Shown here: piece by piece, positions 1-64,000 of the stretch
Position numbering within the stretch: the first letter of the stretch is position 1
Layout of the letters: every line of letters begins with the position of its first letter
DNA from: a virus
Lineage: Duplodnaviria; Heunggongvirae; Uroviricota; Caudoviricetes
Length of the DNA: 64,000 nt
Reading direction: 5' to 3' (one strand)
Virus record (IMG/VR): IMGVR_UViG_3300037400_003880
The notes under the pieces: generated by a model
What the model was told of the DNA's origin: nothing
Databases searched by the model: none
What the model saw: the letters and a program-made list of their open reading frames with translations, nothing else
Program-made: the position numbers and the translations under genes

Positions 1-107
1 ATTTTATAATACCAGTAGTGCAAGATATTATAGTTTTGGTTGTTTTACTATAAAGTACGATAAGACTTAATGGTCGACTATGGAGTGGACCGTACTAGAG
101 GAGGCGT

Positions 108-312
108 TATGATAATGTCTGAACACACGATTGCACAGAGCCTTGGAAGACTGCAAACTGCAAAGATCGCCATTGGCGATGCTATCACAGCAAAAGGCGA
201 CACTGTATCTACTGGTGATGGACTAGAAGATTTTCCAGCTGATATTGCAACAATTCCGAGCGGTGGTGGGATATTCAATTTTCACATGCGATTGGCAGTA
301 TCACTAAGTTAA
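108..312 (+). CDS. hypothetical protein (68 aa)
   Basis: ATG follows an AGAGGAGG ribosome-binding site. The ORF is in the track, has no in-frame TAG, and shows no recognisable motif. Confidence 0.4.
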
Positions 313-332
313 GTTCATATAGTCCTAGTTCG

Positions 333-674
333 GTGAGTGTGTATAACCCACGCTCATGCTCAATTAGCGATGCAAGTACTAATTATACAAGTATCATGTT
401 TCCGATTATCACTACAAGTTCTAATGTTTTTATATGTCTCCCTGTTTATATTAACATTGACACTAGCGCACTTAGGGCGTCTGTCTCGTATAATATACCG
501 TCAAATTTTCCATCAGCATATGGGTATAATGAAAACACCATGACATTGTATTCCTACTATAAGAAAGATCCAGCTGCGAACTGCACGGTTGATACTTCAA
601 AGATTAATTTTTCTTTTGATTCACCGAGCAGTAACTTCTTCGGCGATTTTATTCTTAAATTTGATAAAACGTAA
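333..674 (+). CDS. hypothetical protein (start uncertain; GTG at 333 or internal ATG)
   Basis: ORF from the six-frame track. The sequence is low-complexity Ser/Asn/Thr-rich and has no clear ribosome-binding site. Confidence 0.3.
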   Translation: MSVYNPRSCSISDASTNYTSIMFPIITTSSNVFICLPVYINIDTSALRASVSYNIPSNFPSAYGYNENTMTLYSYYKKDPAANCTVDTSKINFSFDSPSSNFFGDFILKFDKT

Positions 675-941
675 CGAATAAATCAAAATGGTAGTAACTA
701 ATGACATCGACTCTCCTGGTCAGCACGTATTGATACGATTACACAGGACATAGCATGTAACAGTATAGCTAAACTGGCAGAATTCTTGGCATCAATTAGA
801 AATATTTAAACTTATCTTAAAAACTTAATAATTTAAAATAAACAAGGGGATGTCAATTTTGATATCCCTATTTCTTTATAAAAGAAATATTTTATTGAAG
901 ATAAAGGTGCTGAAAAATACATAAAAAGTGAGGTGAGAAAA

Positions 942-1109
942 GTGCATAGCTATGAAGAATATAATGAACCAATTCAAAAACTAATTAAAATAATGAAAGA
1001 TGATTATCCTCATGAATTTATTCTTGAAATTAATAGCTTTAGTGCAGAATTAAAATCAAATTTATCTTGCAGAGTTTTTCTTGAGGAAGATGAGAATAAA
1101 GATGAATAA
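942..1109 (+). CDS. small hypothetical protein (55 aa, GTG start)
   Basis: AGTGAGGTGA ribosome-binding site upstream of GTG at 942. The frame runs to TAA at 1107-1109 and the product is acidic. Confidence 0.35.
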   Translation: MHSYEEYNEPIQKLIKIMKDDYPHEFILEINSFSAELKSNLSCRVFLEEDENKDE

Positions 1110-1332
1110 TAATAACAACTTTATAGATTTAATTAATATAGCAAGTTTTCTTTTTGGAATTATAAATTTGTAGGAAAATTTAACCTAGGGTGATAAGCAA
1201 GATATCCTAGATAATTTAAATAAAGAATATAGTTTATTATTAAACAATATTCATTAGCATTTGCAAGAGCAAGACAGAAAAATTGATAAAATTTTAGAAA
1301 TTTTAAAGGAGGAGGATAAAAATGGCCAATGA
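1102..1332 (+). CDS. small membrane protein with 3 in-frame TAG (holin-like or lysis-associated?)
   Basis: ATG at 1102 reads through three TAG codons in frame and ends at TGA 1330-1332, overlapping the next ATG. The N-terminal stretch FIDLINIASFLFGIINL is hydrophobic. Confidence 0.4.
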
Positions 1333-3217
1333 ACAATATATAAGTAAAATTGTTATTGACGGCGAATTGTATGATTTAAAGACAAAATAGTCTGACTGGG
1401 AAGAGTCAAGTTCTACAGATCCCGCATATATTAAAAATAAACCTACTATTGGTACTGCGGCAGAAAGAGGTGTTGATACAGCTCCTACAAGCGGAAGCGA
1501 TAATTTAATTACATCCGGTGCAGTTTATGACGCCATAGATCAAATCCCAAACCCAATGGTTTTTAAGGGAACTGTTGGAACTAATGGGACAACTACTGGA
1601 ACAATTGCAACTCTTCCAACTAATGGCTCCGCTAATATAGGTGATACTTATAAAGTTTTATTTGATGGGACTTATGCCTCTATTGCCGCAAAAGAAGGAG
1701 ATACTTTCATTTGCCTAACAAAAACAAGTAATTCAAATACTTGGGAAATAATTCCATCAGGTGATGAGACTGGTAGCGGTAGCGGAACTGTTACTGCCGT
1801 TCAGGCTGGCGCCGGATTACATGTTGATAATTAGACTTCTGGAGGAACTATTTCTTCACGTGGAACTCTTAATTTGAATTTAAAATCTACTACATAGTCT
1901 TCTTTAACAGCAACGGAAAAAGGTGATGCCTCTAATAGAGAATATGCTGTTGGTTTAGACTCTAATGGAAAACTTTCTGTAAATGTTCCTTGGACAGATA
2001 CGACAGATTATAACAACTTAATTAATACGCCAACTTTGGGAGCGGCTGCATCATTAGATATGGATTCATCTTTGAGTAATACAAGCACAAATCCAGTTTA
2101 GAATAAAGTGATATATACGGCATTACGAAAGTACGTTCCTATAAATGGCTCTAGTATTTTAAATAATTCATTTGAACCCGAAAGAAATGAAAGTGCAGAA
2201 TTAGGTAGCTCATCTTATCAATTTAAACATATTTATGCTAATGAAGGACATTTACAATCTATTTATTTAGCAAATGAAACAACTCCTACAATTACATATA
2301 ATGCATAGAAACATAGAGTTACAATACCTACTGATATTGTTTCTAATACAACGGCAGCAAATGGAACAGTTGCATTATTGAATGCAGTAATGCATCCGGA
2401 AAATGGAGAAACATATAAAGAAGAAAGTATTGTTGGTACTGATTCAATAAAATTCCAATATAAGAAAGGAACTACTAGTGAAATAGGCTATGCAGGTTTT
2501 ATTTTAGGAAATTCAATTGTTGAGGGTGATGAATGGAACGCAAGTGGAGAAATTGCTATTTATAATAAAAATGGTTATTATACTGAAATAATGGCAAATG
2601 AAAATTCTGTAGATAATTATTGGGTAACTTTACCAAATAAAACAGGAACATTAGCTTGTCTTTCAGACATTCGCTCTTATACAGCTGGAAGTGGTTTAAG
2701 TCTCAGTAATAATGAATTTTCACTGTCTGCTCCTGTAAGTATCGCTAATGGAGGTACTGGTGCAACATCTGCTTCTGCCGCGAGAACTAGTCTTGGACTT
2801 GGTACTGCGGCGACGAAAGATTCAACAACAAGTGTCACATCTGGAGGAACAGGCCTTGCGACTAGTGGCGCAGTATATACTTATTCAACGGCATTAACTG
2901 AGATTCCAATTACTGCTGCGACAGGTTTTAGTATTGTTGATAATATATCTAATTATTCGGAAGCTGGAAAACTTGTGACGATAAATGCTACAATAGCATT
3001 GACAGCAGCTTTAAGCGCTGGCACTTCTACAAAAACTATTGCAACATTTAGCTCTTATAAGCCAAAAAATATTGTAATAGCAGCGTGTGCTGAAAATGGT
3101 TCGTATAAAACATTATGTTGTTATATAACAACAGCAGGTAATATACAAATTGCAGGATATCCAGATATTGCCAGTGGGAAATATATTCGTGTTTCTGTAT
3201 CATATAGAATTACTTAA
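1322..3217 (+). CDS. tail fibre-like protein (about 631 aa when TAG is translated)
   Basis: AAGGAGGAGG ribosome-binding site, then ATG at 1322. One frame joins track ORFs 1556-1834, 2108-2308 and 2378-3217 across five TAG codons, with no TAA or TGA before 3215-3217. Gly/Thr/Ser-rich fibre-like repeats are present (SGAVYDAIDQ, TSGAVYTYSTALTEIPITAATGF). Confidence 0.65.
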
Positions 3218-3261
3218 TATATTTAATAAATATGTTAAAAATATATGGAGGTAGATTTAAA

Positions 3262-4038
3262 ATGAAAGGTATTGACGTAAGTTTTTGTTAGTCTGATGTT
3301 ATTGATTGGCAAGCCGTGAAAAACTCAGGCTATGGCGATTTTGTAATGATTCGTGCTGGCTATGGAAGAGTAGCTTCTCAAAAAGATGTTCGGTTCGAAA
3401 AACATTATGCTAACGCAAAAGCAGCAGGCATCCCAGTGGGAGCATATTGGTATTCTTATGCTACTACCCCTGATGAAGCACGTCTTGAAGCACAAGTTTG
3501 TCTTTCTATTATTAAAGGAAAACAATTTGAATTTCCTATTTATTTTGATTTAGAGGAACAAAGAGCTTTTAACACAGGAAAAGCAAATTGTTCTGCTATG
3601 ATTCGTGCTTTTTGCGGCGAGCTTGAAAAAGCCGGATATTTCGCTGGCGTTTACATAAGCCGTGGACCATTTATGTCTTATACAGAGCAGGACATTAGAG
3701 TAAGATATGCTCTTTGGCTTGCAGAATGGGGTAGCAGACTTAATTATTCTGGCTCAGTTGGAATTTGGCAATTCTCTGATAAAGGGAGGGTTCCTGGAGT
3801 TGATGGTTACGTTGATTTGGACGAGTGCTATGTTGATTATTCTAAGGTTATTAAAGAGAATGGATTTAATGGCTTTGAAAAACCAGTTCTGCCGCCATCT
3901 GAAGAAGGCATAGAATTGCCTTATGTTCCTAATATGACTGCATCAGATGTTCAAACTTATTTAAACTGGTGCGCTGAAAAAGGAGCAGGAAATTATAAGG
4001 ATAATGCAGAAGATTTTAAAAAGTTTTTAAATAAATAA
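3262..4038 (+). CDS. endolysin, GH25 family lysozyme (muramidase); one in-frame TAG
   Basis: GGAGG ribosome-binding site. The N-terminus MKGIDVSFC-TAG-SDVIDWQAVKNSGYGDFVMIRAGYG is the canonical GH25 opening (GIDVS..IDW..VK..G..FxxIRAGYG). The TAG falls where many GH25 enzymes have the Gln of the DVSHWQG motif. Continues into track ORF 3316-4038. Confidence 0.85.
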
Positions 4039-4169
4039 AAAAGAAATAAAATGTAATTTATGTCTGGCTCAAAACGATATCCCATCAAATTGTTTTACAA
4101 ACTACATTTTACTATAACGCCGCTAGAATAAGTTCTGGCGGCGCTCTTTATACAGTTGGAGGTTATATA

Positions 4170-4841
4170 ATGAAAAGAGATTGCTAGTGTAATCATCAAG
4201 CAAGGAACGTCAGTTTTGATGATACCATTAATTTATTTAAGAACACTTCTTCTGAGATGATAAGAAATGTTCAAAATGCTATTGAGATACTTGCTGGTGG
4301 ATAGGGTGATGGATAGGGAAGTAGCTTTATCACTAAGGACGTGGCTGATGAGCTATATTTAACAAAAGAAGAGTGGGGTGATTTTATGAATAATTATAAT
4401 TCTAAACTGGATGTTATTATTTAGAAACTTGATGTTATTATTTCTAATATGTCTACTGGTAAAAAAGTTAGACATATTACTTAGAGAGCCTATGATTATC
4501 TTGATACTCACAATGCTCTTGAAGAGGATAAGTATGTTTATTTAGTTGATAATAATGGAGTATGTAGACCAGATATTGACGGAGACGGCGTTGTTAGTAT
4601 AAGTGACGCTCAGGCTATTTCTGTTGCAGCAACAACAATTGGCTCTGGCGGTGATCCTGGATTGACACCTTGGCAATACTTGTGTGCTGATATTAATGAA
4701 GATGATGCTATAAATTCATCTGATGCCGCTGAAGCTTTGATATTTGTAACTGGGGTTGGAGCAGGAGATTATAAAGATACAGAAGAAGGCTGGAGAGAAT
4801 TCTTAATTGAAAGAGGGATAAGAGAGAGGGGTGATGATTAA
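4170..4841 (+). CDS. dockerin-domain protein (224 aa, 6 in-frame TAG)
   Basis: GGAGG ribosome-binding site, then ATG at 4170. Translated with TAG as sense it gives two dockerin type-I calcium-binding repeats (DIDGDGVVSISDAQAI and ADINEDDAINSSDAAEAL). Stop TAA at 4839-4841 overlaps the next ATG. Confidence 0.65.
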
Positions 4842-6061
4842 TGCCACTGAGTCCGGATAAAGTAGAACAATTAAATGGGGTTACTGTAAAAACTTATTTG
4901 TTAACATAGCATAATCCAAATAAAATTGCTATGCCATCAATTGGAATGTCATCCCCCATTGGTGTAACAATTCATAATACCGGCGCAATCAGTGTTGCCT
5001 CAAATACGACCCCGGCAGAACAATATACTCGTGCTACAGTAAATGGAAATATGAACGATGTCAGGGTTCATTTCTATGTAGATGATACTTGTGCATGGCA
5101 GAATCTTCCGTTAAATCTTTCTGGCTGGCACGCGGCAGATGGTTCTGGAAATGGTAATAGAAGAACAATTGCTTTTGAAGTAATTGGTAATTCTACTAAA
5201 GCAGAGGAAAACGCTGCAAAACTTGCCGCTTATTTTTTAAAGAAGTATAATAAAACAGTTGATAATGGCTTGTTCACACATACTCATTGGCTTAATGTAA
5301 GAGATGGAAAAACTGGCTCAATTGATTATTTAAATACTGCTTCTAATAAGTATAAGATGTGTCCAATATATATCTTGCCGCACTGGGTAACGTTTAAGGC
5401 TAATGTAAAAACTGAACTTACCAAATTAAATGGTGGCGCAGCACCACAAGAGCCTAAACCTGTTATAGCAAAAGTATATAGGATTAGAAAATCTTGGGAT
5501 GATATTAAATCTTAGATTGGTGCTTATGCAAACTTTGATAATGCGAAGAACGCTTGGAAAGAAGGATATATTATTTATGATCCAGATGGTAATGCAGTTT
5601 ATCCTGTAGCGGTAGGAATTACAGCATCTTCTAAAGTAGAAGAAAAAGTTGCTGATATTGATGTAACTTATAGAGTTTATGCTAAAAATAGATGGCTCCC
5701 TGAAGTTAAAAATTTAGAAGATTATGCTGGAATCAAGGGATTTCCAATGAGTGCAGTAATGATTAAAACAAGTAAGGGGCAAGTTAGATATCGTGTTCAT
5801 CAGCGTAATTCTAATTGGATGTCTTGGATAAATGCCTATAATATTAATGATATTATGAAAGGTCTTGCAGGAATGCCTGGATTAGCATTTGATGGAATTC
5901 AAATTTAGTTAAATGGTATAGATGGTTATGATATAAAATATCGTACTTCTCCAATTGGCGGAGAATATTATCCGTGGGTATATGGTAGTAATATTAATGA
6001 TTTTGCTGGATATGCTGGAAAATATCTTGATAGGCTTGAAATTGAAATTATAAAAAAGTAA
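4841..6061 (+). CDS. endolysin, N-acetylmuramoyl-L-alanine amidase (Amidase_2/PGRP) with C-terminal Trp-rich wall-binding repeats; 4 in-frame TAG
   Basis: Contains track ORF 4931-5515 (NTGAISVASNTTPAEQYTRATVNGN..GWHAADGSGNGN..AFEVIGN..THTHW, a zinc-amidase signature). The C-terminus has repeats YRVYAKNRWLPEV and RYRVHQRNSNWMSWIN (ChW-like). Confidence 0.8.
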
Positions 6062-6211
6062 GATAGCTTTATAATAGGAAGATACTAGATATCTTCCTAT
6101 CTTTTTTTACTTTATAATAGAATCTTAAGGACTTGACTTTTTAATAGTCTTGTGCTATAATTAAAATAGAATAAGTAGGAAAACTACTAAATAGAAGAAG
6201 GAGGGGTATGA

Positions 6212-6511
6212 ATGTTAAATGCAAGTACAATATTAGGTGGGCTCGGAGCTTTGGCGGCAATAGTTAATGTGATTGTAGAATTATCTAAAGCTTTTATCCC
6301 AAAAAAAGTGCCAACTTAGTTAGTTACAATTATTGTTAGTTTAATTGTTTGTCTTGTTTTTGTTTTTCTTTTTTGCGAAATAGGAATTAAAACAATTATT
6401 TTTGGTATTTTTATGACCCCAATTGTAGCTTTTACAAGTATGAATGGTTTTGATACTTTAACTAAACTATGGAAAAGATTTCAACTTGATCAGAAAGAAG
6501 ATGATAAATAA
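6212..6511 (+). CDS. holin (99 aa, 1 in-frame TAG)
   Basis: AGGAGGGG ribosome-binding site. The product has two or three predicted transmembrane helices and a charged C-terminal tail (KLWKRFQLDQKEDDK), and sits in the lysis cassette. Confidence 0.6.
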
Positions 6512-9500
6512 TGCCAAATATAAGTTATTAGACAGAAAATAAATATATAGACTCTTATGGCGATGTTTATTATTTATTAAATACCCTAATAGGTTATGGA
6601 TTATCTCGTGCTATTATGATGATGATGAGAGAGGGCGAGAAAATCAGTGAAGATTTAAGAAGTGAACTTATTAAGAAAATTGATATTGATAATTTTCAAA
6701 TACCAGATAGTTGGAATCTTTCTGTAAAAAAGATAGAAAAAGATATTGAGGATACAGTTAACGATACTTAGCTTGGAGATATTTTTATAGGAGATATAAA
6801 AAAAGGAAATGCAGGAGTTAATTTTACAAATTGTCTGGTAGAAGAAGATACAGATGGTACAAAAAAGGTTGTAAAACCTTGGAAAAATTTTACTCATTAG
6901 ACTTATCGAGAAGTAAGAAATTATGACGCATATATCAGAAAAAATAATAAATGGAAAGAAACTCCAGAATTATTGGCGGGAGAAAACCTCGATTTTACTA
7001 ATTATTATGGAGAGAATTTTAAACAAGATCTTGAAGAAAGACTGGGCTTAAATCTTTTAATGCCGTAGTATAACAGAGTTGTATAGATAGAAGATTTAAA
7101 TAGGAATTTTTGGGTAATTAGTTAGGTTTTATCAGGATTATCTTCTTTTTTGTTTGGGCCGAGCAAGATAGGTGATATACTAAAAGAATTAATTTTAGAA
7201 ATCGCTCATTTATGGTCTAATGTTGCACTCTTATGGCTTATATCAGAAGGGGAAGATGATGCACTATTTGATACATATTATGAATTTGCTACTTTAAATA
7301 ATCAAGGCTTTATGCACATGAATTATGATTCTTATAATTCACAGTCTCTTGATGATCGAATTAGAGATTTGTTTGATGCAGTTAAAGAGTCTCATCCGCG
7401 AGGTCATATTGTTCTTTTAGTTGAAGTGCGAGACAAGCATTACTGGGAAAATTACTATGCTCAGGTTTCTTATAAGCTATGCGTATTTTCTCGTTATGAT
7501 GGTCATGAATGGATTGTTGACTTATCTTTTAATAAAGGCGATGTTACTTTAGGAGAAGATGGCACTAATGAAGGTATCTTAGCAGAAAATGAAAATGGGC
7601 GTTTAATTACAGAAGGTAATGCAACTCATAATTATTTAAGGAGTACTGAGTTTAGAAAAAATAGTTGTGCATATAGGAGAGATGGAGATAAGTATTCTTT
7701 CATTTATCCGTTTATTAGTCTTACAAATATGAAAAATGATTGGGATTATATGCTTAATTTAAGAATTGTCCCATCAATTGAATTGGTAAATTTTGTAGAC
7801 ATAAATGGTGTGCAAACTCCACAGTTAAAAATTAGCTTTTTAATAGAAGATGTTGGATATGAAATGTATTCTGGAGAAACTTCAGTAATTTATAAAGCAA
7901 CAACAACAAATGAAGTTGTTTTAATAGAAGATTCAATTACGTTAAATCTTGAAAAATAGGATTTTACTAGAATTAACCCTAATAGAGAAAAATTTTTCTC
8001 TAAAACTGGCGGCTATCGAGGAGAGAATTTAACTTGTTTCTTTCTTAACACTTTAATTGCATTAAATTTCAGTGTAGTAGAGCTTCCAATGCCAGGCTTT
8101 ACACGAACTTCTATCTAGCATATTGATAATAATGGAAATAGAGCAATTCCTATTGAGCTTGATTTTCCTAATTATATTAATGATAATGGTAATATTTTTT
8201 CAAGTGCACAAGGCGTTATAAATAGGACTAAAAATTTCTTAACTAATGTTCTTAAAAATTATGTTGATGAAGAACAAGAATCATTTCAGGAAGCTCTCAA
8301 TGAAATGCCTGATGAATTAAAAGTACAATTATTAGATGAAAACTAGAAGCTTAAGACAGAAGATGATGCTTTAGACGTTATTATTATTACTTGCAAATAT
8401 CCATATAGATTGTGGCATTACAATCAAGATGAATCTTATGAAAATATTTTTTATGATTATGACGAAGAGAATAACAAAATTTAGAAGATTAAAATTACTC
8501 ACGGCGGTCTGAAAAAGAGAGGCAATGGAAGAAAAGAAGGCGAATATGTAGTATATGATGGAGATATAGATAATGCGGGTAATGTATTAAACTACGCTAT
8601 GAGTAATCTTGGATATTACCTTCTCATTTGTAAAAAGAAAAAATCTACTAATGGCAGATATTATTATGAGTGCGCCGCCATTGAAGATTACTATTATATT
8701 TTCACCCTTCCAGAAGAGCTTATTAACTATGCTGGCGTCTATGAAGATCCCGTAAAATTAGGTATCTTTAGAAATGAAGACCCAATTCTCTTTTAGAGTC
8801 CAGATGGGAAAAATTGGATTATTAAATGGGTAAGAATTTCTGGTGGACTTATTGGTTTTCAATGGAGAGATAAAGATTTTATCTGGTATGGAAAAAACGG
8901 ATTAAGCACTAATGGTAATAATGATTCCTCACGTGACGCTTATGTTAGAAACGAAGGCTCCGTAAGAGTTCTTCAGTATAATAATGATGATGATGATATT
9001 ACCAGAGTTAATCTATTTAAAACATTTAATGATGAAGTTACAGAAGCATATCCTGATTTAGTAACTGAAGAAAAATTCAGTACTAATTTAACAGGATAGA
9101 ATAAGGAATTAAAAGGGATTATAGGAAGAGTATAGACTAATTACATAAGCTTTTCGATGTCAGAAGAAGATGAGGAAAAAGTATCTTGGTGTGCAAGAAT
9201 GTAGTCACGAAACACTGATTTGTATGAAAGATTTTATTTAGATGCGAGAGTCGATTCTCCAAATGGGATGAGAGATTTTGGGAACTATTATGAAGATTAG
9301 TGGTAGGATGTTAATAATCTTTTATGGGCACCGGGACAATCTAGATATGAATATGTAGATTAGTGTTTAAATTGGTCTGCCGGCACATTAAAAAAGACCT
9401 CTGATGAAGCTGGTAATTATAAAGATGGCGGTTGGAGATTGTTTGGAACATGGTATCTTAAAACAGGTGAGACAATGCCTGGAGAAGAGAATGATAATGC

Positions 9501-9615
9501 TAGTGCAGCATTTGCTGATATGGAAGCAGCCATTGAAACAGATTATGTATTAATGAGTAAACTTCCTATATATGATTATAGCGTAGATCCTTCTACCGGA
9601 ATTACGGAGGGATAA
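6511..9615 (+). CDS. very large hypothetical protein (about 1034 aa, about 17 in-frame TAG); paralog family member A
   Basis: ATG overlaps the holin stop. A single frame runs through track ORFs 7150-7959 and 8599-8796 to TAA 9613-9615 and contains only TAG stops. Carries the motif EDLNRNFWVIS. Confidence 0.55.
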
Positions 9616-9616
9616 A

Positions 9617-11224
9617 ATGGCAGATATAATTAGTTTACAAGAAATTCTTGATGAATGTTATAGTAATAAAGAGAGTCGTGAACGTCTTGACTTATTGCTA
9701 TCTTCAATAAAGGTTTTCTTTAATTAGATTTATGATCGTTTTTCTGGAAATGACTCTGGTGGAGTTAATCTCTAGATAAAAAAGAATATCAATTCTGAGA
9801 TTAATGATAGTTACTATCAAGACATTAAAAAATCTGATTTAACTGACCTTGAAGAAGGAAATGAAGCTTCTTAGCAAGTTTATTCAGAAGTTGGATCATG
9901 GAATCATAGTGTTGTTGATTTATTGAATGATGTTCTTTTAATAACTAAAGAGGGCGATTCTACCTATAAAGTAATTGAAAATGAGTATGAAGATGATAAG
10001 GGAACTTATAAAATAATTTTCTATAAGGGAGAAAATGAAGATGTTGGAGTTCCCTTTCATGGCGCCATTAAGGTTGATATGCCAGAGGATTAGAAAATTA
10101 TTTATAAAGGTAAGGAATATGCTTTATATTATAGAATAAAAGACATATCTAAAGCAGACGCGGGAGCATCATTTAATAGAGAAGACGGCATTCCCTGGGT
10201 CATTCCATTTCACAATAATAATGGAGATATATATACTTCTGTTAGAACAGATGAAATTCTATCTGCTTTAGAGTATACTGACTATTTAAAACAAACTTAC
10301 GATGAGATTAAAAATGATATAAATAAAAACTATGTAAATTTATTAACTGATTTATATTAGAGACAAGTTGAAGTTGAAGATTTAGATAGAGACTTTTGGG
10401 TTATTAGTGAAGTAATCACTGCAATACTTAATTATTTATTTAACAACAATGGTCTGTTTGGAATTTAGAAAGGAATTTTAAATGAGATAGCATAGCTATG
10501 GTAGAATATTATTTATCTATGGTCTTTGCATGAGAAAATGAATGAAAAACCAGAAGGGCTTTATACTCACAAAGAGTTCATTTATATTGGGAGGAATTTA
10601 CGATATGGCCAATTTAGATATGATTTAGGCGGCGAGGACGATGAAGAATCAATTAAAGACTATCTTAGATAGTACAAAAAATCATATTTAAGTTGTAACT
10701 TAGTTTTAATTCCAATTGTTCGTAAAGATTATTATGAAGAAAATTTCTATCAGACAGAAAAAATTCCTTTTATTTATTATTATGACAGAGAAAAAGATGA
10801 AGAAACTTTTGTCCGCTTCAAATGGAATCCTGAAGTGCTGGAGGATAAAGCTTTTCCAATTATCACTGAAAACAAGCTCGAATTAAAAATAGATACTTTT
10901 TCTGATTTATTAGAAAATCATTATTACACTGATAATAATGAAGACTGGGAATAGATTCTAAGTCCTGATTCCGGACAATACCAACTGCTTAAAATTTCGC
11001 CATATTTTACAGAAAATGGTGTAATGTTAAAAGTATAGACGATTGAGCAAGGATCAAGATTGACTCGTTGTGAAATTTCTTTTTCTACAAATTTAAATGA
11101 TAAAGACTCTGAAAACAGAATGATAGTAAGATGTGTTTTAGTTAATGAATAGATCTCTATAGCAGAACCCGTTCAGGTGTCCTACTATTAGGGTGAACTA
11201 TTGAGTAAAAGGAGTGAAGATTAA
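9617..11224 (+). CDS. large hypothetical protein (535 aa, about 13 TAG); paralog B (EDLDRDFWVISEV)
   Basis: ATG at 9617 lies 2 nt after the previous stop. The frame stays open through TAGs to TAA 11222-11224. Confidence 0.55.
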
Positions 11225-14031
11225 TGAATAGATTCATTATAGCTCCTGAAATATGGAATGAAATAATGAATAAAATATCGGATAGTTATGAAGGAGAAAT
11301 ATCTAATAAGATTGACCCCTTTTAGAGTGAAAGTGAAGCGCCAACTGTTGATAAATTTTTTGATATAGAGCTTTCTAACTTTTGGAATAAATCTGTTCAA
11401 GACTTATATGATGATTGGAAAGAATATTATGGAGAAGAAGACCATGCAATAAATATAAATGGTTTTACCCATAAGATTAAAGAATTTGCTCATGGAGACG
11501 CAGGATATGATTTTAATAAACAGTATGTTTAGCCACAATTAATAGGGTAGAACAATAAGTATTCTCCAGATTTTGTAGCCGCGGCGCAAGACAGTAAAAA
11601 TTTACAGTTTACTAATACTTAGCTTAAAAATAACAATTACACCTATAGGCTTTTAATGCCTAAAAATATAAGACGTGTTGAAGCAGAAGATTTAACAAGA
11701 AACTTCTGGGTTATTTCTTAGGTATTAAATGGAATAGTTAACTTCCTTTTTACTGACAATTCTCCTTATGCAAAATTTTATGAAGGGATAATTAAAGAAT
11801 TAAAAGAATTGTGGGAGAATGTTTTATTTTTATGGTTTAATGCAGAAATGCTTGGTAAGCAGAAAGTTGCAGAAGGTCTGCATATAGAATTTGTTCCTAT
11901 TGATAGTGACTCTCCATATAAAAGATAGTTTGATAACTATACCGAAAGAGAAAAAAGCGAAGAAGAAATATTAGAAATTTTAAAAGACTATTATTATAAA
12001 TATCCTGAATCAAATCTATTATTAATTCCCTATTCGCGCTCTGCTCCATTTTATCGAAATTATCATACAACTTTAAAATTTTATTTGTTATGCTTTTTTA
12101 TTAGAAAAAATAACTATGAAGTAAATAGTTGGGATGATCCAAAATGCAGGAAAATTAAAAATTTTACTAAACCTCTTGAAATTGATATTAATAATTATTT
12201 AGAAAATATTACAGCAATTAGGGAGAAAGGAAAAATACTTAGACTTGGAAGACCATTATCTAAGGTTCCTAATTTTGAAGAAAATGATGAGGGAATTTAC
12301 TATGGACAAATAAGAGTTGTTCCAGATATTAAGATTAACGATGATATAAATAATCTTGGTATAACAATGAAATTATCATTATATGACGTTGGAGAATATT
12401 ATCGCTCTGGCGAAGAGGATATAAATTCTGAAAACACATTATTACAAGCATTTTATTTTACTTGTTCAGAAAAGCAAGACGAAAGTATTGAGTATGTAGA
12501 AAGTGAAATCTTTCCAAAAAATCCTCTGCCATTTTTCAATTATCCAAGAAGAAATTATGGAGGATATAAAGGAGAAACTTTAACGACTATTCGTCACAGC
12601 ATAAAAAAAAGAAACTATATTGCTGGAGAAAAGACTTCCATTTCTTTAAAGGGAGATTTGTTTAGAGTTGGAAACTTTATGGGAGAGCTTCCTGAAGAAA
12701 ATAATGTTATTAGAGAAGGTATTTATGAATTTAGAGAACAAATTAATGATAGCCATACTCATACCAATTATTTGACAAATATTGGAATGGGTGGTTTTTA
12801 GAATGGCTCGCCTGCGCCTGAAAACTGGTCTAAACTAGGCGGAGCAGAATGGATGCCTAATGAAAGTTTATTTTACACTCCCGTAGCAAGAGAAGAGTCC
12901 AATATTAGAAAATCTCCGCAAGATAATGTTGAAGATCCATGGACTTGGGGAGGTAGCGCGACAGAATTCCATTGGACATGTATAGATGATTCTTCAAGTG
13001 GAACAATCCCTGATGATTATTGGGATAAATTAATAGCAGGAGATTCTAGTTTCATTGAAAGAAATACTTATAAAGTAGAAGAAGTTACTAAACAAAGTAT
13101 AAAATACATTGGATTAGTAACTTTAAAAAGATTGCTTTTAAATAATAATTATTTAAGATATTTAAAGAAAGTCAGGGCAATAGATTGGACTCTTGATGAT
13201 CCTATTACTTTTATGGGAGCATATGGAGTAGACACGTGGGGCGGAAAAGGAGTAGGAGATAATGGAAATGTTGCTGATTAGTTATATTGGGCAACAGTTA
13301 TTTTATCTGGTTTATATATATTTCTTCCTGAGAAATTCCTTGATTATGCAAAAGATTTTGAGAAGACCTACCCTATTAATATAGAAATTAAATAGGGTGA
13401 AAAAAATTTAGGACGTCTTTTCTTTTTAAGAGAGATAAATAAAAGTGAAATAAATTTCGGAAACCCAGATGAATATCTTAAAAGGGTAGGTGGCGTTCCT
13501 TGGAGATTAGTTAGAAATATTGGTAATAGTGAAGTTGGTGTAAACTACGTTGAAATTTTCGATGAAGAGCAGAGACTATTAGGATATATTGGGCTTTCAC
13601 AAGATGAAAGTAAAGAATATGAATAGACAATGGATAAAAACCGGTATGTTACAAATTTAATTAATAATTCTGCTGCAAGATTAAAAACGAAAGATGAAAT
13701 ATTAGTTGAATTAATTAATGGAGTATTCTCTTCAAATAATGGTATTTGGAGAGTTTATGACGGAAATGATACAAATGAAGAAGGCAATAAATCAGATTAT
13801 CTAAATTATAGACAAGTTGTTGATGCACGATATAAACTTAATGGTTCTGGAGCACAAGAGACTCTTGGTTTTAGTGCAATTGCTATAAGAAGAAGAGATA
13901 CTACATTATTTACTAATGTGGGTAATTCAACAGATCCAAACTTTGAAGAAGCAAGTAATTTGATTTGGTCAAATCGCGGCTTAATGCCAGACAGCGGAGG
14001 ATATTCTGGAAATACTTGGAATTAGGGGTGA
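11224..14031 (+). CDS. large hypothetical protein (935 aa, about 12 TAG); paralog C (EDLTRNFWVIS)
   Basis: ATG overlaps the previous stop. The frame joins track ORFs 12085-12801, 12853-13281 and 13630-14025 across TAGs and ends at TGA 14029-14031. Confidence 0.55.
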
Positions 14032-14037
14032 GAATAA

Positions 14038-14316
14038 ATGTCAGAACTTTTCAATGAACAAGTATCTTCTCATGCTCCGATTCATTCAGATGCTTATAAA
14101 TGGGAGGAGTCCAATAATGGACTCCCTCCTTTTAAAGAAATTCTATTGAATGGATAGATTGAGGAGGATAAGATTTATTTTATAGAAGATTTAAGTGGTG
14201 AATCTGGATTCTTTTAGAAGTTACTATTAGAAATAGAAGACAGGATTGAAAGACTTGAAGAGCTGATTGAGGAAGCTAGTCAAATAAGTTCAGATAATTA
14301 GGGAGATGAAAGCTAA
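14038..14316 (+). CDS. hypothetical protein (92 aa, 3 TAG), acidic and coiled-coil-like
   Basis: ATG at 14038 runs to TAA 14314-16 and overlaps the next ATG. Confidence 0.45.
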
Positions 14317-16682
14317 TGGGTATGATATTTAGAAATGGAGTTGCTTTTGGTGGGCAAGGAGGAACAGATCCTATTTCTGCTGATAGTAATTAGGTAATTA
14401 TAGGAGATGGAGCAGATTGGGCTCATGGCGGCCCACTAAAAATTATAGAAACAGAAGGAGATTTTTTTGTAAAAGATAATTATAATAGCAATCTTAGGAA
14501 TATATACATCACTTCATTGCAAGATTCCCCGGAATCTTATTATAATAGAGATACCGGCGAGACTTATTTATTTGAAGCGTATTCCTTTGGAAGCCTGCCA
14601 AAACTTACTTCAAAAAAAGACTCTGACGGTCATTATAAAGAAGTTTATTCTCAAGATACTTTTTTAAAACTTAATAGCACTTCTAAAATGCTTTTAAGCG
14701 GAAAAACGGATATTCTCATTGGGGCGCAGGAATGTCTTCCTTACTCTTCCAATGCTATGGAAACAAAAATTAAAATATTCGATGGCGCAGATATTACAAT
14801 TACTGGAACTCGCTTAACTAGTACAAGAGTTATTACAGATGCGAAATAGATAGCGAGACCAAAATTACGAGCACATGGAGAAATAAATATAGATATTGAT
14901 GATGGAAATCGAATTTGGAGAAATTGTACACACTATTCTTATTTTAATGGGGATAATTCTTCTAGATATGCATGGGGAGATGAAAGTGATATTGATATCA
15001 TAGGGCCGGTTTTCTTAATTCACGACTCTCCTACTTTTCATATTTCTGGCTCTCCTTATCTTAATATAACAGATACTCCAGCCTTTTTATTAGGTGGAGA
15101 AGGATCTTTAATAGTTAGAGATTAGGCAATTTGTTAGGTTGAGAATGGTTCGTGCTTTTATATGGGACATGATAAACATGAGAGTGGATCTCCGATATTA
15201 GAGCTATATGGGGCAAGTCGAATTAGGGCGCAAGCGCTTGATAATGAAAAATATGGTCCATTACTTTCTATTGAAAGTTCCATGCTTAGTTTTTATGGAC
15301 AGGGAAACCAAGAAAAATCTAAAGCGATCCATAATAAAAAAGACCGTCCTGAAGACTATCGAGAGTGGGCGTAGAAAAGTAAAGCAACGGCAGATTTTCT
15401 TTAGTATATTAAAAATTTAACCTTCCCTCTTGACGAAGAAGAGGATAGTGAAGAAATTCAAGAAATTAAAAGGTTATGTAGTTATTGCTTTGGGCACAAT
15501 ACTGTTACTGATCTTTATCCTAACTATTCAGCCAAAAATTTTTATAGAATAGCTGATGGTGATATTGCGTCATTTTTAAGTAATTATCTTGAAATATCTT
15601 ATAATCCAACTTATGAAATTGAAAAAAATTCTCTTTCAAAATATATAAACATTTATTATCCGACAGATATAAAAATTTGGGATGCATATTCATATTCATA
15701 TTAGGATGAAAGGTATAATATTATAAATACAAATGGATCCATTGAAAGTCGTATTGGAGAAAATGTTGGTTTTGGTATTAGAAAAGTTACTAATCCAAAT
15801 CATAATAGAGTTTTGCTCCACTATTGTACGGATATGAGCAAAGTATATATTGAAATAAAATATTCAAAAAAAAGTTACTCTGATTTAGGAAATTATTAGT
15901 CTAATTTTGTAAATTATTATAATCATAAAGTTTCATGCTCTTATCTTCCTGATAAAGTAACAGATAATTACCCAATAGTAACAGACCCTTCTTCATATCC
16001 GATTGGAGAAAATTATGATGATATTTTATCAGAGCATAATGCAAATAAACCAGCATCAATATATGACCTTCTTTTTATTACCTCTAATGGAAAAGTTTAT
16101 TATAGAAAAGGAAATTGGTCACAATTTTTAAACTCAACAACTTCTAATTATGATTCTTTCTTAAGTAAACACGCAAACGAGCTATCAATTGATGCAATTC
16201 CTCAACTTAGATTCTATGGAAGTACAGGTTTTGATATCGGCGGTTTTGGTAGTACTTATCTTAGAATGGGTAGTCGAGACGGCGGAGTTATTGAAACTTA
16301 TATGCTAGATAATTGTAAATTTGAATTAAGAGATGATGCAGTTTTAGACGTAAGAGGCGCGACACAAAATAATGAAGTTTATTTTTCTAAGCCTGATAAT
16401 GGTGCTCTTGTCGCTGCATATGGAAAATCTACTTTTATTCTTGCTGGTATCGGCGATGGTAGATCAAAAAATTTACCTTCAAATTATTATGAAAAGAATA
16501 ACGGTTTTCCTTTCTTAGGGCTCTTTGATAATGCTGAATTGAGATTGGCAGATGGATGCTTTATTACAGCAAAAAGAGAGTCTGGATAGGCGACCTTTAC
16601 TTTCGGAGATAATATGGCTGGAGCATCGGTTTCTTTTACTATGGAAGACCTTTATCATTTAAAAGCATTATTAAGTAATTGA
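14316..16682 (+). CDS. large hypothetical protein (788 aa, about 10 TAG)
   Basis: The frame joins track ORFs 14517-14849, 15162-15374 and 16266-16589 across TAGs and ends at TGA 16680-16682. Confidence 0.55.
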
Positions 16683-16727
16683 CTTTTAATAAAAAATATA
16701 TTATAATAATTAAAAGAGGTGATAGTA

Positions 16728-17819
16728 ATGTATCGTATGGGTTCAGATGGCGGTGAATTTTATTCTTTCATCGCAACAAATTCATTACCAATTGGATATT
16801 CCGATGGCGCACCATTTATGTCTGCCAATAGACCAGTACCTTCTTTTAATTCAAAAGAAAAAATTTTAGGACAAACTTATGGATATATGGCTAATAGGGG
16901 AGAGCTCCGCTCTTCCCAAGCCTTTGATTCTCAAGAAAAAATGTACTCTCTTGGGAATAACTGGGTTTGTCTTGCGGTCGCAAATTATCAAAAGACATAT
17001 CACTCAACGGATATTCATGCGGATTATGTAAAAACTCCGACAGATAGGGATATTGCGGCATTTGTTGAGAATGCTCACAAGCGTGGGGTTAAAGTTTGTC
17101 TAAAGCCGATGGTAAATACAGAAGATGGAGTTTGGAGAGCACATATCGGTTTTCCAGATTTACATTCTGGAGATATGGATTATTATTGGAAATTGTGGTT
17201 TATTAGCTATAAAAATTTCCTACTCCATTATGCAGAACTCGCGCAAGAACTTAATTGTGAAATGTTCTGTATCGGCTGTGAGATGATTGGTACAGAGCAT
17301 CGTAAGTATGATTGGCTATATCTTATTGATGAAGTTCGCAGAGTTTATAGTGGTAAAATTGTATATAATACAAATCATGACAGAGAAGATGCACAGGATT
17401 GGTTTGACACTCTTGATTATATTGCAACTTCAGCATATTATCCAGTTGGAATAAATGGACTTAATGAAGATGCAATGATTCGAGAATGGAATAAAGTGAA
17501 ATGGCGATTAAATGCAATTGCTGATAGCAGGAAAAAGCAATATATTTTTATGGAAATTGGCTGCCGTTCTGCAAAAAATTGCGCAACAGAGCCATGGGAC
17601 TTTAATACACATATGGAGCCAAGCTTAGAGGAACAAGAGCTTTTTTATAAGACTTGTTTAAAGACTTTTATTGATGACCCACATTTTGCTGGTGTATTCT
17701 GGTGGGACTGGCCCACATATCTCTACCCAATTGATGCCGCGGCGCAAGATACAAGTTATTGTATTTATGGTAAACCAGCAGAACAGATAGTTAGAAACTA
17801 TTATAATAAGGTGAAATAA
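16728..17819 (+). CDS. TIM-barrel glycoside hydrolase-like protein (GH5/GH113-like; possible depolymerase)
   Basis: AAAGAGGTGA ribosome-binding site, then ATG at 16728. The ORF has no TAG. Motifs VKVCLKPMV, EMFCIGCEMIG and FWWDWP look like a (beta/alpha)8 hydrolase. Confidence 0.55.
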   Translation: MYRMGSDGGEFYSFIATNSLPIGYSDGAPFMSANRPVPSFNSKEKILGQTYGYMANRGELRSSQAFDSQEKMYSLGNNWVCLAVANYQKTYHSTDIHADYVKTPTDRDIAAFVENAHKRGVKVCLKPMVNTEDGVWRAHIGFPDLHSGDMDYYWKLWFISYKNFLLHYAELAQELNCEMFCIGCEMIGTEHRKYDWLYLIDEVRRVYSGKIVYNTNHDREDAQDWFDTLDYIATSAYYPVGINGLNEDAMIREWNKVKWRLNAIADSRKKQYIFMEIGCRSAKNCATEPWDFNTHMEPSLEEQELFYKTCLKTFIDDPHFAGVFWWDWPTYLYPIDAAAQDTSYCIYGKPAEQIVRNYYNKVK

Positions 17820-18326
17820 TGGCGAATAACGATGATATTATTTATGATATAATTAATAAAGAAGTTAAGTCTGATTTACCTCAAGGGTCTGGAGAAAAAG
17901 ATTACAATTTTGTCTTTACAGGTTTTGATGATGAAGCGTATCATTAGGGTAATAAGCCATATGTCTTTATTGCTAAGCTAACAAATAAAAAAAAGGAAGA
18001 AATTTAGTCTCGCGGCGCCACTCTCGCTCAAGAAAGTGATGACAAAGGAGTCCTTTTTGATTGGGGAGAGTTTATCTGGCATTTTGACTTCTATTATGAT
18101 GACTATATGGAAATGCTAGAAGCCGGAGAAACAAAAGACGGAAGAATTTATTTCACAAGAATAGATGATAATGAAATCATTAATTCTCCAGGAAGTACAA
18201 TTACAGAATAGGAAATGGCAATAAAAACGAGGTCTTTTAAAAAGGTAGATTATAAAGACTTACTTACAAGAATTATTACCGATATTAATGAAGCAGATGA
18301 CATTCTGAATAAAAGTCAACCTTAAA
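17819..18326 (+). CDS. hypothetical protein (168 aa, 3 TAG)
   Basis: ATG overlaps the previous TAA. The frame runs through three TAG codons to TAA 18324-18326 and is followed by a rho-independent terminator. Confidence 0.5.
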
Positions 18327-18349
18327 TGGTTGACTTTCTTTCTTTTTTG
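18314..18349 (+). terminator. rho-independent terminator (AGTCAACC..GGTTGACT plus T-run) whose 3' arm supplies the -35 of the next promoter
   Basis: Perfect 8 bp stem followed by TTCTTTCTTTTTTG. Marks the end of the TAG-dense late block. Confidence 0.7.
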
Positions 18350-18358
18350 TGATATAAT
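18330..18358 (+). promoter_or_regulatory. sigma-A-type promoter (TTGACT-17-TGaTATAAT)
   Basis: Consensus -35, 17 bp spacer and extended -10, located upstream of the helicase gene. Confidence 0.6.
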
Positions 18359-18391
18359 TTTTATAGAAAATGAAACACGGGAGGTACAGAA

Positions 18392-19477
18392 ATGAAATTT
18401 AATATTCGACAAGAGAAAGTTCTTAATGCTACTGAGCCTAAAATCTTATGTCTTGCAACAGCAGCTTGCGGCAAGACAAGGGTTTTAACAGAACGCATCC
18501 GTCTTTTAATTAATGAAAGAGGAGTATCTCCAAGAGATATTGTTGCAATTACTTTCACAAATATGGCTGCCGATGAAATGAAACGTCGTCTTGGTTCAAT
18601 TGCGAATGAAGCTTTCATTGGGACTATTCACTCTTATGGAAATAAAGTTTGTATTAATAATAACATTAATACTCAACCTTTTGTAGATAACTATGAATTT
18701 GATAAAATCCTAAAGAAAGCTATCACTATTCCCTCTGAACGTTATCCTCATATTAAGCACGTTCTAGTTGACGAGTGTCAAGACTTAAGCCCGTTAGAAT
18801 ATGCTTTTCTTGAGAAAATTCCAACTGAAAATATCTTTTTTGTTGGCGATAATCGACAGGCGATCTATGGGTTCAAGGGATCAACAGATGAATATCTTGT
18901 TTCCATGTATGAAGATGAAGCTTATAAAAAGTATTATCTTGTTGAAAACTATCGTAATGCGCAAGATATTCTTAATTTTGCAGATAGTTTAATTGCATCT
19001 TTTATTCAATTAAGTCCTAAGTCTATCCCCGTAAAGACAAAAAGTGGCGAAGTTATTAAGGAATCATTTTATGAAGCATTGGAAGAGCTTGAATATTCTG
19101 GTAATTGGGGATCTTGGTTTATCTTAACTCGCACCAATGCAGAATTGGCACAGGTTCAAGAAATGCTTGATCAGAAAAAGATTCCTAATATTACTTTCAA
19201 GAAAGGAGATCTCGACCTAACAGAGCTTGACCAACTTATGCAAAGTGATAGAGTTAAGGTTTTAACTATTCATTCTGCAAAAGGATTGGAGAATAAAAAT
19301 GTAATTGTAGTGGGCGCGCGAACTTACAATGAAGACGAGAGAAAGATTGCTTATGTAGGGGCAACCAGAGCAGAAAACCGCCTATATTGGTGTCCCGCAG
19401 TTTCGAGAAGAATTCGTGGTAGAAGAAAAGACTCTACAACCACAGGACATATTAAAACTGATATGATAGAGTTTTGA
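18392..19477 (+). CDS. SF1 DNA helicase (UvrD/PcrA-like)
   Basis: Walker A AACGKT, ITFTNMAADEM, Walker B VDECQD and VGDNRQAIYGFKG motifs. GGGAGG ribosome-binding site. No TAG. Confidence 0.8.
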   Translation: MKFNIRQEKVLNATEPKILCLATAACGKTRVLTERIRLLINERGVSPRDIVAITFTNMAADEMKRRLGSIANEAFIGTIHSYGNKVCINNNINTQPFVDNYEFDKILKKAITIPSERYPHIKHVLVDECQDLSPLEYAFLEKIPTENIFFVGDNRQAIYGFKGSTDEYLVSMYEDEAYKKYYLVENYRNAQDILNFADSLIASFIQLSPKSIPVKTKSGEVIKESFYEALEELEYSGNWGSWFILTRTNAELAQVQEMLDQKKIPNITFKKGDLDLTELDQLMQSDRVKVLTIHSAKGLENKNVIVVGARTYNEDERKIAYVGATRAENRLYWCPAVSRRIRGRRKDSTTTGHIKTDMIEF

Positions 19478-19482
19478 TATAG

Positions 19483-19692
19483 ATGGAGAATTTGGTTATC
19501 TATGATGATAATGAACTACAGATTGAGGTGGCGGGATGGTTCAATTATTATCTAAATAATATTTATGTTCCGACAATAAAGTTGAAAGATAAGCATTTTA
19601 AATCTTTGCTCCCATTTGTTACTACTCGATTATCTAAATACGATAGTCATTCATATCAAATAGCATATTGGGGCAAAGCCCCTATTTTTTAG
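19483..19692 (+). CDS. hypothetical protein
   Basis: Track ORF on the + strand. Confidence 0.4.
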   Translation: MENLVIYDDNELQIEVAGWFNYYLNNIYVPTIKLKDKHFKSLLPFVTTRLSKYDSHSYQIAYWGKAPIF

Positions 19693-19734
19693 TTTGATAA
19701 ATACATTTGTTTTGAGCCGCCCTTCGATATTTTT

Positions 19735-19983
19735 ATGAATGCTTAGGAATGTGTAAGCTCTTGTCCTTATGACATTTCTTAGAATCCAAAAGAATGTGAA
19801 GAGGCACTTGATGAATTGTACTAGTTAAAGGAAGGAGATAACTTTATTGCTCATATTTTTTACGAAAAGATTCATGAAATATAGGGATTCTTTGCTTATG
19901 TGAACTCTGAAACTTCTCAAATTTATGTAATGTTTTGGGGTTATAAACCTCCTACAGAGGAGGAACTTGATTAGTTTGTTTAA
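19735..19983 (+). CDS. hypothetical Cys-rich protein (82 aa) with 5 in-frame TAG
   Basis: ATG at 19735. Five TAG codons share one frame with no TAA or TGA until 19981-83. Not present in the standard-code ORF track. Confidence 0.5.
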
Positions 19984-20089
19984 TTTTCTGTAGATCCCTA
20001 TAGAAAATTTTACATTATATATGTCGCTATTTTAGCGATTGGCTTTTTGCCAGCGTAGTTTTCCTTTTTAATAAAAGGAGGAATTTTTA

Positions 20090-20386
20090 ATGAAGAAGAT
20101 TTTAACTGGTATTGTATTAGCATTGACTGCTATGATTGCTGTAGGTTGTACTGATAATACACCTTCAACTGTAGAGGCTCCTACCACAGAGACTACTATT
20201 GAGACTACTGTAGATGAGACCACTACAACAACTGAGGATATTATTGTAATTACTGAAGCAACAGAAAGTGACACTACAGAAGTAAGCGAAACTGAAACCA
20301 GTAAGCCTACTGAAGAGTCTACTGTTAAAGAGACAGAGACTACTGAAGCTGAAACAGAAATCGAGACTACTGAAAATTTTCAGTAA
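20090..20386 (+). CDS. lipoprotein, Thr/Glu-rich
   Basis: Signal peptide with lipobox AVGC, then TTETTIETT repeats. AAAGGAGG ribosome-binding site. Confidence 0.55.
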   Translation: MKKILTGIVLALTAMIAVGCTDNTPSTVEAPTTETTIETTVDETTTTTEDIIVITEATESDTTEVSETETSKPTEESTVKETETTEAETEIETTENFQ

Positions 20387-20442
20387 GCCGCCCAGTAAGA
20401 ATTAACCCGCAGGTTGCTGAAGCCTGCGTTATTGATAATACT

Positions 20443-21114
20443 GTGGCACCGGTTGTAACAACCAAAACAACTGAGGCGGCAACCACTACTGTAACTACTA
20501 TGACCACAGAATCGGTAGCAACAACAACTACTACTGAATTAGCTACGACAGAAATAGTTACAGAACCGTCAACTGAAACTTCGCTCAAAACTATAGAAGA
20601 AATTGCAAGAGAAGTTTGGGCAGGTCATTGGGGTAACGGCGAAGAAAGGAGGAGAAAATTAACTGAAGCTGGATATGACTACGATGAGGTTCAAGCTGAA
20701 GTCGCAGAATTGAAAAGCGAATGTTATACCCCAGTTGATAATGGCAACGACACTGGAGCATCTACTGGAAATGAGACTTATGTAAAAAGATTCACTCGCG
20801 GCACGTACTATTGCTATGGGTGCGCCAAGAGTGGTGGTTCAGGTCGAGCATTGATTGAGTGTAATACTTATAATGATATTAAAGGATCTATCGCATCAAG
20901 CTATTTGTATAATGCTTACGGATATAAATATAGCGGTGGAAGAACTATGGTTCGGCTTGAAATTGATGGGTATCCTTCTATGAATGGATACTACTATTTG
21001 GATGATAGCGATGCTGGAAATCCGAATGTTATTGATTTTTATTATGTCTATGCGAGCAACTGCCCCTTTAGAAATCAGGGCGTTGTTCAAGTGGAATGTT
21101 GGATTGTAAATTAA
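20443..21114 (+). CDS. cell-wall-binding protein with a CW_7-like motif (start uncertain)
   Basis: A Thr-rich linker is followed by EVWAGHWGNGEERRRKLTEAGYDYDEVQAEVAEL, which matches the Cpl-7-type repeat. A Cys-containing C-terminal domain follows. Confidence 0.5.
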   Translation: MAPVVTTKTTEAATTTVTTMTTESVATTTTTELATTEIVTEPSTETSLKTIEEIAREVWAGHWGNGEERRRKLTEAGYDYDEVQAEVAELKSECYTPVDNGNDTGASTGNETYVKRFTRGTYYCYGCAKSGGSGRALIECNTYNDIKGSIASSYLYNAYGYKYSGGRTMVRLEIDGYPSMNGYYYLDDSDAGNPNVIDFYYVYASNCPFRNQGVVQVECWIVN

Positions 21115-21331
21115 ACCCATAGAGAAGATAGCGATTGAAACTGGCAACTTCAATGCGCAAGCAAAAGAGAACCCAAAGTAAAAAGCGAAAATATCACATG
21201 GGAAAACTACGTTAATAAAAAGAGAAAGGCTAACATCTTATGATGTTAGTCTTTTTTTTATAGGGGGTGTATTCTTTTAATATATAAGAGAAAAAAATAG
21301 ATCATTTTAATAAAAAATTTTAGTGAAAAAT

Positions 21332-21360
21332 TTGACTTTATGATTAAAAAATGATATAAT
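21332..21360 (+). promoter_or_regulatory. conserved promoter (TTGACTTT..ATGATATAAT)
   Basis: Member of the promoter family of about 24 copies. Confidence 0.55.
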
Positions 21361-21389
21361 ATAATTAACAAAATAAAGGAGGAATGAAT

Positions 21390-21944
21390 ATGGCTGTATA
21401 CATTGCGGCAGATACTAATTTTTGTTAGAGCGATGAAAGAGACGCTGAATTAATGCTAAATTGGAATGCAAAGGTCAATGAGGACGACTTAGTTATTTTA
21501 ATGGGTGACGTTGTCTATCATGGTGCTAGTTCTTGGGAGCGAGTAGAAGAAATCTTTGACCAGCTAATTGGAAAAAAGAAATTAATTGGTATTAGCCAAG
21601 AAGAAGAAGGCGCAGAGGAATGGAGAAAAATTACCCATCATAAATGTTTTCGTGTTGATGCGGCAGTATTAGGAGAGATTAAAGGAGAGCAAACGAAAGT
21701 TTTTATTTATTCCACTCTTCACCCAGAAATTCGAGATAAGCAAATGAAAAAGAAAAATCTCTACGGCGCGGCACCGAGGTCTCTTACCGGGAATAAAGAA
21801 ATCTTTGAAGATAATATTATTAGTATTTCAATTGATGATTGGGGACTTGAACCTATTGAGTATTTCAGGATCCCTCAAATGATTGATGATATGCTATTAT
21901 TTGAATCAATGGAAACTAAGGAGGAAAAAATTGATGAAAATTAA
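21390..21944 (+). CDS. metallophosphoesterase-like protein (184 aa, 1 in-frame TAG at codon 13)
   Basis: Strong AAAGGAGG ribosome-binding site, then ATG at 21390. The frame continues through TAG into track ORF 21453-21944. VYIAADTNF...LMGDVVYHG resembles the phosphoesterase motifs I and II. Confidence 0.55.
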
Positions 21945-22170
21945 ACTTGAAACTGGTTGGTAGCTTTTTGTTTTTATTCTAGTTATGCTTGGATTACTTT
22001 TTGCAATAATTGTCTTTCAACTTTGGCTGTGGAAAATTATTTTTGTTGCGGCATTTGGTTTACCACAGCTAACTTTCTGGCAAATGGTTGCGCTAAATAT
22101 TTTTTGCGATATATTATGCTGTGGAAATAATAGATGGCTTTCAATTAAATTTAAAGGGGAGGAGTTATAA
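21934..22170 (+). CDS. small membrane protein (78 aa, 1 TAG)
   Basis: GGAGG ribosome-binding site. Two hydrophobic helices. Overlaps the ThyX ATG. Confidence 0.45.
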
Positions 22171-22850
22171 TGGGAAGAGTAACAGTTTTATCTGATACGA
22201 CAAAAACCCCATTTACTATGATGGGGAATATGGCAGGACTGTGCTGGGGTTCTCCAGTTGATAATTAGAAAAAAAATTTCAAACGAGGCTTTGAGTGTAT
22301 AATGTCAGGTCATGGTAGAGTTGAAGAATACCCACAGATTTACTTACAACTTGATGGATATTCAGCTCGTGTCATTAGAGAGTTCTATACGCATATTGGT
22401 GGAGCGCCAACCAGACTTCAAGAGTCAACTCGTTATGTCGATTGCAGCTCATTTGGCTTTGTGATTCCGCCAAGCATTTTGGAAAATGGTAAAGCCAATT
22501 ATATCTATCAGGAGACCATGCGGAACATCTCTGAGGCGATTAAAGCGCTTGAAGATTTGGGAATAAAGCGAGAAGATAGTGCGATGTTGCTGCCTCTTGG
22601 AATGGAAACTAAAGTTATTGTAAGAACAAATCTTCGTAATTTAATTGATATGAGTCATCAGCGTCTTTGCACTCGCGCATATTGGGAGTTCCGCCAACTT
22701 ATGAAGGATATTATCAATGCACTTGCAAAATATTCTGAAGAGTGGGAAATTCTTATTGATTATGACCTATTTGTACCAAAATGTCAAGTGTATGGGTATT
22801 GTCCAGAGAAAAACAGTTGTGGTAGAAGACCAAAGAAGGAGGTTGCATAA
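22170..22850 (+). CDS. thyX: flavin-dependent thymidylate synthase ThyX (226 aa, 1 in-frame TAG)
   Basis: GGGGAGGAG ribosome-binding site, then ATG at 22170 in frame with track ORF 22302-22850 across one TAG. A ThyX-like N-terminus (MMGNMAGLCWGS), YTHIGGAPTRLQESTRY, and the RHR-type region SHQRLCTRA. Confidence 0.75.
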
Positions 22851-23872
22851 TGGGCGTTGCTGATATGAATATACCAAAGAATTAGACAATTTTTGATGCC
22901 ATGATTAAATGTGAGGTGATTCTTGACAAACATAATAAAATCATGGTAAGCATTAGTGGCGGCTCTGATTCTGATGTTATGTTAGATATGATTGAAAGAT
23001 GTAAGGCGCCGCACAATGAGATTGATTACGTATTCTTCGATACGGGAATTGAGTTTTAGGCAACCAAAGACCATATTAAATTTTTGGAAGAGAAGTATAA
23101 TATTACAATTAACAGAACCAAGCCCGTTAAATCTATTCCTAAATCTTGTAAAGACCACGGGCAACCATTCATGAACAAGACTGTTAGTGAAAATATCTCA
23201 AGGCTTCAGCGGCATAATTTCTAGTGGGAAGATGCACCATATGAAGAACTTATTAAGAAGTATCCAAAGTGTTAGTCTGCATTAAGTTGGTGGACGAATA
23301 ATTGGGGCGAGAAAAGTTCTTTCAATATTGAGCGTAGGAAGTGGCTTAAGGAATTTATGGTTGCAAATCCGCCGCAGTTCCTTATTTCTCAAAAGTGCTG
23401 TCAATATGCAAAGAAAGAGCTTGCAAAACAGTGGAAGAAGGAACACGCTTGTGACCTTAGTTGTATTGGAATGAGACAAGCTGAAGGCGGGCAAAGAGCT
23501 ATGAGATATAAGAGCTGCTTTACGCAGGGCGGCGCGGGCACTATTGATGAGTTCAGACCTATCTTTTGGCTTAGTGATAAAGATAAGGAAGAGTATATTG
23601 AATTTTTTAAGGTACAATTAAGTGATTGCTATACTAAGTATGGTCTTAGAAGAACTGGCTGCTCTGGCTGTCCTTTTGCTTTAGGCTGGAGAGCAGAACT
23701 TGCTGCGGTTGAAACTTTTGAGCCAAAGCTTGCAAATGGTATTAAGCATATTTTTGCAGACAGTTATGCTTACTTAGATAAGTATGAAAAGTTCTGTGAG
23801 GAAATGGACAAGAAGTATGATGGAATTTCTTATGCTGAATTTAGAAGAAGGCAGAAGGAGGAAGGCAAGTAA
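22850..23872 (+). CDS. PAPS-reductase-family PP-loop ATP pyrophosphatase (340 aa, 4 TAG)
   Basis: PP-loop SGGSDS in the N-terminal part, which is reached only by reading through TAG codons. Continues into track ORF 23357-23872. Confidence 0.7.
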
Positions 23873-24390
23873 TGTTGAAGAATGCGAAGATTTATGAGGA
23901 AGAGATTAAAGTTGCAATGAGAGAGTATTGGTATGATTTGCGCCATCAGTATGTTTGTGGATGGTGCGGCTGCCAAGATTTTAACGTTGGAGAGAGTAAT
24001 TATGAAGCCCATACCTTTGCAAGTATTGACCCCGAAACTGGTAAGCTTCTTGGTGCTATTGGTTATAACGTAGACTGGGCTTCGAAGTCTGCATCAGGTT
24101 TCTTTGCAGAGACTCTCGTTGATGGCGGCTCCGTCATTTTTGCCCAAGATATTCTTCAAGTGATTGATGATATTTTTAGGAAGTATCATTTCAATAGAAT
24201 TGATTGGAATTGTTGGAGTGATAATCCTACTATTAGAAGTTATCGTAAACTTTGTAAGAGATTCGGCGGACGAGAGGTTGGAACCTTGAAAAAGAAAGGT
24301 CGTCTAATTGACGGTTTTCTCCATGATAGTACAATTTTTGAACTTCTGTCAGAAGACTATTTATCTCATGTGGAGGAGAATAATGAATAA
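23872..24390 (+). CDS. hypothetical protein
   Basis: Track ORF. Start overlaps the upstream stop. Confidence 0.5.
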   Translation: MLKNAKIYEEEIKVAMREYWYDLRHQYVCGWCGCQDFNVGESNYEAHTFASIDPETGKLLGAIGYNVDWASKSASGFFAETLVDGGSVIFAQDILQVIDDIFRKYHFNRIDWNCWSDNPTIRSYRKLCKRFGGREVGTLKKKGRLIDGFLHDSTIFELLSEDYLSHVEENNE

Positions 24391-24826
24391 CTTTGAAAGG
24401 ATTACTGAACTGAAGAAGCAGTTAAAAGAAATAAGCGAAGAAGGAATGAGGAAAACTCAACTGCAAATTAATATACAGCAGGAGCTTAATCGTTTACAGA
24501 GAGATAGACTAACGCCACTGGTTGGGAAATTTTTTGCTTCTAAAGCCAGATATTTTATGGTAACTGATGTACCGCAAGAGATTCTTACTATGTATGGAAC
24601 TCATTTGAATAGCCATCAAATCCCTATCTATTCTCTTTGCGTTGACGAATCTGACGGAGATTATGGCGAACTGGGAGAAGAAACACTTCATTCTAATTGC
24701 ATCGAACAGGATGATATTTTTGCGGCTTTTATCGCGGAAGGGAACACTGAAATTACAAAAGAAGAGTTTCTTAATAAAGTAATGAGTGTCGTTAACGACG
24801 TTGCTGATAAGGGGAAGAAAGAATGA
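24383..24826 (+). CDS. hypothetical coiled-coil/acidic protein
   Basis: GGAGGAG ribosome-binding site, then ATG at 24383 (MNNFERITELKK). Confidence 0.5.
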   Translation: MNNFERITELKKQLKEISEEGMRKTQLQINIQQELNRLQRDRLTPLVGKFFASKARYFMVTDVPQEILTMYGTHLNSHQIPIYSLCVDESDGDYGELGEETLHSNCIEQDDIFAAFIAEGNTEITKEEFLNKVMSVVNDVADKGKKE

Positions 24827-26400
24827 GTGCGATTGTTGTAAATTTGTTTGGCGCGGCAGGTTGTGGAAAATGCTTCACAAAAGGAACTAAAGTTCTTATG
24901 TGGAATGGTGAAGTAAAAAATATTGAAGATATTTATGTTGGAGATTGGGTCATGGGAGATGACTCTAAACCAAGAGAGGTATTGGAATTACACAGAGGTA
25001 GAGCGCCGCTTTATTTATTAAAAAGAAGTTTTTCTAAAGATATTATTGTAAGTGCTAACCATATTCTATCTTTAATGAATTATCACAGGGATGGATCTTG
25101 GTCTTATGAAGATATTTCTATAGAAGATTTTCTTAATAAAAGTCTTAATTATCAGCGCAATTCAAGATTGTATAAGACATCTGTATCTTTTTCTACAGAA
25201 GCTGAAAGGAATAATCTTAAAATTGATCCGTATTACTTAGGCTATTGGCTTGGAGACGGCTTATCAGATACGATAAATCGTTTTTGTACCGCGGATGAAG
25301 AGATTATTGACTATTGTCGAGAATATGGAAGGAGAATTGGGTTGTCTCTTAAACAACATTCTTACAACGACGGGAAGTGTCAAACTTATTGTCTATCGGA
25401 GGGAAATATTGGCAATCACTCTTTCCATCCATTAAAAGGAAATATTTACAATCTTCGAAATAATAAGCATATACCAACAGAATATAAAACAACAACTTTG
25501 GAAAATAGACTTGCGCTTATTGCTGGTTTAATTGATTCTGATGGTTCTCTTAATAATACATCTTATGACTGGATAAATAAAAATAAGACTTTAGCTTTTG
25601 ATTTTTATCAGCTTGTTAATAGCTGTGGTTTAAGAGCTACAATAAGAGAATGCACAAAAAGTTGTGGAGATTTTTCTGGAACTTATTATCGAGTTAACAT
25701 AACTGGAGATTTAAAAATGATTCCAGTAAAAATAAAACGAAAAATTTGTTTGAATACTATACAGGATCCATCGAAAGTTTTAAGAGAAAGCTTTAAGGTA
25801 ATTCCCATTGGAGAAGGGGAGTATTATGGTTTTACTACTGATGGAAATCATCGTTTTGTATTAGATGACTGTACAGTAGTCCATAATTCAACTGCCGCGG
25901 CATATGTATTCTCTCAATTAAAAATGAGAGGAGTTAATTGTGAACTGGTTACTGAGTATGCGAAAGATTGTACTTGGGAAAATAGAGAGATGGTATTAAA
26001 TTGTCAAGAATATATTTTTGGAAAACAGTCTTATAGGTTAAAGCGATGCGCCGATAAGGTGGATGTAATTATTACTGACAGCCCTCTTCCTATAGGATTA
26101 TTTTACAATACTGATCCCGCATTGGATGATAATTTTAAGAATGTTGTTATGAATATTTATAATAAGTATTGTAACGTGAATTATCTTTTGACAAGAGTTG
26201 TGCCATATGACCCAGTTGGTAGGAATCAGACTCAAGAAGAAGCAGATATGATTGGGGATAAGATTCAAGATTTTCTTGATGATAATGATATTCCTTATGT
26301 TCATGGGATAGGGGATATTGATTTTTATAATCTTATCGTTAATCAAATTGTTTCAATATTAAAGCTTATAGAGGAAGAGGAAGAGGAGGCGAAAGAATGA
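24823..26400 (+). CDS. P-loop nucleotide kinase (dNMP-kinase-like) interrupted by an intein
   Basis: The Walker A motif GAAGCGK-[intein]-STAAAYV is split exactly at the K/S junction. The exteins together give about 186 aa with VIITDSP. Confidence 0.75.
   Translation: MSAIVVNLFGAAGCGKCFTKGTKVLMWNGEVKNIEDIYVGDWVMGDDSKPREVLELHRGRAPLYLLKRSFSKDIIVSANHILSLMNYHRDGSWSYEDISIEDFLNKSLNYQRNSRLYKTSVSFSTEAERNNLKIDPYYLGYWLGDGLSDTINRFCTADEEIIDYCREYGRRIGLSLKQHSYNDGKCQTYCLSEGNIGNHSFHPLKGNIYNLRNNKHIPTEYKTTTLENRLALIAGLIDSDGSLNNTSYDWINKNKTLAFDFYQLVNSCGLRATIRECTKSCGDFSGTYYRVNITGDLKMIPVKIKRKICLNTIQDPSKVLRESFKVIPIGEGEYYGFTTDGNHRFVLDDCTVVHNSTAAAYVFSQLKMRGVNCELVTEYAKDCTWENREMVLNCQEYIFGKQSYRLKRCADKVDVIITDSPLPIGLFYNTDPALDDNFKNVVMNIYNKYCNVNYLLTRVVPYDPVGRNQTQEEADMIGDKIQDFLDDNDIPYVHGIGDIDFYNLIVNQIVSILKLIEEEEEEAKE
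24871..25887 (+). mobile_element. intein (339 aa) with a LAGLIDADG homing endonuclease domain
   Basis: Begins with Cys1 (CFTKGTKVLMWNGE, Hint block A) and ends VVHN, followed by Ser+1. Two LAGLIDADG motifs are present (YLGYWLGDGL and LIAGLIDSDGSL). Confidence 0.8.
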
Positions 26401-27491
26401 GTTTTCCTGTAATGATTATCGTAGCAGTTATTATAGGCGGTTTAGCAGGAGCATTAGTTTATTTTATTACTAACAGACAGTCTGCAAAGAAGTTACCAAG
26501 AATTAACTTTAATGAGGCACAAGAAAAAGCAGTCCAAGGACTACAAAAAAAGAAGGACGCTTATGAAAAAGAGATGACTTAGGAAGCTCGATAGGAAGTC
26601 GCAGACTTTCTTAATAAGCTGAATGCAGAAAAGTGTAAGTTGTCAGATGAACTTACGGAATCTATCTGTGACCTTGAGGAGAAAAAACATTAGAATGAAA
26701 TGGCTTTAAAGCAGGCTGAACACGACTATTAGGAAAATGTTAAAGCCATGTAGAAGATTTGGCAAGAGTAGGAGAGCGCGGCGTATGAACGTAGGCGTGC
26801 AGATAATGAAAAAGTAATAGAATAGTTTGAAGCAGAAAAGAATGCCGAACTTGAGAAATTAAAGGTTAGTTATGGGCATAAAGAAAAGGGGCTGACTGAA
26901 GATTTTTTAGCATATAGCGCCGAGGTATCTATGAAAAGGGAGGCATTGACTAAGGAAATTGAAGCCTATGAAGCTCAACAGCGTGCCATAATAGAACGCT
27001 TTAAGAAAGATGAAGAGACAAGACAGTAGGTGGATTTTTATAGAATGATTTTATCAGAAAATGAAATTTTTGATATTAAAAAAATAAGAAGTATTGCTGA
27101 AGATTTACATAATCCTATTATTTTATATAAATTAATCTGGGAGAATTTTTATAAAAATAAATTTTCTGAATTAGTGGGAAGAGTTGCCGGAGATAAAAAA
27201 TGTGGAATTTATAAGATTACGAATCTTAAAAATTAGAAAAGTTATATTGGGCAGACTAGGTAGTCTTTTAAAGAGAGGTGGCGCACTCATGTAAAAAGAG
27301 GACTTAGAGCAGAGCCAACAACAAATAATAAATTATATTCATCTATGTGGGAAGACGGTGTGGAAAATTTTACTTTTGAAATAATTTGTTAGTGTTCTCC
27401 AGAGGAACTGAATGAACAAGAAAAACGCTATATTGCTTTTTATAATGCTTTGGAGTGGGGATATAATTCGACAGGGGGAAATACAAAATGA
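26397..27491 (+). CDS. membrane-anchored coiled-coil protein with C-terminal GIY-YIG nuclease domain (364 aa, about 12 in-frame TAG); could be two genes
   Basis: An N-terminal transmembrane helix is followed by a Q/E-rich coiled coil read through TAGs. The C-terminus GIYKITNLKNQKSYIGQT...RxxxH...E is a GIY-YIG motif. A GTG at 27030 or ATG at 27045 could start a separate GIY-YIG ORF. Confidence 0.5.
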
Positions 27492-27493
27492 TA

Positions 27494-28538
27494 ATGAGCA
27501 TTTATAATTAGAAAGAGCCTGTATCGGGTATCTATAAAATTGATAAAACCCGACTTGCAAACGATTGGTGTCTTGTACTATTGCCCATTAAAAGGCACGT
27601 ATTTTCGCAATTGCTCCAATACGAGCGAACGAAACACAAAATATTGAAAATGTTCAATCGTATGATTTGGGTGCAAATTATCGCAGAAACGTGTAACTTT
27701 TACCAACCAACTGCAAGTCGGGATTTAAATTGATTTTCCCAATGGAAAAAGCTATATTGGACAAAGCAACGATATTATTCGTAGAATAAGAGAGCATAAT
27801 TGTTCAAATAATAATTATCCAATTTCTCGTGCAATAAAAAAATATGGTAAAATTATTACATTTGATTTATTGGAACAAATATAGCCTGATCAAAAAGATT
27901 TAATGAATGAGCGAGAAAAATTTTATATAGAATATTATCATACAACAATTAAAGAAAAAGGTTATAATATCTCTTTGGGCGGCGGAGGCTATAAGAGAGA
28001 GATTCCTGATAAAATAATAGAGTTACAAAAAGATATTATAAACTCAAGTTATACATTTAAAGAATTAAGTGAGAGATATGGAATAGATATTTCTACAATA
28101 TCAAAGATAAATAATGGAAAAACATATTTTAATGATGCTCTTACTTATCCTCTTAGAAGTGAAAAGAAATATCACTCTCAAGTTTTGAGTGAAAATGAAA
28201 TAAATAAAGTTCGTTTTGAACTAAAAAATAATTATAAAAAAAGTATGTCAGAAATTAGTGAAGAATATCATACTAATATATCAATTATATAGAGAATTAA
28301 TAAGGGTATATCTCCTTATAAAAATTCAGATTATGTTTATCCAATAAGAAGTAAAAATAAAAATTTTTGTAAATTTACTTTAACTGAAGTATTAGAAATT
28401 ATATCTTTATTAAAAAATACAAATTTAACTTAGATAGAAATAGCTAAAAAGTTTAATTGCAACAGGAAGATAATAGGACAGATAAACTCTGGACAAAAAT
28501 ATTATATTGAAGAAGTAGAGTATCCAATTAGAAAATGA
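27494..28538 (+). pseudogene. GIY-YIG homing endonuclease (I-TevI/Seg-like) interrupted by a 190 bp insertion after the GIY motif
   Basis: Exon-like part 1 (27494-27547) encodes ..SGIYKIDK. Part 2 (from 27735, a different frame) encodes FPNGKSYIGQSNDIIRRIREH..KYG..GYNISLGGGG plus a C-terminal HTH repeat region. The frames are reconciled only if about 187-190 nt are removed. Confidence 0.6.
27545..27734 (+). mobile_element. MITE-like insertion (about 190 bp) with about 15 bp terminal inverted repeats and an 8 bp direct repeat
   Basis: Terminal inverted repeats AAAACCCGACTTGCA and TGCAAGTCGGGATTT. Flanking direct repeat AAATTGAT at 27537-44 and 27727-34. The element sits inside the GIY-YIG coding sequence. 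Confidence 0.55.
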
Positions 28539-28636
28539 CTTATATTAGTAGATATAGGATACAATATGAAAACTGGGTGATATAATGGAAATCATTGTAG
28601 CTTTATTAATTGGTGCAACGATCATGTTAAAGATTG

Positions 28637-28668
28637 TCAACTACTTATTAAGTAGTTGACTTTTTTCT
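28637..28668 (+). terminator. terminator hairpin (CAACTACTTATTAAGTAGTTG) overlapping the -35 TTGACT
   Basis: 10 bp stem followed by a T-rich tract. Confidence 0.55.
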
Positions 28669-28684
28669 TATTTTTTGATATAAT
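28656..28684 (+). promoter_or_regulatory. conserved promoter
   Basis: TTGACTTTTTT..TTGATATAAT. Confidence 0.55.
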
Positions 28685-28840
28685 ATAAGAGTAATAAGTA
28701 ATAATACCATTTTAATTATCTCATAAAGGAGTGAAAATAATGGGAGTCATCATATTATTCATTATATTATATTATGGAAGTAGGTTGCTTTGGAATATAA
28801 TAGCATCTATATTCTTTAAGTAATAAGAAAGGAGAATAAA

Positions 28841-29113
28841 ATGGGAACAAAGAAAGTTATTATTTGGGGAAAAGAAGAGGCAGGTTTTGACAATGATGAA
28901 TTAGGAGAAGCTGGAGATTGGGCTGAACATCATATGATTAACTGCCCACAGATGAAACATTCAGGAATCGCTTACAATATTTTGACTAAAAAAAGTGAGG
29001 GCGGCGGTTATGTTGGCATTACTAAAATTGCTGAATGCCGCGCCTGTCATGTAAAGTATATCCTTTCTCAATATTTCATTGATGCTGAAACTGGTAAGTA
29101 TGTAAAAGATTAA
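28841..29113 (+). CDS. hypothetical Cys/His protein
   Basis: AGGAGAA ribosome-binding site. Track ORF. Confidence 0.5.
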   Translation: MGTKKVIIWGKEEAGFDNDELGEAGDWAEHHMINCPQMKHSGIAYNILTKKSEGGGYVGITKIAECRACHVKYILSQYFIDAETGKYVKD

Positions 29114-29126
29114 GGAGGAATTATAA

Positions 29127-29384
29127 ATGAGAAACAGAATTTATTTAACTGGTGAAAAGGATTGTATCGCTTTTTGCAATAGAATTAACGAATGCCGCGG
29201 GCGCGTTGAACTGGTCGATGGGACTGGGCGTTATCGTGTAAATGCCAAGTCTATTCTTGGATGCCTGCTTGCGTCTGGAGAGTGGGGCGGTGAGATTTGG
29301 CTCGAATCTGAAACTGATATTTATTCATTAGTTGACGAATGGATTGCTGATACCGCAGATGATAATGTAAGCGTTCATAATTGA
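29127..29384 (+). CDS. HPr-like phosphocarrier-fold protein (tentative)
   Basis: RVNAKSILGCLLASGEWGGEIWLESETD resembles the HPr core (KSIMGVMSLG...I). Confidence 0.4.
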   Translation: MRNRIYLTGEKDCIAFCNRINECRGRVELVDGTGRYRVNAKSILGCLLASGEWGGEIWLESETDIYSLVDEWIADTADDNVSVHN

Positions 29385-29395
29385 GGTGAATTTTA

Positions 29396-30187
29396 ATGGT
29401 TTATATGGGCGGGAAATCAAAGACTGCTGATAGCATTTGCCCGATAATTAACAAATATATTAAGGAAAATAATATAGAAAATTTTTACGATATTTTTTGT
29501 GGTGGGGCTAATATTTCTACGCATATAGTATGTGATAATATTTATGCTACAGATTTATCTCCCACTTTAATAGCATTGCTTAATGCTGCATAGATTGACT
29601 TTGATGGTTTACTTGGAAATTTACCCTCTACAAGAGAATAGTGGGACAGGTGTTATGAAGAATATAAAGAACTTCAAGCTGTAAATTTCAATTTTATAGA
29701 AAGAGTTCCTCGGATTCCTTTGTATGAAATTGGTTCAATCGAGTGGCTCGCAAGTTTTTCTGGTCGAGGCTTTCCCGGTGGTTATGGAGTGAAAAGCACT
29801 GGAAGGAATCTTTTTGAGGAAAGAAAAGCTAACTTAAAAAAATAGAGCAATACTGGTTCTTTTAAAAGAATTAATTTTAATGTTAGTGACTACCGTGATT
29901 TAAAAATTAAAAAGCCAAATAGTTTAATTTATGCAGATGCTCCTTATAAGGGAACAAAAAAGTATGGCATAAATAACAAAAATAATGCTTTTGATTATGA
30001 AGAATATTATAACTGGTTAAGGGAAATGGCAAAAACTTTTCCAATTTTTATTAGTGAAGAGACTATGCCGGATGACTTTATTGAAGTATGGCACAAACCA
30101 GTGAAAAGAAGTTTAGACGCTAATAATGATACTCGTAAAATTGCAACGGAAAAGTTGTTTTTTATTGATAGGAGGAATAATGGCTAA
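29396..30187 (+). CDS. dam: DNA adenine methyltransferase (Dam/D12 class; 264 aa, 3 TAG)
   Basis: Motif I FYDIFCGGANIS. Motif IV LIYADAPY is reached after read-through of TAG. Confidence 0.7.
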
Positions 30188-30905
30188 TAGACTTTTCGTT
30201 ACCGGCGATTGTCATGGAGATGTTGATTGGCACAAGCTAACCATGTCGGCTTTTCCAGAACAAAAAAATCTTGACAAAGAAGACGTTGTTGTAATTATGG
30301 GCGATGCTGGAATCTGCTGGGATGGTGGAAAGTTTGATGCTTACTGTCAGAAATGGCATGAAGGAAAGAATTATACTACTCTTGCAGTAGCAGGGAATCA
30401 TGAAAATTATGATGTAATTAGCCGTCTCCCTATTGTAGAGAAATGGAGCGGCAAGGTTTATCAAGTTACTCCTCATGTATTTTATACTGTTACGGGAGAG
30501 GTCTATAATATTTGTGGATATAATTGCATTGCAATTAATGGAGCAGATTCTCATGATAGGGATAGTCGTAAAGAGGGAAGAGATTGGTGGGCAGCGGAAC
30601 GGATTAAGCCAGATGATATTTTAAAGGCTATGAATAATGTTAGCGAACTTTATTACCGTGGAGAAGGCCTTGATTTTGTTTTCTCTCATACTGCCGGTGC
30701 GGCAAATACCAGACTAATTAATCCTGACTTTATTCCAACTGACTCTGATAGACTTCTTGATTATTTGCTTTATGGAGCAGAATTTAAGATGCATTACTTT
30801 GGGCATATGCACGTTGACATGAGAGTTCTTGACAGAAGTCACTGTCTTTATAATAAGGTTTATGAGATTATAGATGGGAAGGAAAGATTATGCAGGAGCT
30901 ATTAA
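30180..30905 (+). CDS. calcineurin-like metallophosphoesterase (Ser/Thr phosphatase-like)
   Basis: GDCHGD, MGDAG, GNHENY and GHMH motifs. Confidence 0.75.
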   Translation: MANRLFVTGDCHGDVDWHKLTMSAFPEQKNLDKEDVVVIMGDAGICWDGGKFDAYCQKWHEGKNYTTLAVAGNHENYDVISRLPIVEKWSGKVYQVTPHVFYTVTGEVYNICGYNCIAINGADSHDRDSRKEGRDWWAAERIKPDDILKAMNNVSELYYRGEGLDFVFSHTAGAANTRLINPDFIPTDSDRLLDYLLYGAEFKMHYFGHMHVDMRVLDRSHCLYNKVYEIIDGKERLCRSY

Positions 30906-31465
30906 AATTAGAAGAAAGGCTTCGGTTCCAAATTTCCGAAGACCTTTATCCTCTTTTAGATACTGTGGTCGACTATGACTTGGTATATTTTAGGTACAAG
31001 ATTCTGGTTTTGAAGAGAGGTACTGGTAAGATATGGTTTAAGTTTATTATTGATCCTTTTGATTACAAAGGGGTTCTTGAGCAGATTAGAAAGATTGCAG
31101 AAGTAATAAATGAAAGGGCGGATGATTTCTTGAATGATAAGGTAACACCTCTTATTACTTCATGTTCTTATTTGGGCGTTTCTATATTAGATCCCAAAGA
31201 AGGAAGAGTAGTAGTAAATGGAAAAGAAATAAAACCGGAGCCGGGTGACATCATCACTTATAGAGGCAAGGGCGTTTATATGTGGAATGGAGATTGCTGG
31301 TATCAGTATAAAATAGATGATACTCCAAAAATTGAGATTACCACTTCAGCACCATACTCTTATTCCGAGAGAATTCCCAAGCCGATGAAGTGTGAGTGTT
31401 GCGGCGCCATTATGGAGAATCCATATCAGTGTGACTATTGCGGGACGAAGTACTTCGTCAATTAA
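30890..31465 (+). CDS. hypothetical protein with C-terminal CxxC..CxxC zinc ribbon
   Basis: Track ORF. Confidence 0.5.
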   Translation: MQELLKLEERLRFQISEDLYPLLDTVVDYDLVYFRYKILVLKRGTGKIWFKFIIDPFDYKGVLEQIRKIAEVINERADDFLNDKVTPLITSCSYLGVSILDPKEGRVVVNGKEIKPEPGDIITYRGKGVYMWNGDCWYQYKIDDTPKIEITTSAPYSYSERIPKPMKCECCGAIMENPYQCDYCGTKYFVN

Positions 31466-31469
31466 AGAT

Positions 31470-31498
31470 TTGACTTTTTATCTAAAAAATAGTATAAT
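31470..31498 (+). promoter_or_regulatory. conserved promoter
   Basis: TTGACTTTTTA..AGTATAAT. Confidence 0.55.
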
Positions 31499-31529
31499 TA
31501 TATTAACAAATTTGAAGGAGGAAAACTAA

Positions 31530-32474
31530 ATGAGTTTTTTTGTAAGTAAGGAAGGCAATATCAGAGTAGGAAGAATTATCACAACATCAGTTATTGGGCT
31601 TACGGCTGTTGTTTCTCTTTTTGCAAGTTTTTCAACAGTCCCCGTTGGTTCAACTGGCGTAGTGGTAACTCTTGGACAAACCCAGTCTATGACTCTGGGC
31701 GAGGGATTCCACATTAAGGCTCCTTATATTACCCATATCGTATCTATGGATAATCGTATTCAGAAGCAGGAGGTCAGCGCGGCAGCAACATCTAAGGATT
31801 TGCAGGCTGTCAGCACTACAATTGATGTGAACTTCCATCTTTCACCGGGGAATTCCAACTCGATGTATCAGACTATTGGACAGAATTATTCAGAGATTCT
31901 GCTTGCTCCGGCAATTCAGGAGAGCGTAAAGAATGTTATGGCACAGTATTCTGCCGAACAGCTTATTACCCAGCGTTCTACTGTAAGCGTAAGTATTCGA
32001 GAAGAGCTTGAAAATCGAATGACTGAATATGGTGTAATTATTGACGAGTTCAATATTACTAACTTCCAGTTCTCCGCAGAATTCGATGCCGCTATCGAAG
32101 CAAAGCAGGTAGCAGAGCAGAACAAGTTGAAGGCTCAGACCGAGAAGGAGCAGAGAATTATCGAAGCTGAAGCAGCAGCTCGTGAAAAGGAAGTTGCAGC
32201 AGAAGCAGAAGCTAATGCTACTCTTGCAAAGGCAAATGCAGAGGCTGAAGCAATTCGTGTGAAGGCAGAGGCTGAAGCTGAAGCTAACCAGAAGCTTAAT
32301 CAGAGTTTGACCAGCGGCATCCTTGACTATCAGGCAATCCAGCGTTGGAATGGTGAGTATCCTACTGTAATGGGTGGGGAGAATACTCTGACCATGATTG
32401 ATGTTGGTAAGAATGATGCGCCGGCAGTTGTACAGGCTCCGACTGAAGCTGCAACTGAAAAGGCAGCAGAGTAA
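31530..32474 (+). CDS. SPFH/band-7 (prohibitin/HflKC-like) membrane protein
   Basis: N-terminal transmembrane helix, a band-7 core, and a C-terminal Ala/Glu-rich coiled coil (AEAEAIRVKAEAEAEAN). Confidence 0.8.
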   Translation: MSFFVSKEGNIRVGRIITTSVIGLTAVVSLFASFSTVPVGSTGVVVTLGQTQSMTLGEGFHIKAPYITHIVSMDNRIQKQEVSAAATSKDLQAVSTTIDVNFHLSPGNSNSMYQTIGQNYSEILLAPAIQESVKNVMAQYSAEQLITQRSTVSVSIREELENRMTEYGVIIDEFNITNFQFSAEFDAAIEAKQVAEQNKLKAQTEKEQRIIEAEAAAREKEVAAEAEANATLAKANAEAEAIRVKAEAEAEANQKLNQSLTSGILDYQAIQRWNGEYPTVMGGENTLTMIDVGKNDAPAVVQAPTEAATEKAAE

Positions 32475-32662
32475 TGCACGTTTGGTATTTTATTTACTAT
32501 TCAATAAAAGAACCAGAAAAAGTTGGATAGTATTATATTGAGAATCCAGAGGATATTTCTTTTTCATATACAGCCTTTCTTTCGGATTTTTGTGCTAAAA
32601 ATCATGTGGAAAGGACAGATGTCCTTTCTCAAATTAGAAAGGTATCTTGAAATAAAATTGCG

Positions 32663-32693
32663 CCGCAGCCTATCCATCATAGGCTGCGGTTTA
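32663..32693 (+). terminator. rho-independent terminator (CCGCAGCC..GGCTGCGG plus TTTATTT)
   Basis: 8 bp GC stem followed by a T-tract, immediately before a conserved promoter. Confidence 0.65.
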
Positions 32694-32694
32694 T

Positions 32695-32723
32695 TTGACT
32701 TTTTTGAGAAATTATGGTATAAT
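32695..32723 (+). promoter_or_regulatory. conserved promoter
   Basis: TTGACTTTTTT..TGGTATAAT. Confidence 0.55.
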
Positions 32724-32749
32724 TATAATAGAATTGAAGGAAGGAAAGA

Positions 32750-33076
32750 ATGAAAATCGAAAGACTTTCTGGCTCGCATGATATGTGTGGCGGATATAAC
32801 TATTTTTATAAGGTAGAGTTTGATACACAAAATCCAACAATCGCTGAAGCCTTAAAGGAGATTTCTTCTTGGCGAGAAACTCAACCTCATAGAGATTTCG
32901 GGTGCGCCTATGGGACTTATGTAAATGACAAAATTGTTGAATCAACTTGGCATGAACCTGAATGGATGAAAAAATATCTTGGAGATAGAGATAATGAGAG
33001 GGTTTCTGAAGTGAAGGCAAATGGTGGATGGTGCTGTGGAATTAATATATACTTATACACAGAAGGGGAGAGGTAA
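32750..33076 (+). CDS. hypothetical protein
   Basis: Track ORF. Confidence 0.5.
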   Translation: MKIERLSGSHDMCGGYNYFYKVEFDTQNPTIAEALKEISSWRETQPHRDFGCAYGTYVNDKIVESTWHEPEWMKKYLGDRDNERVSEVKANGGWCCGINIYLYTEGER

Positions 33077-33077
33077 A

Positions 33078-33278
33078 ATGAAAATTCTAAAGCAAGGTTC
33101 AGAAAAGAAATTAAAAGAAACTCGAATTAAGAAACATCGTATTATGATTTTTGAGTGTTACTGGTGCGGGTGTAAATGGGAAGCTGGTGCGGATAATGGA
33201 GAAGTTTACACGAACAAATATGAAGAAGACTATGCTATTTGTCCTTTCTGTAAGAGAACTATTTGTCATGAGGGATAA
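33078..33278 (+). CDS. small zinc-ribbon protein
   Basis: GGGGAGAGG ribosome-binding site, then ATG at 33078. CxxC...CxxC. Confidence 0.45.
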   Translation: MKILKQGSEKKLKETRIKKHRIMIFECYWCGCKWEAGADNGEVYTNKYEEDYAICPFCKRTICHEG

Positions 33279-33280
33279 AG

Positions 33281-33544
33281 ATGGAAGCCAATAGTTTTGA
33301 AGAAGAAATGCGTTTAGACCAGTGGCGAGTAAATCAAACAGCATGGGAGCAGAAATACTATTTTGAGGCAAATGGCTTCACTGAAGAAGATTTGGAATAT
33401 GAGGCAGAAATGAGAAGTCAATATTGGTCTGAATATATGACAGACTGGTCATGGTGTAATACTTATCTTGATAGTAATAGTGGCTGTAGTCCGCTGCCGC
33501 CAAAAGGACTTTTTGATATTGGTTCAGAAAGGATTGTTGTATAA
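33281..33544 (+). CDS. hypothetical protein
   Basis: Track ORF. Confidence 0.45.
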   Translation: MEANSFEEEMRLDQWRVNQTAWEQKYYFEANGFTEEDLEYEAEMRSQYWSEYMTDWSWCNTYLDSNSGCSPLPPKGLFDIGSERIVV

Positions 33545-33849
33545 TGAAAATAACTCCGGAAATTGCAGAGCGAATCAACGAACTGTATTTAGAGATTGGC
33601 GTAAAAAAGAGAGTTGCAGAGATTATCGGCTGTTCTCCTTCAACAGTTTCTAAATATATTGTTCCTAATTACATTTCTAAAAAGGAGCGTAAGACCTATA
33701 CCTTTGAGGGATACGTCGGGGATTCTAAATGGTTAATTGATATTTTCAAAACGTTTGATGACCCCGGTACCCGTCTATGCGAATTATGTATGCTCGGAAA
33801 GAACGAATATGAAGAAATGCGGGAACTTCAAAAGGAGATTTATGTATGA
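33544..33849 (+). CDS. helix-turn-helix DNA-binding protein
   Basis: VAEIIGCSPSTVSKYI is HTH-like. Confidence 0.5.
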   Translation: MKITPEIAERINELYLEIGVKKRVAEIIGCSPSTVSKYIVPNYISKKERKTYTFEGYVGDSKWLIDIFKTFDDPGTRLCELCMLGKNEYEEMRELQKEIYV

Positions 33850-34136
33850 AATTTATTCCGGTGTCTGACTGTAATGAAACTAATTGGCGCATTGGCGTAG
33901 ATGAACTTGATTGGGCGGTAAGAAAAAACTCGTGCGGCTGTTCTTTTAATGTTCTGCCAGCGCGACTTCTGCAAATGTCATATCCAGATTATCTGAAGTA
34001 TCTCCGTGCAAACGGGGGCGAGTTACGCGGGCGAGAAGGGTATTCGTATGTGACCTTTAAGGATAAAAAAATTTGTGAAAAATTCTGTTTCCAGTTAAAC
34101 AAAGAGTGGGATAGAATTAAGGAGTATGTTGAATAA
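33846..34136 (+). CDS. hypothetical protein
   Basis: Track ORF. Confidence 0.45.
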   Translation: MKFIPVSDCNETNWRIGVDELDWAVRKNSCGCSFNVLPARLLQMSYPDYLKYLRANGGELRGREGYSYVTFKDKKICEKFCFQLNKEWDRIKEYVE

Positions 34137-34161
34137 TATCAGATGATATGGAGGGAGACGG

Positions 34162-34893
34162 ATGTCTAAAGTTCATGAGTTAACCGGACAATAGTTCGGA
34201 GAATTAAAAGTTTTATATCGTAATGGAAGTAAAAATGGGCGAGCACTATGGCGATGTTTATGTTCTTGTGGAAAAGAAATTGATATTACTGGCAATAAAT
34301 TATTAACTGGTCATAATAAGAGTTGCGGTTGTGCTTCAAATAAGTTAAGAAAAGAAAATTTAGAAGATTTAACAGGGTAGAAATTTTCTTTTTTAACCGT
34401 AATTTCGCAAGATGAGATGGACCATAAAAATGGTAGAAGATATTGGATTTGTCAATGTGATTGTGGAAATAAAACTGTAGTATGTACAAATCATTTAAAG
34501 TCTGGAGCTATTCAAAGTTGTGGTTGTATCAAGTCCAAAGGAGAAATGATTGTTTCTTAGCTCTTAAGAGAAATGAATATCCCTTTTGAAAGATAGAAAA
34601 GTTTTCGTGAATTAGTAGGAGATAAAGGAACTGCACTTAGGTTCGATTTTTATTTGAATGATATGAATATTCTAATAGAATATCAAGGAGAATAGCATTA
34701 TCAAGAGACAAGAAATTGGGAAAATAGAAATAATTTTTCTCAACGGCAGAGGTATGATTAGTTAAAAAGAGATTATTGTATGAATAATGGAATTACATTA
34801 ATTGAAATCCCCTATACAGATTTTAAATAGATAAATAGAGATTATTTAGAAAAGAGGTTAAAAAATGTATCCAGAAAAGAAAACTTGGTATAA
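34162..34893 (+). CDS. Cys-repeat zinc-binding plus DUF559/Vsr-like nuclease-domain protein (243 aa, 8 in-frame TAG); paralog 1 of 3
   Basis: GGAGGGAG ribosome-binding site. Repeats LTGQ.FG.L.V...W.C.C.CG...CGC. The C-terminus RFDFYL..IEYQGEQHY...RQRYDQLKRDYC..I.LIEIPY is readable only through TAGs. Confidence 0.55.
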
Positions 34894-35120
34894 AGTTTAT
34901 AAAATTTATCGTGGTATTAAAGAATTAATCGGCTCATACCAAGAAGCCGAAGACGCTCATGAGGCGGCACAGCGATATAATACCCCTCATACCTATATTA
35001 CAATTGAAAAAACTTCTAAACCCCATTCAGAGGTAGGAAACTATTAAACATTATGTCTATCTTTCTTACTTATAAGTATGGTAGGTGTACCTACCCATCT
35101 TATATATAGGAGGGATATTA

Positions 35121-35333
35121 ATGCCAAATAACACAACTCCGGAGATTGAGGTTATCGCTGGTCGTATTTACGAGGTTAGACACTTTATTGACGAGACTAA
35201 TTCTGCTCGTACCAATACTGTTATTCATAAGCAGGAGCTTTATGGAGCAGGTGACGTAAAGAAAGATCAAACCATGCGTTTAGAGCTTGAAGCGGCAGAA
35301 AAGGCTGGCGGAGACGACGGCGGAAAAGACTAA
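35121..35333 (+). CDS. hypothetical protein (70 aa)
   Basis: AGGAGGGA ribosome-binding site. Followed by a terminator. Confidence 0.45.
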   Translation: MPNNTTPEIEVIAGRIYEVRHFIDETNSARTNTVIHKQELYGAGDVKKDQTMRLELEAAEKAGGDDGGKD

Positions 35334-35351
35334 TCAATCTTGAAAATTTAA

Positions 35352-35376
35352 AGGGACGGCATTAGTCGTCCCTTTT
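35352..35376 (+). terminator. rho-independent terminator (GGGACG..CGTCCC plus TTTT)
   Basis: Hairpin followed by a T-run. Confidence 0.65.
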
Positions 35377-35410
35377 ATGCATTTTATATAATTTTAAGGA
35401 GGAGATATAA

Positions 35411-37120
35411 ATGAGAAAATTAATAAGCGTGCTTACAGCAGCATCCCTAATGGTTTTCTCCATCATACCATTATCAACAGGCGCGAAGACAAACAAAGAA
35501 CTTCTTAATTATGAAGATAATGGAGAATTACTTGGCGTAGCTTCAGCTTTTTCTGTGTTTGTTGAGGAAGATTTTGGGGCAAATGGCTGTGACTGTGAAG
35601 GAAGAATTTTTGCAGGTCATAGTGCAAATGTTGGAGAAGCAACTTCTTACGCTGTAGCAGAAGATTCTGGTGCAAGTGTAATAATTTCAGACGGAATCCT
35701 TTTTAATTTTGATAAGGGAAATCGGATTTTCGTCTATGGTTCAAATGGAGAAACGCAGCTTACTGGAGACAATGTTTATCAAGCAGACTTAATTGCAGCT
35801 CACGAAGAGTTTGAAAAATTGAGAGAGAAAAGCAGAAAACTTTCTCAAAAAAATAATGGAGAAGTGAAAATAAATCCTTACTGGAACGCACAGATTGATT
35901 TTGTTGGTACTGATCCAGATTTTAATATATTCAATTTAGACAGCAATATGATTGACTCTTGCAATTATTTCTTTAATTATGAAGTCCCAGAAGGGTCTTA
36001 TGTTATTATAAATATTGCAGGTCAAGATTTAACCACATATACACAGCTTTATGGAATGCAATATGCAGGTCATAGAGCTACAAATAATAAAGATGAAGTT
36101 TCTAAGTATATTCTCTTTAATTTTTATGAAGCAGAGAACTTAGCTATTGCAGGAACAGGAACTCTCTATGGAACAGTTTTTGCTCCTTTTGCAAATGCTG
36201 GGGACGATATGACTGAAGGTGCGCACAACGCCGGTGGAGTAATTGCGAAGAGTTATATCGGAGGAATTGAGTTCGGTAATTGCACCTATGATGGAGGTGA
36301 ACCGGATGAAGTACAAATTCCAACTGAAACTACAGAAGCAACTACTACTACCAGTATTACGACTACCAGTACTGCAACTACCAGTACTGAATTATCTACA
36401 ACTACGACTAAAGGAACTACAACTACCGAAAGGGAAACTGAGACAAGCTCTACCACTTCTACTCGCAGAGCGACAACTACTCTACCTACTACAACTACGT
36501 CTACAACAAATCTTACAACTAATACAACAACCTCAACAAGTACAACAACAAGCACAACAAGCACAACAACAAGTACAACAACCGGAACAACTACTTCAAT
36601 CACGAGTATTACAGGATCTACCGAAAGACCTACAAGTAGCTCAACAACAATTACAACTACTAAGCAAACTACAACAAGTACTACATCCACAACTCCAAGA
36701 CCAATAGAGACAACTACTACCGATAGAGAGACTACAACTTCAGCAACGACAACAACTGAAACAACTACAACTACTACAGGAGAGGTTAAAGGAACTACAG
36801 AAGTAAGTACCAATCCAACAACTATGGACTGGGCAACTGATATTCAAACAACAAGTGAGGCGACTACAATTGAAACACAGACAAGCGAGTCTGAAACAAC
36901 AACTAATACCACAGTTGAGTCAACTGGAACCAGCACAACGGTTTGCAGTAGTGGAAGTAGAGCTACTGAGGAGTCTACAACCAGTACAAGCGAAACTACT
37001 ATCGGAAACGTGGAGTCAGCGAAAACTGGAGACTCAGTGGACGCTGGAAAAGTTGCCGGAGTTTGCGGCCTTGCAATGATTGTAGGATTACTGGCTATAT
37101 TTGGAAAGAAAGAGGAATAA
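35411..37120 (+). CDS. secreted cell-surface protein with Thr-rich mucin-like linker and C-terminal membrane anchor
   Basis: Signal peptide, then a globular N-terminal domain, about 200 aa of T/S/E repeats, and a C-terminal ..SAKTGDS..hydrophobic stretch..KKEE (sortase-anchor-like). Confidence 0.65.
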   Translation: MRKLISVLTAASLMVFSIIPLSTGAKTNKELLNYEDNGELLGVASAFSVFVEEDFGANGCDCEGRIFAGHSANVGEATSYAVAEDSGASVIISDGILFNFDKGNRIFVYGSNGETQLTGDNVYQADLIAAHEEFEKLREKSRKLSQKNNGEVKINPYWNAQIDFVGTDPDFNIFNLDSNMIDSCNYFFNYEVPEGSYVIINIAGQDLTTYTQLYGMQYAGHRATNNKDEVSKYILFNFYEAENLAIAGTGTLYGTVFAPFANAGDDMTEGAHNAGGVIAKSYIGGIEFGNCTYDGGEPDEVQIPTETTEATTTTSITTTSTATTSTELSTTTTKGTTTTERETETSSTTSTRRATTTLPTTTTSTTNLTTNTTTSTSTTTSTTSTTTSTTTGTTTSITSITGSTERPTSSSTTITTTKQTTTSTTSTTPRPIETTTTDRETTTSATTTTETTTTTTGEVKGTTEVSTNPTTMDWATDIQTTSEATTIETQTSESETTTNTTVESTGTSTTVCSSGSRATEESTTSTSETTIGNVESAKTGDSVDAGKVAGVCGLAMIVGLLAIFGKKEE

Positions 37121-37127
37121 GATAATT

Positions 37128-37156
37128 AAAGCCGTTCATTCTTGAACGGCTTTTTA
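37128..37156 (+). terminator. rho-independent terminator (AAAGCCGTTC..GAACGGCTTTTT)
   Basis: 9 bp stem followed by a T-run. Confidence 0.7.
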
Positions 37157-37157
37157 T

Positions 37158-37186
37158 TTGACTTTTTCTATAATTTTTGTTATAAT
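37158..37186 (+). promoter_or_regulatory. conserved promoter
   Basis: TTGACTTTTTC..TGTTATAAT. Confidence 0.5.
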
Positions 37187-37223
37187 TATTATAGAAAAAT
37201 GAAATAAAGGGAAGGGAGAAGAA

Positions 37224-37550
37224 ATGAAAAAGCTATTGATTTATATTGGAGAAGGCGGAGTAAATGGTCAAGCATATGGGTGTGATTGGTACCTTCACCT
37301 TAAAGATAGGTCTGAGTTTGAGGAGATGTTAGTTGCGGCAGAAGAGCCTGAGTGTGGTTATGATGGTTTCGTAATTCATTTTGATGGGCTTGATTTAGAT
37401 AGTTTATTCTGGATGATTCATAGCGGTAGAGTGACTAATAACTACGAAGTCAGAATGCATGGAAGTAAAGAGGATTATAAGATTTTCAGAGCAATAGTAG
37501 ACCATGAGTGGAAGGATCAAACAGGCTGGTTTAGGAAAATAAAGGTGTGA
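37224..37550 (+). CDS. hypothetical protein
   Basis: Track ORF with GGGAGGG ribosome-binding site. Confidence 0.5.
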   Translation: MKKLLIYIGEGGVNGQAYGCDWYLHLKDRSEFEEMLVAAEEPECGYDGFVIHFDGLDLDSLFWMIHSGRVTNNYEVRMHGSKEDYKIFRAIVDHEWKDQTGWFRKIKV

Positions 37551-37816
37551 GAACAGGAGCTGATAGAATGTATCGCTATATTTTTAGTAAGGTTTATAAA
37601 TGTAGGACGTGTGGCGGACTTGTCCGCGGCAGTTCTTTCTCTTTCTGTGATCCTGATTATATCGAGATAGATGGGAAAGAGATGGAGGGCAAATTGGATT
37701 TTTTCTCAGGGGAGTATAATGATAGGTATAAGCTTCATTATTGTGATAGTGGTTTTTATAGCTTATGTGATTTCGTTGGCTTGCAGGCTATGGACATTAA
37801 GGGCGGAAAAGAATGA
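37547..37816 (+). CDS. hypothetical Cys-rich protein
   Basis: Track ORF. Confidence 0.45.
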   Translation: MRTGADRMYRYIFSKVYKCRTCGGLVRGSSFSFCDPDYIEIDGKEMEGKLDFFSGEYNDRYKLHYCDSGFYSLCDFVGLQAMDIKGGKE

Positions 37817-38055
37817 ATGTATATATTTTCTCTGGGCTTTTGCTGATTCTTGCGGCAGTACTTAAAATACTGTTAAGGTGGCTTTTCCCTGAAGCTTTTG
37901 CATGGGAATCCCGTGCTAAGAAACTTTGGGAGTATTTTACTATCACAGTTTTTATTATACTTGGAATACTAAATATCGTCAAAGGATACGTTAATCCAGC
38001 ACAAGAAACAATAAAAGGATTGGAGGTTGAAGTGACATATGAGAATAGGGTTTGA
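37813..38055 (+). CDS. small membrane protein
   Basis: Track ORF with two transmembrane helices. Confidence 0.45.
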   Translation: MNVYIFSGLLLILAAVLKILLRWLFPEAFAWESRAKKLWEYFTITVFIILGILNIVKGYVNPAQETIKGLEVEVTYENRV

Positions 38056-38611
38056 TATTGATAATGTAATTTGCAATACTACAGAATGTGTTGTTGATTA
38101 TATAAACGAGAGACTGCCCGGAGTAAATCTTGAAATGGAAGATTTATACTCTTATTGGGTAGAGAAAAACATTCCCAAAGAATATCAGTGGATTGGAGAA
38201 ATGGCTTTCTCTGATCCGAAGATGTGGAAGAATGTGAAATTGATTGATGGCGCGGCAGAGGTAATTGAGAAACTTTATAAAGAAGGGCATTCAATTTATT
38301 TTGTGACTGCAACAACAGCGGAGAATTTTAAGAAGAAGCTCTCCTTTCTACAAAGGAGCTTTCCTTTCTTGTCTGAACATTACATTAAGCGGCACTCCAT
38401 CAGTATTAAAGAAAAGCAGCTTTTGGACTTAGATGTACTTGTTGATGATTACCAAGAAAATTTGATAGGAAAACGAACCTACACAAGCCTCTGTTATGAC
38501 TATCCTTGGAATCGTGGAATTGTGGATAATGGAGATACTTTCAGAAGGGTTTATAATTGGAATCAAATTTATAGTGTTATCCAAGAGATTGGGCAGTACT
38601 GTATAAGATAG
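38039..38611 (+). CDS. HAD-family 5'(3')-deoxyribonucleotidase
   Basis: FDIDNVI (DxDxV/T) nucleophile motif at the N-terminus. Confidence 0.65.
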   Translation: MRIGFDIDNVICNTTECVVDYINERLPGVNLEMEDLYSYWVEKNIPKEYQWIGEMAFSDPKMWKNVKLIDGAAEVIEKLYKEGHSIYFVTATTAENFKKKLSFLQRSFPFLSEHYIKRHSISIKEKQLLDLDVLVDDYQENLIGKRTYTSLCYDYPWNRGIVDNGDTFRRVYNWNQIYSVIQEIGQYCIR

Positions 38612-38613
38612 GA

Positions 38614-38853
38614 GTGGTAATAATGTTAAATATTGTAAAAAATGGCAGCGTTGAAGAAATAGAAAAATGTCAAAGACAGACTAAAGAATTTTTTTGTAAG
38701 AATTGCGGCTGTATTTGGGAAGCAGACAAGGGCGATTATAAAATTGAACATGGCTTAACAAATACGATTTATATTGGAATGCCTTGCCCTTTTTGTGGAA
38801 AGTATACTTACTATGAAAAAATTTTATTTGAAGGAGATATTGATGAAACTTAA
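38614..38853 (+). CDS. small zinc-ribbon protein
   Basis: CxxC..CxxC. Confidence 0.45.
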   Translation: MVIMLNIVKNGSVEEIEKCQRQTKEFFCKNCGCIWEADKGDYKIEHGLTNTIYIGMPCPFCGKYTYYEKILFEGDIDET

Positions 38854-39241
38854 CGAACCGAAAGTTGAAATTGTTCGCCGCGGCGTTAACCCAACGGTAG
38901 ATTTTACTTTCTCGGATAATTTTTGTCCATGCTGTGGGACAAATTGCCAGAAAATACAAGTCGAAAGATTTACCAGAGAGGGGTTCCTTTTTACTTATTA
39001 TGGGCGAAAAGCGACGATTAAATGTCCCTCTTGTGAGACTGTTTTCCAGAAAGAGATTTGTGACAATAAGGGATTAACAAACCTTTCTGATGCCGTTTTT
39101 CTTTTTTCAATGATAATTCTTATGCTATCCATTTTAAGCCTTATTATCTTTTCTGCTTTGAATATTACAATTGGAACTGGATTTTCTTTAGTTATTGTAA
39201 TTATTTCTTTTGCTGTTTGTGGTGCGGCGGCTTCAGATTAA
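38843..39241 (+). CDS. membrane protein with N-terminal zinc ribbon
   Basis: GAAGGAG ribosome-binding site, then ATG at 38843. Confidence 0.45.
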   Translation: MKLNEPKVEIVRRGVNPTVDFTFSDNFCPCCGTNCQKIQVERFTREGFLFTYYGRKATIKCPSCETVFQKEICDNKGLTNLSDAVFLFSMIILMLSILSLIIFSALNITIGTGFSLVIVIISFAVCGAAASD

Positions 39242-39253
39242 GGAGGGTTTATA

Positions 39254-39571
39254 ATGAAAGATTTTGTTCCTGTTGATAAGATTAGAGTTCAAACACGGCT
39301 AAAGCGGGATGAATTCTGTGCGAAAGAAAAAGACTGGGTAATCAACTATATCAATACAAAGATGGAGGCAGCGGCGGACAAGGGATATTCCGAGGTTACT
39401 GTCGATTTATCCGATAGTTTTGACTATATTGACCTGTATGATTTTGCTCAAACTCATATTCAAAAACGTCTTAAAGAGCTCGATTATGGCGTTTATGTAA
39501 ATCCGCCAGAAATGGATGAAAGCGGATGTAGAAACATTAAGATATATATTGCTTGGGGGATTGAAGAATGA
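39254..39571 (+). CDS. hypothetical protein
   Basis: Track ORF with AAGGAGGG ribosome-binding site. Confidence 0.5.
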   Translation: MKDFVPVDKIRVQTRLKRDEFCAKEKDWVINYINTKMEAAADKGYSEVTVDLSDSFDYIDLYDFAQTHIQKRLKELDYGVYVNPPEMDESGCRNIKIYIAWGIEE

Positions 39572-39590
39572 TTATCGGAGGACTGAGAAG

Positions 39591-39908
39591 ATGACTATCG
39601 GGTCTTTGCTGGTGGGGTCAATTCTATTCCTAAATAAAGGAGTAATTCTCTTTCCACATGATGAAAGAATACAAACATTTATACTCTTTCCTGATGAAGA
39701 AGATGCAGCTTTTTGGCGTAGAGAATTATATCTTAGTCGTATGCCAGTAGGTATAAAGTATAAATTATTAGAACCATTTTATTTTTTCTACAAGCAAATA
39801 AATATGCCTCCTTGGAATATCATTGTATCAACTCGTATACAAACTACAGGAGAAGATTATATCTTTAAAGGCGGCGGAATTATAAAGGAGGGTAAAATTA
39901 AAGAATGA
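39591..39908 (+). CDS. hypothetical protein
   Basis: GGAGGACTGAGAAG ribosome-binding site, then ATG at 39591. Confidence 0.4.
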   Translation: MTIGSLLVGSILFLNKGVILFPHDERIQTFILFPDEEDAAFWRRELYLSRMPVGIKYKLLEPFYFFYKQINMPPWNIIVSTRIQTTGEDYIFKGGGIIKEGKIKE

Positions 39909-40396
39909 TTATTGGACGAGGAGACGTATTAGATACGCCAATCCGTATTATTGCGCATCAAGTTAATTGCAAGGGTGTAATGGGTGCTGGGCTTGCGAAG
40001 CAAATAAGAGATAAGTATCCTCGTGTATACTCTTGTTATAAGAAGCATTGTGAAACATTTAATTATGATTTACTTGGAGCGAAGGCGCACATTGTTAATA
40101 GTGATGATACTCGTAAGCCAGAGCATATTTTTATAAATATTTTTGGACAGGATGGATATGGAAGAGAATCCGTGCAAACCGACTATCAGGCTTTTAAGAA
40201 TAGTCTTACAGAAGGGCTTGAATTTTATCGCACTGTAGCGTGTGATTGTAACTATACTATGCAAATTCCTATCGCAATTCCCTATGGAATTGGTTGCGGT
40301 TTAGCCGGCGGCGACTGGGATAAGATAAAAGATATTCTGGAAGAGATTGAGCAGGAAGAGAATGTGTTATTTTTTGCCTATAAGAAGGAGGATTAA
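39905..40396 (+). CDS. macro domain protein (ADP-ribose binding/hydrolase)
   Basis: IIAHQVNCKGVMGAGLAKQI and GIGCGLAGGDW are macro-domain signatures. Confidence 0.75.
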   Translation: MIIGRGDVLDTPIRIIAHQVNCKGVMGAGLAKQIRDKYPRVYSCYKKHCETFNYDLLGAKAHIVNSDDTRKPEHIFINIFGQDGYGRESVQTDYQAFKNSLTEGLEFYRTVACDCNYTMQIPIAIPYGIGCGLAGGDWDKIKDILEEIEQEENVLFFAYKKED

Positions 40397-40399
40397 GTA

Positions 40400-40762
40400 A
40401 TGAATATTAAAGAGATTTATGAGAAGTGGTGCGACGAAGACCTCATGACAGATGAAGAGTTGGAATGTCTTAGCTCTTTTATCTTAACTAAACTTGAGCA
40501 GGGCGAGGTGCTTTCACAGGTTGACTTCCAGTTTATCTTTGAGCAATGGGATTATGAGACTGGGAACTTCGTTGAAGAGTGGAGTCATGGGTGGATTGTC
40601 TATGATTATATTATAGAGGCACCTAATGGAAAGCATTATATGTTTCAGGCTGCGCACCATGACGATTATGGGTTTGAGGATGAAATTGAGGAACAAGTCT
40701 GTCCAGAAGTTGAGTGGAAGAAGGTTTCAAAATTTATGTGGGTAGAGGTTAAGAATGGCTGA
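40400..40762 (+). CDS. hypothetical acidic protein
   Basis: Track ORF. Confidence 0.45.
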   Translation: MNIKEIYEKWCDEDLMTDEELECLSSFILTKLEQGEVLSQVDFQFIFEQWDYETGNFVEEWSHGWIVYDYIIEAPNGKHYMFQAAHHDDYGFEDEIEEQVCPEVEWKKVSKFMWVEVKNG

Positions 40763-40913
40763 GTATAACTGGTGGGATGACCGTACTGTTGAAGAGAACG
40801 ACGATATGATGTGTCCTATTATTAGCTACCCTTGCTCACATGAAAATTGCGGCGAGTGTGAGGATTATAAGGCTTTTATTGAGTGCTGTGAAAGTAAGAC
40901 TAAGGAAGAATAA
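40759..40913 (+). CDS. small Cys-rich protein (51 aa)
   Basis: ATG overlaps the upstream stop. Below the 60 aa track cutoff. Confidence 0.35.
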
Positions 40914-40957
40914 GTAATGGTTGCCGATTGCCAATTTTTGGTAATCGGCACTTTTAT

Positions 40958-40986
40958 TTGACTTTTTTAGAAAATTATGATATAAT
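40958..40986 (+). promoter_or_regulatory. conserved promoter
   Basis: TTGACTTTTTT..ATGATATAAT. Confidence 0.55.
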
Positions 40987-41020
40987 TATTATAGTAAAGA
41001 TAAAGGAGAGTGAACAAGCT

Positions 41021-41593
41021 ATGAATAAAATCTTTTTTACAAGTGACCTTCATTTCAATCATGATAGAGAGTTCATTTATGGACCTCGCGGCTTCAAGAC
41101 TGTACAGGAAATGAATGAGACTCTTATCCGTAACTGGAACGAGACAGTATATCTTTATGATGACGTTTATGTTCTTGGAGACTTTTTTCTTGGCACAGAT
41201 TATGCGTACATCAGAGAGGTTCTTGATAATCTGAACGGTCGTATTCATCTGGTAATCGGCAATCACGATACACCTTCCAAAATCACTGAGTATACAAACT
41301 GGAGCAACATTGTTGAAATTGCCGATGCACTTCGTATCAAGTACAAGAAGAGAGAGTTCTTCCTCTGCCATTACCCTGTTCTTACTGCAAGTCTTGAGCA
41401 GGACCCCGACAGAGCAGTAATCAATCTTTTCGGTCATACTCACAGCAAGGATAAGTTCTATGAGGATCGCCCCTATATGTACAATGTGGCTGTAGACGCA
41501 AATGATAATAAGCCAGTTGAGATTGAAGACATTCTCACGGCGTTCAACAACAAGGTTAAAGAGTGTATTTCAACACTCGGAGAGGATGAGTAA
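41021..41593 (+). CDS. calcineurin-like metallophosphoesterase (second copy, YfcE-like)
   Basis: SDLHFNHD, LGDFF, GNHD and GHTH motifs. Confidence 0.75.
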   Translation: MNKIFFTSDLHFNHDREFIYGPRGFKTVQEMNETLIRNWNETVYLYDDVYVLGDFFLGTDYAYIREVLDNLNGRIHLVIGNHDTPSKITEYTNWSNIVEIADALRIKYKKREFFLCHYPVLTASLEQDPDRAVINLFGHTHSKDKFYEDRPYMYNVAVDANDNKPVEIEDILTAFNNKVKECISTLGEDE

Positions 41594-41594
41594 A

Positions 41595-41879
41595 ATGAAA
41601 AAAGTACAGCTCACAGAGAACCAGAGTAAAGTTCTTGCAGTTCTTTACTACAATAAAAAGTTTGGAAAAAGCTATATGTCTATTAAGAAAATCAAGGAAG
41701 AGTGCGGTTTTGAGAAGAGTGGAACTGTAGTCGGCTGTCTGCAAGGACTGTGTGCAGGAAAATTGGTGGAGAGCAGAACTCAGGAGCTTCTTGATGGGAC
41801 TCTCCAAAAGTTTTATTATATCCCAAATCCAATTTTTAATGCGTTAAGAACAATTACTACCTTTGAAATGGAGGACTAA
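41595..41879 (+). CDS. hypothetical winged-helix-like protein
   Basis: ATG at 41595 with GGATGAG ribosome-binding site. Confidence 0.4.
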   Translation: MKKVQLTENQSKVLAVLYYNKKFGKSYMSIKKIKEECGFEKSGTVVGCLQGLCAGKLVESRTQELLDGTLQKFYYIPNPIFNALRTITTFEMED

Positions 41880-42060
41880 AATGATTTCATCTTGGGCTTT
41901 TATGATTTTCTTTAGTATTACCATTGGGGCATTCATTTATTATCTTGTACGAGCAATCCGTCTTGAAGATAAAATTGATATTGCTCGAAACATTTGTTTT
42001 ATTATTGTAAGTTTCTGCGGCTGGCTTATTAGCGTTGTTCAAATCTTTGGAGGTATTTAA
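41863..42060 (+). CDS. small membrane protein
   Basis: Track ORF. Confidence 0.4.
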   Translation: MKWRTKMISSWAFMIFFSITIGAFIYYLVRAIRLEDKIDIARNICFIIVSFCGWLISVVQIFGGI

Positions 42061-42366
42061 ATGAAATTTTCAAAAGGTTCTTTCCCTATCCAGAATATCC
42101 CCGCGATGCGGGAGAGAATTTGGGTAGTTAGTGGCTGGATTGACAGTACCAACACTTACGGATTCTACAAGTATAACAAGGTATGGAAGGCTACTGATCT
42201 CGTCAGCGGCACTCTCGTAGTTACTCAGCCGACCCGCAAGGCTTGTGCAGAGTGGATCGAAGCACATGAGGGAGCTATTGCAGAAAAGAAAGAAACCTAC
42301 GATTATCGTCTGAAGGTTGAATCTTTCCGTGTTGAACTTAAGGAGGCGCTGAATGAAGCAGAGTAA
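42061..42366 (+). CDS. hypothetical protein
   Basis: Track ORF. Confidence 0.45.
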   Translation: MKFSKGSFPIQNIPAMRERIWVVSGWIDSTNTYGFYKYNKVWKATDLVSGTLVVTQPTRKACAEWIEAHEGAIAEKKETYDYRLKVESFRVELKEALNEAE

Positions 42367-42529
42367 GTGGGGTAAGGTCAAAGAGAAGCTGTCTGATATT
42401 TTTCAGTTTCTTGTCGTTATTATCATTGTTGTGTTTCTTTTGGCAGCATTGATAGCTCCATATCTTGCAGTTGGAGAAGCTATATCAGAAGGAGACTTGC
42501 CTTGGTGGTCTATCCTGCTCATAAGATAA
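42353..42529 (+). CDS. small membrane protein (58 aa)
   Basis: AAGGAGG ribosome-binding site, then ATG at 42353. Confidence 0.35.
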   Translation: MKQSKWGKVKEKLSDIFQFLVVIIIVVFLLAALIAPYLAVGEAISEGDLPWWSILLIR

Positions 42530-42536
42530 AGTCTAT

Positions 42537-42565
42537 TTGACTTTTTTTGAATTTTATGATATACT
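42537..42565 (+). promoter_or_regulatory. conserved promoter (-10 TATACT variant)
   Basis: TTGACTTTTTTT..ATGATATACT. Confidence 0.5.
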
Positions 42566-42600
42566 ATATATAGTGAAAAGATAGAGAGGAGAATGCAAAT

Positions 42601-43503
42601 ATGAATAAGGCTTCTTTTTATATGGCAGTTGGTCTGCCGGGGTCTGGCAAGTCTTACCTGTTTGAATCTGTAATCAAGAAGTTGTCTCCTGACTGTGTAT
42701 ACGTATCTTCTGATGCAATTCGGGAGGAGGTATTCGGTGACGTAAACGATCAGGAGCATAATGAGCAGGTGTTTGAGCTGATGAAGCGCCGCACCCTTGA
42801 TTCTCTGAAGGCAGGAGTGTCGGTTTATTATGACGCAACCAATGTGTCCGCAAAGCATCGTATCGGTTTCCTTAAGGGACTTTCCCATATCAAGGACATC
42901 GCACGGGTATGTGTGTTGAACACTCCGCCCGTTGAGGTTGTAAAGTTCCGTAACGCCCATCGTGAGCGCAAGGTTCCGGAATACGTTATTGACAGAATGC
43001 TGAAGTCTTTCAATGTGCCTGACTATTCTGAGGGATGGGATGTAATTCTTCGTTATGGTTCTGATGAAGACCATAATGCAATTGAGGAAATTACTTGCTC
43101 TTCTGCAAAGCTGTCTCATGATAATCCTCATCACTCTGCAACTGTTGGAGTTCATATGTTTAATGCAGCAAACTATGCTGAAAAGGAATTGAAGGCAAAT
43201 TGCGAAGTCATCGAAGCAGCCTGCTATCATGATATTGGTAAGCCTATTTGTAAAGTATTTCAGGATGCAAAGGGCGAGCCGTCTGATGTAGCTCATTACT
43301 ACAACCATGAGAATGTCGGAGCATACCTATATCTTTCTCATGCAAAGAATGACGGGGTATCCCTGTATATTGCTAACCTGATTGCTCACCATATGGATTT
43401 TTTCAAGGGTGAAAAGTATGTTGAGAAGATTCATAATCGTTTTGGAGAGGGATTCTTTCGGGATCTCCAGCTCCTTCATAAGGCTGATGTAAATGCACAC
43501 TAA
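42601..43503 (+). CDS. polynucleotide-kinase-like P-loop kinase fused to an HD phosphohydrolase domain (RNA/tRNA repair candidate)
   Basis: Walker A GLPGSGKS and DxT-like YYDATN. C-terminal HD motifs H..HDIGK..H. Confidence 0.7.
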   Translation: MNKASFYMAVGLPGSGKSYLFESVIKKLSPDCVYVSSDAIREEVFGDVNDQEHNEQVFELMKRRTLDSLKAGVSVYYDATNVSAKHRIGFLKGLSHIKDIARVCVLNTPPVEVVKFRNAHRERKVPEYVIDRMLKSFNVPDYSEGWDVILRYGSDEDHNAIEEITCSSAKLSHDNPHHSATVGVHMFNAANYAEKELKANCEVIEAACYHDIGKPICKVFQDAKGEPSDVAHYYNHENVGAYLYLSHAKNDGVSLYIANLIAHHMDFFKGEKYVEKIHNRFGEGFFRDLQLLHKADVNAH

Positions 43504-43531
43504 GAAAAAAAAGATTTGGAGGATTAAGAAA

Positions 43532-44185
43532 ATGAAAAAGTATATTGCAATTTTTACGTCTATTTTAGTAACGATGGTGTCAGTTTTCACTGCGCCGACA
43601 GGGACAGTTGCGGAGGATAGCACTGGAGTTATGACGGCGGAGTTTTATACTGATGATGGAAAATATGAAACTTATGAAGTTCCATATACAATTACTATTA
43701 ATGATAATGGAAATGTTAAATTTGAAAGCAATAAGTTTAATACTACGGAGCATGGTAGTTTACCAAAATTTGAAATTTCGGTTTCCAGTGAAAAAGAAAT
43801 TCTTTATAATTCAAATAATTATCGTAACAATAATCTTGTTGTTTACGGAGTTCTCGGATGGTCCGGAGATTCCTATAATTATTATTATTCTGGTGGTATT
43901 CATCCTAATGTTGATCCTTATACGGATTCTCAAGGAAACACTTTCTATTTAAAGAATAACGAAAAAGTTTACTTTACTGATACTGTCATTGTTGAATTTA
44001 ATGGAATTACAATCACAAAGGAAATCGGTAATGGCGATTCTTCTCAAATTACAACTCAGGACTTTATTTTTGGTGATATTGATGGAGATGGTCTAATCAA
44101 TGCTAATGATGCTTTCCTTATCCTTTCATATTCAGCTTATCGGGGAGCAGGCGGAAATCGGTCCTTTAAGGAGTGGCTTGCTTAA
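43532..44185 (+). CDS. secreted dockerin-containing protein
   Basis: Signal peptide. C-terminal dockerin repeat GDIDGDGLINANDAFLIL. Confidence 0.65.
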   Translation: MKKYIAIFTSILVTMVSVFTAPTGTVAEDSTGVMTAEFYTDDGKYETYEVPYTITINDNGNVKFESNKFNTTEHGSLPKFEISVSSEKEILYNSNNYRNNNLVVYGVLGWSGDSYNYYYSGGIHPNVDPYTDSQGNTFYLKNNEKVYFTDTVIVEFNGITITKEIGNGDSSQITTQDFIFGDIDGDGLINANDAFLILSYSAYRGAGGNRSFKEWLA

Positions 44186-44372
44186 TAATTATACTGTGCC
44201 GCAATCCTATAATTTATAGGGTCGCGGCACTTTCTGAAAAAATTAGATTTTGTTAAAATTAATACTACTTATATAGGTAGAGGAATAGATAGGAAGTCAT
44301 GAGCCTATCGAAAGCGAACTCCGCGTTTTCCTCTACCTTTTATTATATTTCGGAGTAACGGAGGAAGATTTA

Positions 44373-45275
44373 ATGATTGGAAAATGGAATAACTTTTCAA
44401 AAGAAGAAATTGAAAATATTTATGCTTAGTCTAATAGTTTTATTGAAGTGGCTAAAAAGTTTGGGTATAAAAGTACAAATGGTTAGCTTAATAATAAATT
44501 AAGATTGCTAGCAAAAGACTTCGGCATTAATTATTTTCATTTAGAGCCAAATTAGAGATTAGATTTAGTTGTTGGAAATATATACGAAGGATTGCAGTAT
44601 ATAGAAGATGATAAGGATAAGAAACATTATGTGATATGTAAGTGTTTAAAATGTGGACAATAGACCAGCATTTATAAATACAATTTAGGAAAACAAAAGA
44701 CGTGCGGATGTAATAAAACTGAAAAGTTTTCAAAGACTATCCAGTTGGAGGGATGTAAAATTGGAAACTTTAAAGTAATCTCTTTAGATAAAGAACTATC
44801 TCTTTAGAAAAATAAAATTTACTGGAGTTGTAGATGCAACTTTTGTAATGGGATAAAAAGTATTGAGTCATATAGATTAAGAAATAATCCTCCCTATAGT
44901 TGCGGCTGTATCAGTCTAAATTCTAAAGGAGAATAGAAAATCGCAGATGTTTTAAGAGAAATGAATATTTCTTTCAAAAGAGAATATAGTTTTACAAATT
45001 TTTTTGACTTTATTGGACATCCTTTCCGCTTCGATTTTGCAATAGAGTTTCCTAAACTAATTTTAATTGAGTATCACGGAAAACAGCATTATGATAAAGA
45101 TTATGGCTGGGATGAATCTTATGAAGAAATAGTAAAAAGAGATAAAAAGAAATAGCAATATTGTAAAGAAAATGGCATTCCTCTTATAATTATTCCATAT
45201 ACAGATTATGATAAAATAGATACTAAGTATCTATTGAATATATTAAAAGGAGTTGATAAAAATGCCAAACGCTGA
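44373..45275 (+). CDS. Cys-repeat plus DUF559-like nuclease paralog 2 (about 300 aa, 8 TAG)
   Basis: GGAGGAAG ribosome-binding site. FRFDFAIEF..IEYHGKQHY is readable only with TAG as sense. Confidence 0.55.
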
Positions 45276-45801
45276 TATTATTTATTCTGCGGATCTTGCA
45301 CGCCAAGGTTGCTGTGGAGACAATGTGAATACAGCCGCATCAAGTACTGCTGGTTGTGATTGTCAGAAAGGTATCTACTGGATGCCGCCACCACCTCCAC
45401 CTGATTTCCCGCCTCCTTATCCTCCATGCCCTCCTTATCCTCCTCCTTGTCCTCCATATCCGCCATGCCCATGTCCGGATCCGGAGCCTAAGAAGAAGTC
45501 TGTGGAAGGACAAATTTGTAAGCTTTCTAAGAAAGCTGCTGTCATTACCAAAATGATTGAGAATTTGGAAACCAAGAAGAAGGACGTTATTATTAAGATT
45601 GGCGATTCAAGCTATAATTTTGGTAATATTGACCTTGAGGTTGATGGTTGGGATGATGGAAGCTATGCTGCAACAGTTCAGAAGATTCTTGAGAAAGAGC
45701 TTGCTCTTATCAAGGCTAAGATTGCTGAGCTTGCCGCAGAAATTGGCGAGGAAGCTGACCAAATCGCTGGAACAGAATCAACTGTAGCCGGAGATAACTG
45801 A
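45262..45801 (+). CDS. Pro-rich protein (PPYPPCPPYPPP repeats) with C-terminal coiled coil
   Basis: AAGGAG ribosome-binding site, then ATG at 45262. Confidence 0.55.
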   Translation: MPNADIIYSADLARQGCCGDNVNTAASSTAGCDCQKGIYWMPPPPPPDFPPPYPPCPPYPPPCPPYPPCPCPDPEPKKKSVEGQICKLSKKAAVITKMIENLETKKKDVIIKIGDSSYNFGNIDLEVDGWDDGSYAATVQKILEKELALIKAKIAELAAEIGEEADQIAGTESTVAGDN

Positions 45802-45829
45802 TTTGAGAAAAGTCAAAGCAGAAAATGCT

Positions 45830-45858
45830 TTGACTTTTTTCTTATTTTATGATATAAT
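45830..45858 (+). promoter_or_regulatory. conserved promoter, preceded by hairpin AGTCAAAGCA..GCTTTGACT
   Basis: TTGACTTTTTT..ATGATATAAT. Confidence 0.55.
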
Positions 45859-45883
45859 TATTATATCAAAGGGGGATAGAAGA

Positions 45884-46549
45884 ATGTATACCATTGAAAA
45901 TAAGCGTACTTATTATCTCGTAGACCGCAATAAAGGTAACACATTTGAGATTGGAAATTATAAAGAACTCATTGATTACCTTAGCAGTAGTTTTACAAGA
46001 GGAAGTAATTATGGGAATTTTGACCTCACCGGCAATGATAAAAGTTGGCAGGATGTTTGGTACTGGGGCTGGAAGAAATATTTTGTCACGGTAACTGGTA
46101 ATGAACAGTATGTTACTCGGTATGTAAGAATACATGAAGAAAAACTTCTGCCTAAGCCTTATATGCTTATTGATGATAGAGGTACAATTATAAATCCTCG
46201 TGATTTTGATAAGGAGGTAAAAATGGTAAGGCATAATACTACTTCCCTTTATGATAGAAAGTATAATGGGGATGAGTATGGAGTAAAGCTCATTGGTTTT
46301 AACTGGCGCGGCAAGGAAAAGAAAACTTTCCGTTTCCGTTGTGACCCCGTTCCCCACATTCATAATCATAATAGTTGGCACTTTTCTTATGTAGGTCATC
46401 GTGCGCAACTCTGGAAGAACAGAGACAATATCCGTCCTAAGAGCCGTATTGATTGGGCTGACCTTTGGGATCCGAAGGAGCGCCACATTGATCGTTGCTG
46501 GAAGTCCAGTTGCAAGGTAAGACATCAATGGCAGAAGCATCAGAAGTAA
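45884..46549 (+). CDS. hypothetical protein
   Basis: AAAGGGGGA ribosome-binding site, then ATG at 45884. Confidence 0.5.
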   Translation: MYTIENKRTYYLVDRNKGNTFEIGNYKELIDYLSSSFTRGSNYGNFDLTGNDKSWQDVWYWGWKKYFVTVTGNEQYVTRYVRIHEEKLLPKPYMLIDDRGTIINPRDFDKEVKMVRHNTTSLYDRKYNGDEYGVKLIGFNWRGKEKKTFRFRCDPVPHIHNHNSWHFSYVGHRAQLWKNRDNIRPKSRIDWADLWDPKERHIDRCWKSSCKVRHQWQKHQK

Positions 46550-46578
46550 TTGACTTTTTTAGAATTTTATGATATACT
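46550..46578 (+). promoter_or_regulatory. conserved promoter (TATACT -10)
   Basis: TTGACTTTTTT..ATGATATACT. Confidence 0.5.
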
Positions 46579-46604
46579 TTATATAATGAAAGAGTGAGAG
46601 GGAA

Positions 46605-46856
46605 ATGAAAACTGTAGACCTTAATTATTATTTCCGCGCAGATAGAGATGTTCTTTTTGTTGGAGATGAAGATGACTTTATAGCGTTGTGTTCGGACTAT
46701 TTTTATTATGAAAAGGTAGCTCCGAATACTCCTATCTTGTTCATTTATCGACAGGAATCTCTTGCTGAAGAAACTGTTTATTGGCGAGGGGTTTATGCGA
46801 TTACTGATACTGGAAGCATTTCCGGCTTGAGTACTAATGGGAGGTTGAATCCATGA
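46605..46856 (+). CDS. hypothetical protein
   Basis: Track ORF. Confidence 0.45.
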   Translation: MKTVDLNYYFRADRDVLFVGDEDDFIALCSDYFYYEKVAPNTPILFIYRQESLAEETVYWRGVYAITDTGSISGLSTNGRLNP

Positions 46857-47260
46857 ATGTTCCTGTAATTACCTTAAAAGAAGCTGAGAGAGCAGTTAGA
46901 AAACATAGCTTTCGGATTAAAAAGGGTAAATTCTATTCAAAAAAGCAACAGAAGAAGGCGGACAAGTTCGAAGAAAAGCATGGCTTTCGCTATGAAGATG
47001 CATGGAATCTTGAAAATTCTATTGCTTGTTTTATCCTTCCGCGGCTCGTCCAGTTGAGAGATACTACTCATGGGTATCCAAGTGAGTTCGTATCTGAAGA
47101 GGATGGGGCGAAAAAGTGGGAAGAAATCTTAAACGAAATGATTTATGGTTTCTACATCTATGTAACCAAAGACAGCATTTTTTGGAATGACGAAGAAAAG
47201 AAGGCTTGGTTTACTGCTAAGTGCTGGTTTTGTAGATATTTTGAAGATCTTTGGGATTAA
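46853..47260 (+). CDS. hypothetical protein
   Basis: Track ORF. Confidence 0.45.
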   Translation: MNVPVITLKEAERAVRKHSFRIKKGKFYSKKQQKKADKFEEKHGFRYEDAWNLENSIACFILPRLVQLRDTTHGYPSEFVSEEDGAKKWEEILNEMIYGFYIYVTKDSIFWNDEEKKAWFTAKCWFCRYFEDLWD

Positions 47261-47274
47261 AGGAGGAAAATATA

Positions 47275-47568
47275 ATGGGAGAGTAGAGAATTTTGAAAAG
47301 CAACTTTTTGCTTAAAGTTACTCAGCTTGAAAAAGTTGTAGATGAAGAGGGAAAAGAAAACTTAAAAGTAACGGACTCTAAATGGGTTAAGACAAAAGCA
47401 AGAGAGTTTGAGGAGTCACTCTATTTCGATAGGGCGGCAGGTATTGAACATACAGTTAAAATTGTTTCAGAAGCGCCTGAGAAGTTTCAGGTTAATACTA
47501 TTTATATTCTGGCTAATGGCAAGCGGGCTTGGGTATATGTGGTAAAGGAGGACGAGAATAATGGTTGA
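47275..47568 (+). CDS. hypothetical protein (97 aa, TAG at codon 4)
   Basis: Strong AAAGGAGGAAAA ribosome-binding site, then ATG at 47275. In frame with track ORF 47293-47568 across a TAG. Confidence 0.5.
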
Positions 47569-47866
47569 TGCAGTATGGTTTGTATAGAAAGATGATGGAT
47601 GGGGAGAAGTAAGAGAGCGCCTCTTCTATGAAGAGGATAATGCCCTTATGCAGGCAAAGGCATGGATTATGGATGATGTCTTTGATACTTTGCGGGATTG
47701 CCGTAAGCTTAAAGTTGATGGCGATGAAGCAGAGTCACAGGATCTTTTCTCTGCTTTGACTACTGATTTGTCTCAAATTGAAATTGAAGAAGATAAGGAG
47801 GCGCACTCTAAGACAATCATCTATGGTGACATGGTAATTAGAATTAGAGAGCTGGAAATTGATTGA
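47561..47866 (+). CDS. hypothetical acidic protein (101 aa, 1 TAG)
   Basis: AAGGAGGA ribosome-binding site, then ATG at 47561. Continues into track ORF 47648-47866. Confidence 0.5.
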
Positions 47867-47891
47867 CTTTTTATAAAAAATATGATATACT
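47863..47891 (+). promoter_or_regulatory. conserved promoter
   Basis: TTGACTTTTTA..ATGATATACT. Confidence 0.5.
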
Positions 47892-47912
47892 ATTTATAGA
47901 GAGGTGAGAGAA

Positions 47913-48050
47913 ATGGATGAAAAAGAATTTGAATGTATCTGTGATGAATGCTCAAAACCTTTCACTTCCGATGACGAGGAAGCAACTCTATGCCCTGACT
48001 GTTGGAAAGCAATGGTTGGTGAGCATGAGGGCGAAGGAGCAAATGAATAA
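47913..48050 (+). CDS. small zinc-ribbon protein (45 aa)
   Basis: GAGGTGAGAG ribosome-binding site. CxxC...CxxC. Confidence 0.4.
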   Translation: MDEKEFECICDECSKPFTSDDEEATLCPDCWKAMVGEHEGEGANE

Positions 48051-48051
48051 T

Positions 48052-48080
48052 TTGACTTTTTGAGAAAAACATGGTATAAT
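48052..48080 (+). promoter_or_regulatory. conserved promoter driving tRNA-Gln
   Basis: TTGACTTTTTG..ATGGTATAAT. Confidence 0.55.
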
Positions 48081-48115
48081 ATTTATACAATGTGAGGGAC
48101 AAAAACCTCACAGAC

Positions 48116-48190
48116 TGGGGTATCGCCAAGTGGTAAGGCACAGGACTTTGACTCCTGCATCCGTGGGTTCAAATCCCTCTACCCCAACCA
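48116..48190 (+). tRNA. tRNA-Gln (anticodon TTG), CCA encoded
   Basis: U1:A72 acceptor TGGGGTA/TACCCCA. D-arm GCCAAGTGGTAAGGC. Anticodon loop CTTTGAC. T-loop TTCAAAT. Closely resembles E. coli tRNA-Gln. Confidence 0.75.
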
Positions 48191-48193
48191 TAT

Positions 48194-48271
48194 GCCGGTG
48201 AAGCTTAAGTGGTATAAGCACTCCCCTTATAAGAGAGAGATAGATGGGTTCGAGTCCCTCGACCGGCACCA
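48194..48271 (+). tRNA. tRNA, identity uncertain (anticodon loop CTTATAA reads TAT; Ile2-like?), non-canonical T-stem
   Basis: Acceptor GCCGGTG/GACCGGC. D-arm GCTT..AAGC. T-loop TTCGAGT. CCA encoded. The anticodon stem has one mismatch. Confidence 0.45.
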
Positions 48272-48280
48272 ATAAATAAT

Positions 48281-48309
48281 TTGACTTTTTTATGGAAATA
48301 TGGTATAAT
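48281..48309 (+). promoter_or_regulatory. conserved promoter
   Basis: TTGACTTTTTT..ATGGTATAAT. Confidence 0.55.
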
Positions 48310-48330
48310 ATTTATAGAGAGGTGAGAGAA

Positions 48331-48510
48331 ATGACTGTAAAAGATTTAAGCGTAAAGATGGAAGCCTTAATTGAAAATGGTTAGGCTGACATTGAAGTCA
48401 TGGTATATGATATGCATGAGGGGTGGAAGCCTTATGTATATGAGGATACTTCTTTCCATGGCGGAAAGATTTATCTTGGACTTCCTGAAGTGAAAGTAAC
48501 AAGTGAATAA
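48331..48510 (+). CDS. small hypothetical protein (59 aa, 1 in-frame TAG)
   Basis: GAGGTGAGAG ribosome-binding site, then ATG at 48331. A TAG at codon 18 is read through to TAA 48508-10. Confidence 0.4.
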
Positions 48511-48511
48511 T

Positions 48512-48540
48512 TTGACTTTCTAAGAAAAATATGCTATAAT
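48512..48540 (+). promoter_or_regulatory. conserved promoter
   Basis: TTGACTTTCTA..ATGCTATAAT. Confidence 0.55.
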
Positions 48541-48546
48541 ATTTAT

Positions 48547-48614
48547 AGACAGGTCAGCAATTCAAATTTTAAGGACTATGCTTTTAACATAAAATTCTTA
48601 AACAATCTGTCTTG
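48547..48614 (+). ncRNA. Y RNA-like stem-closed element (short, stem-loop only)
   Basis: 5' AGACAGGTCAGCAA pairs with 3' CTGTCTTG. Family motif present. Confidence 0.4.
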
Positions 48615-48654
48615 AAATGGTTCGGCATCACTCCATTCAAAAGCGGTGTCAGAT

Positions 48655-48728
48655 GCGCCTATCGTCTAAAGGTAGGACACTACACTTTTAATGTAGGTAT
48701 TCGGGTTCGAGTCCCGGTGGGCGCACCA
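48655..48728 (+). tRNA. tRNA-Lys (TTT), CCA encoded
   Basis: Acceptor GCGCCTA/TGGGCGC. Anticodon stem CTACA/TGTAG with loop CTTTTAA. T-loop TTCGAGT. Confidence 0.75.
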
Positions 48729-48732
48729 GCAT

Positions 48733-48835
48733 ACGGCAGTTCAGCAATCCACTTTTTATTGCAGCCAAAAATTTTTGCAAGCGTATGGTTCGACTCCTGC
48801 GTTAATTCGGAGACGGTCTCCAAAGGTCTGTCGTG
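48733..48835 (+). ncRNA. Y RNA-like stem-closed element with T-loop-like GGTTCGACTCC and internal GGAGACGGTCTCC hairpin
   Basis: 5' ACGGCAGTTCAGCAATCC ... 3' CTGTCGTG. Family motif TCAGCAA present. Confidence 0.4.
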
Positions 48836-48841
48836 TATTAT

Positions 48842-48932
48842 GTCGAGATGGGTGAGTTGGCTTAAACCAGCGGTTTGCTAAACCGCCGACCGGCACAAAG
48901 CCGGTCCGAGGGTTCGAATCCCTCTCTCGACG
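48842..48932 (+). tRNA. tRNA-Ser (GCT), class II
   Basis: Acceptor GTCGAGA/TCTCGAC. Anticodon stem GCGGT/ACCGC with loop TTGCTAA. Long variable arm GACCGGCACAAAGCCGGTC. T-loop TTCGAAT. Confidence 0.7.
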
Positions 48933-48963
48933 CTTTCAAATTATTGAGAAAGAGGTGAGTCCA

Positions 48964-49194
48964 TTGGGCATAAAAGATTCCAACTGCTGGAAATATTTTC
49001 TGAGTAAAGCTCCATATGATGTTCTTGTAACAATTATGAAGAATACAGGAATTTGTCCAGTTGCCGCTTTGATGGGAGAATTTGACATTAACATATGTCT
49101 TCTTCATCATCCTCATAGAATATTTAAGACTCTTGAGGAAGAAGCTGTTTGTTATGAGTGCCTTCAAAAATGGCTAAACGAAAAAACTCAATGA
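48964..49194 (+). CDS. small Cys-rich protein inside the tRNA array (start uncertain: GTG 48955 or TTG 48964)
   Basis: Track ORF 48955-49194. AGAGGTGA ribosome-binding site. CxxC...CYEC. Confidence 0.35.
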   Translation: MGIKDSNCWKYFLSKAPYDVLVTIMKNTGICPVAALMGEFDINICLLHHPHRIFKTLEEEAVCYECLQKWLNEKTQ

Positions 49195-49195
49195 T

Positions 49196-49224
49196 TTGAC
49201 TTTTGAAGAAAAAAGTGATATAAT
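49196..49224 (+). promoter_or_regulatory. conserved promoter driving the suppressor tRNA pair
   Basis: TTGACTTTTGA..AGTGATATAAT. Confidence 0.55.
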
Positions 49225-49292
49225 TATTATAGTAAAGGCACAAACAGCAAGAATATCGTCCAACCTTAGAACGATACGTGTCTTGGCGAGAT

Positions 49293-49368
49293 TTCGGTTT
49301 CGCCAAGTGGGTAAGGCAGCGGGCTCTAACCCCGCCATTCGGGGGTTCAAATCCCTCAACCGAAACCA
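49293..49368 (+). tRNA. amber suppressor tRNA (anticodon CTA) on a tRNA-Gln-like scaffold, CCA encoded
   Basis: TTCGGTT TC GCCAAGTGGGTAAGGC A GCGGG CTCTAAC CCCGC CATTC GGGGGTTCAAATCCCTC AACCGAA A CCA. U1:A72. The D-arm and T-loop are nearly identical to the tRNA-Gln at 48116. Confidence 0.8.
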
Positions 49369-49439
49369 TTCTCCTTCGCCAAGCGGTAAGGCAGCGGGCT
49401 CTAACCCCGTCAGCCAAGGTTCGAATCCTTGAGGAGAAG
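49369..49439 (+). tRNA. second amber suppressor tRNA (anticodon CTA), directly abutting the first; no CCA
   Basis: TTCTCCT TC GCCAAGCGGTAAGGC A GCGGG CTCTAAC CCCGT .. CAAGGTTCGAATCCTTG AGGAGAA G. The anticodon stem and loop are the same as copy 1. Confidence 0.75.
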
Positions 49440-49443
49440 TGTA

Positions 49444-49530
49444 AAGACGGTTCAGCAAAACACAAATGGTTAAAGAAAAATTCTGCAAAAATTTTTTGAA
49501 ACGGTTCAAATCCGTAAATTTCCCGTCTTG
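49444..49530 (+). ncRNA. Y RNA-like element with closing stem AAGACGG/CCGTCTT and internal T-arm-like ACGGTTCAAATCCGT
   Basis: Family 5' motif GACGGTTCAGCAAAAC. 7 bp terminal stem. Confidence 0.45.
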
Positions 49531-49535
49531 TTAAT

Positions 49536-49564
49536 TTGACTTTTTTCTTAGAGTATGATATAAT
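49536..49564 (+). promoter_or_regulatory. conserved promoter
   Basis: TTGACTTTTTT..ATGATATAAT. Confidence 0.55.
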
Positions 49565-49613
49565 AAATATGTACTTAAAAGTACGGAGCGAAATTCTCCT
49601 TAAACTACAAAAT

Positions 49614-49687
49614 GCGGCTATGGTGTAGTGGTAACATTTCTGCCTTCCAAGCAGACGTGGCGGGTTCGAGTCCCGTTAGCCGCTCCA
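49614..49687 (+). tRNA. tRNA-Gly (TCC), CCA encoded
   Basis: Acceptor GCGGCTA/TAGCCGC. Anticodon stem TCTGC/GCAGA with loop CTTCCAA. T-loop TTCGAGT. Confidence 0.75.
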
Positions 49688-49730
49688 GCTGTTGGTAAAC
49701 AGGTTGGCTCAATTGCCCGAAGCTTCCAAA

Positions 49731-49971
49731 AGACAGGTCAGCAATCCTTATAGAAATGTAATATTTAGAATAGGATTGAAAACTAACGGTATTAGTTTTG
49801 CTCGGGACGACTACTATGAAAGGAATGAGGTAAAACTCTCAACCGAGCTTATAGCGGCTGCCGGCTTTCGTGGCAGGAACCTTCGCCAGTCGTTACTACA
49901 CAGCGACATTAAAGAAGTGTGAGTATTGATGCAGCCTCCCTTTACGGGATTTAGATTTAGTACCTGTCTTG
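49731..49971 (+). ncRNA. Y RNA-like element, long form (about 241 nt)
   Basis: 5' AGACAGGTCAGCAATCC ... 3' TACCTGTCTTG. Highly structured interior. Confidence 0.4.
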
Positions 49972-50460
49972 AAAATTGAATGGTCGGCATTCGCTTGTGC
50001 CTTCCCCATAAGTTAAATTCAAGCCTCTACTGTGCTTATATCCCGTCTATTATGTTCGTCCGGAAGTGCGGCACATTAAATAACGCGGCGAAAAGAACAT
50101 TAGAACTCTCGTATATAGACTCAGGATAAGTGGAGCGAGACTAAATAAGTACCCGTTTGGCACGAGTTGTGCTAAATCCGAATCGTTCCTTATACTGCCA
50201 TATGAGGAGCGTCTGTGGCAGCAGTAATGAGACAGAAAGCTCTCAGAGTTGTACAGCTCAAAGCTTTCTCGCAATCCGCCGGTGTGAATGGGCGGTACCT
50301 TGTGAGTTAGTAGATGGACATAACTCTCCGTCTGGTTTGGCGTGAACGGACTGCTCAAAGGGTTCAACTCCCTTTCAATAGGATGTGCCTATTGCTACGG
50401 TTTAGGAGTTGGCACCAAGTACAAGCCTCCACGCGGCGGTGCTGGATTTGAACTAATTGT
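49972..50460 (+). ncRNA. unclassified structured non-coding region (about 490 nt) with T-loop-like AAGGGTTCAACTCCCTT and several GTCTG/CAGAC long-range complements
   Basis: No credible ORF; the track ORFs here overlap on both strands and are low-complexity. Lies between a Y-like element and a conserved promoter. No tmRNA, RNase P or group I core motifs were recognised. Confidence 0.3.
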
Positions 50461-50472
50461 ACAAAAGATTAT

Positions 50473-50501
50473 TTGACTTTTTATAAAAATTATGATATAA
50501 T
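50473..50501 (+). promoter_or_regulatory. conserved promoter
   Basis: TTGACTTTTTA..ATGATATAAT. Confidence 0.55.
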
Positions 50502-50522
50502 ATTTATAGAAAGTAAAGAGAA

Positions 50523-50598
50523 CGCGGGTTAGAGCAGTTGGTAGCTCGTCAGGTTCATTACCTGAAGGTCAGGGGTTCGAGTCCCTTACCCGCAACCA
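50523..50598 (+). tRNA. tRNA-Met/fMet-like (CAT), C1·A72 mismatch, CCA encoded
   Basis: Acceptor CGCGGGT/ACCCGCA. D-arm GAGC..GCTC. Anticodon stem TCAGG/CCTGA with loop TTCATTA. Confidence 0.6.
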
Positions 50599-50601
50599 AA
50601 T

Positions 50602-50677
50602 CGCCCCATCGTCTAAATGGTAAGGACGCGTCCCTTTCAAGGAGGTAATGCGAGTTCGATTCTCGCTGGGGTGACCA
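50602..50677 (+). tRNA. tRNA-Glu (TTC), CCA encoded
   Basis: Glu-type D-arm GTCTAAATGGTAAGGAC. Anticodon loop CTTTCAA. T-arm GCGAGTTCGATTCTCGC. Confidence 0.65.
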
Positions 50678-50685
50678 GCACGTTA

Positions 50686-50762
50686 CGACAAATCAGCAAA
50701 ACACTTCTTTCTTCAGAAATTAGAGAGATAAAGTCGTGCATTATCTTTAATAGTTTGTCGTG
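50686..50762 (+). ncRNA. Y RNA-like short element
   Basis: 5' CGACAAATCAGCAAAACAC ... 3' TTTGTCGTG. Confidence 0.4.
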
Positions 50763-50769
50763 AAAAATG

Positions 50770-50838
50770 GCGCGGTAGTGTAAAGGTAGCATAGTAGAGT
50801 CATTATCTACTGATTCAAGTTCGAGTCTTGACTGCGCA
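50770..50838 (+). tRNA. short tRNA with CAT anticodon (Met or Ile-lysidine type), reduced D-arm
   Basis: Acceptor GCGCGGT/ACTGCGC. Anticodon stem GTAGA/TCTAC with loop GTCATTA. T-arm CAAGTTCGAGTCTTG. Confidence 0.45.
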
Positions 50839-50842
50839 ATAA

Positions 50843-50966
50843 AAGATGTGTCAGCAAAACACTTAGTTATGGCATTTTAAGCCTCAGAATGTTGGTTCGA
50901 GTCCAACCCTCTCTTTGGAGAGGTAGCTTAATTGGCAGAGCGGAGAAAAACGAAAAACACATCTTG
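50843..50966 (+). ncRNA. Y RNA-like element with permuted tRNA-like module
   Basis: 9 bp closing stem AAGATGTGT/ACACATCTT. Interior: T-arm GTTGGTTCGAGTCCAAC, acceptor 3' strand CCTCTCT, TT, acceptor 5' strand GGAGAGG, TA, D-arm GCTTAATTGGCAGAGC. Confidence 0.5.
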
Positions 50967-51190
50967 TTTTAATGCCCGAGTACCCCAATCGGCAGAGGGA
51001 GCGGACTTTGATGTATTCTATCACAAAAGTGATACTACTGAAAAGTAGAGAGTGCCCCAAGAGAAATCTTGGAAGTAGAAGATGGCTAAAACGGCGAAGG
51101 CGAATACAGAACGCCGTGCAAGGATTTTAGGCAGACGGAAAGTTTTAGATGGATTTTTGCGTGATACCACTTATAAGTGAGGTGATAGAA

Positions 51191-51697
51191 ATGCAGAAGT
51201 ACACTAAAGAGTGGTTAGAAGAGCTTTGTGCAAACAGCTTTTCTTACGCAGAGGTTTTAAGAAAAGCCGGTCGTAAGCAAGGCGGTGGAACACAAGCGAC
51301 TCTAAAAAAGAAGATTGAAGAATTTAATATTGATGTCTCTCATTTTACGGGGCAAGGGTGGAATGGTCATTCTAATACCGTTGTTGATGTAAATAGAGAG
51401 AAATATTCAATAGAAGAAATCTTCATTAAGAACAGCCCAGTTACACAAAAAGTTATGAGAGGATATGTTGAAAGGCACAATCTTCTTGAGTACAAATGTG
51501 TTAATTGTGGTTGTGATGGAAATTGGCAAGGCGGCACAATCTCATTAGAGATTGACCATATTGATGGAGATAATTCTAATAATGAATTATCAAATCTCCG
51601 TTATTTATGTCCCAATTGTCACGCTCTTACTGAAACTTATCGAGGAAAAAACAAAGCCCTGAAATCTATGTGTAGAGACTGTACACCATCAGCCTAA
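51191..51697 (+). CDS. HNH homing endonuclease
   Basis: GGTGATAGAA ribosome-binding site, then ATG at 51191. HNH motif EIDHIDGDNSNNELSNLRYLCPNCHALTE. A 33-codon ORF upstream (51082-51183) lies in a different frame. Confidence 0.75.
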   Translation: MQKYTKEWLEELCANSFSYAEVLRKAGRKQGGGTQATLKKKIEEFNIDVSHFTGQGWNGHSNTVVDVNREKYSIEEIFIKNSPVTQKVMRGYVERHNLLEYKCVNCGCDGNWQGGTISLEIDHIDGDNSNNELSNLRYLCPNCHALTETYRGKNKALKSMCRDCTPSA

Positions 51698-51713
51698 ATC
51701 GAAAGATATGGTT

Positions 51714-51878
51714 AAGACACAGTCCAGACTACAACACAGCAATGTGGCTATGGTGACATAGTGTAGTACGAAAATCCGTATAGTGTGGGTTCGAATCCCA
51801 TTTCGGGCACCATTCTTATTGGGCTTATATGGCTTGGCTGTCACCATATGGCAGCGGCTCAATAGGAAACCAAGCCTT
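51714..51878 (+). ncRNA. Y RNA-like/tRNA-like structured element
   Basis: AAGACACAG...ACACAGCAATG motif. Internal stem CTATGGTGACA/TGTCACCATAG. T-arm-like GTGGGTTCGAATCCCAT. Confidence 0.35.
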
Positions 51879-51950
51879 AAGACGGTTCAGCAACTCTATA
51901 TAATAGAACTGTGTATTTGTGAACGCTGTTAATTTATATTGTCCGTCTTG
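51879..51950 (+). ncRNA. Y RNA-like short element
   Basis: 5' AAGACGGTTCAGCAACTC ... 3' GTCCGTCTTG. Confidence 0.45.
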
Positions 51951-51957
51951 TTTAAAT

Positions 51958-52032
51958 CGAGGACGTGGTGTAATTGGTAACACACCACATTTGGGATGTG
52001 GGGTAGCGGTTCGAGTCCGACGTCTTCGACCA
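51958..52032 (+). tRNA. tRNA-Pro (TGG), CCA encoded; weak T-stem
   Basis: Anticodon stem CCACA/TGTGG with loop TTTGGGA. T-loop TTCGAGT. Acceptor (C)GAGGAC/GTCTTCG with G·U pairs. Confidence 0.55.
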
Positions 52033-52129
52033 GCCCATAAGGGCAATCTTGATTTTTTCATCATTATTCATAATAATACCTCCAGAGTTATTATGAAAGT
52101 GTCGCATTATTGCGGAATGCGACACAAAT

Positions 52130-52206
52130 CGGGAATTAGCCCAATTGGCAGAGGCATACGTTTAAGGTGCGTATTAGTGAGGGTTCGAGTCCCTTGTTCC
52201 CGACCA
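52130..52206 (+). tRNA. class-I tRNA with Leu-type anticodon (loop TTTAAGG/TTAAGGT; TAA or AAG), A73, CCA encoded
   Basis: Acceptor CGGGAAT/GTTCCCG. D-arm GCCCAATTGGCAGAGGC. Anticodon stem (A)TACGT/GCGTA(T). T-arm GAGGGTTCGAGTCCCTT. Preceded by a 10 bp hairpin GTGTCGCATT..AATGCGACAC. Confidence 0.5.
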
Positions 52207-52393
52207 TCAGGTAAGCAGAGCTACCCGTCATTCGGTGACAAAGCTGCTCGGAGCGTTAACACGGATTTTGGATTAGTAAACTACTACCGGCGAGAGGTCG
52301 CTCCTCTCGATATGTAGCTTGCGGCAAACGCTCCGTTAATAAATAAGAAGGCGAAGTAACTAGTCCACCATTAAAAGAAAGGAGAGAATAGTC

Positions 52394-52897
52394 GTGGATA
52401 TGAAAAAGTTTCATCGTGGTAATGGAGACATTGTAACTCATGATGAAATGGTCAAGATTGCAGCTGATTATATCAGTGCTGATCCATCTCAGGAGTATGA
52501 AATTACTGTAGGGACTGATAGCCAAAACCATTCACAAACAAAAATGGTTGAAGTTATTGCTCTTCACAGAATTGGACACGGCGGCATCTTCTTCTATAGG
52601 GTTGATTATGTTCGTAAGATTAAGTCACTAAAGGAGAAGATTGTAGAAGAAACCTCGCGTTCTCTTGAGAATGCATCAGGGTTACTTGACGATGTTCAAC
52701 TTCAGTTGCTTGAAGAAGGCATTGATATTGATGACTTGAATATTCATTTCATTATTCATTGTGATATTGGTCATGAAGGAAAAACTCAGGCTTTAATTAA
52801 GGAAATTGTAAGTTGGGTTCATTCCGCAGGTTATGAATGTCAAATCAAGCCAGACAGCTATGCGGCTTCTGGTATTGCAAATAAGATTTCTAAATGA
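52394..52897 (+). CDS. hypothetical protein inside the tRNA array (H..GHGG / DIGHEG motifs; RNase-H-like fold?)
   Basis: AAAGGAGAG ribosome-binding site. Track ORF. Preceded by a structured leader with 7-8 bp helices. Confidence 0.5.
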   Translation: MDMKKFHRGNGDIVTHDEMVKIAADYISADPSQEYEITVGTDSQNHSQTKMVEVIALHRIGHGGIFFYRVDYVRKIKSLKEKIVEETSRSLENASGLLDDVQLQLLEEGIDIDDLNIHFIIHCDIGHEGKTQALIKEIVSWVHSAGYECQIKPDSYAASGIANKISK

Positions 52898-52916
52898 GGT
52901 GTTAATCACCTCAGAT

Positions 52917-52994
52917 GCCGTGGTAGTCCAACTGGCAGGAGACGTTTGCCTTAGGAGCAAAACAGTATGGGTTCGAATCCCTTCTACGGCACCA
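52917..52994 (+). tRNA. class-I tRNA with anticodon TAG (Leu CUA/CUG codons), A73, CCA encoded
   Basis: Acceptor GCCGTGG/CTACGGC. Anticodon stem TTTGC/GCAAA with loop CTTAGGA. T-loop TTCGAAT. Confidence 0.55.
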
Positions 52995-52996
52995 TT

Positions 52997-53090
52997 AAGA
53001 CAGCGCAGCAAATTTGAATAGCTCCATTTATATACACATAAAATGTATTTTAACAAAAGTGTCTCTGCTATAATGACACGAGCTGTCTTG
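52997..53090 (+). ncRNA. Y RNA-like element
   Basis: 5' AAGACAGCGCAGCAAATT ... 3' GAGCTGTCTTG. Confidence 0.4.
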
Positions 53091-53110
53091 TAATTTAATT
53101 CAAACTTATT

Positions 53111-53230
53111 AAGACTCTCCAGCAATCTGAGAAGGATTTCTTTCCAGTGTAGCCAAGTGGGTTAAGGCAGCGGCATCAAAGCCGTGATTCTCCGGTTCGA
53201 ATCCGGACTCCGGACAAAAAAAGAGTCTTG
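53111..53230 (+). ncRNA. Y RNA-like element enclosing a pseudo-tRNA (anticodon CAA, degenerate acceptor)
   Basis: 8 bp closing stem AAGACTCT/AGAGTCTT. The interior TCCAGTG TA GCCAAGTGGGTTAAGGC A GCGGC ATCAAAG GCCGT .. TCCGGTTCGAATCCGGA CTCCGGA has the Gln/Sup-like D-arm. Confidence 0.45.
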
Positions 53231-53236
53231 AGTTAT

Positions 53237-53309
53237 GGTGTAAGTGGTGAAATGGCTATCACGGCGGTTTGTGGCACCGCAGTTAAGAGTTCGATTCTCT
53301 TCTTATGCC
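53237..53309 (+). tRNA. tRNA-His (GTG) with encoded G-1:C73
   Basis: 8 bp acceptor GGTGTAAG/CTTATGCC. D-stem GTGA/TCAC. Anticodon stem GCGGT/ACCGC with loop TTGTGGC. T-arm AAGAGTTCGATTCTCTT. Confidence 0.7.
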
Positions 53310-53330
53310 CTTTATTTATCAATTAAAATA

Positions 53331-53359
53331 TTGACTTTTTGAGAAAAATATGGTATAAT
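53331..53359 (+). promoter_or_regulatory. conserved promoter
   Basis: TTGACTTTTTG..ATGGTATAAT. Confidence 0.55.
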
Positions 53360-53382
53360 ATTTATAGAAAGTGAGGGAAAAT

Positions 53383-53622
53383 ATGAAACAATTTATTATT
53401 TTAGAGGTATGCAATGAGGATTATTACATTTTCGATACTGTTAATGAAGCTATTCTCTATGCAATAGGGAAGGTTTGTAAATGGGTAAAAGATGAGGTGT
53501 TGGGAATGACAAAAGAAAGCGCAGGAGAGATTATCCTTGAAATGATGGATAGTAAGACTGACCATTCTTTTTATGTCGATGACGTTTTTTACTGTTATCC
53601 CGCACAATATATTAAGGAATAA
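53383..53622 (+). CDS. hypothetical protein
   Basis: AGTGAGGGAAAA ribosome-binding site, then ATG at 53383. Confidence 0.45.
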   Translation: MKQFIILEVCNEDYYIFDTVNEAILYAIGKVCKWVKDEVLGMTKESAGEIILEMMDSKTDHSFYVDDVFYCYPAQYIKE

Positions 53623-53639
53623 GTAAAGGAGAGAGTTAA

Positions 53640-53768
53640 ATGAGTAAAGAGCTGAGAATCCAGATGATGGAAAATCGAATTGTCTTGCTTATGTCTCGCG
53701 GCGAGACTATGAATGCAAGAATTGTAGCGAAGCTAAAGCGACAGCTTCGCAAGCTCAAGGGCGAGTAA
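53640..53768 (+). CDS. small basic protein (42 aa)
   Basis: AAGGAGAGAG ribosome-binding site. MSKELRIQMMENR... Below the track cutoff. Confidence 0.35.
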   Translation: MSKELRIQMMENRIVLLMSRGETMNARIVAKLKRQLRKLKGE

Positions 53769-53780
53769 TCGCCCACTTAT

Positions 53781-53854
53781 GGGGATGTGGTGCAAGTGGC
53801 AGACGCGGCTGTCTCAAAAACAGTTTTTTGTGGGTTCGAATCCCACCATCCCCA
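53781..53854 (+). tRNA. class-I tRNA with anticodon CAA (Leu UUG codon), A73
   Basis: Acceptor GGGGATG/CATCCCC. Anticodon stem GCTGT/ACAGT with loop CTCAAAA. T-arm GTGGGTTCGAATCCCAC. Confidence 0.55.
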
Positions 53855-53942
53855 CTGGCGCGCAGGTTTGATGCAATGCGACATATACAGAAATCCGTGT
53901 ACTATAGAGTATTCCTGCACAATCTATAGCGGTATTTAATTT

Positions 53943-54089
53943 AAGACACGCACAGCAAAGTTTTTTATAAATGGACAGTAAATCCGTTGGGGAAGTCCCT
54001 TCGTAGGTGCAAATCCTATCCTCGCCCACCAATATGGGTGAGTAGCCAAGTAGACAAAGGCGGCGGAACCATATGTAAAAAGTGTCTTG
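53943..54089 (+). ncRNA. Y RNA-like element with permuted tRNA-like module
   Basis: Closing stem AAGACAC/GTGTCTT. Interior: T-arm-like GTAGGTGCAAATCCTAT, acceptor 3' strand CCTCGCC plus CACCA, ATAT, acceptor 5' strand GGGTGAG, TA, D-arm GCCAAGTAGACAAAGGC. Confidence 0.45.
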
Positions 54090-54093
54090 AGAT

Positions 54094-54179
54094 GCGGAGA
54101 TGCCCGAGTGGTTGATGAGGACGGTCTGCAAAACCGTTGGCTTGCGCCCGCGTGGGTTCGAATCCCACTCTCCGCTCCA
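54094..54179 (+). tRNA. class-II (long variable arm) tRNA with anticodon GCA (Cys codons) and U73, CCA encoded
   Basis: Acceptor GCGGAGA/TCTCCGC. Tyr/Ser-like D-arm CCCGAGTGGTTGATGAGG. Anticodon stem ACGGT/ACCGT with loop CTGCAAA. 14 nt variable arm TGGCTTGCGCCCGC. T-arm GTGGGTTCGAATCCCAC. Confidence 0.55.
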
Positions 54180-54182
54180 AAT

Positions 54183-54256
54183 GCAGAATTAGTTTAATGG
54201 TAGAATTGGTGCTTCCCATGCACTTGACGCGGGTTCGATTCCCGTATTCTGCTCCA
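54183..54256 (+). tRNA. tRNA-Gly (CCC), CCA encoded
   Basis: Acceptor GCAGAAT/ATTCTGC. Anticodon loop TTCCCAT. T-arm GCGGGTTCGATTCCCGT. Confidence 0.7.
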
Positions 54257-54258
54257 GT

Positions 54259-54385
54259 AAGGTAGGTCAGCAAGAAGAACTAAAATTTTGTTCCAACTCT
54301 TATGTTGATGGTTCGAGTCCATCCTCACTCGCAAGTGTGAGTAGTTCAACTGGCAGAACAAAGGGTAAAAATTTAACCTATCTTG
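54259..54385 (+). ncRNA. Y RNA-like element with permuted tRNA-like module
   Basis: Closing stem GGTAGGT/ACCTATC with TCAGCAAG. Interior: T-arm GATGGTTCGAGTCCATC, acceptor 3' strand CTCACTC, loop GCAAGT, acceptor 5' strand GTGAGTA, D-arm GTTCAACTGGCAGAAC. Confidence 0.5.
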
Positions 54386-54417
54386 ATTATATCTGAGTTT
54401 AATTCTCTTCGGAGTAT

Positions 54418-54508
54418 CAAAGGCACAAAACAGCGGCGTACTTCTAAGTTCGATTCTTAACTCCTCCACCAATATGGGGGAGTAGCCCTTGGAGGGCTAT
54501 GTGTCTTG
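54418..54508 (+). ncRNA. Y RNA-like/tandem tRNA-like fragment element
   Basis: T-arm-like CTAAGTTCGATTCTTAA. CTCCTCC ACCA ATAT GGGGGAG TA GCCC. Ends ATGTGTCTTG. Confidence 0.35.
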
Positions 54509-54512
54509 ATTT

Positions 54513-54585
54513 GTCTCATTAGTTCAACAGGATAAAACAGTTTCCTCCTAAGAAACAGTTACAGGTTCGAGTCCTGTATGGGGCA
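54513..54585 (+). tRNA. tRNA-Arg (CCT)
   Basis: Acceptor GTCTCAT/ATGGGGC with two G·U pairs. Anticodon stem GTTTC/GAAAC with loop CTCCTAA. T-arm ACAGGTTCGAGTCCTGT. Confidence 0.55.
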
Positions 54586-54642
54586 CTGGGCGTTACTGCC
54601 CAAGTTATTTTCGACGTAAGTCTTGCGGCATGACTATAAACT

Positions 54643-54750
54643 GCCGTTGATGATGCGGAGGTGCGCAAGTGGTCATAAGCGCATAGCCTTGAAAGCTATT
54701 GTGTCAGCTTAGTATCTGACCCGTGGGTTCGAATCCCACTCTCCGCGCCA
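54643..54750 (+). tRNA. tRNA-Ser (TGA), class II, CCA encoded
   Basis: Acceptor GCGGAGG/TCTCCGC. Anticodon stem ATAGC/GCTAT with loop CTTGAAA. 21 nt variable arm. T-arm GTGGGTTCGAATCCCAC. Confidence 0.7.
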
Positions 54751-54894
54751 GACATGCTTTTGTAATTTCCATGTAATGAACAAGAAATTATTACCTTAGT
54801 GGTGGCTGAGCTATCTTTCAGTAAGTTTTAATAAATAATAAAATTAAATTTAAAATTTATTGAAGGGTAGCTTGGCTTAATACAGGTTATTTAT

Positions 54895-54923
54895 TTGACT
54901 TTCTTAGGAAAGTATGCTATAAT
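54895..54923 (+). promoter_or_regulatory. conserved promoter
   Basis: TTGACTTTCTT..ATGCTATAAT. Confidence 0.55.
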
Positions 54924-54989
54924 ATTATTATAGTGAGAAGATAAAACAGCAAACAAAAAGATTTATCTTGTGAAAAGGAGAAATGTGTA

Positions 54990-56459
54990 ATGAGTAATTT
55001 TGCAAACGCTTTTGGTAGAATGGCAGACATGACTATGACCGAGAATGGTGGACGCGCTTTCAGTACTACCGGTTCAGCTTTGCTTGACCTGTTCGCTAAT
55101 ATCGGTGGCATGAGAAATCGAGACACTTCTGATGTTGTTTCTGCATGGCAGGCAGCTCGGAAGGAAGATAAGGAGCTTGCGGATAATCTGATCCTCTATG
55201 CCCGTGATATTCGTAACACTGGTCTCGGTGAGCGTAAGATTGGTCGTGCCCTCCTGAAGGCTCTCGGTGATGCTGATCCTCAGAAGGTAATCCGTAACTT
55301 TGAAACCATTGTTGCGGCAGGTCGTTGGGATGACTTGTTCATCTTTGTGGGTAACCCTGCAATTGAGAACAAGATGTGGGATTATGTTGAAGAGCAGTTC
55401 CGTGCTGATGTAAAGGGTGTAAAGCTTAACCAGCCTATCTCTTTGCTCGGTAAGTGGATGCCTTCCATTAACACCAGCTCTCAGGAGACTCGTAAGCTCG
55501 CACGTCGTGCCTGCGCGCACTTGGGTCTGACTGAGCGTACTTATCGTAAGAGCCTTAGCGCGCTTCGTAAGCATATCAACATTGTTGAGCGTCTTATGAG
55601 CGCCGGCGAGTGGGATAAGATTGACTTCGAGTCTGTACCTTCTGTAGCTATGTCTCGTTATATCAATACTTATAACAAGCGTTGTCAGGAGCGTTTTGCT
55701 GAATACAAGGCTTCCCTCGTAAAGGGTGAAGCTAAGGTTAATGCAGCAACTTTGTATCCTTATGACATTGTTATGAAGGCATTGAATAGCGGATACTACG
55801 GGAAGATGACTCTTGATGCTGTTGACGAAGCACAATGGAAGGCTCTGCCTAACTATGTGTCTGGTGAGAATGAGGTCGTTGTAATGGCGGACGTGTCTGG
55901 TTCTATGAGCTGTGACATGAATCGTCCTATGGCAACTTCTATCGGTCTTGCCACCTATTTCGCACAGAGGAACAAGGGTGCATATCACAATATGTATCTT
56001 ACCTTTACCTCTCAGCCTGCTTTCATTCATCTCAAGGATGAGTGGAGTTTGGCAGACTGCCTTAACTATGTGAAGAGTCATGGTGTAGGTTATAGCACTA
56101 ATCTGGATGCGGCTTTCGCTGCAATCTATGAGGTTGCTGTTCGCACCAATGAAGCTCCAAAGGCACTGGTTGTAATCTCTGACATGGAGATTGATAGCTG
56201 GTACTCTGGTAACTTCTGCGACTCTATCGCAAGTAAGTGGGAGAGAAAGTATGCAGCCGTTGGCTTGAAGGCTCCTAAGCTTATCCTTTGGAACGTAGAA
56301 TCTCGTGGTGGACGTGTGCTCGCACAGCAGTCTGATCGTGTAGGTTTCGTTTCTGGATATGGCGTTGGTCCTTTCGCAAACTTGACCTCTCTTATCGACA
56401 AGAGTGCTTACGAGGCAATGAAGGAAATTCTTTCTAAGCCTGCATTCCAGTGGAAGTAA
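54990..56459 (+). CDS. Ro60/TROVE-like protein with C-terminal vWA domain (Rsr-like, DUF2828-type; tentative)
   Basis: AAAAGGAGAAA ribosome-binding site. An N-terminal alpha-helical region of about 290 aa is followed by a vWA MIDAS motif VVVMADVSGSMS and LVVISDMEID. Lies directly downstream of the Y RNA-like/tRNA array. Confidence 0.55.
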   Translation: MSNFANAFGRMADMTMTENGGRAFSTTGSALLDLFANIGGMRNRDTSDVVSAWQAARKEDKELADNLILYARDIRNTGLGERKIGRALLKALGDADPQKVIRNFETIVAAGRWDDLFIFVGNPAIENKMWDYVEEQFRADVKGVKLNQPISLLGKWMPSINTSSQETRKLARRACAHLGLTERTYRKSLSALRKHINIVERLMSAGEWDKIDFESVPSVAMSRYINTYNKRCQERFAEYKASLVKGEAKVNAATLYPYDIVMKALNSGYYGKMTLDAVDEAQWKALPNYVSGENEVVVMADVSGSMSCDMNRPMATSIGLATYFAQRNKGAYHNMYLTFTSQPAFIHLKDEWSLADCLNYVKSHGVGYSTNLDAAFAAIYEVAVRTNEAPKALVVISDMEIDSWYSGNFCDSIASKWERKYAAVGLKAPKLILWNVESRGGRVLAQQSDRVGFVSGYGVGPFANLTSLIDKSAYEAMKEILSKPAFQWK

Positions 56460-56462
56460 TGT

Positions 56463-56486
56463 AAGGGCGGCTCGTCCGCCTTTATA
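56463..56486 (+). terminator. terminator-like hairpin GGGCGGCTCGTCCGCCTTT
   Basis: GGCGG/CCGCC stem followed by TTTAT. Confidence 0.5.
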
Positions 56487-56492
56487 TAAATA

Positions 56493-56722
56493 TGGCGGTT
56501 CAGCAACTTACTTTATGAGAAATTGGAGTTAAATTTATTTTAACAGGCTTTTGGCTGCCGAAGTCAAATGTGACCCATCGAGGACATGGGCAAAAATCCT
56601 AAAAGGTGCCGTCATGATATACGATTCTTCCAGCAATAGTGATGCTATGTTTAGGAAAATTTTACAATTATGCCTTGATTGAAGAGCAGAATCGTGCGGC
56701 ATTATAGTTTCTATAGTGCCGC
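56493..56722 (+). ncRNA. Y RNA-like element, long and divergent
   Basis: 5' TGGCGGTTCAGCAACTT ... 3' GTGCCGCTTTA. No ORF. Confidence 0.3.
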
Positions 56723-56731
56723 TTTATTTAT

Positions 56732-56760
56732 TTGACTTTTTTATAAAAATATGATATAAT
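56732..56760 (+). promoter_or_regulatory. conserved promoter
   Basis: TTGACTTTTTT..ATGATATAAT. Confidence 0.55.
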
Positions 56761-56787
56761 ATAAGTGTAGAAAGGAGAGATGGACTT

Positions 56788-56907
56788 ATGCATGAACTGC
56801 TTTCTTTACTTATGTTGTTAGTTCTTGTGCCGGCGGCAATAATCTTTATCGAGATTATTATTGAGCGTATTGAAGATGCTAAAGAAGGGGAGGATGAAGA
56901 TATGTGA
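56788..56907 (+). CDS. small membrane peptide (39 aa)
   Basis: AAAGGAGAG ribosome-binding site, then ATG at 56788. Hydrophobic with an acidic tail. Confidence 0.3.
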   Translation: MHELLSLLMLLVLVPAAIIFIEIIIERIEDAKEGEDEDM

Positions 56908-58586
56908 GTGTCGCTATTAGAATAACATTATCAAATGGAGAAGAAGCGTGGCTAAGAACAGAAGAAGTTGAAGTGGAAGAAATCCCTGACGCATTTGGTC
57001 AGCCAATGTCTTTAGATGTTCAATTTTTAGCTTAGACAGGTTCTTGGATAGAAAATCTTCTTAAAATCAATGAGTCGGTAAAAGTTTCTTAGCTTTTGTT
57101 AATAGTTGATAATGATAAGAAGATACAGATTGATTTTAGACGCTATGCATTAGGAGTTATGATGTGTCATTCAAGCAATTTGAATGGTACATCTGATATA
57201 TCCATTATTGGAGCTGGCGTTGCAACTGAATTTAAGGAAGGAGAGATTGTCTGTGTGAGTAAGAAGTTTTCTACAAAAATTGTAAGTGTAATATTCCCAG
57301 ATGAAAGGGGCAGATACACAGGGAAAACCTATAACTATTTTCTGCATGAGGAGCTACCACTCCCGAATCTTTCTGACAGGATTCAAATTAAATCAATCAA
57401 AGGTTTTGGGGATGTTGTGCCGTAGAAGCCCAGTTATAATGACAGAAGTGTTCTTGTAGTTGGCGCCTTTAATGTTACAGCAGATACTGTAGAAGAGTAT
57501 GCTGATAAAATTTTAACCTATGGCGATTGTCTGAAAACAATCTATAGCTATGAAATAACAAGTTCCTTAGTTTCAGATGTTGTACATCAGGAAAAGGAAG
57601 CTACTCTTTCTATTCAAGTAGACGATCATGAGAAACTTTGGCAAGACCTCAATAATGTAGTGGCTAATGCGCCTTATGGTTTCAGATTATCTGATATTAA
57701 TAATGAGCAAGTAAAGCTTGACTGTGAAGTTCTCCGCCCATTCTCTCTTTATACAAAGAGTGATTCGGGTGACTGGGTTCTTCGAGCTGAGCTTAAGCCA
57801 TATGGAAAGGAAAACGAAGTGAGAAACAAATATGTTGATGAATGGGATAGCCTTGTAAGTGCAGGAGCAATTCCGACTTACAACACAGTTGAAGAAATGG
57901 ATATTCCGAAGGAAGAAATGGTATATTTTGAGAAGAAAAAGGAGAGAAAATCAATGAAGAATATTTTTGGTAACATTATGAAGAACGTAAAGTTTGGTCA
58001 GCTCAATACTGACAAGGTCGCATATTCTATGCAGGGTATGGCTTTCAAGTCCAGTGACGGTGATTATCTCGTATACAAGAAGGATCAGCCGGCGGTTAAC
58101 GTAAATGAGTTTGTCATTGAGATGCCGCTGTTTGTGATGCCGGTCCCGCTGAAGGACCTTTAGGTTGGTGATATTATTTGCAGGGGTGAAGATTTTGTTC
58201 TTGTAGATAGTATCGGTGAGACTTATATTACCGCAATCAACACTGACAAGAGTGAGATTGTAACAATTGTTCCACAGGTAAATATGTTCGGCTTCTCCTT
58301 CTATAGTAAGGTAGTAGCTCCGACTAATCTGTTCGGCGAGGCAACTCAGGATAATCCGTTTGGTAATATTCTGCCGCTGCTAATGATGGATAATGAAGAT
58401 AACGATTCTTCTGCATTTGGTATGATGATGCTCATGAGCCAGATGAATGGCGGTAAGGGTATGAATATGGATTTCACTAAAATGGCTCCGTTTTTTCTGC
58501 TTGGCAATCAAAATGGAAAGGATGACACCTTCAAGATGATGGCTCTTATGTCTATGATGAATAGCGGCTCTGAAAAGAAGGAGTAA
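56904..58586 (+). CDS. hypothetical protein (about 560 aa, 5 in-frame TAG)
   Basis: GGGGAGG ribosome-binding site, then GTG at 56904. One frame joins track ORFs 57096-57425, 57660-58163 and 58284-58586 across TAGs. Met-rich C-terminus. Confidence 0.5.
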
Positions 58587-58591
58587 TTTTA

Positions 58592-58936
58592 ATGTTAGGT
58601 AACGTTCTTTTCTATGGAGGTATCGGGATCGCCATTATTGGCGGTCTCGGTATCATACGTTTTGATGGCTCTATCAAACGAGTTATTATTTGCGGAATTA
58701 TGATTATAGCAGGTCTTGCCTGCCTTGCAGTTGGGCAAGGAAAGCGTAATACAGCTCCTGTAAAGTATGAAATTGTTGAAGTGCAGTCTTTGAATAATAA
58801 CGATACGCAATATCGAGTTACACTAAAGGCTGGCGGAAATTCAACAATTTTGTACGTTGACGATAAGAAAGTAAAGGATTTTGTGGAGGGCGGCACAATT
58901 GAGCTTACAGCTCCACAGTTAAAGGAGTATCAGTAA
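58592..58936 (+). CDS. membrane protein
   Basis: Track ORF with two transmembrane helices. Confidence 0.5.
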   Translation: MLGNVLFYGGIGIAIIGGLGIIRFDGSIKRVIICGIMIIAGLACLAVGQGKRNTAPVKYEIVEVQSLNNNDTQYRVTLKAGGNSTILYVDDKKVKDFVEGGTIELTAPQLKEYQ

Positions 58937-59229
58937 TGACAGCAAACGAAGAAATGGGACTTGGAATTTTTGCAATTGTCTTGGTAATAATCCTTATAGG
59001 AGTAGTAGTTGGACTTATTGCTTATCAGAATTCGACTGGAGAGGATATGGTTGATTCCCATTTGAAAGATTATTCCTCTTTTACAGTCAATGGGGCTGAC
59101 TTTAAGACCGAGGATGTAGAAGGATATGACTATTTACCAAACGGTCACGAGAATGACGCAATCGTTTTCAATATGGAAAATGGCGATGAAGTTCACGTCC
59201 TTATTGATATGATTACTTGGCACGAATAA
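58936..59229 (+). CDS. membrane protein
   Basis: Track ORF with one transmembrane helix. Confidence 0.5.
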   Translation: MTANEEMGLGIFAIVLVIILIGVVVGLIAYQNSTGEDMVDSHLKDYSSFTVNGADFKTEDVEGYDYLPNGHENDAIVFNMENGDEVHVLIDMITWHE

Positions 59230-59235
59230 TATGTT

Positions 59236-59264
59236 AAAGCCAGCTCACAAGGGCTGGCTTTTTA
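59236..59264 (+). terminator. rho-independent terminator AAAGCCAGC..GCTGGCTTTTT
   Basis: 9 bp stem followed by a T-run, immediately before a conserved promoter. Confidence 0.7.
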
Positions 59265-59265
59265 T

Positions 59266-59294
59266 TTGACTTTTTCCAAAAAATATGTTATAAT
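59266..59294 (+). promoter_or_regulatory. conserved promoter
   Basis: TTGACTTTTTC..ATGTTATAAT. Confidence 0.55.
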
Positions 59295-59315
59295 TATATT
59301 AAAGAGGTGATAGAA

Positions 59316-59717
59316 ATGGGTACATTAAAGAAGGAAGTCTGCAATGCAAGAATTGTTGATACTCAATTGGGGATTGAAGACCACGGTTTGCTTACGTTTA
59401 ATCTAAGATGTGAGTTCAAAGATTCCTATGGAAAAGGAACCTGCTCATTTGGTGGCTGTAGCTTTGGTAGTAGGTGTCTGAATTATGATGAAACTTATGA
59501 GTATATCAACGTTAAATTTACTTCAGAGTTGCTTATGAGAGTTCTCACTATTGTTGGAGTAAGGAATTGGGAAGACATCAAAGGAAAGCTTATTAGAATA
59601 AGAACAAATGGTCGTACAGGTTGTGCCGGCGGGATTGAAGCCATTGGAAATATTATCGAAGATGAATGGTTTTGTATCGAAGATTTTTACAGAGAGAAGG
59701 AAAATGAGGATAAATGA
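59316..59717 (+). CDS. hypothetical Cys-rich protein
   Basis: AAAGAGGTGA ribosome-binding site, then ATG at 59316. Confidence 0.5.
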   Translation: MGTLKKEVCNARIVDTQLGIEDHGLLTFNLRCEFKDSYGKGTCSFGGCSFGSRCLNYDETYEYINVKFTSELLMRVLTIVGVRNWEDIKGKLIRIRTNGRTGCAGGIEAIGNIIEDEWFCIEDFYREKENEDK

Positions 59718-59923
59718 GCATTTCATCAGTAACAATTTATTTATGTCCTAATTGCGGCAGTCTTCAGGCAAGCAATACTCTTGTCCCTTGGCATGGCACG
59801 GGCTATATACCTTATGACCAAGCCAAAATATGTCCTAAATGTCATGTTGTTCTTACATTAGAAACTTGGAACAGGAACGTTTTTGGAGTGCCTAAGTCAG
59901 ATGAATTGAAAAAATATATTTGA
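59714..59923 (+). CDS. small zinc-ribbon protein
   Basis: CPNCG...CPKCH. Confidence 0.45.
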   Translation: MSISSVTIYLCPNCGSLQASNTLVPWHGTGYIPYDQAKICPKCHVVLTLETWNRNVFGVPKSDELKKYI

Positions 59924-59929
59924 CTTTTT

Positions 59930-59948
59930 TGAAAAATAATGGTATAAT
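59930..59948 (+). promoter_or_regulatory. conserved promoter
   Basis: TTGACTTTTTT..ATGGTATAAT. Confidence 0.55.
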
Positions 59949-59978
59949 ATATATAGAAAGTTTGAGAGGAGAATGTGA

Positions 59979-60914
59979 ATGAAGCATTATGTAGATATTG
60001 AGCGTTTTAAGGTAAAGTACGACGAGTGCATGCGCGCCGGTGACGAGATTGTCGTACAAGAGAAGATTGATGGAGCCAATGCATCTTTTACTTACGATCC
60101 CGCACAGGATAAGGTTCTGGCTTTTTCTCGTAAGAATGAGCTGAATGAGGCAAATAATCTCCGTGGTTTCTGGGATTGGACTCAGCGTCTTGACAAGAAG
60201 GGTGTCGCTCATATGACTCAGAATGGTCGCTATGTAATTTTCGGCGAGTGGCTTGTAAAGCATACTGTTCGTTATCCTGAGCATGAGTATAATCATTTCT
60301 GGATGTTCGATGTATGGGATACGCAGGACGAGAAGTGGCTTCACTATGATGATGTTCGTGCAATTCATGCGGGACTTTTGAGTGTAGCCCAGCTCACGCA
60401 GGAGGTTATTAACTTCGTCCCTGTATTCTATGACGGTCCGTTCATTTCTTGGGATCACCTTTACCAGATGGTTGGACGTACTGACGTAAATGCGGAGCCT
60501 TGCGGCGAGGGCATCGTAATTAAGAACCAGAACACTATTGACATTCCGGAGTGGCGCCTGCCTACCTATGTCAAGATTGTATCGGAGAAGTTCTCTGAGG
60601 TTCACGTTGGTCATGCTAAGAAGCTCATTGATCCTGCTGTTCTTGCAGCTCGTGAGGCAGAGCGTCAGATGGTTGCGACTGTAGTTACCGAGCGCCGTGT
60701 AGCTAAAATATTGGAAAAGTTTGTAGATAATGGTATACTTCCAGAAGACTGGGACGAAAAAAATATGAAGGATGTTGCTAAGAATCTCCCTAAAGCAGTT
60801 TATGAGGATTGTATAAAAGAAGAACCAGATATTGTAAAAGCGTGTGAAGACTTTGGAAAAATATGTGGTAAGATTTCTATGGATTATGTTCGTCAATTTC
60901 TTTCTGCTCGATAA
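59979..60914 (+). CDS. ATP-dependent RNA ligase (Rnl2-like nucleotidyltransferase)
   Basis: Motif I EKIDGAN (adenylated lysine), motif IV EGIVIKNQ, motif V KIVSEKF. Size about 311 aa. GAGAGGAGAA ribosome-binding site. Confidence 0.7.
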   Translation: MKHYVDIERFKVKYDECMRAGDEIVVQEKIDGANASFTYDPAQDKVLAFSRKNELNEANNLRGFWDWTQRLDKKGVAHMTQNGRYVIFGEWLVKHTVRYPEHEYNHFWMFDVWDTQDEKWLHYDDVRAIHAGLLSVAQLTQEVINFVPVFYDGPFISWDHLYQMVGRTDVNAEPCGEGIVIKNQNTIDIPEWRLPTYVKIVSEKFSEVHVGHAKKLIDPAVLAAREAERQMVATVVTERRVAKILEKFVDNGILPEDWDEKNMKDVAKNLPKAVYEDCIKEEPDIVKACEDFGKICGKISMDYVRQFLSAR

Positions 60915-60969
60915 CGAAAATTGTTGATGAACTTTCTTAGTTATCTACTTATAGATAGGAGGTGATAAG

Positions 60970-61884
60970 ATGGGAAAGTTCATTGATTTAACTGGATAGA
61001 AATTTGGACGATTAACTGTCTTAGAAAAAGATATGGAAAGAAGTAAAAATACAACTTATTGGAAATGTATCTGTGAATGTGGAAAAGAATTTTCCACAAG
61101 AGGAACTTCATTAAGAAATGGAAAAACAACTTCTTGTGGTTGTGCGCGAATCGAAAAAGTCAAAGAATCATTAACGATAGATTTAACAGGACAAGTTTTT
61201 GAAAATTTAACTGTAATTAAACAAGTTCAAACAGAAGAAAAAGGTGCTCATTGGTTATGTTCTTGTAAATGTGGAAATACAATTATTGTTAATGGAAGTG
61301 ACCTGCGTGCTGGCGTAGTAAAATCTTGTGGATGCTTATCAGGAAAATTGCAAAGTGCGTCTTTATGCAAAAAATTAGACGGACTAACTTTTGGAAAATG
61401 GCGCGTTATAGAAAGAGACCTAAAATAGATAGGAGACGGCGCAAGATGGATTTGCCAATGTCAATGTGGACAAATAAGAAGTGTTGCAGCAAGCAGTTTA
61501 ATTTCTGGAAGAAGCTTGTCTTGTGGTTGTTTACATTCCGCAGGGGAGTATAAAATTTCATGTCTATTAAATAAAAACAATATTCACTATGAAAAAGAAT
61601 ATATCTTTCCAGATTTGGTCGGAAATAAGTTGCCTTTAAGATTTGATTTCGCAATAAAAAATGACAATGATGAAGTCATCTGCTTAGTTGAATTTTAGGG
61701 CGAACAGCATTATAAATATTCTGATTACTTTGAAAAAAAACAAAGCTTCGAAGATCGCCAGAGATATGACCAGATGAAGCGAGATTATTGTCAAAGAAAA
61801 AATCTTTTGTTAATTGAAGTCCCATATTGGGATTATGAGAAATTAAATGATGATTATGTAAAGGAGTGGCTGAAGTCTCGATGA
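60970..61884 (+). CDS. Cys-repeat plus DUF559-like nuclease paralog 3 (304 aa, 3 TAG)
   Basis: AGGAGGTGA ribosome-binding site. LTGQKFGRLTV..W.C.C.CG..CGC repeats. LRFDFAI..VEF-TAG-GEQHY..RQRYDQMKRDYC..LLIEVPY. Confidence 0.55.
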
Positions 61885-62090
61885 AGAACTTCATTTCTGT
61901 TTTCTTTGTGATGATTGGTCTTGTCAGCTTAATTGCTGGCATCAGCATTATCTTGCAGACGGCTGTACTTTTTATTATAGCTTTGATTGCAAAGAATGTA
62001 ATTGGTGCTATATTTTGGGGGTTTCTCTGGTTTATTGAAATGTTGGTAATGAACTATGTCGTGAATTTTTATCATGGAGAGGGACAATAA
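61881..62090 (+). CDS. small membrane protein
   Basis: ATG overlaps the upstream stop. Two transmembrane helices. Confidence 0.45.
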   Translation: MKNFISVFFVMIGLVSLIAGISIILQTAVLFIIALIAKNVIGAIFWGFLWFIEMLVMNYVVNFYHGEGQ

Positions 62091-62101
62091 TATTAAAATA
62101 T

Positions 62102-62130
62102 TTGACTTTTTTCATAAAAAGTAGTATAAT
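62102..62130 (+). promoter_or_regulatory. conserved promoter
   Basis: TTGACTTTTTT..AGTAGTATAAT. Confidence 0.55.
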
Positions 62131-62160
62131 ATTTATAGAAAATGAAAAGGAGAGGGAACA

Positions 62161-62676
62161 ATGAGAAACTTACTTGTTGTCGTAGATATGCAGAATGATT
62201 TCATTACCGGCGCCCTGGCTAATCCAGAGGGGCAGAAGATTGTCGGGAAGATTGCGGATTTTATTTATGATTTTCCCGGAGGAGTTGTATATACCGCAGA
62301 CACCCATTATGATAATTATTTGGAAACTCAAGAAGGAAAGCGGCTTCCTATCTCTCATTGTATTGAAGGGTCTGAAGGATGGAGAATTGTTCCAGAAATT
62401 GAAAGAGCCCTTGAAGCTCGAGATGCAGCCCAGTTTATTAAGCATTCTTTCGGCAGCAGAGAACTCGCAAAATTTGTTCAGTATCATTTTTATGATGAAG
62501 TATATTTTGTCGGGGTTTGTACAGATATTTGCGTAATTTCTAATGCAATGCTTTGCAAGGCGTTTGCTCCTGAAATAAGGATTGTTGTGCTGAAGGATAT
62601 GTGTGCTGGCGTAACACCAGAAAGCCATGAGACTGCACTTAAGGCGATGCAGGCTTGTCAGATTGATGTTGAGTAA
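62161..62676 (+). CDS. pncA: nicotinamidase (isochorismatase-family cysteine hydrolase)
   Basis: VVVDMQNDF, catalytic Cys in VGVCTDICV, Lys/Asp triad context. Confidence 0.75.
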   Translation: MRNLLVVVDMQNDFITGALANPEGQKIVGKIADFIYDFPGGVVYTADTHYDNYLETQEGKRLPISHCIEGSEGWRIVPEIERALEARDAAQFIKHSFGSRELAKFVQYHFYDEVYFVGVCTDICVISNAMLCKAFAPEIRIVVLKDMCAGVTPESHETALKAMQACQIDVE

Positions 62677-62687
62677 GGAGAGTTATA

Positions 62688-63905
62688 ATGAGATTTGAAC
62701 CAATTATTAAGAGCTTGCTTGAAAACGATATGTATAAATTTAGCATGGGGCAGGCTATTTATCACCAGTTTCCTGAGTATATGACGACATGGACGTTTAA
62801 ATGTCGTAATGAAGGAGTTAAGTTTACTTATGAGATGGTCAAGGAAATCAAGGAGCAGATTAAAGCTTATTGCAGTCTCCGTTTTACGGAGGATGAGCTT
62901 GATTACCTCGATGAGATTAAGTGGATCAAGGGTTCGTATGTAAACTTCCTGCGTATCTGGCAGCCGAGATATGAGGACTTCGAGATTTCTGGCGAGGGGG
63001 CATACGGGCTGAGTATTGAAACCAAGGGAACGTGGCTTAATACTTCGATGTATGAGATTCCCGTGCTCGCAATTGTAAATGAAGTTTACTTCCGAATGCG
63101 CTATGATTACGACCATCTTTATCAGGTATTTAAGGAGAAGTTCCAGCAGAAGTCTAAAAAGCTTGTAAGTGGAGAATATCATATGGGGAGATTCTCTGAG
63201 TTTGGTCTTAGACGTAGGCTGTCTGGTGAAGCACAGGATTACGCAGTAAGAAATCTTCGTAATTTTTTGCTCAATAGTCTTGATCGAGCGAGATTCGTAG
63301 GAACGTCGAACGTTTATCTGGCAAAGAAATACGGACTTACTCCTGTCGGCACGATGGCGCATGAGTGGATTATGTGCGTAGGGCAAGGTAATCATCGACA
63401 CAATCCAGCTTATTCTAACTATTACGCTCTCAATGCATGGATTAAGGAATATGGCGTACTTAATGGTATCGCATTGACTGATACTATTACTACTGATGTT
63501 TTCCTGCGAGACTTTGACCTTGAGAAGGCGACCTTGTTTAGCGGAGTTCGTCATGATTCCGGCGACCCTCGTATTTGGGGTGAAAAGATTATTGACCATT
63601 ATTGCGAACTTGGTATTGATCCGCAGTCTAAGACGCTTCTGTTTTCGGATAGCCTTGACTTTGAGCGAGCTACATCTCTTTCCAACTACTTTTATGACAG
63701 AATCAATGTAGCTTTCGGTATCGGTACCTATCTATCTAATGATACCGATGTGCCGGCGCTCAATATCGTGATGAAACCAACATTTTGCAATGGACAGGAT
63801 GTGGCAAAGCTGTCTGATGCAGAGGGTAAGTGTATGTGTAAAAATGAAGCATATGTGAAGTACCTTAAGCGATCCATTGGATGGCGTATTGACCACGAGA
63901 TTTAA
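62688..63905 (+). CDS. pncB: nicotinate phosphoribosyltransferase
   Basis: Size about 405 aa. GTSN and TMAHEW motifs typical of NAPRTase. Adjacent to pncA. Confidence 0.8.
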   Translation: MRFEPIIKSLLENDMYKFSMGQAIYHQFPEYMTTWTFKCRNEGVKFTYEMVKEIKEQIKAYCSLRFTEDELDYLDEIKWIKGSYVNFLRIWQPRYEDFEISGEGAYGLSIETKGTWLNTSMYEIPVLAIVNEVYFRMRYDYDHLYQVFKEKFQQKSKKLVSGEYHMGRFSEFGLRRRLSGEAQDYAVRNLRNFLLNSLDRARFVGTSNVYLAKKYGLTPVGTMAHEWIMCVGQGNHRHNPAYSNYYALNAWIKEYGVLNGIALTDTITTDVFLRDFDLEKATLFSGVRHDSGDPRIWGEKIIDHYCELGIDPQSKTLLFSDSLDFERATSLSNYFYDRINVAFGIGTYLSNDTDVPALNIVMKPTFCNGQDVAKLSDAEGKCMCKNEAYVKYLKRSIGWRIDHEI

Positions 63906-63946
63906 AACAAAGGGGTGAGTTGTAATATACCGCCCCTTTTATTTAT

Positions 63947-63975
63947 TTGACTTTCTTTTTAATTTATGATATAAT
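63947..63975 (+). promoter_or_regulatory. conserved promoter
   Basis: TTGACTTTCTT..ATGATATAAT. Confidence 0.55.
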
Positions 63976-64000
63976 ATTTATAGAAAATGAAATGGAGGTT

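Follow-up and report, generated by a model that had tools for sequence, protein, structure and literature searches.

Handle-bearing RNAs among the tRNA genes of a phage: a putative Y-like class beside a gene for a predicted Ro60-like protein

The closest described systems are YrlA and the other bacterial and phage Y RNAs with Ro60 (Rsr) (RF02553; Chen et al. 2014, PMC4201824; phiLo Yrl1/2, PMC12135203). The Ro60 proteins of phages bind Y-like RNAs from genes next to their own (PMC4201824, PMC12135203). Gp130 of Bas63 (Felixounavirus), a Ro60-like counter-defence protein against ppl, is encoded beside a tRNA array; its authors suspected Y RNAs hidden among the tRNAs and identified no RNA (PhageMaP preprint, PMC11482910). 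When gp130 is the only such factor expressed, T7 is already protected from ppl (PMC11482910); for a homologue, at least that activity thus needs no phage-encoded RNA, which counts against the reading given below.

In the window, that is, the whole 64,000-nt stretch of phage DNA analysed, 16 small structured RNAs were found among the tRNA genes at 48546-56696, all on the plus strand (Table 1). The original prediction comprised 14 stem-closed elements, and 13 of these, with starts at 48547, 48733, 49444, 49731, 50686, 50843, 51879, 52997, 53111, 53943, 54259, 54418 and 56493, were confirmed, the terminal stem being present in the minimum-free-energy (MFE) fold of each. Three members had been overlooked, namely, 49235-49285, 54938-54970 (within the Ro-like gene's 5' leader) and 56621-56696. 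The last element, formerly drawn as far as 56722, ends at 56616, and is followed by the additional element 56621-56696 and by a terminator (56696-56722). The sequence at 51714 was rejected as a family member; it has no closing strand and is located towards the 3' end of an HNH-encoding intron of 762 nt, which splits the tRNA at 50974-51812. Homing endonuclease genes are present within the tRNA array.

Table 1. Handle RNAs and neighbouring features of the window; L numbers denote loci of relatives
Feature	Position	Strand	Remarks
E1, handle RNA	48546-48614	+	uAGACAGgu-CAGCAA ... CUGUCUuG; AU-rich hairpin interior; 8-bp stem in MFE fold, CAGCAA unpaired; R1 28.2 bits; begins at about +1 of promoter 48512-48540
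E2, handle RNA	48733-48835	+	ACGGCAG/CUGUCGU-G; C:G at stem position 2; T-arm-like hairpin inside; 4 nt past tRNA-Lys, 6 nt ahead of tRNA-Ser
E3, short handle hairpin	49235-49285	+	AAGGCAC aaa CAGCAA ... GUGUCUU-G; downstream of promoter 49196-49224; ends 7 nt ahead of first tRNA-CUA; ortholog L001 3522-3591
E4, handle RNA	49444-49530	+	T-arm-like hairpin ACGGUUCAAAUCCGU; starts 4 nt past second tRNA-CUA
E5, long handle RNA	49730-49971	+	242 nt; 9-bp stem AAGACAGGU/ACCUGUCUU; size-matched counterparts L004 5279-5493, L001 8494-8734
E6, handle RNA	50685-50762	+	ACGACAAAU/GUUUGUCGU-G; between tRNA-Glu and tRNA-Met; z -2.7; 31.2 bits
E7, YrlA-type handle RNA	50843-50966	+	T-arm, closed acceptor hairpin (CCUCUC-UUUG-GAGAGG), D-arm; RF02553 35.9 bits over model positions 1-114; 101 bits
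E9, handle RNA	51879-51950	+	AU-rich interior; ends 7 nt ahead of tRNA-Pro; ortholog L001 5834-5909
E10, handle RNA	52997-53090	+	AU-rich interior; starts 2 nt past tRNA-Leu(UAG)
E11, handle RNA	53111-53230	+	handle around complete normal-order tRNA-like fold (53143-53215); 6-nt 'anticodon' loop; ARAGORN 'tRNA-???'; tRNA CM 41.4 bits; ortholog L001 7173-7288
E12, YrlA-type handle RNA	53943-54089	+	interior a circularly permuted tRNA-Tyr-like sequence: V arm, T arm, 7-bp acceptor stem with encoded A-CCA, AUAU loop, D arm; z -3.1; 72.6 bits; ortholog L004 9287-9432
E13, YrlA-type handle RNA	54259-54385	+	9-bp stem, T arm, closed acceptor hairpin, D arm; RF02553 33.1 bits; 108 bits
E14, handle RNA	54420-54508	+	CAGCGG variant; T-loop, 7-bp acceptor stem with A-CCA-AUAU, D-like hairpin; z -3.5; ends 4 nt ahead of tRNA-Arg; orthologs L003 613-701, L001 3057-3150
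E15, minimal handle hairpin	54938-54970	+	33 nt; Ro-like gene 5' leader; ends ~5 nt ahead of Shine-Dalgarno; kept at L001 9952-9985, L003 992-1024, L006 355-388
E16, handle RNA	56492-56616	+	Ro-like gene 3' trailer; AUGGCGG/CCGUCAU-G; U:A at stem position 2; ortholog L003 3440-3564
E17, second trailer handle RNA	56621-56696	+	ACGAUUC/GAAUCGU-G; orthologs L003 3569-3647, L007 3781-3858, including AUGAUUC/GAAUCAU, a compensatory change
Predicted Ro60-like protein gene	54990-56459	+	489 aa; DUF2828 + DUF7788/vWA; DxSxS MIDAS motif at residues 301-305
Ro-like gene promoter	54895-54923	+	TTGACT-N17-TATAAT, extended -10
Intrinsic terminator	56696-56722	+	12-bp stem, then T-run; closes unit of Ro-like gene, E16 and E17
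RNA ligase gene	59979-60914	+	PF09414; context
P-loop kinase (AAA_33) fused to HD phosphohydrolase	42601-43503	+	context

The elements form a genuine family of structured RNAs. Both RNA ends are joined in a handle, which consists of a stem (consensus AAGACNN / NNGUCUU), an invariant, single-stranded CAGCAA hexamer directly 3' of the stem 5' strand (CAGCGG variant in E14), and an unpaired G directly after the stem 3' strand. The terminal stem, predicted at 6-9 bp, is real and measures 7-9 bp; its position 2 varies between A:U, C:G and U:A. Of 17 CAGCAA hexamers on the plus strand at 48-57 kb, 14 are closed within 330 nt by a perfect 7-bp complement followed by G, while elsewhere in the window, on both strands, such closure was found for 3 of 43; 15 closed elements were observed against a mean of 1.1 in dinucleotide shuffles of the window. 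Folding of 15 elements gave the handle stem in every case, with CAGCAA mostly left unpaired. The stem statistics are partly circular, because the elements were gathered by demanding a 7-bp stem. CAGCAA closure, the shuffles, the strand counts at 48 loci and the R1 matches (both below), and the eighth stem pair are free of this circularity; the eighth position, which played no role in element selection, forms a pair in 37 of 48 cases, and six pair types occur there. All elements share one strand, and the G·U pairs in their stems suit a structure of RNA better than one of DNA.

The interiors of the 16 elements are represented by four permuted tRNA mimics of the YrlA type, one whole tRNA-like fold and two T-arms only, the rest being AU-rich hairpins. 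The order T-arm, acceptor hairpin, D-arm, which had been noticed in several interiors, holds for 50843, 53943, 54259 and 54420, and those at 53943 and 54420 encode A-CCA. With the Rfam YrlA model (RF02553), notable non-tRNA matches were obtained only within two elements, at 35.9 bits (E 6e-5, full model) and 33.1 bits, both far under the Rfam gathering score of 69 bits. Covariation bears out both the terminal stem and the tRNA-like module: in an alignment of the tRNA-mimic subclass (14 sequences from six phage lineages), compensatory changes are present in the terminal stem, T-arm, acceptor hairpin and D-arm, 89.8% of the cells in these four helices being paired versus 68% in shuffles, with compensatory changes in 20 of 23 pairs.

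The gene at 54990, described originally as TROVE/vWA-like, has the vWA domain and a predicted Ro60 fold, but its Pfam assignment is DUF2828 and not TROVE. For the predicted model (pLDDT 92), the 12 best PDB matches are without exception Ro60, with alignments spanning the full length and moderate Foldseek TM-scores of 0.5-0.57, and only Ro60 structures match at full length. By this model the protein is Ro60-like; phmmer and a hmmsearch profile search gave no sequence-level link to Ro60, and the fold alone connects them. One handle lies in the leader of the gene and two in the trailer before the terminator. Nine near-identical promoters were found, at 48052, 48281, 48512, 49196, 49536, 50473, 53331, 54895 and 56732. 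The phage carrying the handle RNAs is of the gut type, and 490 nt of unexplained noncoding sequence are located downstream of E5. An RNA ligase gene and a kinase/HD gene are indeed nearby, the latter likely encoding an RNA end-healing enzyme; the supposed parallel with rsr-yrlA-rtcB modules holds in part, as the ligase is of PF09414 and not RtcB.

A search of related phage genomes for the handle signature showed that it recurs in metagenomic relatives and in five distant cultured phages. At 43 of 48 metagenomic phage loci, handle RNAs flank the DUF2828 gene, and the 48 IMG/VR loci encoding relatives contain 142 closed elements on the gene strand versus 17 on the other strand; covariance model R1 gave 57 matches, all 57 on the gene strand. 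Handle RNAs likewise flank the DUF2828 homologue in Felixounavirus allfine, Listeria P100plus, Mycobacterium phage LeBron, Bacillus KoopaTroopa and Vibrio V09, whose proteins are 32-36% identical to that of the window; on the strand of the gene, 2-5 closed elements were counted per locus, compared with 0-1 on the opposite strand and a shuffle mean of 0.1-0.3. Four handle RNAs are present in the allfine tRNA array, three in the P100 gene leader, and three in tandem between gp53 and the terminator in LeBron, where a tRNA array is absent near the gene. Phages of the Felix O1-like, Listeria P100, KVP40-like and mycobacterial groups share this pairing of RNA and gene, and in them handle RNAs appear to be undescribed so far.

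With moderate confidence, we consider the handle RNAs a distinct class of phage Y-like RNAs, putative ligands of the Ro60-like protein, presumably released by tRNA processing. Anatomy, covariation, synteny and the predicted Ro60 fold speak for this reading, and from them we infer all the mechanistic steps that follow. As in the Y RNA plan, a constant handle, which would bind the protein, is joined to a variable module. Handle RNAs and tRNAs would be co-transcribed from the repeated phage promoters and freed by the enzymes maturing the adjoining tRNAs; nine elements end 4-7 nt ahead of a tRNA 5' end, the RNase P site, and six start 2-7 nt past a tRNA 3' end. The Ro60-like ring protein (54990-56459) might then bind the handle, and the resulting ribonucleoproteins would each reach other partners through their variable modules; those of the tRNA mimics would be host or defence factors that bind tRNA. 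E15, beside the ribosome-binding site, is a candidate autoregulatory operator, through which the protein may repress its own translation. The handle lacks GNCGAAN0-1G / GGUCCGA, the motif contacted by Ro60 proteins (PMC4201824), which counts against its being a Ro60 ligand.

Co-location with tRNAs would suit a transcript-processing role as well. The elements could be processing or insulator modules of polycistronic tRNA transcripts, the Ro60-like protein being uninvolved: an RNase of the host or phage would recognise the stem and CAGCAA, or neighbouring tRNAs would be kept folding independently. Most elements do lie within 2-7 nt of tRNAs, and tRNA arrays accompany the DUF2828 gene in most lineages. 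We regard this as unlikely, since copies are present where there is no tRNA to process, namely, on both sides of the Ro-like gene (leader and trailer), in the LeBron gp53 trio and in the P100 leader trio, and since an invariant hexamer and tRNA-mimic interiors are needless for a passive spacer. The T5 tRNA array does without handle elements: R1 gave zero matches in this phage, and neither the handle motif nor a DUF2828 gene was found in its tRNA region (30 kb).

It is improbable that the tRNA-like members are circularly permuted precursors of functional or chargeable tRNAs, rejoined by ligases and end-healing enzymes after RNase P and 3' processing open the acceptor loop. The ligase and kinase-HD genes nearby would suit this route, as would the 7-bp acceptor stem, A73 discriminator, CCA and following AUAU loop encoded in E12 and E14, the resemblance of E12 to tRNA-Tyr in a window without any ordinary tRNA-Tyr call, and M. 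smegmatis YrlA, which is cut by RNase P and gains CCA (PMC4201824). However, 12 of 16 elements keep the handle without a tRNA-like core, neither a bulge-helix-bulge nor any other excision signal is apparent, and the T-loop UGCAAAU of E12 and A33 in its anticodon-like loop are deviations conserved in the L004 ortholog.

Decay of tandem tRNA duplicates, or other non-functional debris imitating YrlA, with the T-arm from one dead copy and the D-arm from the next, is very improbable. Tandem tRNAs are known to give false YrlA-type hits (PMC4201824), and one such match was found here at 54152-54211, across the tRNA-Cys/tRNA-Gly junction. The explanation fails because the two acceptor strands pair mutually and covary, with compensatory changes in 6 of 6 scored pairs; moreover, phages with proteins only ~33% identical have the handle in common, and orthologous elements hold their positions across relatives. 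Action of the repeats as DNA, be they mobile elements of the miniature inverted-repeat kind, sites of recombination or homing, or signals for transcription, is suggested by short terminal inverted repeats in many copies and homing endonuclease genes in the array, but is scarcely credible, since the repeat sequence changes but stays complementary, G·T pairs would become A·C on the opposite strand, CAGCAA is confined to one side and one strand, target-site duplications were not seen, and the interiors are mutually unrelated.

Our reading of the handle RNAs as Y-like can be set against the described systems. Small, partly tRNA-like stable RNAs that are interspersed with phage tRNA genes and processed together with the tRNAs, as the handle RNAs may be, are present in the tRNA clusters of T5 and T4 (NC_005859 annotation), but those of T5 lack the handle of stem and CAGCAA. 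The allfine DUF2828 homologue is encoded at the genomic position that gp130 has in Bas63, immediately upstream of the tRNA array; genus and synteny suggest that the two belong to the same family. With Ro60/TROVE proteins (PDB 1YVP, 2NVO, 9KOP), the predicted structure shares a full-length helical-repeat ring and a C-terminal vWA domain with the DxSxS MIDAS, at a TM-score of only about 0.55, while Pfam assigns it to DUF2828+DUF7788 and sequence similarity is undetectable by phmmer/hmmsearch. The genes of phage TROVE proteins (PMC7824862), like the Ro-like gene, neighbour RNA-repair genes.

The likeness to YrlA and other Y RNAs includes the modular plan, the terminal stem joining both ends, conservation of a loop motif on the 5' side and several copies per locus, on the same strand as the gene of a Ro60-fold protein and within ~1-2 kb of it. 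Four handle RNAs have the YrlA order of T-arm, acceptor hairpin and D-arm, and an acceptor stem with CCA is reminiscent of M. smegmatis YrlA. In contrast, the motif is CAGCAA instead of GNCGAAN0-1G or CGAA, the Rfam scores reach half the gathering threshold, the majority of handle RNAs have no tRNA-like domain, 16 copies interleaved with tRNAs replace the usual 1-4, and the putative protein partner is DUF2828, not TROVE. The original reading as YrlA-like Y RNAs therefore stands for the architecture, the covariation, the predicted Ro60 fold next door and the widespread linkage of RNA and gene, and gives way on the interiors, of which only about 4 of 16 are YrlA-type, and on the motif. Accordingly, the system would work as that of Ro60 and Y RNA does, but CAGCAA, DUF2828 and the few YrlA-type interiors set it apart as a family of its own, outside YrlA.

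The region 48.1-54.75 kb of the window is a phage tRNA array on the plus strand, with 19 tRNAs called by ARAGORN and 20 by Rfam; nine near-identical promoters (TTGACT-N17-TATAAT with an extended -10) divide it into units. Reading of the sequence together with scans revealed 16 handle RNAs in the window, in which a 7-nt 5' strand (AAGACNN) is followed by 2-4 nt, the hexamer CAGCAA, an interior of 10-220 nt, the closing strand NNGUCUU and an unpaired G. The hexamer is CAGCAA in these elements, with CAGCGG in one member. Thirteen of the 14 elements in the original prediction were confirmed and three were added. The candidate at 51714 was rejected: it has AAGACAC and, 17 nt on, CAGCAA, but the closing strand is absent, and it was placed in the 3' part of the 762-nt intron of a split tRNA (50974-51812, ARAGORN with introns).

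Handle RNAs of the window, named E1-E17 (no E8)
Element	Coordinates	Strand	Interior or type	Remark
E1	48546-48614	+		
E2	48733-48835	+	T-arm-like hairpin only
E3	49235-49285	+		absent from the original prediction
E4	49444-49530	+	T-arm-like hairpin only
E5	49730-49971	+
E6	50685-50762	+
E7	50843-50966	+	YrlA-type: T-arm, closed acceptor hairpin, D-arm
E9	51879-51950	+
E10	52997-53090	+
E11	53111-53230	+	handle around a tRNA-like fold in normal order, with an anticodon loop of 6 nt	ARAGORN, Rfam
E12	53943-54089	+	YrlA-type: 7-bp acceptor stem, A discriminator, encoded CCA then AUAU
E13	54259-54385	+	YrlA-type: T-arm, closed acceptor hairpin, D-arm
E14	54420-54508	+	YrlA-type: 7-bp acceptor stem, A discriminator, encoded CCA then AUAU
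E15	54938-54970	+	bare 33-nt handle hairpin	absent from the original prediction
E16	56492-56616	+
E17	56621-56696	+		absent from the original prediction

The permuted tRNA order typical of YrlA, (V)/T-arm/acceptor stem-loop/D-arm within a long stem, had been proposed for several of the elements; it was found in E7, E12, E13 and E14 and is absent from the other 12. The interior of E12 resembles a tRNA-Tyr, variable arm included, in circularly permuted order. Apart from E2, E4, E7 and E11-E14, the interiors are AU-rich hairpins, E15 being bare. Nine elements end 4-7 nt before the 5' end of a tRNA, and the starts of six lie 2-7 nt 3' of a tRNA.

The closed handles are concentrated in this region. 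On the plus strand between 48 and 57 kb, a perfect 7-bp complement with G was found within 330 nt of 14 of the 17 CAGCAA sites; elsewhere in the window, on either strand, closure occurs at 3 of 43 sites, which is the background rate. Fifteen closed sites were observed versus a mean of 1.1 in shuffles of the window. Pairing is kept while the sequence varies: stem position 2 is A:U, C:G or U:A, position 4 is A:U, G·U or G:C, position 5 is C:G or U:A, and positions 6-7 are occupied by any pair. Since seven stem pairs were required when the elements were collected and the eighth was not, the eighth pair is fair evidence; 37 of the 48 elements form it, and six types of pair occur there. A compensatory change was also detected between orthologs 3' of the gene for the Ro-like protein, ACGAUUC/GAAUCGU in the window and AUGAUUC/GAAUCAU in the related locus L007. 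The terminal stem is present in the minimum-free-energy structure of all 15 elements folded, and CAGCAA is usually unpaired. The G·U pairs and the confinement of CAGCAA to one side and one strand point to action of the elements as RNA rather than DNA.

A relaxed stem scan (6 of 7 pairs, [CT]AGC core) was unusable because of its high noise, and a generic 7-bp closure test is passed at 9-16% of arbitrary positions; the conclusions therefore rest solely on the strict signature, with its strand and shuffle controls. The exact 16-mer pattern TAAGACRGKTCAGCAA occurs in 120 stretches of IMG/VR, only 7 of which have a closing stem; the remaining stretches were discarded as chance matches.

Among the GenBank phages searched, no close relative of the window phage was found; its metagenomic relatives encode Ro-like proteins 50-98% identical to that of the window. 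The tRNA array of the window contains two tandem tRNA-CUA genes (amber suppressors) at 49293-49439, and in-frame TAG codons interrupt otherwise open small ORFs in the window (48333-48508), in the relative L001 (3184-3460) and in others. The tandem tRNA-CUA genes and the in-frame TAG codons of the window and L001 suggest that TAG encodes an amino acid in the window phage. A weak tRNA-like gene (48194-48268), directly 3' of tRNA-Gln, scored 35.9 bits with the Rfam tRNA model and was not called by ARAGORN. The split tRNA consists of a 5' exon (about 50974-51010) and a 3' exon (about 51773-51812) with ACCA at its end; its anticodon is Phe, Gln or Lys, according to the exact junction. ARAGORN in -i mode places the intron in the anticodon loop, and Rfam gave no group I intron match for it. 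Within the intron lies an HNH endonuclease ORF (51149-51697; PF13392/PF01844), a homologue of which is present among the tRNAs of L001 (7646-8150). The array also contains an ORF of the PF04308 'RNaseH_like' family (52394-52897, E 1.7e-46), kept in the phage group at L004 7480-7983, L005 172-675 and L008 7439-7942. The stretch of about 490 nt 3' of E5 (49972-50460) has no convincing ORF or tRNA, is matched by no Rfam family even at E values as high as 10, folds with a z-score of only -1.28 and shows no nucleotide conservation in the loci compared; in L004, a size-matched noncoding stretch (5494-5870) is likewise located 3' of a long handle element.

At Rfam gathering thresholds, only tRNAs were detected in the window. 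At permissive E-values, YrlA was the sole relevant family, below threshold, and the Rfam models of ribozymes, ROOL, GOLLD, tmRNA and group I introns fit none of the elements. The search with the YrlA covariance model (RF02553), named in the original prediction as a check, matched E7 over the whole model (50863-50973, 35.9 bits, E 6e-5) and E13 (54299-54363, 33.1 bits); both scores are below the gathering threshold of 69 bits, which no element of the window reaches. An element of mycobacteriophage LeBron scored 39.8 bits with the same model. Near the 5' end, where YrlA carries GNCGAAN0-1G, presumed to contact Ro60 (PMC4201824), handle RNAs carry CAGCAA (CAGCGG once). YrlA RNAs are further defined by being encoded no more than 4 kb from a Ro60 ortholog and on its strand; E9-E17 lie within this distance, and all elements are on the strand of the Ro-like gene, but the predicted partner of handle RNAs is a structural Ro60 homologue and not, here, a Pfam TROVE homologue. 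Since two defining tests, the score and the GNCGAA motif, gave negative results, handle RNAs are filed as a variant of the Ro60/Y RNA kind and not as members of YrlA.

In an alignment of 14 YrlA-type members, including those of Felixounavirus allfine, LeBron and Bacillus phage KoopaTroopa, 89.8% of the cells in paired columns are paired; shuffles reach 68%, and slid controls do not exceed 49%. Changes on both sides were found in 20 of 23 pairs, so that the covariation expected for the terminal stem and the tRNA-like module is present in all four helices (terminal stem, T-arm, acceptor hairpin and D-arm). Tandem tRNAs can imitate such an arrangement: Chen et al. warn of false positives of this origin for YrlA-type models (PMC4201824), and a covariance model derived from the YrlA-type elements gave one partial match, 54152-54211 (32.7 bits, model positions 50-109), which spans the tRNA-Cys/tRNA-Gly junction and was rejected as a tandem-tRNA false positive. 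Origin of the elements from decayed tandem tRNAs is removed by the pairing and covariation of the two acceptor strands with each other, with compensatory changes in six of the six pairs scored.

The gene 54990-56459 encodes a protein with the Pfam domains DUF2828 (1.4e-35) and DUF7788/vWA (1.3e-21), assigned to PHROG 850 "RNA-binding protein". Pfam TROVE (PF05731) did not match this protein, and phmmer and profile searches against PDB reached integrin vWA domains only and none of the solved Ro60 structures. The AF2 model (pLDDT 92, pTM 0.90) was compared with PDB by Foldseek: the 12 best matches are all Ro60, from phage phiLo, Xenopus, human and Deinococcus, with E from 4e-9 to 8e-6, alignments of 506-576 columns and TM of 0.36-0.57 (at least 0.47 in all except the Deinococcus entry), followed by isolated vWA domains only. 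As modelled, the protein is a helical-repeat ring with a C-terminal vWA domain, the Ro60 fold. The TROVE fold ascribed to it was thus recovered as a structural match to Ro60, but the Pfam family is a different one, DUF2828. The MIDAS residues of the vWA domain, D301, S303 and S305 of the DxSxS motif (DVSGS) together with T370 and D398, do not vary among 50 homologues.

The RNA ligase gene (PF09414, 59979-60914) and the kinase/HD gene (42601-43503) reported nearby are both present, and genes of a metallophosphatase and a macro domain protein accompany them. At 62161-63905, an isochorismatase-family protein (nicotinamidase-like, PF00857) is encoded beside nicotinate phosphoribosyltransferase (PF04095); this pair possibly serves NAD+ salvage, like the modules that phages turn against NAD-depleting defences. 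Locus L008 carries genes of NAD synthase and a NAMPT-like protein as well.

Handle RNAs and the Ro-like gene are closely linked. E15 is located between the promoter and the Shine-Dalgarno sequence of the gene, and a leader copy is retained in the related loci L001, L003 and L006; E16 and E17 are placed between the stop codon and the terminator (56696-56722). Search for the signature in related phages, as had been proposed, found the handle beside a homologous gene in five named phages, with proteins only 32-36% identical to that of the window. Felixounavirus allfine has four copies (AGAAGACCNN-N3-CAGCAA...NNGGUCUGG) in a tRNA array just 3' of the gene, one of them with a YrlA-type core; Listeria phage P100plus has three tandem copies in the gene leader; LeBron has three between gp53 and the terminator, with no tRNA nearby, one of them being the element of 39.8 bits; KoopaTroopa has four, and the KVP40-like Vibrio phage V09 has two. 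The cultured-phage loci contain 2-5 closed elements each on the gene strand; the opposite strand has 0-1, and shuffles have 0.1-0.3. In 48 IMG/VR loci with relatives (26-69% identity), 142 closed elements were found on the gene strand versus 17 on the other, 43 of the loci being positive. The covariance model of the YrlA-type subset gave 57 matches in 284 kb, on the gene strand every time, including strong new full-length members (62-89 bits), and none in phage T5. In P100plus (MT178766.1), a ROOL match just short of the Rfam threshold was also observed at 4468-5019 (86 bits, threshold 99.1, E 8e-16); it falls within the tRNA array, and the DUF2828 gene with its three leader handle RNAs lies 1 kb downstream.

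The anatomy of the elements, their covariation, the Ro60 fold and the synteny are established here. Handle RNAs and tRNAs would be transcribed together, and tRNA maturation would release the handle RNAs, since nine elements end and six begin within 7 nt of a tRNA. By analogy with Y RNAs, in whose terminal helix Ro60 touches chiefly the 5' strand, along with adjoining conserved bases (PMC4201824), the Ro60-like protein may bind the handle. The variable modules could then give the RNP differing partners, and the leader copy, E15, could provide translational autoregulation. The position of a homologue beside RNA-repair genes and the reported ability of Bas63 gp130 to counter the ppl defence (PMC11482910) suggest that the Ro60-like RNP may act in conflicts with the host. 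In T7, gp130 alone sufficed (PMC11482910); therefore, the anti-ppl activity needs no phage RNAs. A broader reading, which we consider possible rather than probable, is that DUF2828 proteins and CAGCAA-handle RNAs constitute an unrecognised RNP system across phages (Felix O1-like phages, Listeria P100, KVP40-like vibriophages, cluster L-type mycobacteriophages, large Bacillus phages and TAG-recoded gut phages). One Ro60-like ring would carry handle-tagged RNAs from a library, encoded in the genome, of up to about 16, of which many are tRNA decoys. Such a system would guard the translation apparatus of the phage or weaken host defences based on the sensing or cleavage of tRNA, and the protein would regulate itself through the handle in its own mRNA.

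Stable RNAs in the tRNA cluster of T4 have long been known. In the T5 tRNA cluster (NC_005859, 5285-8950 and 15849-16567), eight 'stable RNAs with unknown functions', including tRNA-like ones, are annotated; unlike the array of the window, that of T5, with its RNAI, III, IV, 1, 2, 3 and 2H, has no closed CAGCAA element, and the DUF2828 gene is absent from the cluster. The T5 stable RNAs may be a separate class. Examples of phage Ro60 proteins whose genes lie beside Y-like RNAs are already known (PMC4201824, PMC12135203), and the PhageMaP authors guessed that Y RNAs might be hidden among the Bas63 tRNAs (PMC11482910). In the literature on DUF2828, phage Ro60/TROVE and Y RNAs in tRNA arrays, covered incompletely so that absence is not proof, the handle RNA family was not found, and Rfam 15 gave no model for it. 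We found no account in these sources of the CAGCAA handle, of an association with the DUF2828 branch of Ro60-like proteins, of the copy number or of the range of phages that have such RNAs.

Many "spacers" of phage tRNA arrays are probably genes, and the handle is a natural tag, potentially for loading RNAs onto a ring protein. The partnership of RNA and gene occurs in phages of E. coli, Salmonella, Listeria, Vibrio and Mycobacterium that serve as genetically tractable models. The ligand of a phage Ro60-like protein, the reason why tRNA mimics persist beside real tRNAs, and any involvement of handle RNAs in the counter-defence reported for Bas63 gp130 thereby become open to test.

Ro60 and Y RNAs are a conserved and poorly understood RNA-surveillance pair. 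To our knowledge, a single RNA family (YrlA-type, GNCGAA) has been tied to a single protein family (TROVE) in bacteria and phages. DUF2828 (PHROG 850; 709 GenBank phage records) represents a second protein family, related in structure to Ro60, with its own class of putative RNA partners, which has a simple, searchable signature and a copy number far exceeding that of any reported Y RNA.

Follow-up and report, generated by a model that had tools for sequence, protein, structure and literature searches.

The stretch of DNA analysed here (the window, 64,000 nucleotides of an uncultured Caudoviricetes phage, IMG/VR record IMGVR_UViG_3300037400_003880) encodes two directly abutting tRNAs with the anticodon CUA. 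These, the elements around them, and the genes that they would serve are as follows.

1322-16682, + strand: putative client genes carrying 69 in-frame TAG, namely a tail fibre, two endolysins and large ORFs of structural type, from ORF tables and PHROG.
48116-48190, + strand: resident tRNA-Gln(UUG), called by ARAGORN (Rfam 65.2 bits), the closest relative of copy 1.
49196-49224, + strand: putative sigma-70-type promoter, an exact TTGACT-N17-TATAAT with a TG-extended -10, found by consensus match, its function predicted from sequence.
49235-49284, + strand: leader hairpin, AAGGCAC...ACAGCAA...GTGTCTT, lying between the promoter and copy 1, folded with ViennaRNA.
49293-49368, + strand: suppressor tRNA copy 1 (ARAGORN), anticodon CUA, Gln-type, U1:A72, A73, CCA encoded, 76 nt.
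49369-49439, + strand: suppressor tRNA copy 2 (ARAGORN), anticodon CUA, Gln-type core, U1:A72, G73, without encoded CCA, 71 nt.
49444-49529, + strand: trailer AAGACGG-UUCAGCAA...(T-arm-like ACGGUUCAAAUCCGU)...CCGUCUU, from its predicted fold and motif family.

Both tRNA genes were called by ARAGORN with the anticodon CTA and a spacer of 0 nt between them, as the check proposed in the earlier note had anticipated. That note had claimed an amber-suppressor pair and had named a covariance score below threshold, or an anticodon loop in another register, as the observations that could overturn it. The Rfam RF00005 scores were 61.1 bits for copy 1 and 59.7 bits for copy 2, well above the gathering score of 29, and the minimum-energy folds of both copies were cloverleaves with a 7-nt loop, C-U-C-U-A-A-C, holding CUA in register at positions 34-36, so that the claim of a suppressor pair was upheld on both points. 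Each copy has the 7-nt anticodon loop, U33, G18G19 and T-loop TTC of an elongator tRNA. Common to both are an anticodon arm, GCGGG-CTCTAAC-CCCG(C/T), and a D-arm, GCCAAG(T/C)GG(G)TAAGGC, and across these two arms just 3 positions, including an indel, separate the copies. Among 15 CUA tRNAs of related phages, compensatory changes were found at 18 of 20 cloverleaf pairs while the loop CTCTAA was invariant. As had been described, copy 2 starts right after copy 1, is without CCA and shows divergence in its acceptor and T arms, its 3' end in the ARAGORN call being the discriminator G followed by TGT. Of the 76 tRNA pairs spaced by <=5 nt that the window and 80-odd related loci contain, just 2 had one anticodon in both members, and both were CUA-CUA, one in the window and the other in locus L011.

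The origin of the pair was approached by comparison with 509 distinct tRNAs from the window phage and related phages, the anticodon being masked. The nearest neighbour of copy 1 was the resident tRNA-Gln(UUG) at 48116, at 79% identity, and that of copy 2 was copy 1 (71%), copy 2 being 61% identical to the resident gene. The closeness of copy 1 to this tRNA-Gln, pointed out in the earlier note, is therefore real, the D- and T-arms being nearly identical; the further claim of a duplicate carrying a single anticodon change had to be abandoned, as the two genes differ at 17 of 76 positions (15 outside the anticodon), the whole anticodon stem is different and the step from UUG to CUA itself takes two changes. 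A recent supE-like duplication of the resident gene with a minimal anticodon change, which the 79% identity and the almost identical D-arm and T-arm might suggest, is unlikely on these grounds. It also sits poorly with copy 2, whose acceptor (TTCTCC...) and T arm are nearer to the second CUA tRNA of L011 than to any tRNA-Gln, and relatives only ~64% identical in protein have a suppressor slot behind the same promoter and leader, which argues that the cassette is old. In the slots of related phages the promoter and leader are constant and the tRNA bodies differ, nearly all of them with U1:A72; the long-arm CUA tRNAs of the relatives were typed only ambiguously by nearest neighbour, with identities of 0.6-0.68 to Leu, Ser or Gln.

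Searches for closer relatives gave little. Megablast of 48-52 kb against GenBank phages returned nothing beyond 55-59 nt tRNA-Gln matches, and tblastn with the helicase and DUF2828 proteins returned no relative above 41% identity, the best protein matches lying at 33-41%. An exact-protein match to the DUF2828 protein came from a contig 100% identical to the window and is not independent, and an exact-protein look-up of the small ORF upstream of the promoter gave no record. A pattern scan of IMG/VR for a Gln-like D-arm with a CUA loop found two unrelated phages, with the tandem pair in neither.

Copy 2 could also be seen as a decaying duplicate, with copy 1 alone at work, given its unencoded CCA, diverged arms and 61% identity to the resident tRNA-Gln. 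However, the three acceptor pairs and three T-stem pairs in which it departs from copy 1 have all been changed on both sides with pairing kept, its D and anticodon arms are those of copy 1 but for the 3 positions given above, and its Rfam score is still 59.7 bits. Moreover, 6 of the 19 ARAGORN tRNAs in the window likewise lack CCA, and a CUA-CUA pair has been kept by a second phage, L011. Decay of copy 2 is thus distinctly unlikely.

The function of the pair is given by the phage's own TAG recoding, which the first reading had not remarked. PHROG matches name the tail fibre and the endolysins (3232-4038 and 4841-6061) within the client block, and over 1-16.7 kb (5566 codons) long-ORF coverage was 2730 codons in code 11, going up to 5166 when TAG was taken as sense and to 2900 when TGA was. 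The client genes at 6511-9615 and 9572-11224 carry 17 and 14 TAG, and over the 1035 codons of the ORF at 6508-9615 there are 17 TAG and not a single TAA or TGA. Across the called + strand genes there are ~130 in-frame TAG, the structural and lysis block accounting for 69, and the suppressor would therefore be indispensable for translation of the phage; the tail-fibre, lysis and large structural-type genes, as read from their sequence, are unreadable without UAG decoding. In a set of 71 loci, the ORF gain with TAG as sense did not separate loci with CUA tRNAs from those without, as the set consists mostly of TAG-poor early regions. Among the ORFs scanned with Pfam, genes for a release factor, an aminoacyl-tRNA synthetase or Gat were not found. 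The G+C content of 36%, extended -10 promoters, GAGG-type ribosome sites and CW_7, amidase and GH25 lysins are Gram-positive-like signals, and the host looks like a Gram-positive bacterium.

Alignments and codon counts were then used to ask which amino acid UAG stands for. In the gene at 34162-34893, with 119 homologues, two conserved TAG columns had Q in 87/119 and 109/117 sequences, though the database calls some of these relatives with code 15, so that part of the Q may be assumed. Free of this annotation bias is an invariant nuclease motif column in the phage loci, which held Q codons in 8 cases, TAG in 9 and nothing else. The codon counts are free of it too: TAG, CAA and CAG together made up 3.0% of codons in the structural and lysis genes, against 2.8% for CAA and CAG in TAG-free genes, and the CAG share of CAR fell from 66% in TAG-free genes to 23% in structural and lysis genes, as expected if TAG had replaced CAG. 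Against the relative L005 (83-93% identical), TAG was exchanged for CAG 3 times, for CAA once and for other codons 7 times, some from off-frame ORFs; with so few informative changes this comparison is consistent with Gln but thin. An all-against-all comparison of window and locus ORFs yielded noisy raw tallies with too few conserved TAG columns, and the TAG columns were unconserved or unaligned when the GH25 lysin and ThyX were set against PDB entries. UAG, as judged from the conserved columns and codon usage, occupies glutamine positions.

The tRNAs themselves were examined for glutamine identity. A pattern with the anticodon unconstrained, GCCAAGYGG(N)TAAGGCAGCGGG-loop-CCCG, was run over bacterial genomes, where this D-arm/anticodon-stem module gave 138 matches in 120 bacterial loci, 137 with TTG and 1 with CTG, that is, in tRNA-Gln only. 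U1:A72, a pair recognised by GlnRS and by GatCAB, is present in both copies (the acceptor ends read TTC...GAA), and U1 was found in 20 of the 22 CUA tRNAs of the phage group, as in the tRNA-Gln of these phages. The E. coli GlnRS acceptor set consists of G2:C71, G3:C70 and G73. Here the acceptor starts U1-U2-C3 in both copies, as opposed to U1-G2-G3 in bacterial tRNA-Gln, giving U2:A71 and C3:G70 in both, and the discriminator is A73 in copy 1, as in the resident tRNA-Gln(UUG), and G73 in copy 2. The GlnRS identity elements to which the earlier note had appealed are thus partly in place: U1:A72 is there, whereas G2:C71, G3:C70 and, in copy 1, G73 are absent. Both copies are nonetheless read as Gln-type suppressors because of the Gln-only core module, U1:A72 and the TAG at conserved Gln columns, and on this evidence the expectation of Gln at UAG was sustained. 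The best-supported reading is that both would serve as Gln-type amber suppressors for the phage's own recoded genes, placing Gln at UAG, and the window very probably belongs to a large uncultured phage in which UAG is read as Gln (genetic code 15) in many of the genes, with the tandem CUA tRNAs as the decoding device.

One or both copies might instead insert a different residue, such as Glu (mischarged and unconverted by GatCAB) or Lys, making UAG ambiguous, and the acceptor U1-U2-C3 in place of U1-G2-G3 is in keeping with this, as is the frequency of K and E opposite TAG in loose alignments. The K and E, however, fall at variable positions of surface type, where exchange among Q, K and E is common, whereas at conserved columns Q is dominant (87/119 and 109/117), the invariant motif column has Q codons or TAG exclusively, and the CAG shortfall matches the TAG surplus. 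We thus consider insertion of a residue other than Gln distinctly improbable.

The two Gln-type suppressors belong, by prediction, to one unit headed by a strong promoter of host type; a single promoter is found upstream of the pair, with no promoter or terminator between the copies. No + strand intrinsic terminator was found between the pair and the next promoter at 49536. The window has the exact promoter consensus 23 times, each time on the + strand, and the copy at 6133 heads an operon whose second gene has 17 TAG. The promoter at 49196 that had been assigned to the pair is an exact consensus, but the label 'early-type' attached to it cannot be shown, since the same promoter type heads that 17-TAG gene. 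With this type heading both TAG-free and TAG-rich genes, timing may be set by translation and not by transcription. The leader stem is also found 5' of the CUA tRNA in L003 and L011, with a compensatory change of CAC/GTG versus CGC/GCG.

We propose that the tandem tRNAs would be transcribed as a dimer, in which an RNase P cut at the 5' end of copy 2 would also free copy 1 with its encoded CCA, while the 3' end of copy 2 would be trimmed (RNase Z type) and its CCA added by a host enzyme. Glutamine could be loaded on both by the host, either directly by GlnRS or through a non-discriminating GluRS followed by GatCAB, and the retention of U1:A72 across nearly all slot tRNAs points to the host Gln-charging machinery as the constraint. 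Two copies would give a higher dose of suppressor, outcompeting release factor 1, and efficient translation of the TAG-rich genes might set in only after the suppressor had built up. Such a code-switch model has already been proposed for other recoded phages, with the same logic in 10.1101/2021.08.26.457843, PMC9523058 and PMC10607447.

A separate observation concerns the sequences on either side of the suppressor unit, where members of a strand-specific motif family, Y-RNA-like and linked to a Ro-like (DUF2828) gene, are found. The elements, of which there are 111 copies, follow the pattern 5' AAGRC-N4-5-CAGCAA ... GTCTT 3', the leader hairpin is a member through its AAGRC-N4-5-CAGCAA motif, and the pair sits between two members. 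Their core, G(G/U)UCAGCAA, is similar to the motif by which Y RNAs contact Ro60, and the family clusters near phage DUF2828 ('Ro-like') genes. That the dimer should be more than a free-standing tRNA unit, with a Ro-like protein and Y-like RNAs governing how the suppressor tRNAs mature or how stable they are, and thereby the moment of the code switch, is a speculation that we hold to be very doubtful; in a weaker variant, the two copies might mature differently, one with encoded and the other with added CCA, and give a two-step rise in suppression.

It could also be envisaged that the suppressors are aimed chiefly at the host, either by causing readthrough of host UAG or as spares against anticodon nucleases, since RNA-repair genes are present in the window (a PNK-like AAA_33+HD protein, an RNA ligase and the Ro-like protein adjoining the tRNA array). 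The ~130 in-frame TAG of the phage need a suppressor in any case, so that effects on the host may be additional to its use by the phage and not an alternative to it, and a chiefly host-directed role is highly improbable. tRNA-Pyl is marked by a 6-bp anticodon stem, a 3-nt variable loop, a small D-loop lacking G18G19 and a single base separating the acceptor stem from the D stem. A tRNA-Pyl identity, for which the CUA anticodon is the sole support (the ARAGORN label reflects the anticodon only), was rejected with near certainty, as both copies have a Gln-specific core in a canonical cloverleaf (5-bp anticodon stem, G18G19, TTC T-loop, variable loop of 4-5 nt, 2 nt between the acceptor and D stems), TAG stands at Gln columns and Pyl-pathway domains are absent from the scanned ORFs.

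The Gln-type suppressor pair and the genes that it would decode thus provide a clean and internally consistent case of recoding from TAG to Gln, in a phage lineage without a cultured or annotated relative, and annotation in the standard code would fragment the structural and lysis genes of this phage. The suppressor takes the form of a zero-spacer homodimer, abutting same-anticodon pairs having been seen only for CUA in the phage group. The homodimer, the conserved slot and the points on the promoter are modest additions that would hold little surprise for a specialist.

Several known systems were compared with the pair. tRNA-theta-ribozyme pairs occur in recoded gut phages (PMC10879173) and are alike in placing a CCA-less suppressor tRNA directly 5' of a structured RNA. 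In contrast, no HDV-like fold was seen at the 3' end of any tRNA in the window. A descriptor built after the published layout (P1-P2-P3-L3, CC/GG P1.1, catalytic C in J4/2, G1 <=5 nt from the tRNA end) recovered the published ribozyme as a control and, on both strands, gave strict matches at 23921, 40905 and 54625 only, none of them at a tRNA 3' end; an Rfam ribozyme search over 47-56 kb found none. The trailer at 49444-49529, where the descriptor scan was negative, was accordingly rejected as a theta ribozyme.

The dimeric tRNA precursors of T4 (for example Gln-Leu and Pro-Ser) consist of tRNAs 0 to a few nt apart, some without CCA, which are matured by host RNase P and the CCA-adding enzyme. 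The window pair can be likened to them, from sequence alone, in having two abutting tRNAs in one unit with CCA partly unencoded; T4, however, pairs different acceptors, whereas both halves here have an identical stop anticodon. E. coli supE (the glnV amber suppressor) is a cellular tRNA-Gln in which a single-base change of CUG to CUA leads to insertion of Gln at UAG, and it shares with the present pair a tRNA-Gln backbone carrying CUA. The backbone in the window differs in lying 15 positions away from the resident tRNA-Gln(UUG) outside the anticodon, and in its first acceptor pairs, which are U-A, U-A and C-G.

phAss-1 of the 'Phassvirus' group (OQ749652, taxonomy 'Caudoviricetes code 15 clade') is likewise a large gut phage with a presumed Bacillota host, a long tRNA array including two or three tRNA-Sup-CTA, TAG in ~40 ORFs and no encoded synthetase (PMC10607447). 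Its DNA relation to the window is nevertheless limited to a 55-nt tRNA-Gln match, and the Sup-CTA that was examined is a single gene between tRNA-Glu and tRNA-Cys, with U1:A72 as here and a D-arm, GCTCAATAGGTTAGAGC, unlike that of the window. More widely, code 15 (TAG-to-Gln) phages, for example crAss-like, Lak and Agate phages, encode a suppressor tRNA(CUA) (10.1101/2021.08.26.457843), and TAG-to-Gln recoding in phages has been proven by proteomics (PMC9523058). The window phage resembles them in its phage-encoded CUA tRNA, in the concentration of in-frame TAG in genes for structure and lysis, in the alignment of TAG with Gln, in having no dedicated synthetase and in a host presumably on the standard code. 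It differs in belonging to a separate uncultured lineage, with a tRNA-Gln fragment as its best GenBank phage DNA match and proteins at 33-41%, and in presenting the suppressor as a zero-spacer homodimer with an orthodox tRNA-Gln D-arm. Thus suppressor tRNAs have already been well documented in TAG-to-Gln phages, among them genomes that have two or three copies, and the present pair is an ordinary example of them.

ARAGORN predicted 19 tRNAs in the window, spanning 48116-54750 and lying on the + strand throughout, and assigned the anticodon CTA to two of them. These lie behind a promoter with an exact TTGACT-N17-TATAAT and a TG extension, and the unit is composed as follows:

49196-49224, + strand, promoter of the suppressor unit
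49293-49368, + strand, copy 1, tRNA with anticodon CTA
49369-49439, + strand, copy 2, tRNA with anticodon CTA

Copy 1 reads UUCGGUU-UC-GCC-AAGUGGGUAA-GGC-A-GCGGG-CUCUAAC-CCCGC-CAUUC-GGGGG-UUCAAAU-CCCUC-AACCGAA-A-CCA and copy 2 reads UUCUCCU-UC-GCC-AAGCGGUAA-GGC-A-GCGGG-CUCUAAC-CCCGU-CAGC-CAAGG-UUCGAAU-CCUUG-AGGAGAA-G. The Rfam tRNA model scored them at 61.1 and 59.7 bits respectively, among the higher scores of the array and well over the gathering score of 29, and minimum-energy folding recovered the cloverleaf in both, with a 7-nt anticodon loop that holds CUA at 34-36. The tandem of CUA tRNAs proposed in an earlier note was thus confirmed by ARAGORN, Rfam and the folds. The sequence likewise bore out the proposal that copy 2 abuts copy 1 and lacks an encoded CCA, as its first base directly follows the last base of copy 1 and its own last base is followed by UGU. 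Ending without CCA is no rarity in this window, where it applies to 6 of the 19 ARAGORN tRNAs. A tRNA-Pyl identity for the pair was ruled out by tRNA geometry.

The Gln character of both copies was analysed using a module consisting of the D-arm and both anticodon-stem strands common to the two, with the anticodon left free, in a search of one genome per bacterial species. At least 138 matches were obtained in at least 120 bacterial loci, and the anticodons among the matches listed were TTG (137) and CTG (1), identifying the module as a tRNA-Gln signature. Both copies also possess U1:A72, a pair used by both GlnRS and GatCAB. Within this phage group U1 was found in 20 of 22 distinct CUA tRNAs and in 23 of 28 tRNA-Gln, while most other isotypes had G1:C72 as their most frequent pair. 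When 509 distinct tRNAs were compared, the nearest neighbour of copy 1 was the window's tRNA-Gln(UUG) at 48116-48190 (79%), and that of copy 2 was copy 1 (71%). The suggestion that copy 1 arose from tRNA-Gln by a single anticodon change did not hold, as the alignment revealed 17 differences, two of them in the anticodon, with the entire anticodon stem replaced and with U-A, U-A, C-G as the first three acceptor pairs in place of U-A, G-C, G-C. A further tRNA (48194-48268), 3 nt past the tRNA-Gln(UUG), was found by Rfam alone (35.9 bits) and not by ARAGORN; it has the loop CUUAUAA and hence the anticodon UAU, of the AUA-reading tRNA-Ile type.

Between copy 1 and copy 2, three acceptor and three T-stem pairs were changed on both sides with pairing kept, and the D and anticodon arms differed at three positions only, including one indel. 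When 15 class-I CUA tRNAs of related phages were aligned, compensatory changes appeared in 18 of 20 cloverleaf pairs and the loop CTCTAA was invariant. These analyses established that the unit behind the promoter holds two sound CUA tRNAs of Gln type.

The window has a G+C content of 36%, and its genes lie almost exclusively on the + strand. Counting ORFs of at least 100 codons, coverage of the 5566 codons in 1-16.7 kb was 2730 under the standard code, 5166 with TAG as sense and only 2900 with TGA as sense. The distribution of TAG among the genes was as follows:

1322-3217, + strand, tail fibre (PHROG match), 5 TAG
3232-4038, + strand, endolysin (PHROG match)
4841-6061, + strand, endolysin (PHROG match)
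6508-9615, + strand, ORF of 1035 codons, 17 TAG, no TAA or TGA
9557-11224, + strand, ORF, 14 TAG
11218-14031, + strand, ORF, 11 TAG
14310-16682, + strand, ORF, 9 TAG
16728-17819, GH113, no TAG
18392-19477, helicase, no TAG
24823-26400, ATPase-like gene split by an intein (Hint and LAGLIDADG domains), no TAG
26397-27491, GIY-YIG gene, TAG-rich
31530-32474, Band 7 protein, no TAG
34162-34893, 44373-45275 and 60970-61884, three DUF2726-like paralogues with LTGQKFG repeats, TAG-rich
35411-37120, adhesin-like protein, no TAG
54990-56459, DUF2828 + DUF7788 protein, no TAG
59979-60914, RNA ligase, no TAG

Outside the structural block, the TAG-rich exceptions were nuclease-type genes (30 TAG in 1590 codons), which are probably mobile. 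They match the structural genes in TAG richness, yet sit amid TAG-free genes.

The amino acid inserted at UAG was addressed by several lines of evidence. For the gene at 34162-34893 (7 TAG), Q filled 291 of ~800 cells in the TAG columns of 119 database homologues (background frequency 4.5%), and two conserved TAG columns were Q in 87 of 119 and 109 of 117 homologues. These counts are partly circular, as some of the Q may be assumed: full-length products of some recoded relatives in the protein database (P0001, L005-L008) 'do not translate to query' under table 11, so that its gene caller must have used code 15 with TAG=Q. In phage loci read at the DNA level, the invariant position of [IVLF][ED][YFV]xGx(Q)H[YFW] was CAA/CAG eight times, TAG nine times and nothing else. 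The structural and lysis genes contained 69 TAG, 64 CAA and 19 CAG, amounting to 3.0% Gln-type codons, compared with 2.8% in nine TAG-free genes (35 CAA, 68 CAG), indicating that TAG took the place of CAG. TAG also stood opposite Q in window paralogues, for example WVISxVL/WVISQVL and LTGxKF/LTGQVF. The reading of UAG as glutamine is thus well supported, and the phage genome needs it. In-frame TAG codons of 20 window genes were followed by A in 44% and by G in 23%, compared with 28% and 39% for CAA/CAG (uncorrected p ~0.005 for the excess of A, a rough two-proportion estimate). UAG-A is the better suppressed context, and the bias agrees with this.

TTGACT-N17-TATAAT occurs in 23 exact copies in the window, from 6133 to 63947 and all on the + strand, at about one per kb over 37-64 kb and sparsely in the structural block. 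In the majority, TG stands at -15/-14 and the spacer begins T-rich. Of 14 genes with a start no more than 70 nt from one of these promoters, 11 were TAG-free, but the copy at 6133 heads an operon containing the 17-TAG gene. No + strand terminator was found between copy 2 and the next promoter (49536), nor around the suppressor unit. A dimer transcript would carry both CUA tRNAs; RNase P cleavage at the 5' end of copy 2 would free copy 1 with its CCA, and copy 2 would mature by RNase Z-type trimming followed by CCA addition. Host enzymes would presumably charge the suppressors, and no synthetase, Gat or release-factor genes were found among the scanned window ORFs. Competition between suppressor and RF1 would then make the TAG-rich late genes dependent on the suppressor level, the model put forward in 10.1101/2021.08.26.457843.

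Searches of GenBank phage DNA and at the protein level found no close annotated relative of the window. A Logan contig (L009) was 100% identical to 48132-64000 and is thus the same genome. We fetched 79 IMG/VR loci with the DUF2828 protein, encoded 5.6 kb downstream of the suppressor pair; the closest relatives show 63-65% identity in this protein and have the tRNA array order in common with the window. L011 (63% identical) carries a CUA-CUA tandem (4610-4685 and 4689-4765) with a 3-nt spacer and Glu-like D-arms, L010 has one CUA tRNA, L003 has the promoter and leader stem of the window's pair followed by a single CUA tRNA of 94 nt whose variable arm is long, and no CUA tRNA was found within the L021 locus. 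Thus the slot is conserved while the tRNA body varies. Across all loci, 76 tRNA pairs lay at most 5 nt apart, and the only two with the same anticodon were CUA-CUA (window and L011), which argues that doubling was selected for the suppressor specifically; dosage is the likely reason. Five CUA tRNAs of related phages, each 85-94 nt in length, had long variable arms:

L003, 3600-3693
L016, 7837-7930
L033, 5938-6030
L072, 3447-3537
L031, 4873-4957

By eye, four of the five carry U1:A72, and that of L072 seems to have U1·G72 instead; typing by nearest neighbour was ambiguous among Leu, Ser and Gln.

The leader (49235-49284) and trailer (49444-49529) of the suppressor unit are members of an element family, 5' AAGRC-N4-5-CAGCAA ... 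GTCTT(G), whose ends (5' AAGRC ... 3' NNGTCTT(G)) pair with each other. The motif positions in the window, and two further genes flanking or inside the tRNA array, are:

49235, 49444, 49730, 51879, 52997, 53111 and 53943, + strand, AAGRC-N4-5-CAGCAA
48552, 48739, 54265 and 56498, further GKTCAGCAA
42601-43503, PNK-like AAA_33+HD protein
52394-52897, RNaseH_like (PF04308) protein

The phage loci collected around DUF2828 genes (1.59 Mb) contained 111 copies of AAGRC-N4-5-CAGCAA, all on the + strand and none on the - strand. The motif was densest in the 500 nt preceding the DUF2828 gene, and many copies abutted a tRNA end or lay no more than 5 nt from one. The core G(G/U)UCAGCAA is similar to the motif by which Y RNAs contact Ro60 (PMC4201824), making the family a candidate phage Y-RNA-like family; judged from sequence, the AAGRC...CAGCAA...GTCTT elements may represent one previously undescribed. 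Some phage records annotate DUF2828 as 'Ro-like RNA binding protein', and no mention of DUF2828 was found in the phage literature searched. Rfam YrlA gave sub-threshold matches (GA 69) within the tRNA array at 50863-50973 (35.9 bits) and 54299-54363 (33.1 bits), in which the tRNA-like domain (T-arm, D-arm) aligned well and the Ro-binding stem poorly. An unusual tRNA-like gene at 53143-53215 (ARAGORN 'tRNA-???', Rfam 41.4 bits) combines a D-arm of Gln type and U1:A72 with two mismatches in the acceptor stem and an anticodon loop of 6 nt. It sits inside an AAGACUC...GAGUCUU stem (53111-53229), an arrangement as in a Y-RNA that carries a tRNA-like domain. Together, the DUF2828+DUF7788, PNK-like AAA_33+HD, RNA ligase and RNaseH_like genes flanking or inside the array resemble a set for RNA repair or quality control.

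In phages with TAG-to-Gln recoding, theta ribozymes come after many of the suppressor tRNAs that lack CCA (PMC10879173). A descriptor built from the published domain layout, which recovered the published ribozyme as control, matched at no tRNA 3' end in the window. Suppressor tRNAs in TAG-to-Gln phages are themselves well documented (10.1101/2021.08.26.457843; PMC9523058), and the group of the gut phage phAss-1 carries two or three tRNA-Sup-CTA (PMC10607447). The CUA pair belongs to this already known class of phage suppressor tRNAs.

Follow-up and report, generated by a model that had tools for sequence, protein, structure and literature searches.

A phage-encoded extra-arm tRNA with the cysteine anticodon GCA and discriminator U73, and its relatives in phage and bacterial tRNA arrays

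By the textbook rule an extra arm is confined to leucine, serine, bacterial tyrosine and selenocysteine tRNAs. The preliminary description of the gene considered here likewise took cysteine tRNAs to be class I, which holds as the usual rule, but a published exception already exists in the selC* tRNA-Cys (Mukai et al. 2017, NAR 45:2776; PMC5389517). The selC* molecules have a long variable arm together with U73 and the anticodon GCA (or UCA) and act as Cys acceptors in translation (PMC5389517), so that an extra arm is no bar to recognition of a tRNA by CysRS. They are mimics of tRNA-Sec, about 90-100 nt long; the acceptor/T branch is of the 8/4 type, the anticodon and D stems are extended and the V stems long, and the genes adjoin selB*/cysS* in anaerobic bacteria. 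A further departure from the rule is found in the allo-tRNAs and the nematode nev-tRNAs, in which the extra arm has been uncoupled from the Leu, Ser and Tyr anticodons (PMC5389517, PMC3333845) while Ser or Leu identity is kept, so that they act as missense tRNAs. With regard to synthetase recognition, Cys identity depends chiefly on U73 and GCA, minihelices gaining it from U73 alone; the shape of the 15:48 core is read by CysRS of the E. coli type; and A73 is critical for Tyr and Leu, as is U35 for Tyr (PMC9976931).

The gene examined here lies in a window of 64,000 nucleotides of viral DNA (Caudoviricetes; IMG/VR record IMGVR_UViG_3300037400_003880), the window being the whole stretch that was analysed, and its features are collected in Table 1. 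A tRNA(GCA) was called by ARAGORN at exactly 54094-54179 (+), with a length of 86 nt and the anticodon at sequence position 35, and was drawn with a 7-bp acceptor and 5-bp T stem, a 3-4-bp D stem and a 5(+1)-bp anticodon stem. The Rfam family RF00005, whose gathering score is 29, matched 54094-54176 over its full model (1-71) at 50.4 bits (E = 7.6e-8 window-wide), which is mid-range for the tRNAs of the surrounding array (35.9-65.2 bits). The class-II-like form, 14-nt variable arm, GCA and U73 of the preliminary description are thus borne out by both programs and by reading of the sequence itself. No re-folding was found that brings another triplet to positions 34-36; in the Rfam alignment the anticodon loop is CUGCAAA, and GCA stays in place. 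A Logan assembly (L204, run SRR12668996), whose independence from the source of the window is uncertain, is 100% identical over 53940-54200.

Table 1. The extra-arm tRNA(GCA) gene, its parts and two related sites, with positions in the window
Feature	Position	Strand	Description	Source
Whole tRNA gene	54094..54179	+	86 nt with encoded CCA; anticodon GCA; 7/5 cloverleaf with extra arm	ARAGORN; Rfam RF00005; L204 identity
Acceptor, 5' strand	54094..54100	+	GCGGAGA (G1:C72, C2:G71, G3:C70); 6/7 bases as in window tRNA-Ser(UGA)	
D arm	54103..54119	+	CCCG-AGUGGUUGA-UGAG; G15 and G18G19 kept; C11.A24 mismatch	
Anticodon arm	54121..54137	+	ACGGU-CUGCAAA-ACCGU; U33 and A37A38 present	
Anticodon	54128..54130	+	GCA, reads UGC/UGU	ARAGORN; Rfam alignment
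Variable region	54138..54151	+	UGGCUUGCGCCCGC, 14 nt: U44 unpaired, GGC/GCC 3-bp stem, UUGC loop, unpaired CGC ending in C48	
T arm	54152..54168	+	GUGGGUUCGAAUCCCAC; 17/17 as in T arm of window tRNA-Ser(UGA)	
Acceptor, 3' strand	54169..54175	+	UCUCCGC; 7/7 as in window tRNA-Ser(UGA)	
Discriminator	54176	+	U73	
CCA end	54177..54179	+	encoded	
tRNA-Ser(UGA)	54655..54750	+	96 nt; 23-nt V region; G73	
Cys124 codon of phage nicotinamidase	62530..62532	+	TGC; aligns to Cys in GVATEYCV segment of P. horikoshii PncA (1ILW)	

Comparison of this gene with the known systems places it between them. It shares GCA, U73, G1:C72 and the UGCCCGAG D arm with canonical class-I tRNA-Cys, and its anticodon and T arms are identical to those of a 75-nt gut-phage tRNA-Cys (L001:41-115), but a 14-nt structured arm takes the place of the 4-5-nt variable loop of class I and the D loop is longer. 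The arm itself follows the pattern of bacterial tRNA-Tyr, in which one unpaired base, 3 bp, a loop of 3-4 nt and three unpaired bases succeed one another, and the D arm is also of the tRNA-Tyr type; however C35 replaces U35 and U73 replaces A73, so that both major TyrRS determinants are gone. The D arm had been described earlier as Tyr/Ser-like. A Tyr-like type can be upheld, although it is not diagnostic as the 75-nt class-I gut-phage tRNA-Cys share the same UGCCCGAG arm. Unlike selC*, the gene stands in a phage tRNA array and encodes a plain 7/5 molecule with a 3-bp Tyr-type arm; unlike the allo-tRNAs, with their 8/4 or 9/3 branches, it is 7/5, and unlike the allo-tRNAs and nev-tRNAs its identity set matches its own anticodon. 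On sequence features it is outside the structural definitions of selC*, allo-tRNA and class-I tRNA-Cys, while in its predicted working it resembles tRNA-Cys and selC* tRNA-Cys. The preliminary description spoke of an unusual combination of identity elements, and we agree.

The window phage has all its genes on the + strand and reads TAG as a sense codon: treating TAG as sense raises ORF coverage of the + strand from 29 kb to 48 kb, and ARAGORN finds two tandem tRNAs with the anticodon CUA. Its array of about 20 tRNAs extends over 48.1-54.8 kb (19 by ARAGORN, 20 by Rfam), with a tRNA-Gly(CCC) beginning at 54183, 3 nt past the target gene. Genes for an RNA ligase, a P-loop kinase/HD protein, a DUF2828 'RNA-binding protein' (phrog_850), homing endonucleases and NAD-salvage enzymes are found near the array; a search of PDB sequences with the DUF2828 protein returned no match. 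The array also holds an unusual tRNA whose anticodon loop has 6 nt, and several tRNA-like modules that are not tRNAs, of which those at 50863-50973 and 54299-54363 match YrlA, a family of Y RNA-like molecules that contain a tRNA-like domain, in a relaxed Rfam scan. The unit at 53972-54068 had been considered a tRNA-Tyr in split or circularly permuted form; this was dropped in favour of a Y-RNA-like module because similar units match YrlA, the unit itself giving no YrlA match. A scan for promoters and terminators round the target gene yielded nothing above shuffled expectation.

Such surroundings bear on whether the gene is a tRNA in working order at all. It could be tRNA-like but in decay or without a part in translation, a recent chimera in which a Cys-type lower half is joined to a Ser-type upper half and which is poorly folded or uncharged and is either neutral, a decoy for nucleases that target tRNA or a substrate of the phage's RNA-binding and repair proteins. 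The presence in the array of YrlA-like modules and of the tRNA with the 6-nt anticodon loop would suit such a reading, as would the RNA ligase, kinase/HD protein and RNA-binding protein encoded by the phage. The gene is also missing from the syntenic array of the nearest relative, L020 (64% amino-acid identity in a neighbouring gene), where no GCA tRNA is found; this indicates that the gene is dispensable. Within the molecule, the C11.A24 mismatch of the D stem, which Rfam and ARAGORN both mark, is peculiar to this copy, being the sole non-pair at that place among 12 relatives, and a stable alternative fold exists: the minimum free energy structure of the naked RNA is not a cloverleaf (-32.3 against -25.7 kcal/mol for the cloverleaf; z = -0.98). 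The gap of 6.6 kcal/mol is above that of most relatives, but since relatives with flawless cloverleaves show similar, smaller gaps, single-sequence folding is uninformative here and counts as a caveat only. Against decay, every helix other than the D stem is perfect, the core bases U8, A14, G15, G18G19 and U33, the T loop UUCGAAU, C48 and the CCA end are intact, and the Rfam score is unexceptional for the array. Single C.A mismatches are moreover common among working tRNAs. On balance a decayed or non-translational gene seems unlikely.

Grounds for regarding the arm as real come from its relatives. A pattern in which a long spacer parts the anticodon arm from the T loop found 17 IMG/VR contigs with a GCA tRNA of 82-89 nt, in each case within a tRNA array; with a short spacer the same pattern found 62 IMG/VR contigs with ordinary 75-78-nt tRNA-Cys. 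A further member (L205) came from a metagenome scan. When 12 distinct sequences were aligned (the A3 group), 99.3% of the cells of the cloverleaf and extra arm were paired, and 16 of the 23 pairs had changed on both sides, a number reached by none of 500 shuffles. In the stem of the extra arm all three pairs covary and pairing is 100%, the first pair being GC, UA or AU; covariation together with full pairing indicates that the arm is real and maintained. G1:C72 (12/12), U8, A14, G15, C48 and U73 are invariant, and CGGUCUGCAAAACCG of the anticodon arm is the same in all but one member, although conservation of the anticodon arm and T loop in this family reflects ascertainment, the scan pattern having been fixed there. 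With G15 and C48 both retained, the extra arm is by all signs in the alignment anchored in the class-II fashion.

Similar designs occur outside this group. A gut-phage contig in GenBank (L001) has, besides a class-I tRNA-Cys, an 86-nt GCA tRNA with a 5-bp arm. Neither the target nor the family consensus had a long-arm homologue by BLAST among 50,697 GenBank phage records; the only matches were tRNA-Cys of class I from uncultured gut phages and a tRNA-Tyr of Acinetobacter phage BS46. In bacteria, scanned as one genome per species, the yield was chiefly 90-100-nt Sec-like molecules that resemble published kinds, namely the Rubrivivax-type tRNA-Sec(GCA) and the selC* tRNA-Cys of Nitrospirota. Extra-arm tRNAs with the 7/5 branch, GCA and U73 were nevertheless present in Chryseobacterium (5 assemblies), Longimicrobium, Bacteroidales, Saccharibacteria, Nomurabacteria and Mollicutes, and Asanoa (2) has a distinct 86-nt GCA form that ARAGORN draws as 8/4; most of these genes, the Asanoa form included, sit in multi-tRNA arrays. 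In sequence the extra-arm GCA tRNAs fall into unrelated groups (the A3 group, L001/L075, L019/L159, Chryseobacterium and Asanoa), and the design seems from this to have arisen repeatedly. Repeated origin is plausible as the Cys identity set is very small. We found no account of a 7/5 extra-arm tRNA-Cys from phages in the literature, our coverage of which is incomplete, so that novelty is not proven.

Which amino acid the target tRNA receives is the central question, and the discriminator base is informative here. Among unique tRNAs from the phage loci U73 is present in all GCA tRNAs, both long (12/12) and short (33/33), and A73 in all tRNA-Tyr (18/18, or 17/17 in a slightly different set) and in 49 of 50 tRNA-Leu. 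The tRNA-Ser of these loci (n=44) have G73 in 32 cases and U73 in 9. The acceptor stems of the long-arm family are similar to those of tRNA-Cys and unlike those of tRNA-Ser on the evidence of their base pairs: C3:G70 is found in 9 of the 12 members and G2:C71 in a single one, whereas in phage tRNA-Ser G2:C71 (39/44) and A3:U70 (32/44) predominate. The target departs from its family in this respect, its acceptor being of the type of the tRNA-Ser(UGA) of its own phage and not the C3:G70 type. In the size of the arm, however, it conforms. Phage tRNA-Ser arms (42 distinct) are mostly 16-23 nt long, with 4-7 bp and one or two unpaired 3' bases; extra-arm Cys arms have a mode of 14 nt, 3 bp and three unpaired bases, and the arm of the target (14 nt; 1, 3, 4, 3) has the architecture of phage tRNA-Tyr. 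Measured against the marks of tRNA-Ser the target has only G1:C72, with U73 for G73 and C2:G71 for G2:C71. It has the GCA and U73 of tRNA-Cys but not the class-I variable loop. The window's own tRNA-Ser(UGA) likewise has C2:G71.

These comparisons allow the SerRS possibility to be weighed. SerRS disregards the anticodon and leans mainly on the variable arm (PMC9976931), and might charge the target through its extra arm and Ser-type acceptor helix; the tRNA would then be missense, or of dual identity, and place Ser at UGC/UGU in part or beside Cys. The acceptor helix and T arm are the same as those of the phage tRNA-Ser(UGA), and phage tRNA-Ser(UGA) are the nearest sequence neighbours of the target besides the long-arm Cys tRNAs. 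Since U73 is found in 9 of 44 phage tRNA-Ser, U73 alone cannot rule out SerRS and is not a strict anti-determinant. Natural Ser-type tRNAs with non-Ser anticodons are known in the allo-tRNAs (PMC5389517), and a GCA tRNA of Acidobacteriaceae (L190) has a GGAGAGU acceptor, G73 and a long V arm of about 24 nt. The target nonetheless has the 3 bp and three unpaired 3' bases of Tyr geometry where most Ser arms have 4-7 bp, it lacks G2:C71, and the full set of CysRS determinants is conserved in its family. Charging by SerRS is on these grounds quite unlikely.

The sharing of sequence with tRNA-Ser(UGA) can itself be read as evidence about identity. The T arm and acceptor 3' strand of the target (24/24) and its CCA are those of the window tRNA-Ser(UGA), and the single difference in this 28-nt stretch is N73, U against G. 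Replacement of G73 by U73 in an otherwise unchanged stretch is what would be expected if selection separates the two identities. The D, anticodon and V arms belong with the extra-arm Cys family. As L020 has a tRNA-Ser(UGA) with a different acceptor and has no Cys gene, the sharing between the two genes in the window is recent. From these patterns we infer half-gene exchange or conversion, with selection keeping N73 apart, and the pattern fits a role for N73 in separating Cys from Ser identity on the same acceptor helix.

The Chryseobacterium arrays offer a parallel with tRNA-Tyr. There the extra-arm Cys gene is near-identical to its tRNA-Tyr neighbour over positions 8-48, comprising the D arm, anticodon stem and V arm, and differs from it at the middle base of the anticodon, in the acceptor/T half and at N73. 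Judged by these sequences, a Tyr body has here clearly been remoulded to a Cys acceptor. The tRNA-Tyr of a cultured Acinetobacter phage has the D arm and the CAC(AC) arm tail that are common to the long-arm family. It may be asked whether the target is itself a tRNA-Tyr derivative that TyrRS still charges, with Tyr placed at Cys codons, or whether LeuRS charges it. Its Tyr-like arm geometry and D arm and the near-identity of the Chryseobacterium body to tRNA-Tyr would favour the first of these, but A73 and U35, which are critical to TyrRS, have both been changed and the A73 crucial for Leu is absent (PMC9976931), in loci where tRNA-Tyr and tRNA-Leu hold to A73 almost without exception. With U73 in place of A73, critical for both, Tyr and Leu identity are excluded, and we consider charging by TyrRS or LeuRS extremely improbable.

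Consideration of the phage proteins points the same way as the determinants. Cys codons make up 1.9% of codons in the phage. Cys124 of its nicotinamidase, encoded by TGC, is by its alignment to P. horikoshii PncA (Table 1) the residue that we take to be catalytic, and the zinc ligands CxxC...CxxH of an HNH nuclease encoded inside the array are all specified by TGT. Judging from these codons the phage is in need of Cys at UGY, and Ser in these catalytic and zinc-binding positions would harm the phage's own proteins. That the phage deliberately inserts Ser at UGC/UGU, by whole or partial SerRS charging, as a form of ambiguous decoding on top of its TAG reassignment, appears very unlikely. The preliminary description had left charging open between SerRS, as mis-sense, and CysRS. 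The conserved U73, GCA and G1:C72, the Tyr-sized arm and the UGY-coded key Cys residues favour CysRS and disfavour SerRS.

It is suggested here that the target is probably a working tRNA-Cys that decodes UGC/UGU, is charged by the host CysRS through U73 and GCA, and has a Tyr-type arm that is tolerated. In such a scheme GCA and U73 would be recognised together with G1:C72, and the arm, with its 3 bp, tetraloop and three unpaired bases, would end in a C48 that is able to pair with G15. The extra arm could, on the other hand, disturb the 15:48 core that CysRS reads, which counts against Cys charging. As to origin, a class-II body of Tyr/Ser-like form may have been turned into a Cys acceptor by changes of the anticodon and N73. 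Genes of tRNA arrays may also swap halves, and in this instance the acceptor/T half would have become common with the local tRNA-Ser(UGA), N73 alone being kept different. Charging by CysRS, its tolerance of the arm and this evolutionary route are what we infer from comparison of the genes.

Other tRNAs of the same phage loci have also taken on unexpected architectures. A similar small arm, often with a CAC tail, occurs on tRNAs with Asn, Thr, Trp, Lys and Ile anticodons, of which at least the arm-bearing Asn (G73) and Thr (U73) tRNAs keep the discriminator of their short-armed counterparts. Many arrays, that of the window included, carry tRNA-Leu of class-I length with A73; the arm is not needed by E. 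coli LeuRS (PMC9976931). By their sequences the array tRNAs appear to uncouple class I/II architecture from amino-acid identity. It is possible, though doubtful, that the Tyr-type arm is an adaptive tag and not the outcome of neutral remoulding, either evading host nucleases directed at tRNA or being handled by RNA-binding and repair proteins of the phage. Extra arms are known to be targets of nucleases that act against phages, Septu being reported to cut the variable loop of tRNA-Tyr (PMC13096335).

What sets the target apart is that a plain 7/5 tRNA combines the full cysteine identity set with a Tyr-type arm that is backed by covariation, in a design that recurs in many phage and mobile arrays. 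Isotype callers may mark such genes as mismatched or pseudo in annotation. If charging by CysRS proves true, cysteine identity, in the form of U73 and GCA, would be portable to class-II bodies in nature. The genes would then make up a natural series of identity change, in which Tyr becomes Cys through positions 35 and 73, and Ser and Cys are told apart by N73 only on a shared acceptor/T half. They would also provide scaffolds for the engineering of orthogonal or arm-tagged tRNAs.

Long variable arms appear to be uncoupled from isotype in these arrays. Three tRNA-Leu genes of the window are just 75-78 nt in length with a variable loop of 5 nt, which is class-I architecture, and they retain D loops of Leu type as well as A73. 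Leu tRNAs of this kind, 75 nt long, are also present in the Chryseobacterium and Asanoa bacterial arrays that contain extra-arm Cys tRNAs. Variable arms of 13-16 nt, of the 3-bp type seen in extra-arm Cys tRNAs and frequently ending 3' in CAC, are found on phage Asn(GUU), Thr(UGU), Trp(CCA), Lys(UUU) and Ile(GAU) tRNAs (phage loci L003, L004, L007, L010, L011, L013, L025, L030, L044, L056 and L072). The arm UGC-GAAA-GCA-CAC occurs alike on a Cys tRNA (L007) and a Trp tRNA (L030).

Two further tRNAs are unusual. A tRNA-like gene of the window scores 41.4 bits in Rfam with an anticodon loop of apparently 6 nt, and is given by ARAGORN an 'anticodon' of 2 nt and an acceptor stem with just 5 of 7 positions paired. 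The gene may encode a tRNA that is degenerate or departs from the standard form. The second, from an Acidobacteriaceae MAG, is a 94-nt tRNA with anticodon GCA, the Ser-type acceptor GGAGAGU, G73 and a variable arm of about 24 nt. A genuine Ser-identity tRNA decoding Cys codons would be expected to look like this, and the MAG tRNA is possibly a missense tRNA resembling allo-tRNAs.

Features of the window array and its surroundings (window coordinates unless marked)
Feature	Coordinates	Remark
tRNA-Leu (AAG, UAG, CAA)	52130-52206, 52917-52994, 53781-53855	
CUA-anticodon tRNA	49293-49368	first of tandem pair
CUA-anticodon tRNA	49369-49439	second of tandem pair
tRNA-like gene	53143-53215	
tRNA(GCA), Acidobacteriaceae MAG	L190:3023-3116	
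tRNA-like unit	about 50358-50416	
tRNA-like unit	50863-50973	YrlA match (Rfam)
tRNA-like unit	53966-54075	directly upstream of the extra-arm tRNA(GCA)
tRNA-like unit	54299-54363	YrlA match (Rfam)
UCUUGAnnAU	54082-54093, about 54362-54371	
UCUUGAnnAU, closest relative phage	L020: about 8400-8415, 8727-8739	
RNA-handling gene set	59979-60914, 42601-43503, 54990-56459, 52394-52897	
RNA-binding protein	54990-56459	DUF2828/phrog_850
Mobile endonuclease elements	24823-26400, 51200-51697, 26397-27491	
Cys-rich repeat proteins	60970-61884, 44250-45275	
NAD-salvage pair	62161-63905	

The array also contains tRNA-like units in which a T arm, an acceptor-like hairpin closed by a loop of 4-8 nt, and a D arm follow one another 5' to 3', so ordered that they look like circularly permuted tRNAs. 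A scan for such units found four, against 0.08 expected from shuffles. Two match the Y RNA-like family YrlA, one at 35.9 bits (E = 4e-5) and the other at 33.1 bits (E = 3e-4), both under its gathering score of 69. The unit next to tRNA(GCA) has no match to Rfam YrlA; it has a bulge containing GUA, a V arm of Tyr type and ACCA. The DUF2828 protein is encoded just downstream and, by inference alone, could be the protein partner of the tRNA-like units. The motif UCUUGAnnAU, possibly a promoter element or a signal for processing, stands directly 5' of several tRNAs (Cys in the window, Phe and Ser(UGA) in the closest relative phage) and also lies 3' of YrlA-like units.

TAG is a sense codon in the window (1-64000). 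Plus-strand ORF coverage is 29 kb with TAG as a stop and rises to 48 kb when it is read as sense; individual genes contain as many as 17 TAGs in frame. The sequences suggest that TAG is read as Gln, because both CUA tRNAs share the D arm UCGCCAAGUGG.UAAGGC with the array tRNA-Gln(UUG) at 48116.

Elsewhere in the window, two proteins contain repeated W-x-C-x-C-x-C-G...S-C-G-C modules (three in the 60970-61884 protein), zinc-ribbon-like and unusually Cys-rich, joined to a C-terminal domain common to both. A nicotinamidase/isochorismatase, whose Cys124 aligns with the Cys in the GVATEYCV segment of PncA, adjoins a nicotinate phosphoribosyltransferase. The mobile elements comprise an intein-like Hint/LAGLIDADG ORF and two further endonucleases, an HNH enzyme whose gene lies inside the tRNA array and one of the GIY-YIG type.

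The array is flanked by a set of RNA-handling genes, encoding an RNA ligase (PF09414, phrog_548), a polynucleotide-kinase-like P-loop kinase + HD protein, the RNA-binding protein and an RNaseH-like protein. This set is consistent with tRNA repair that counters host anticodon nucleases.
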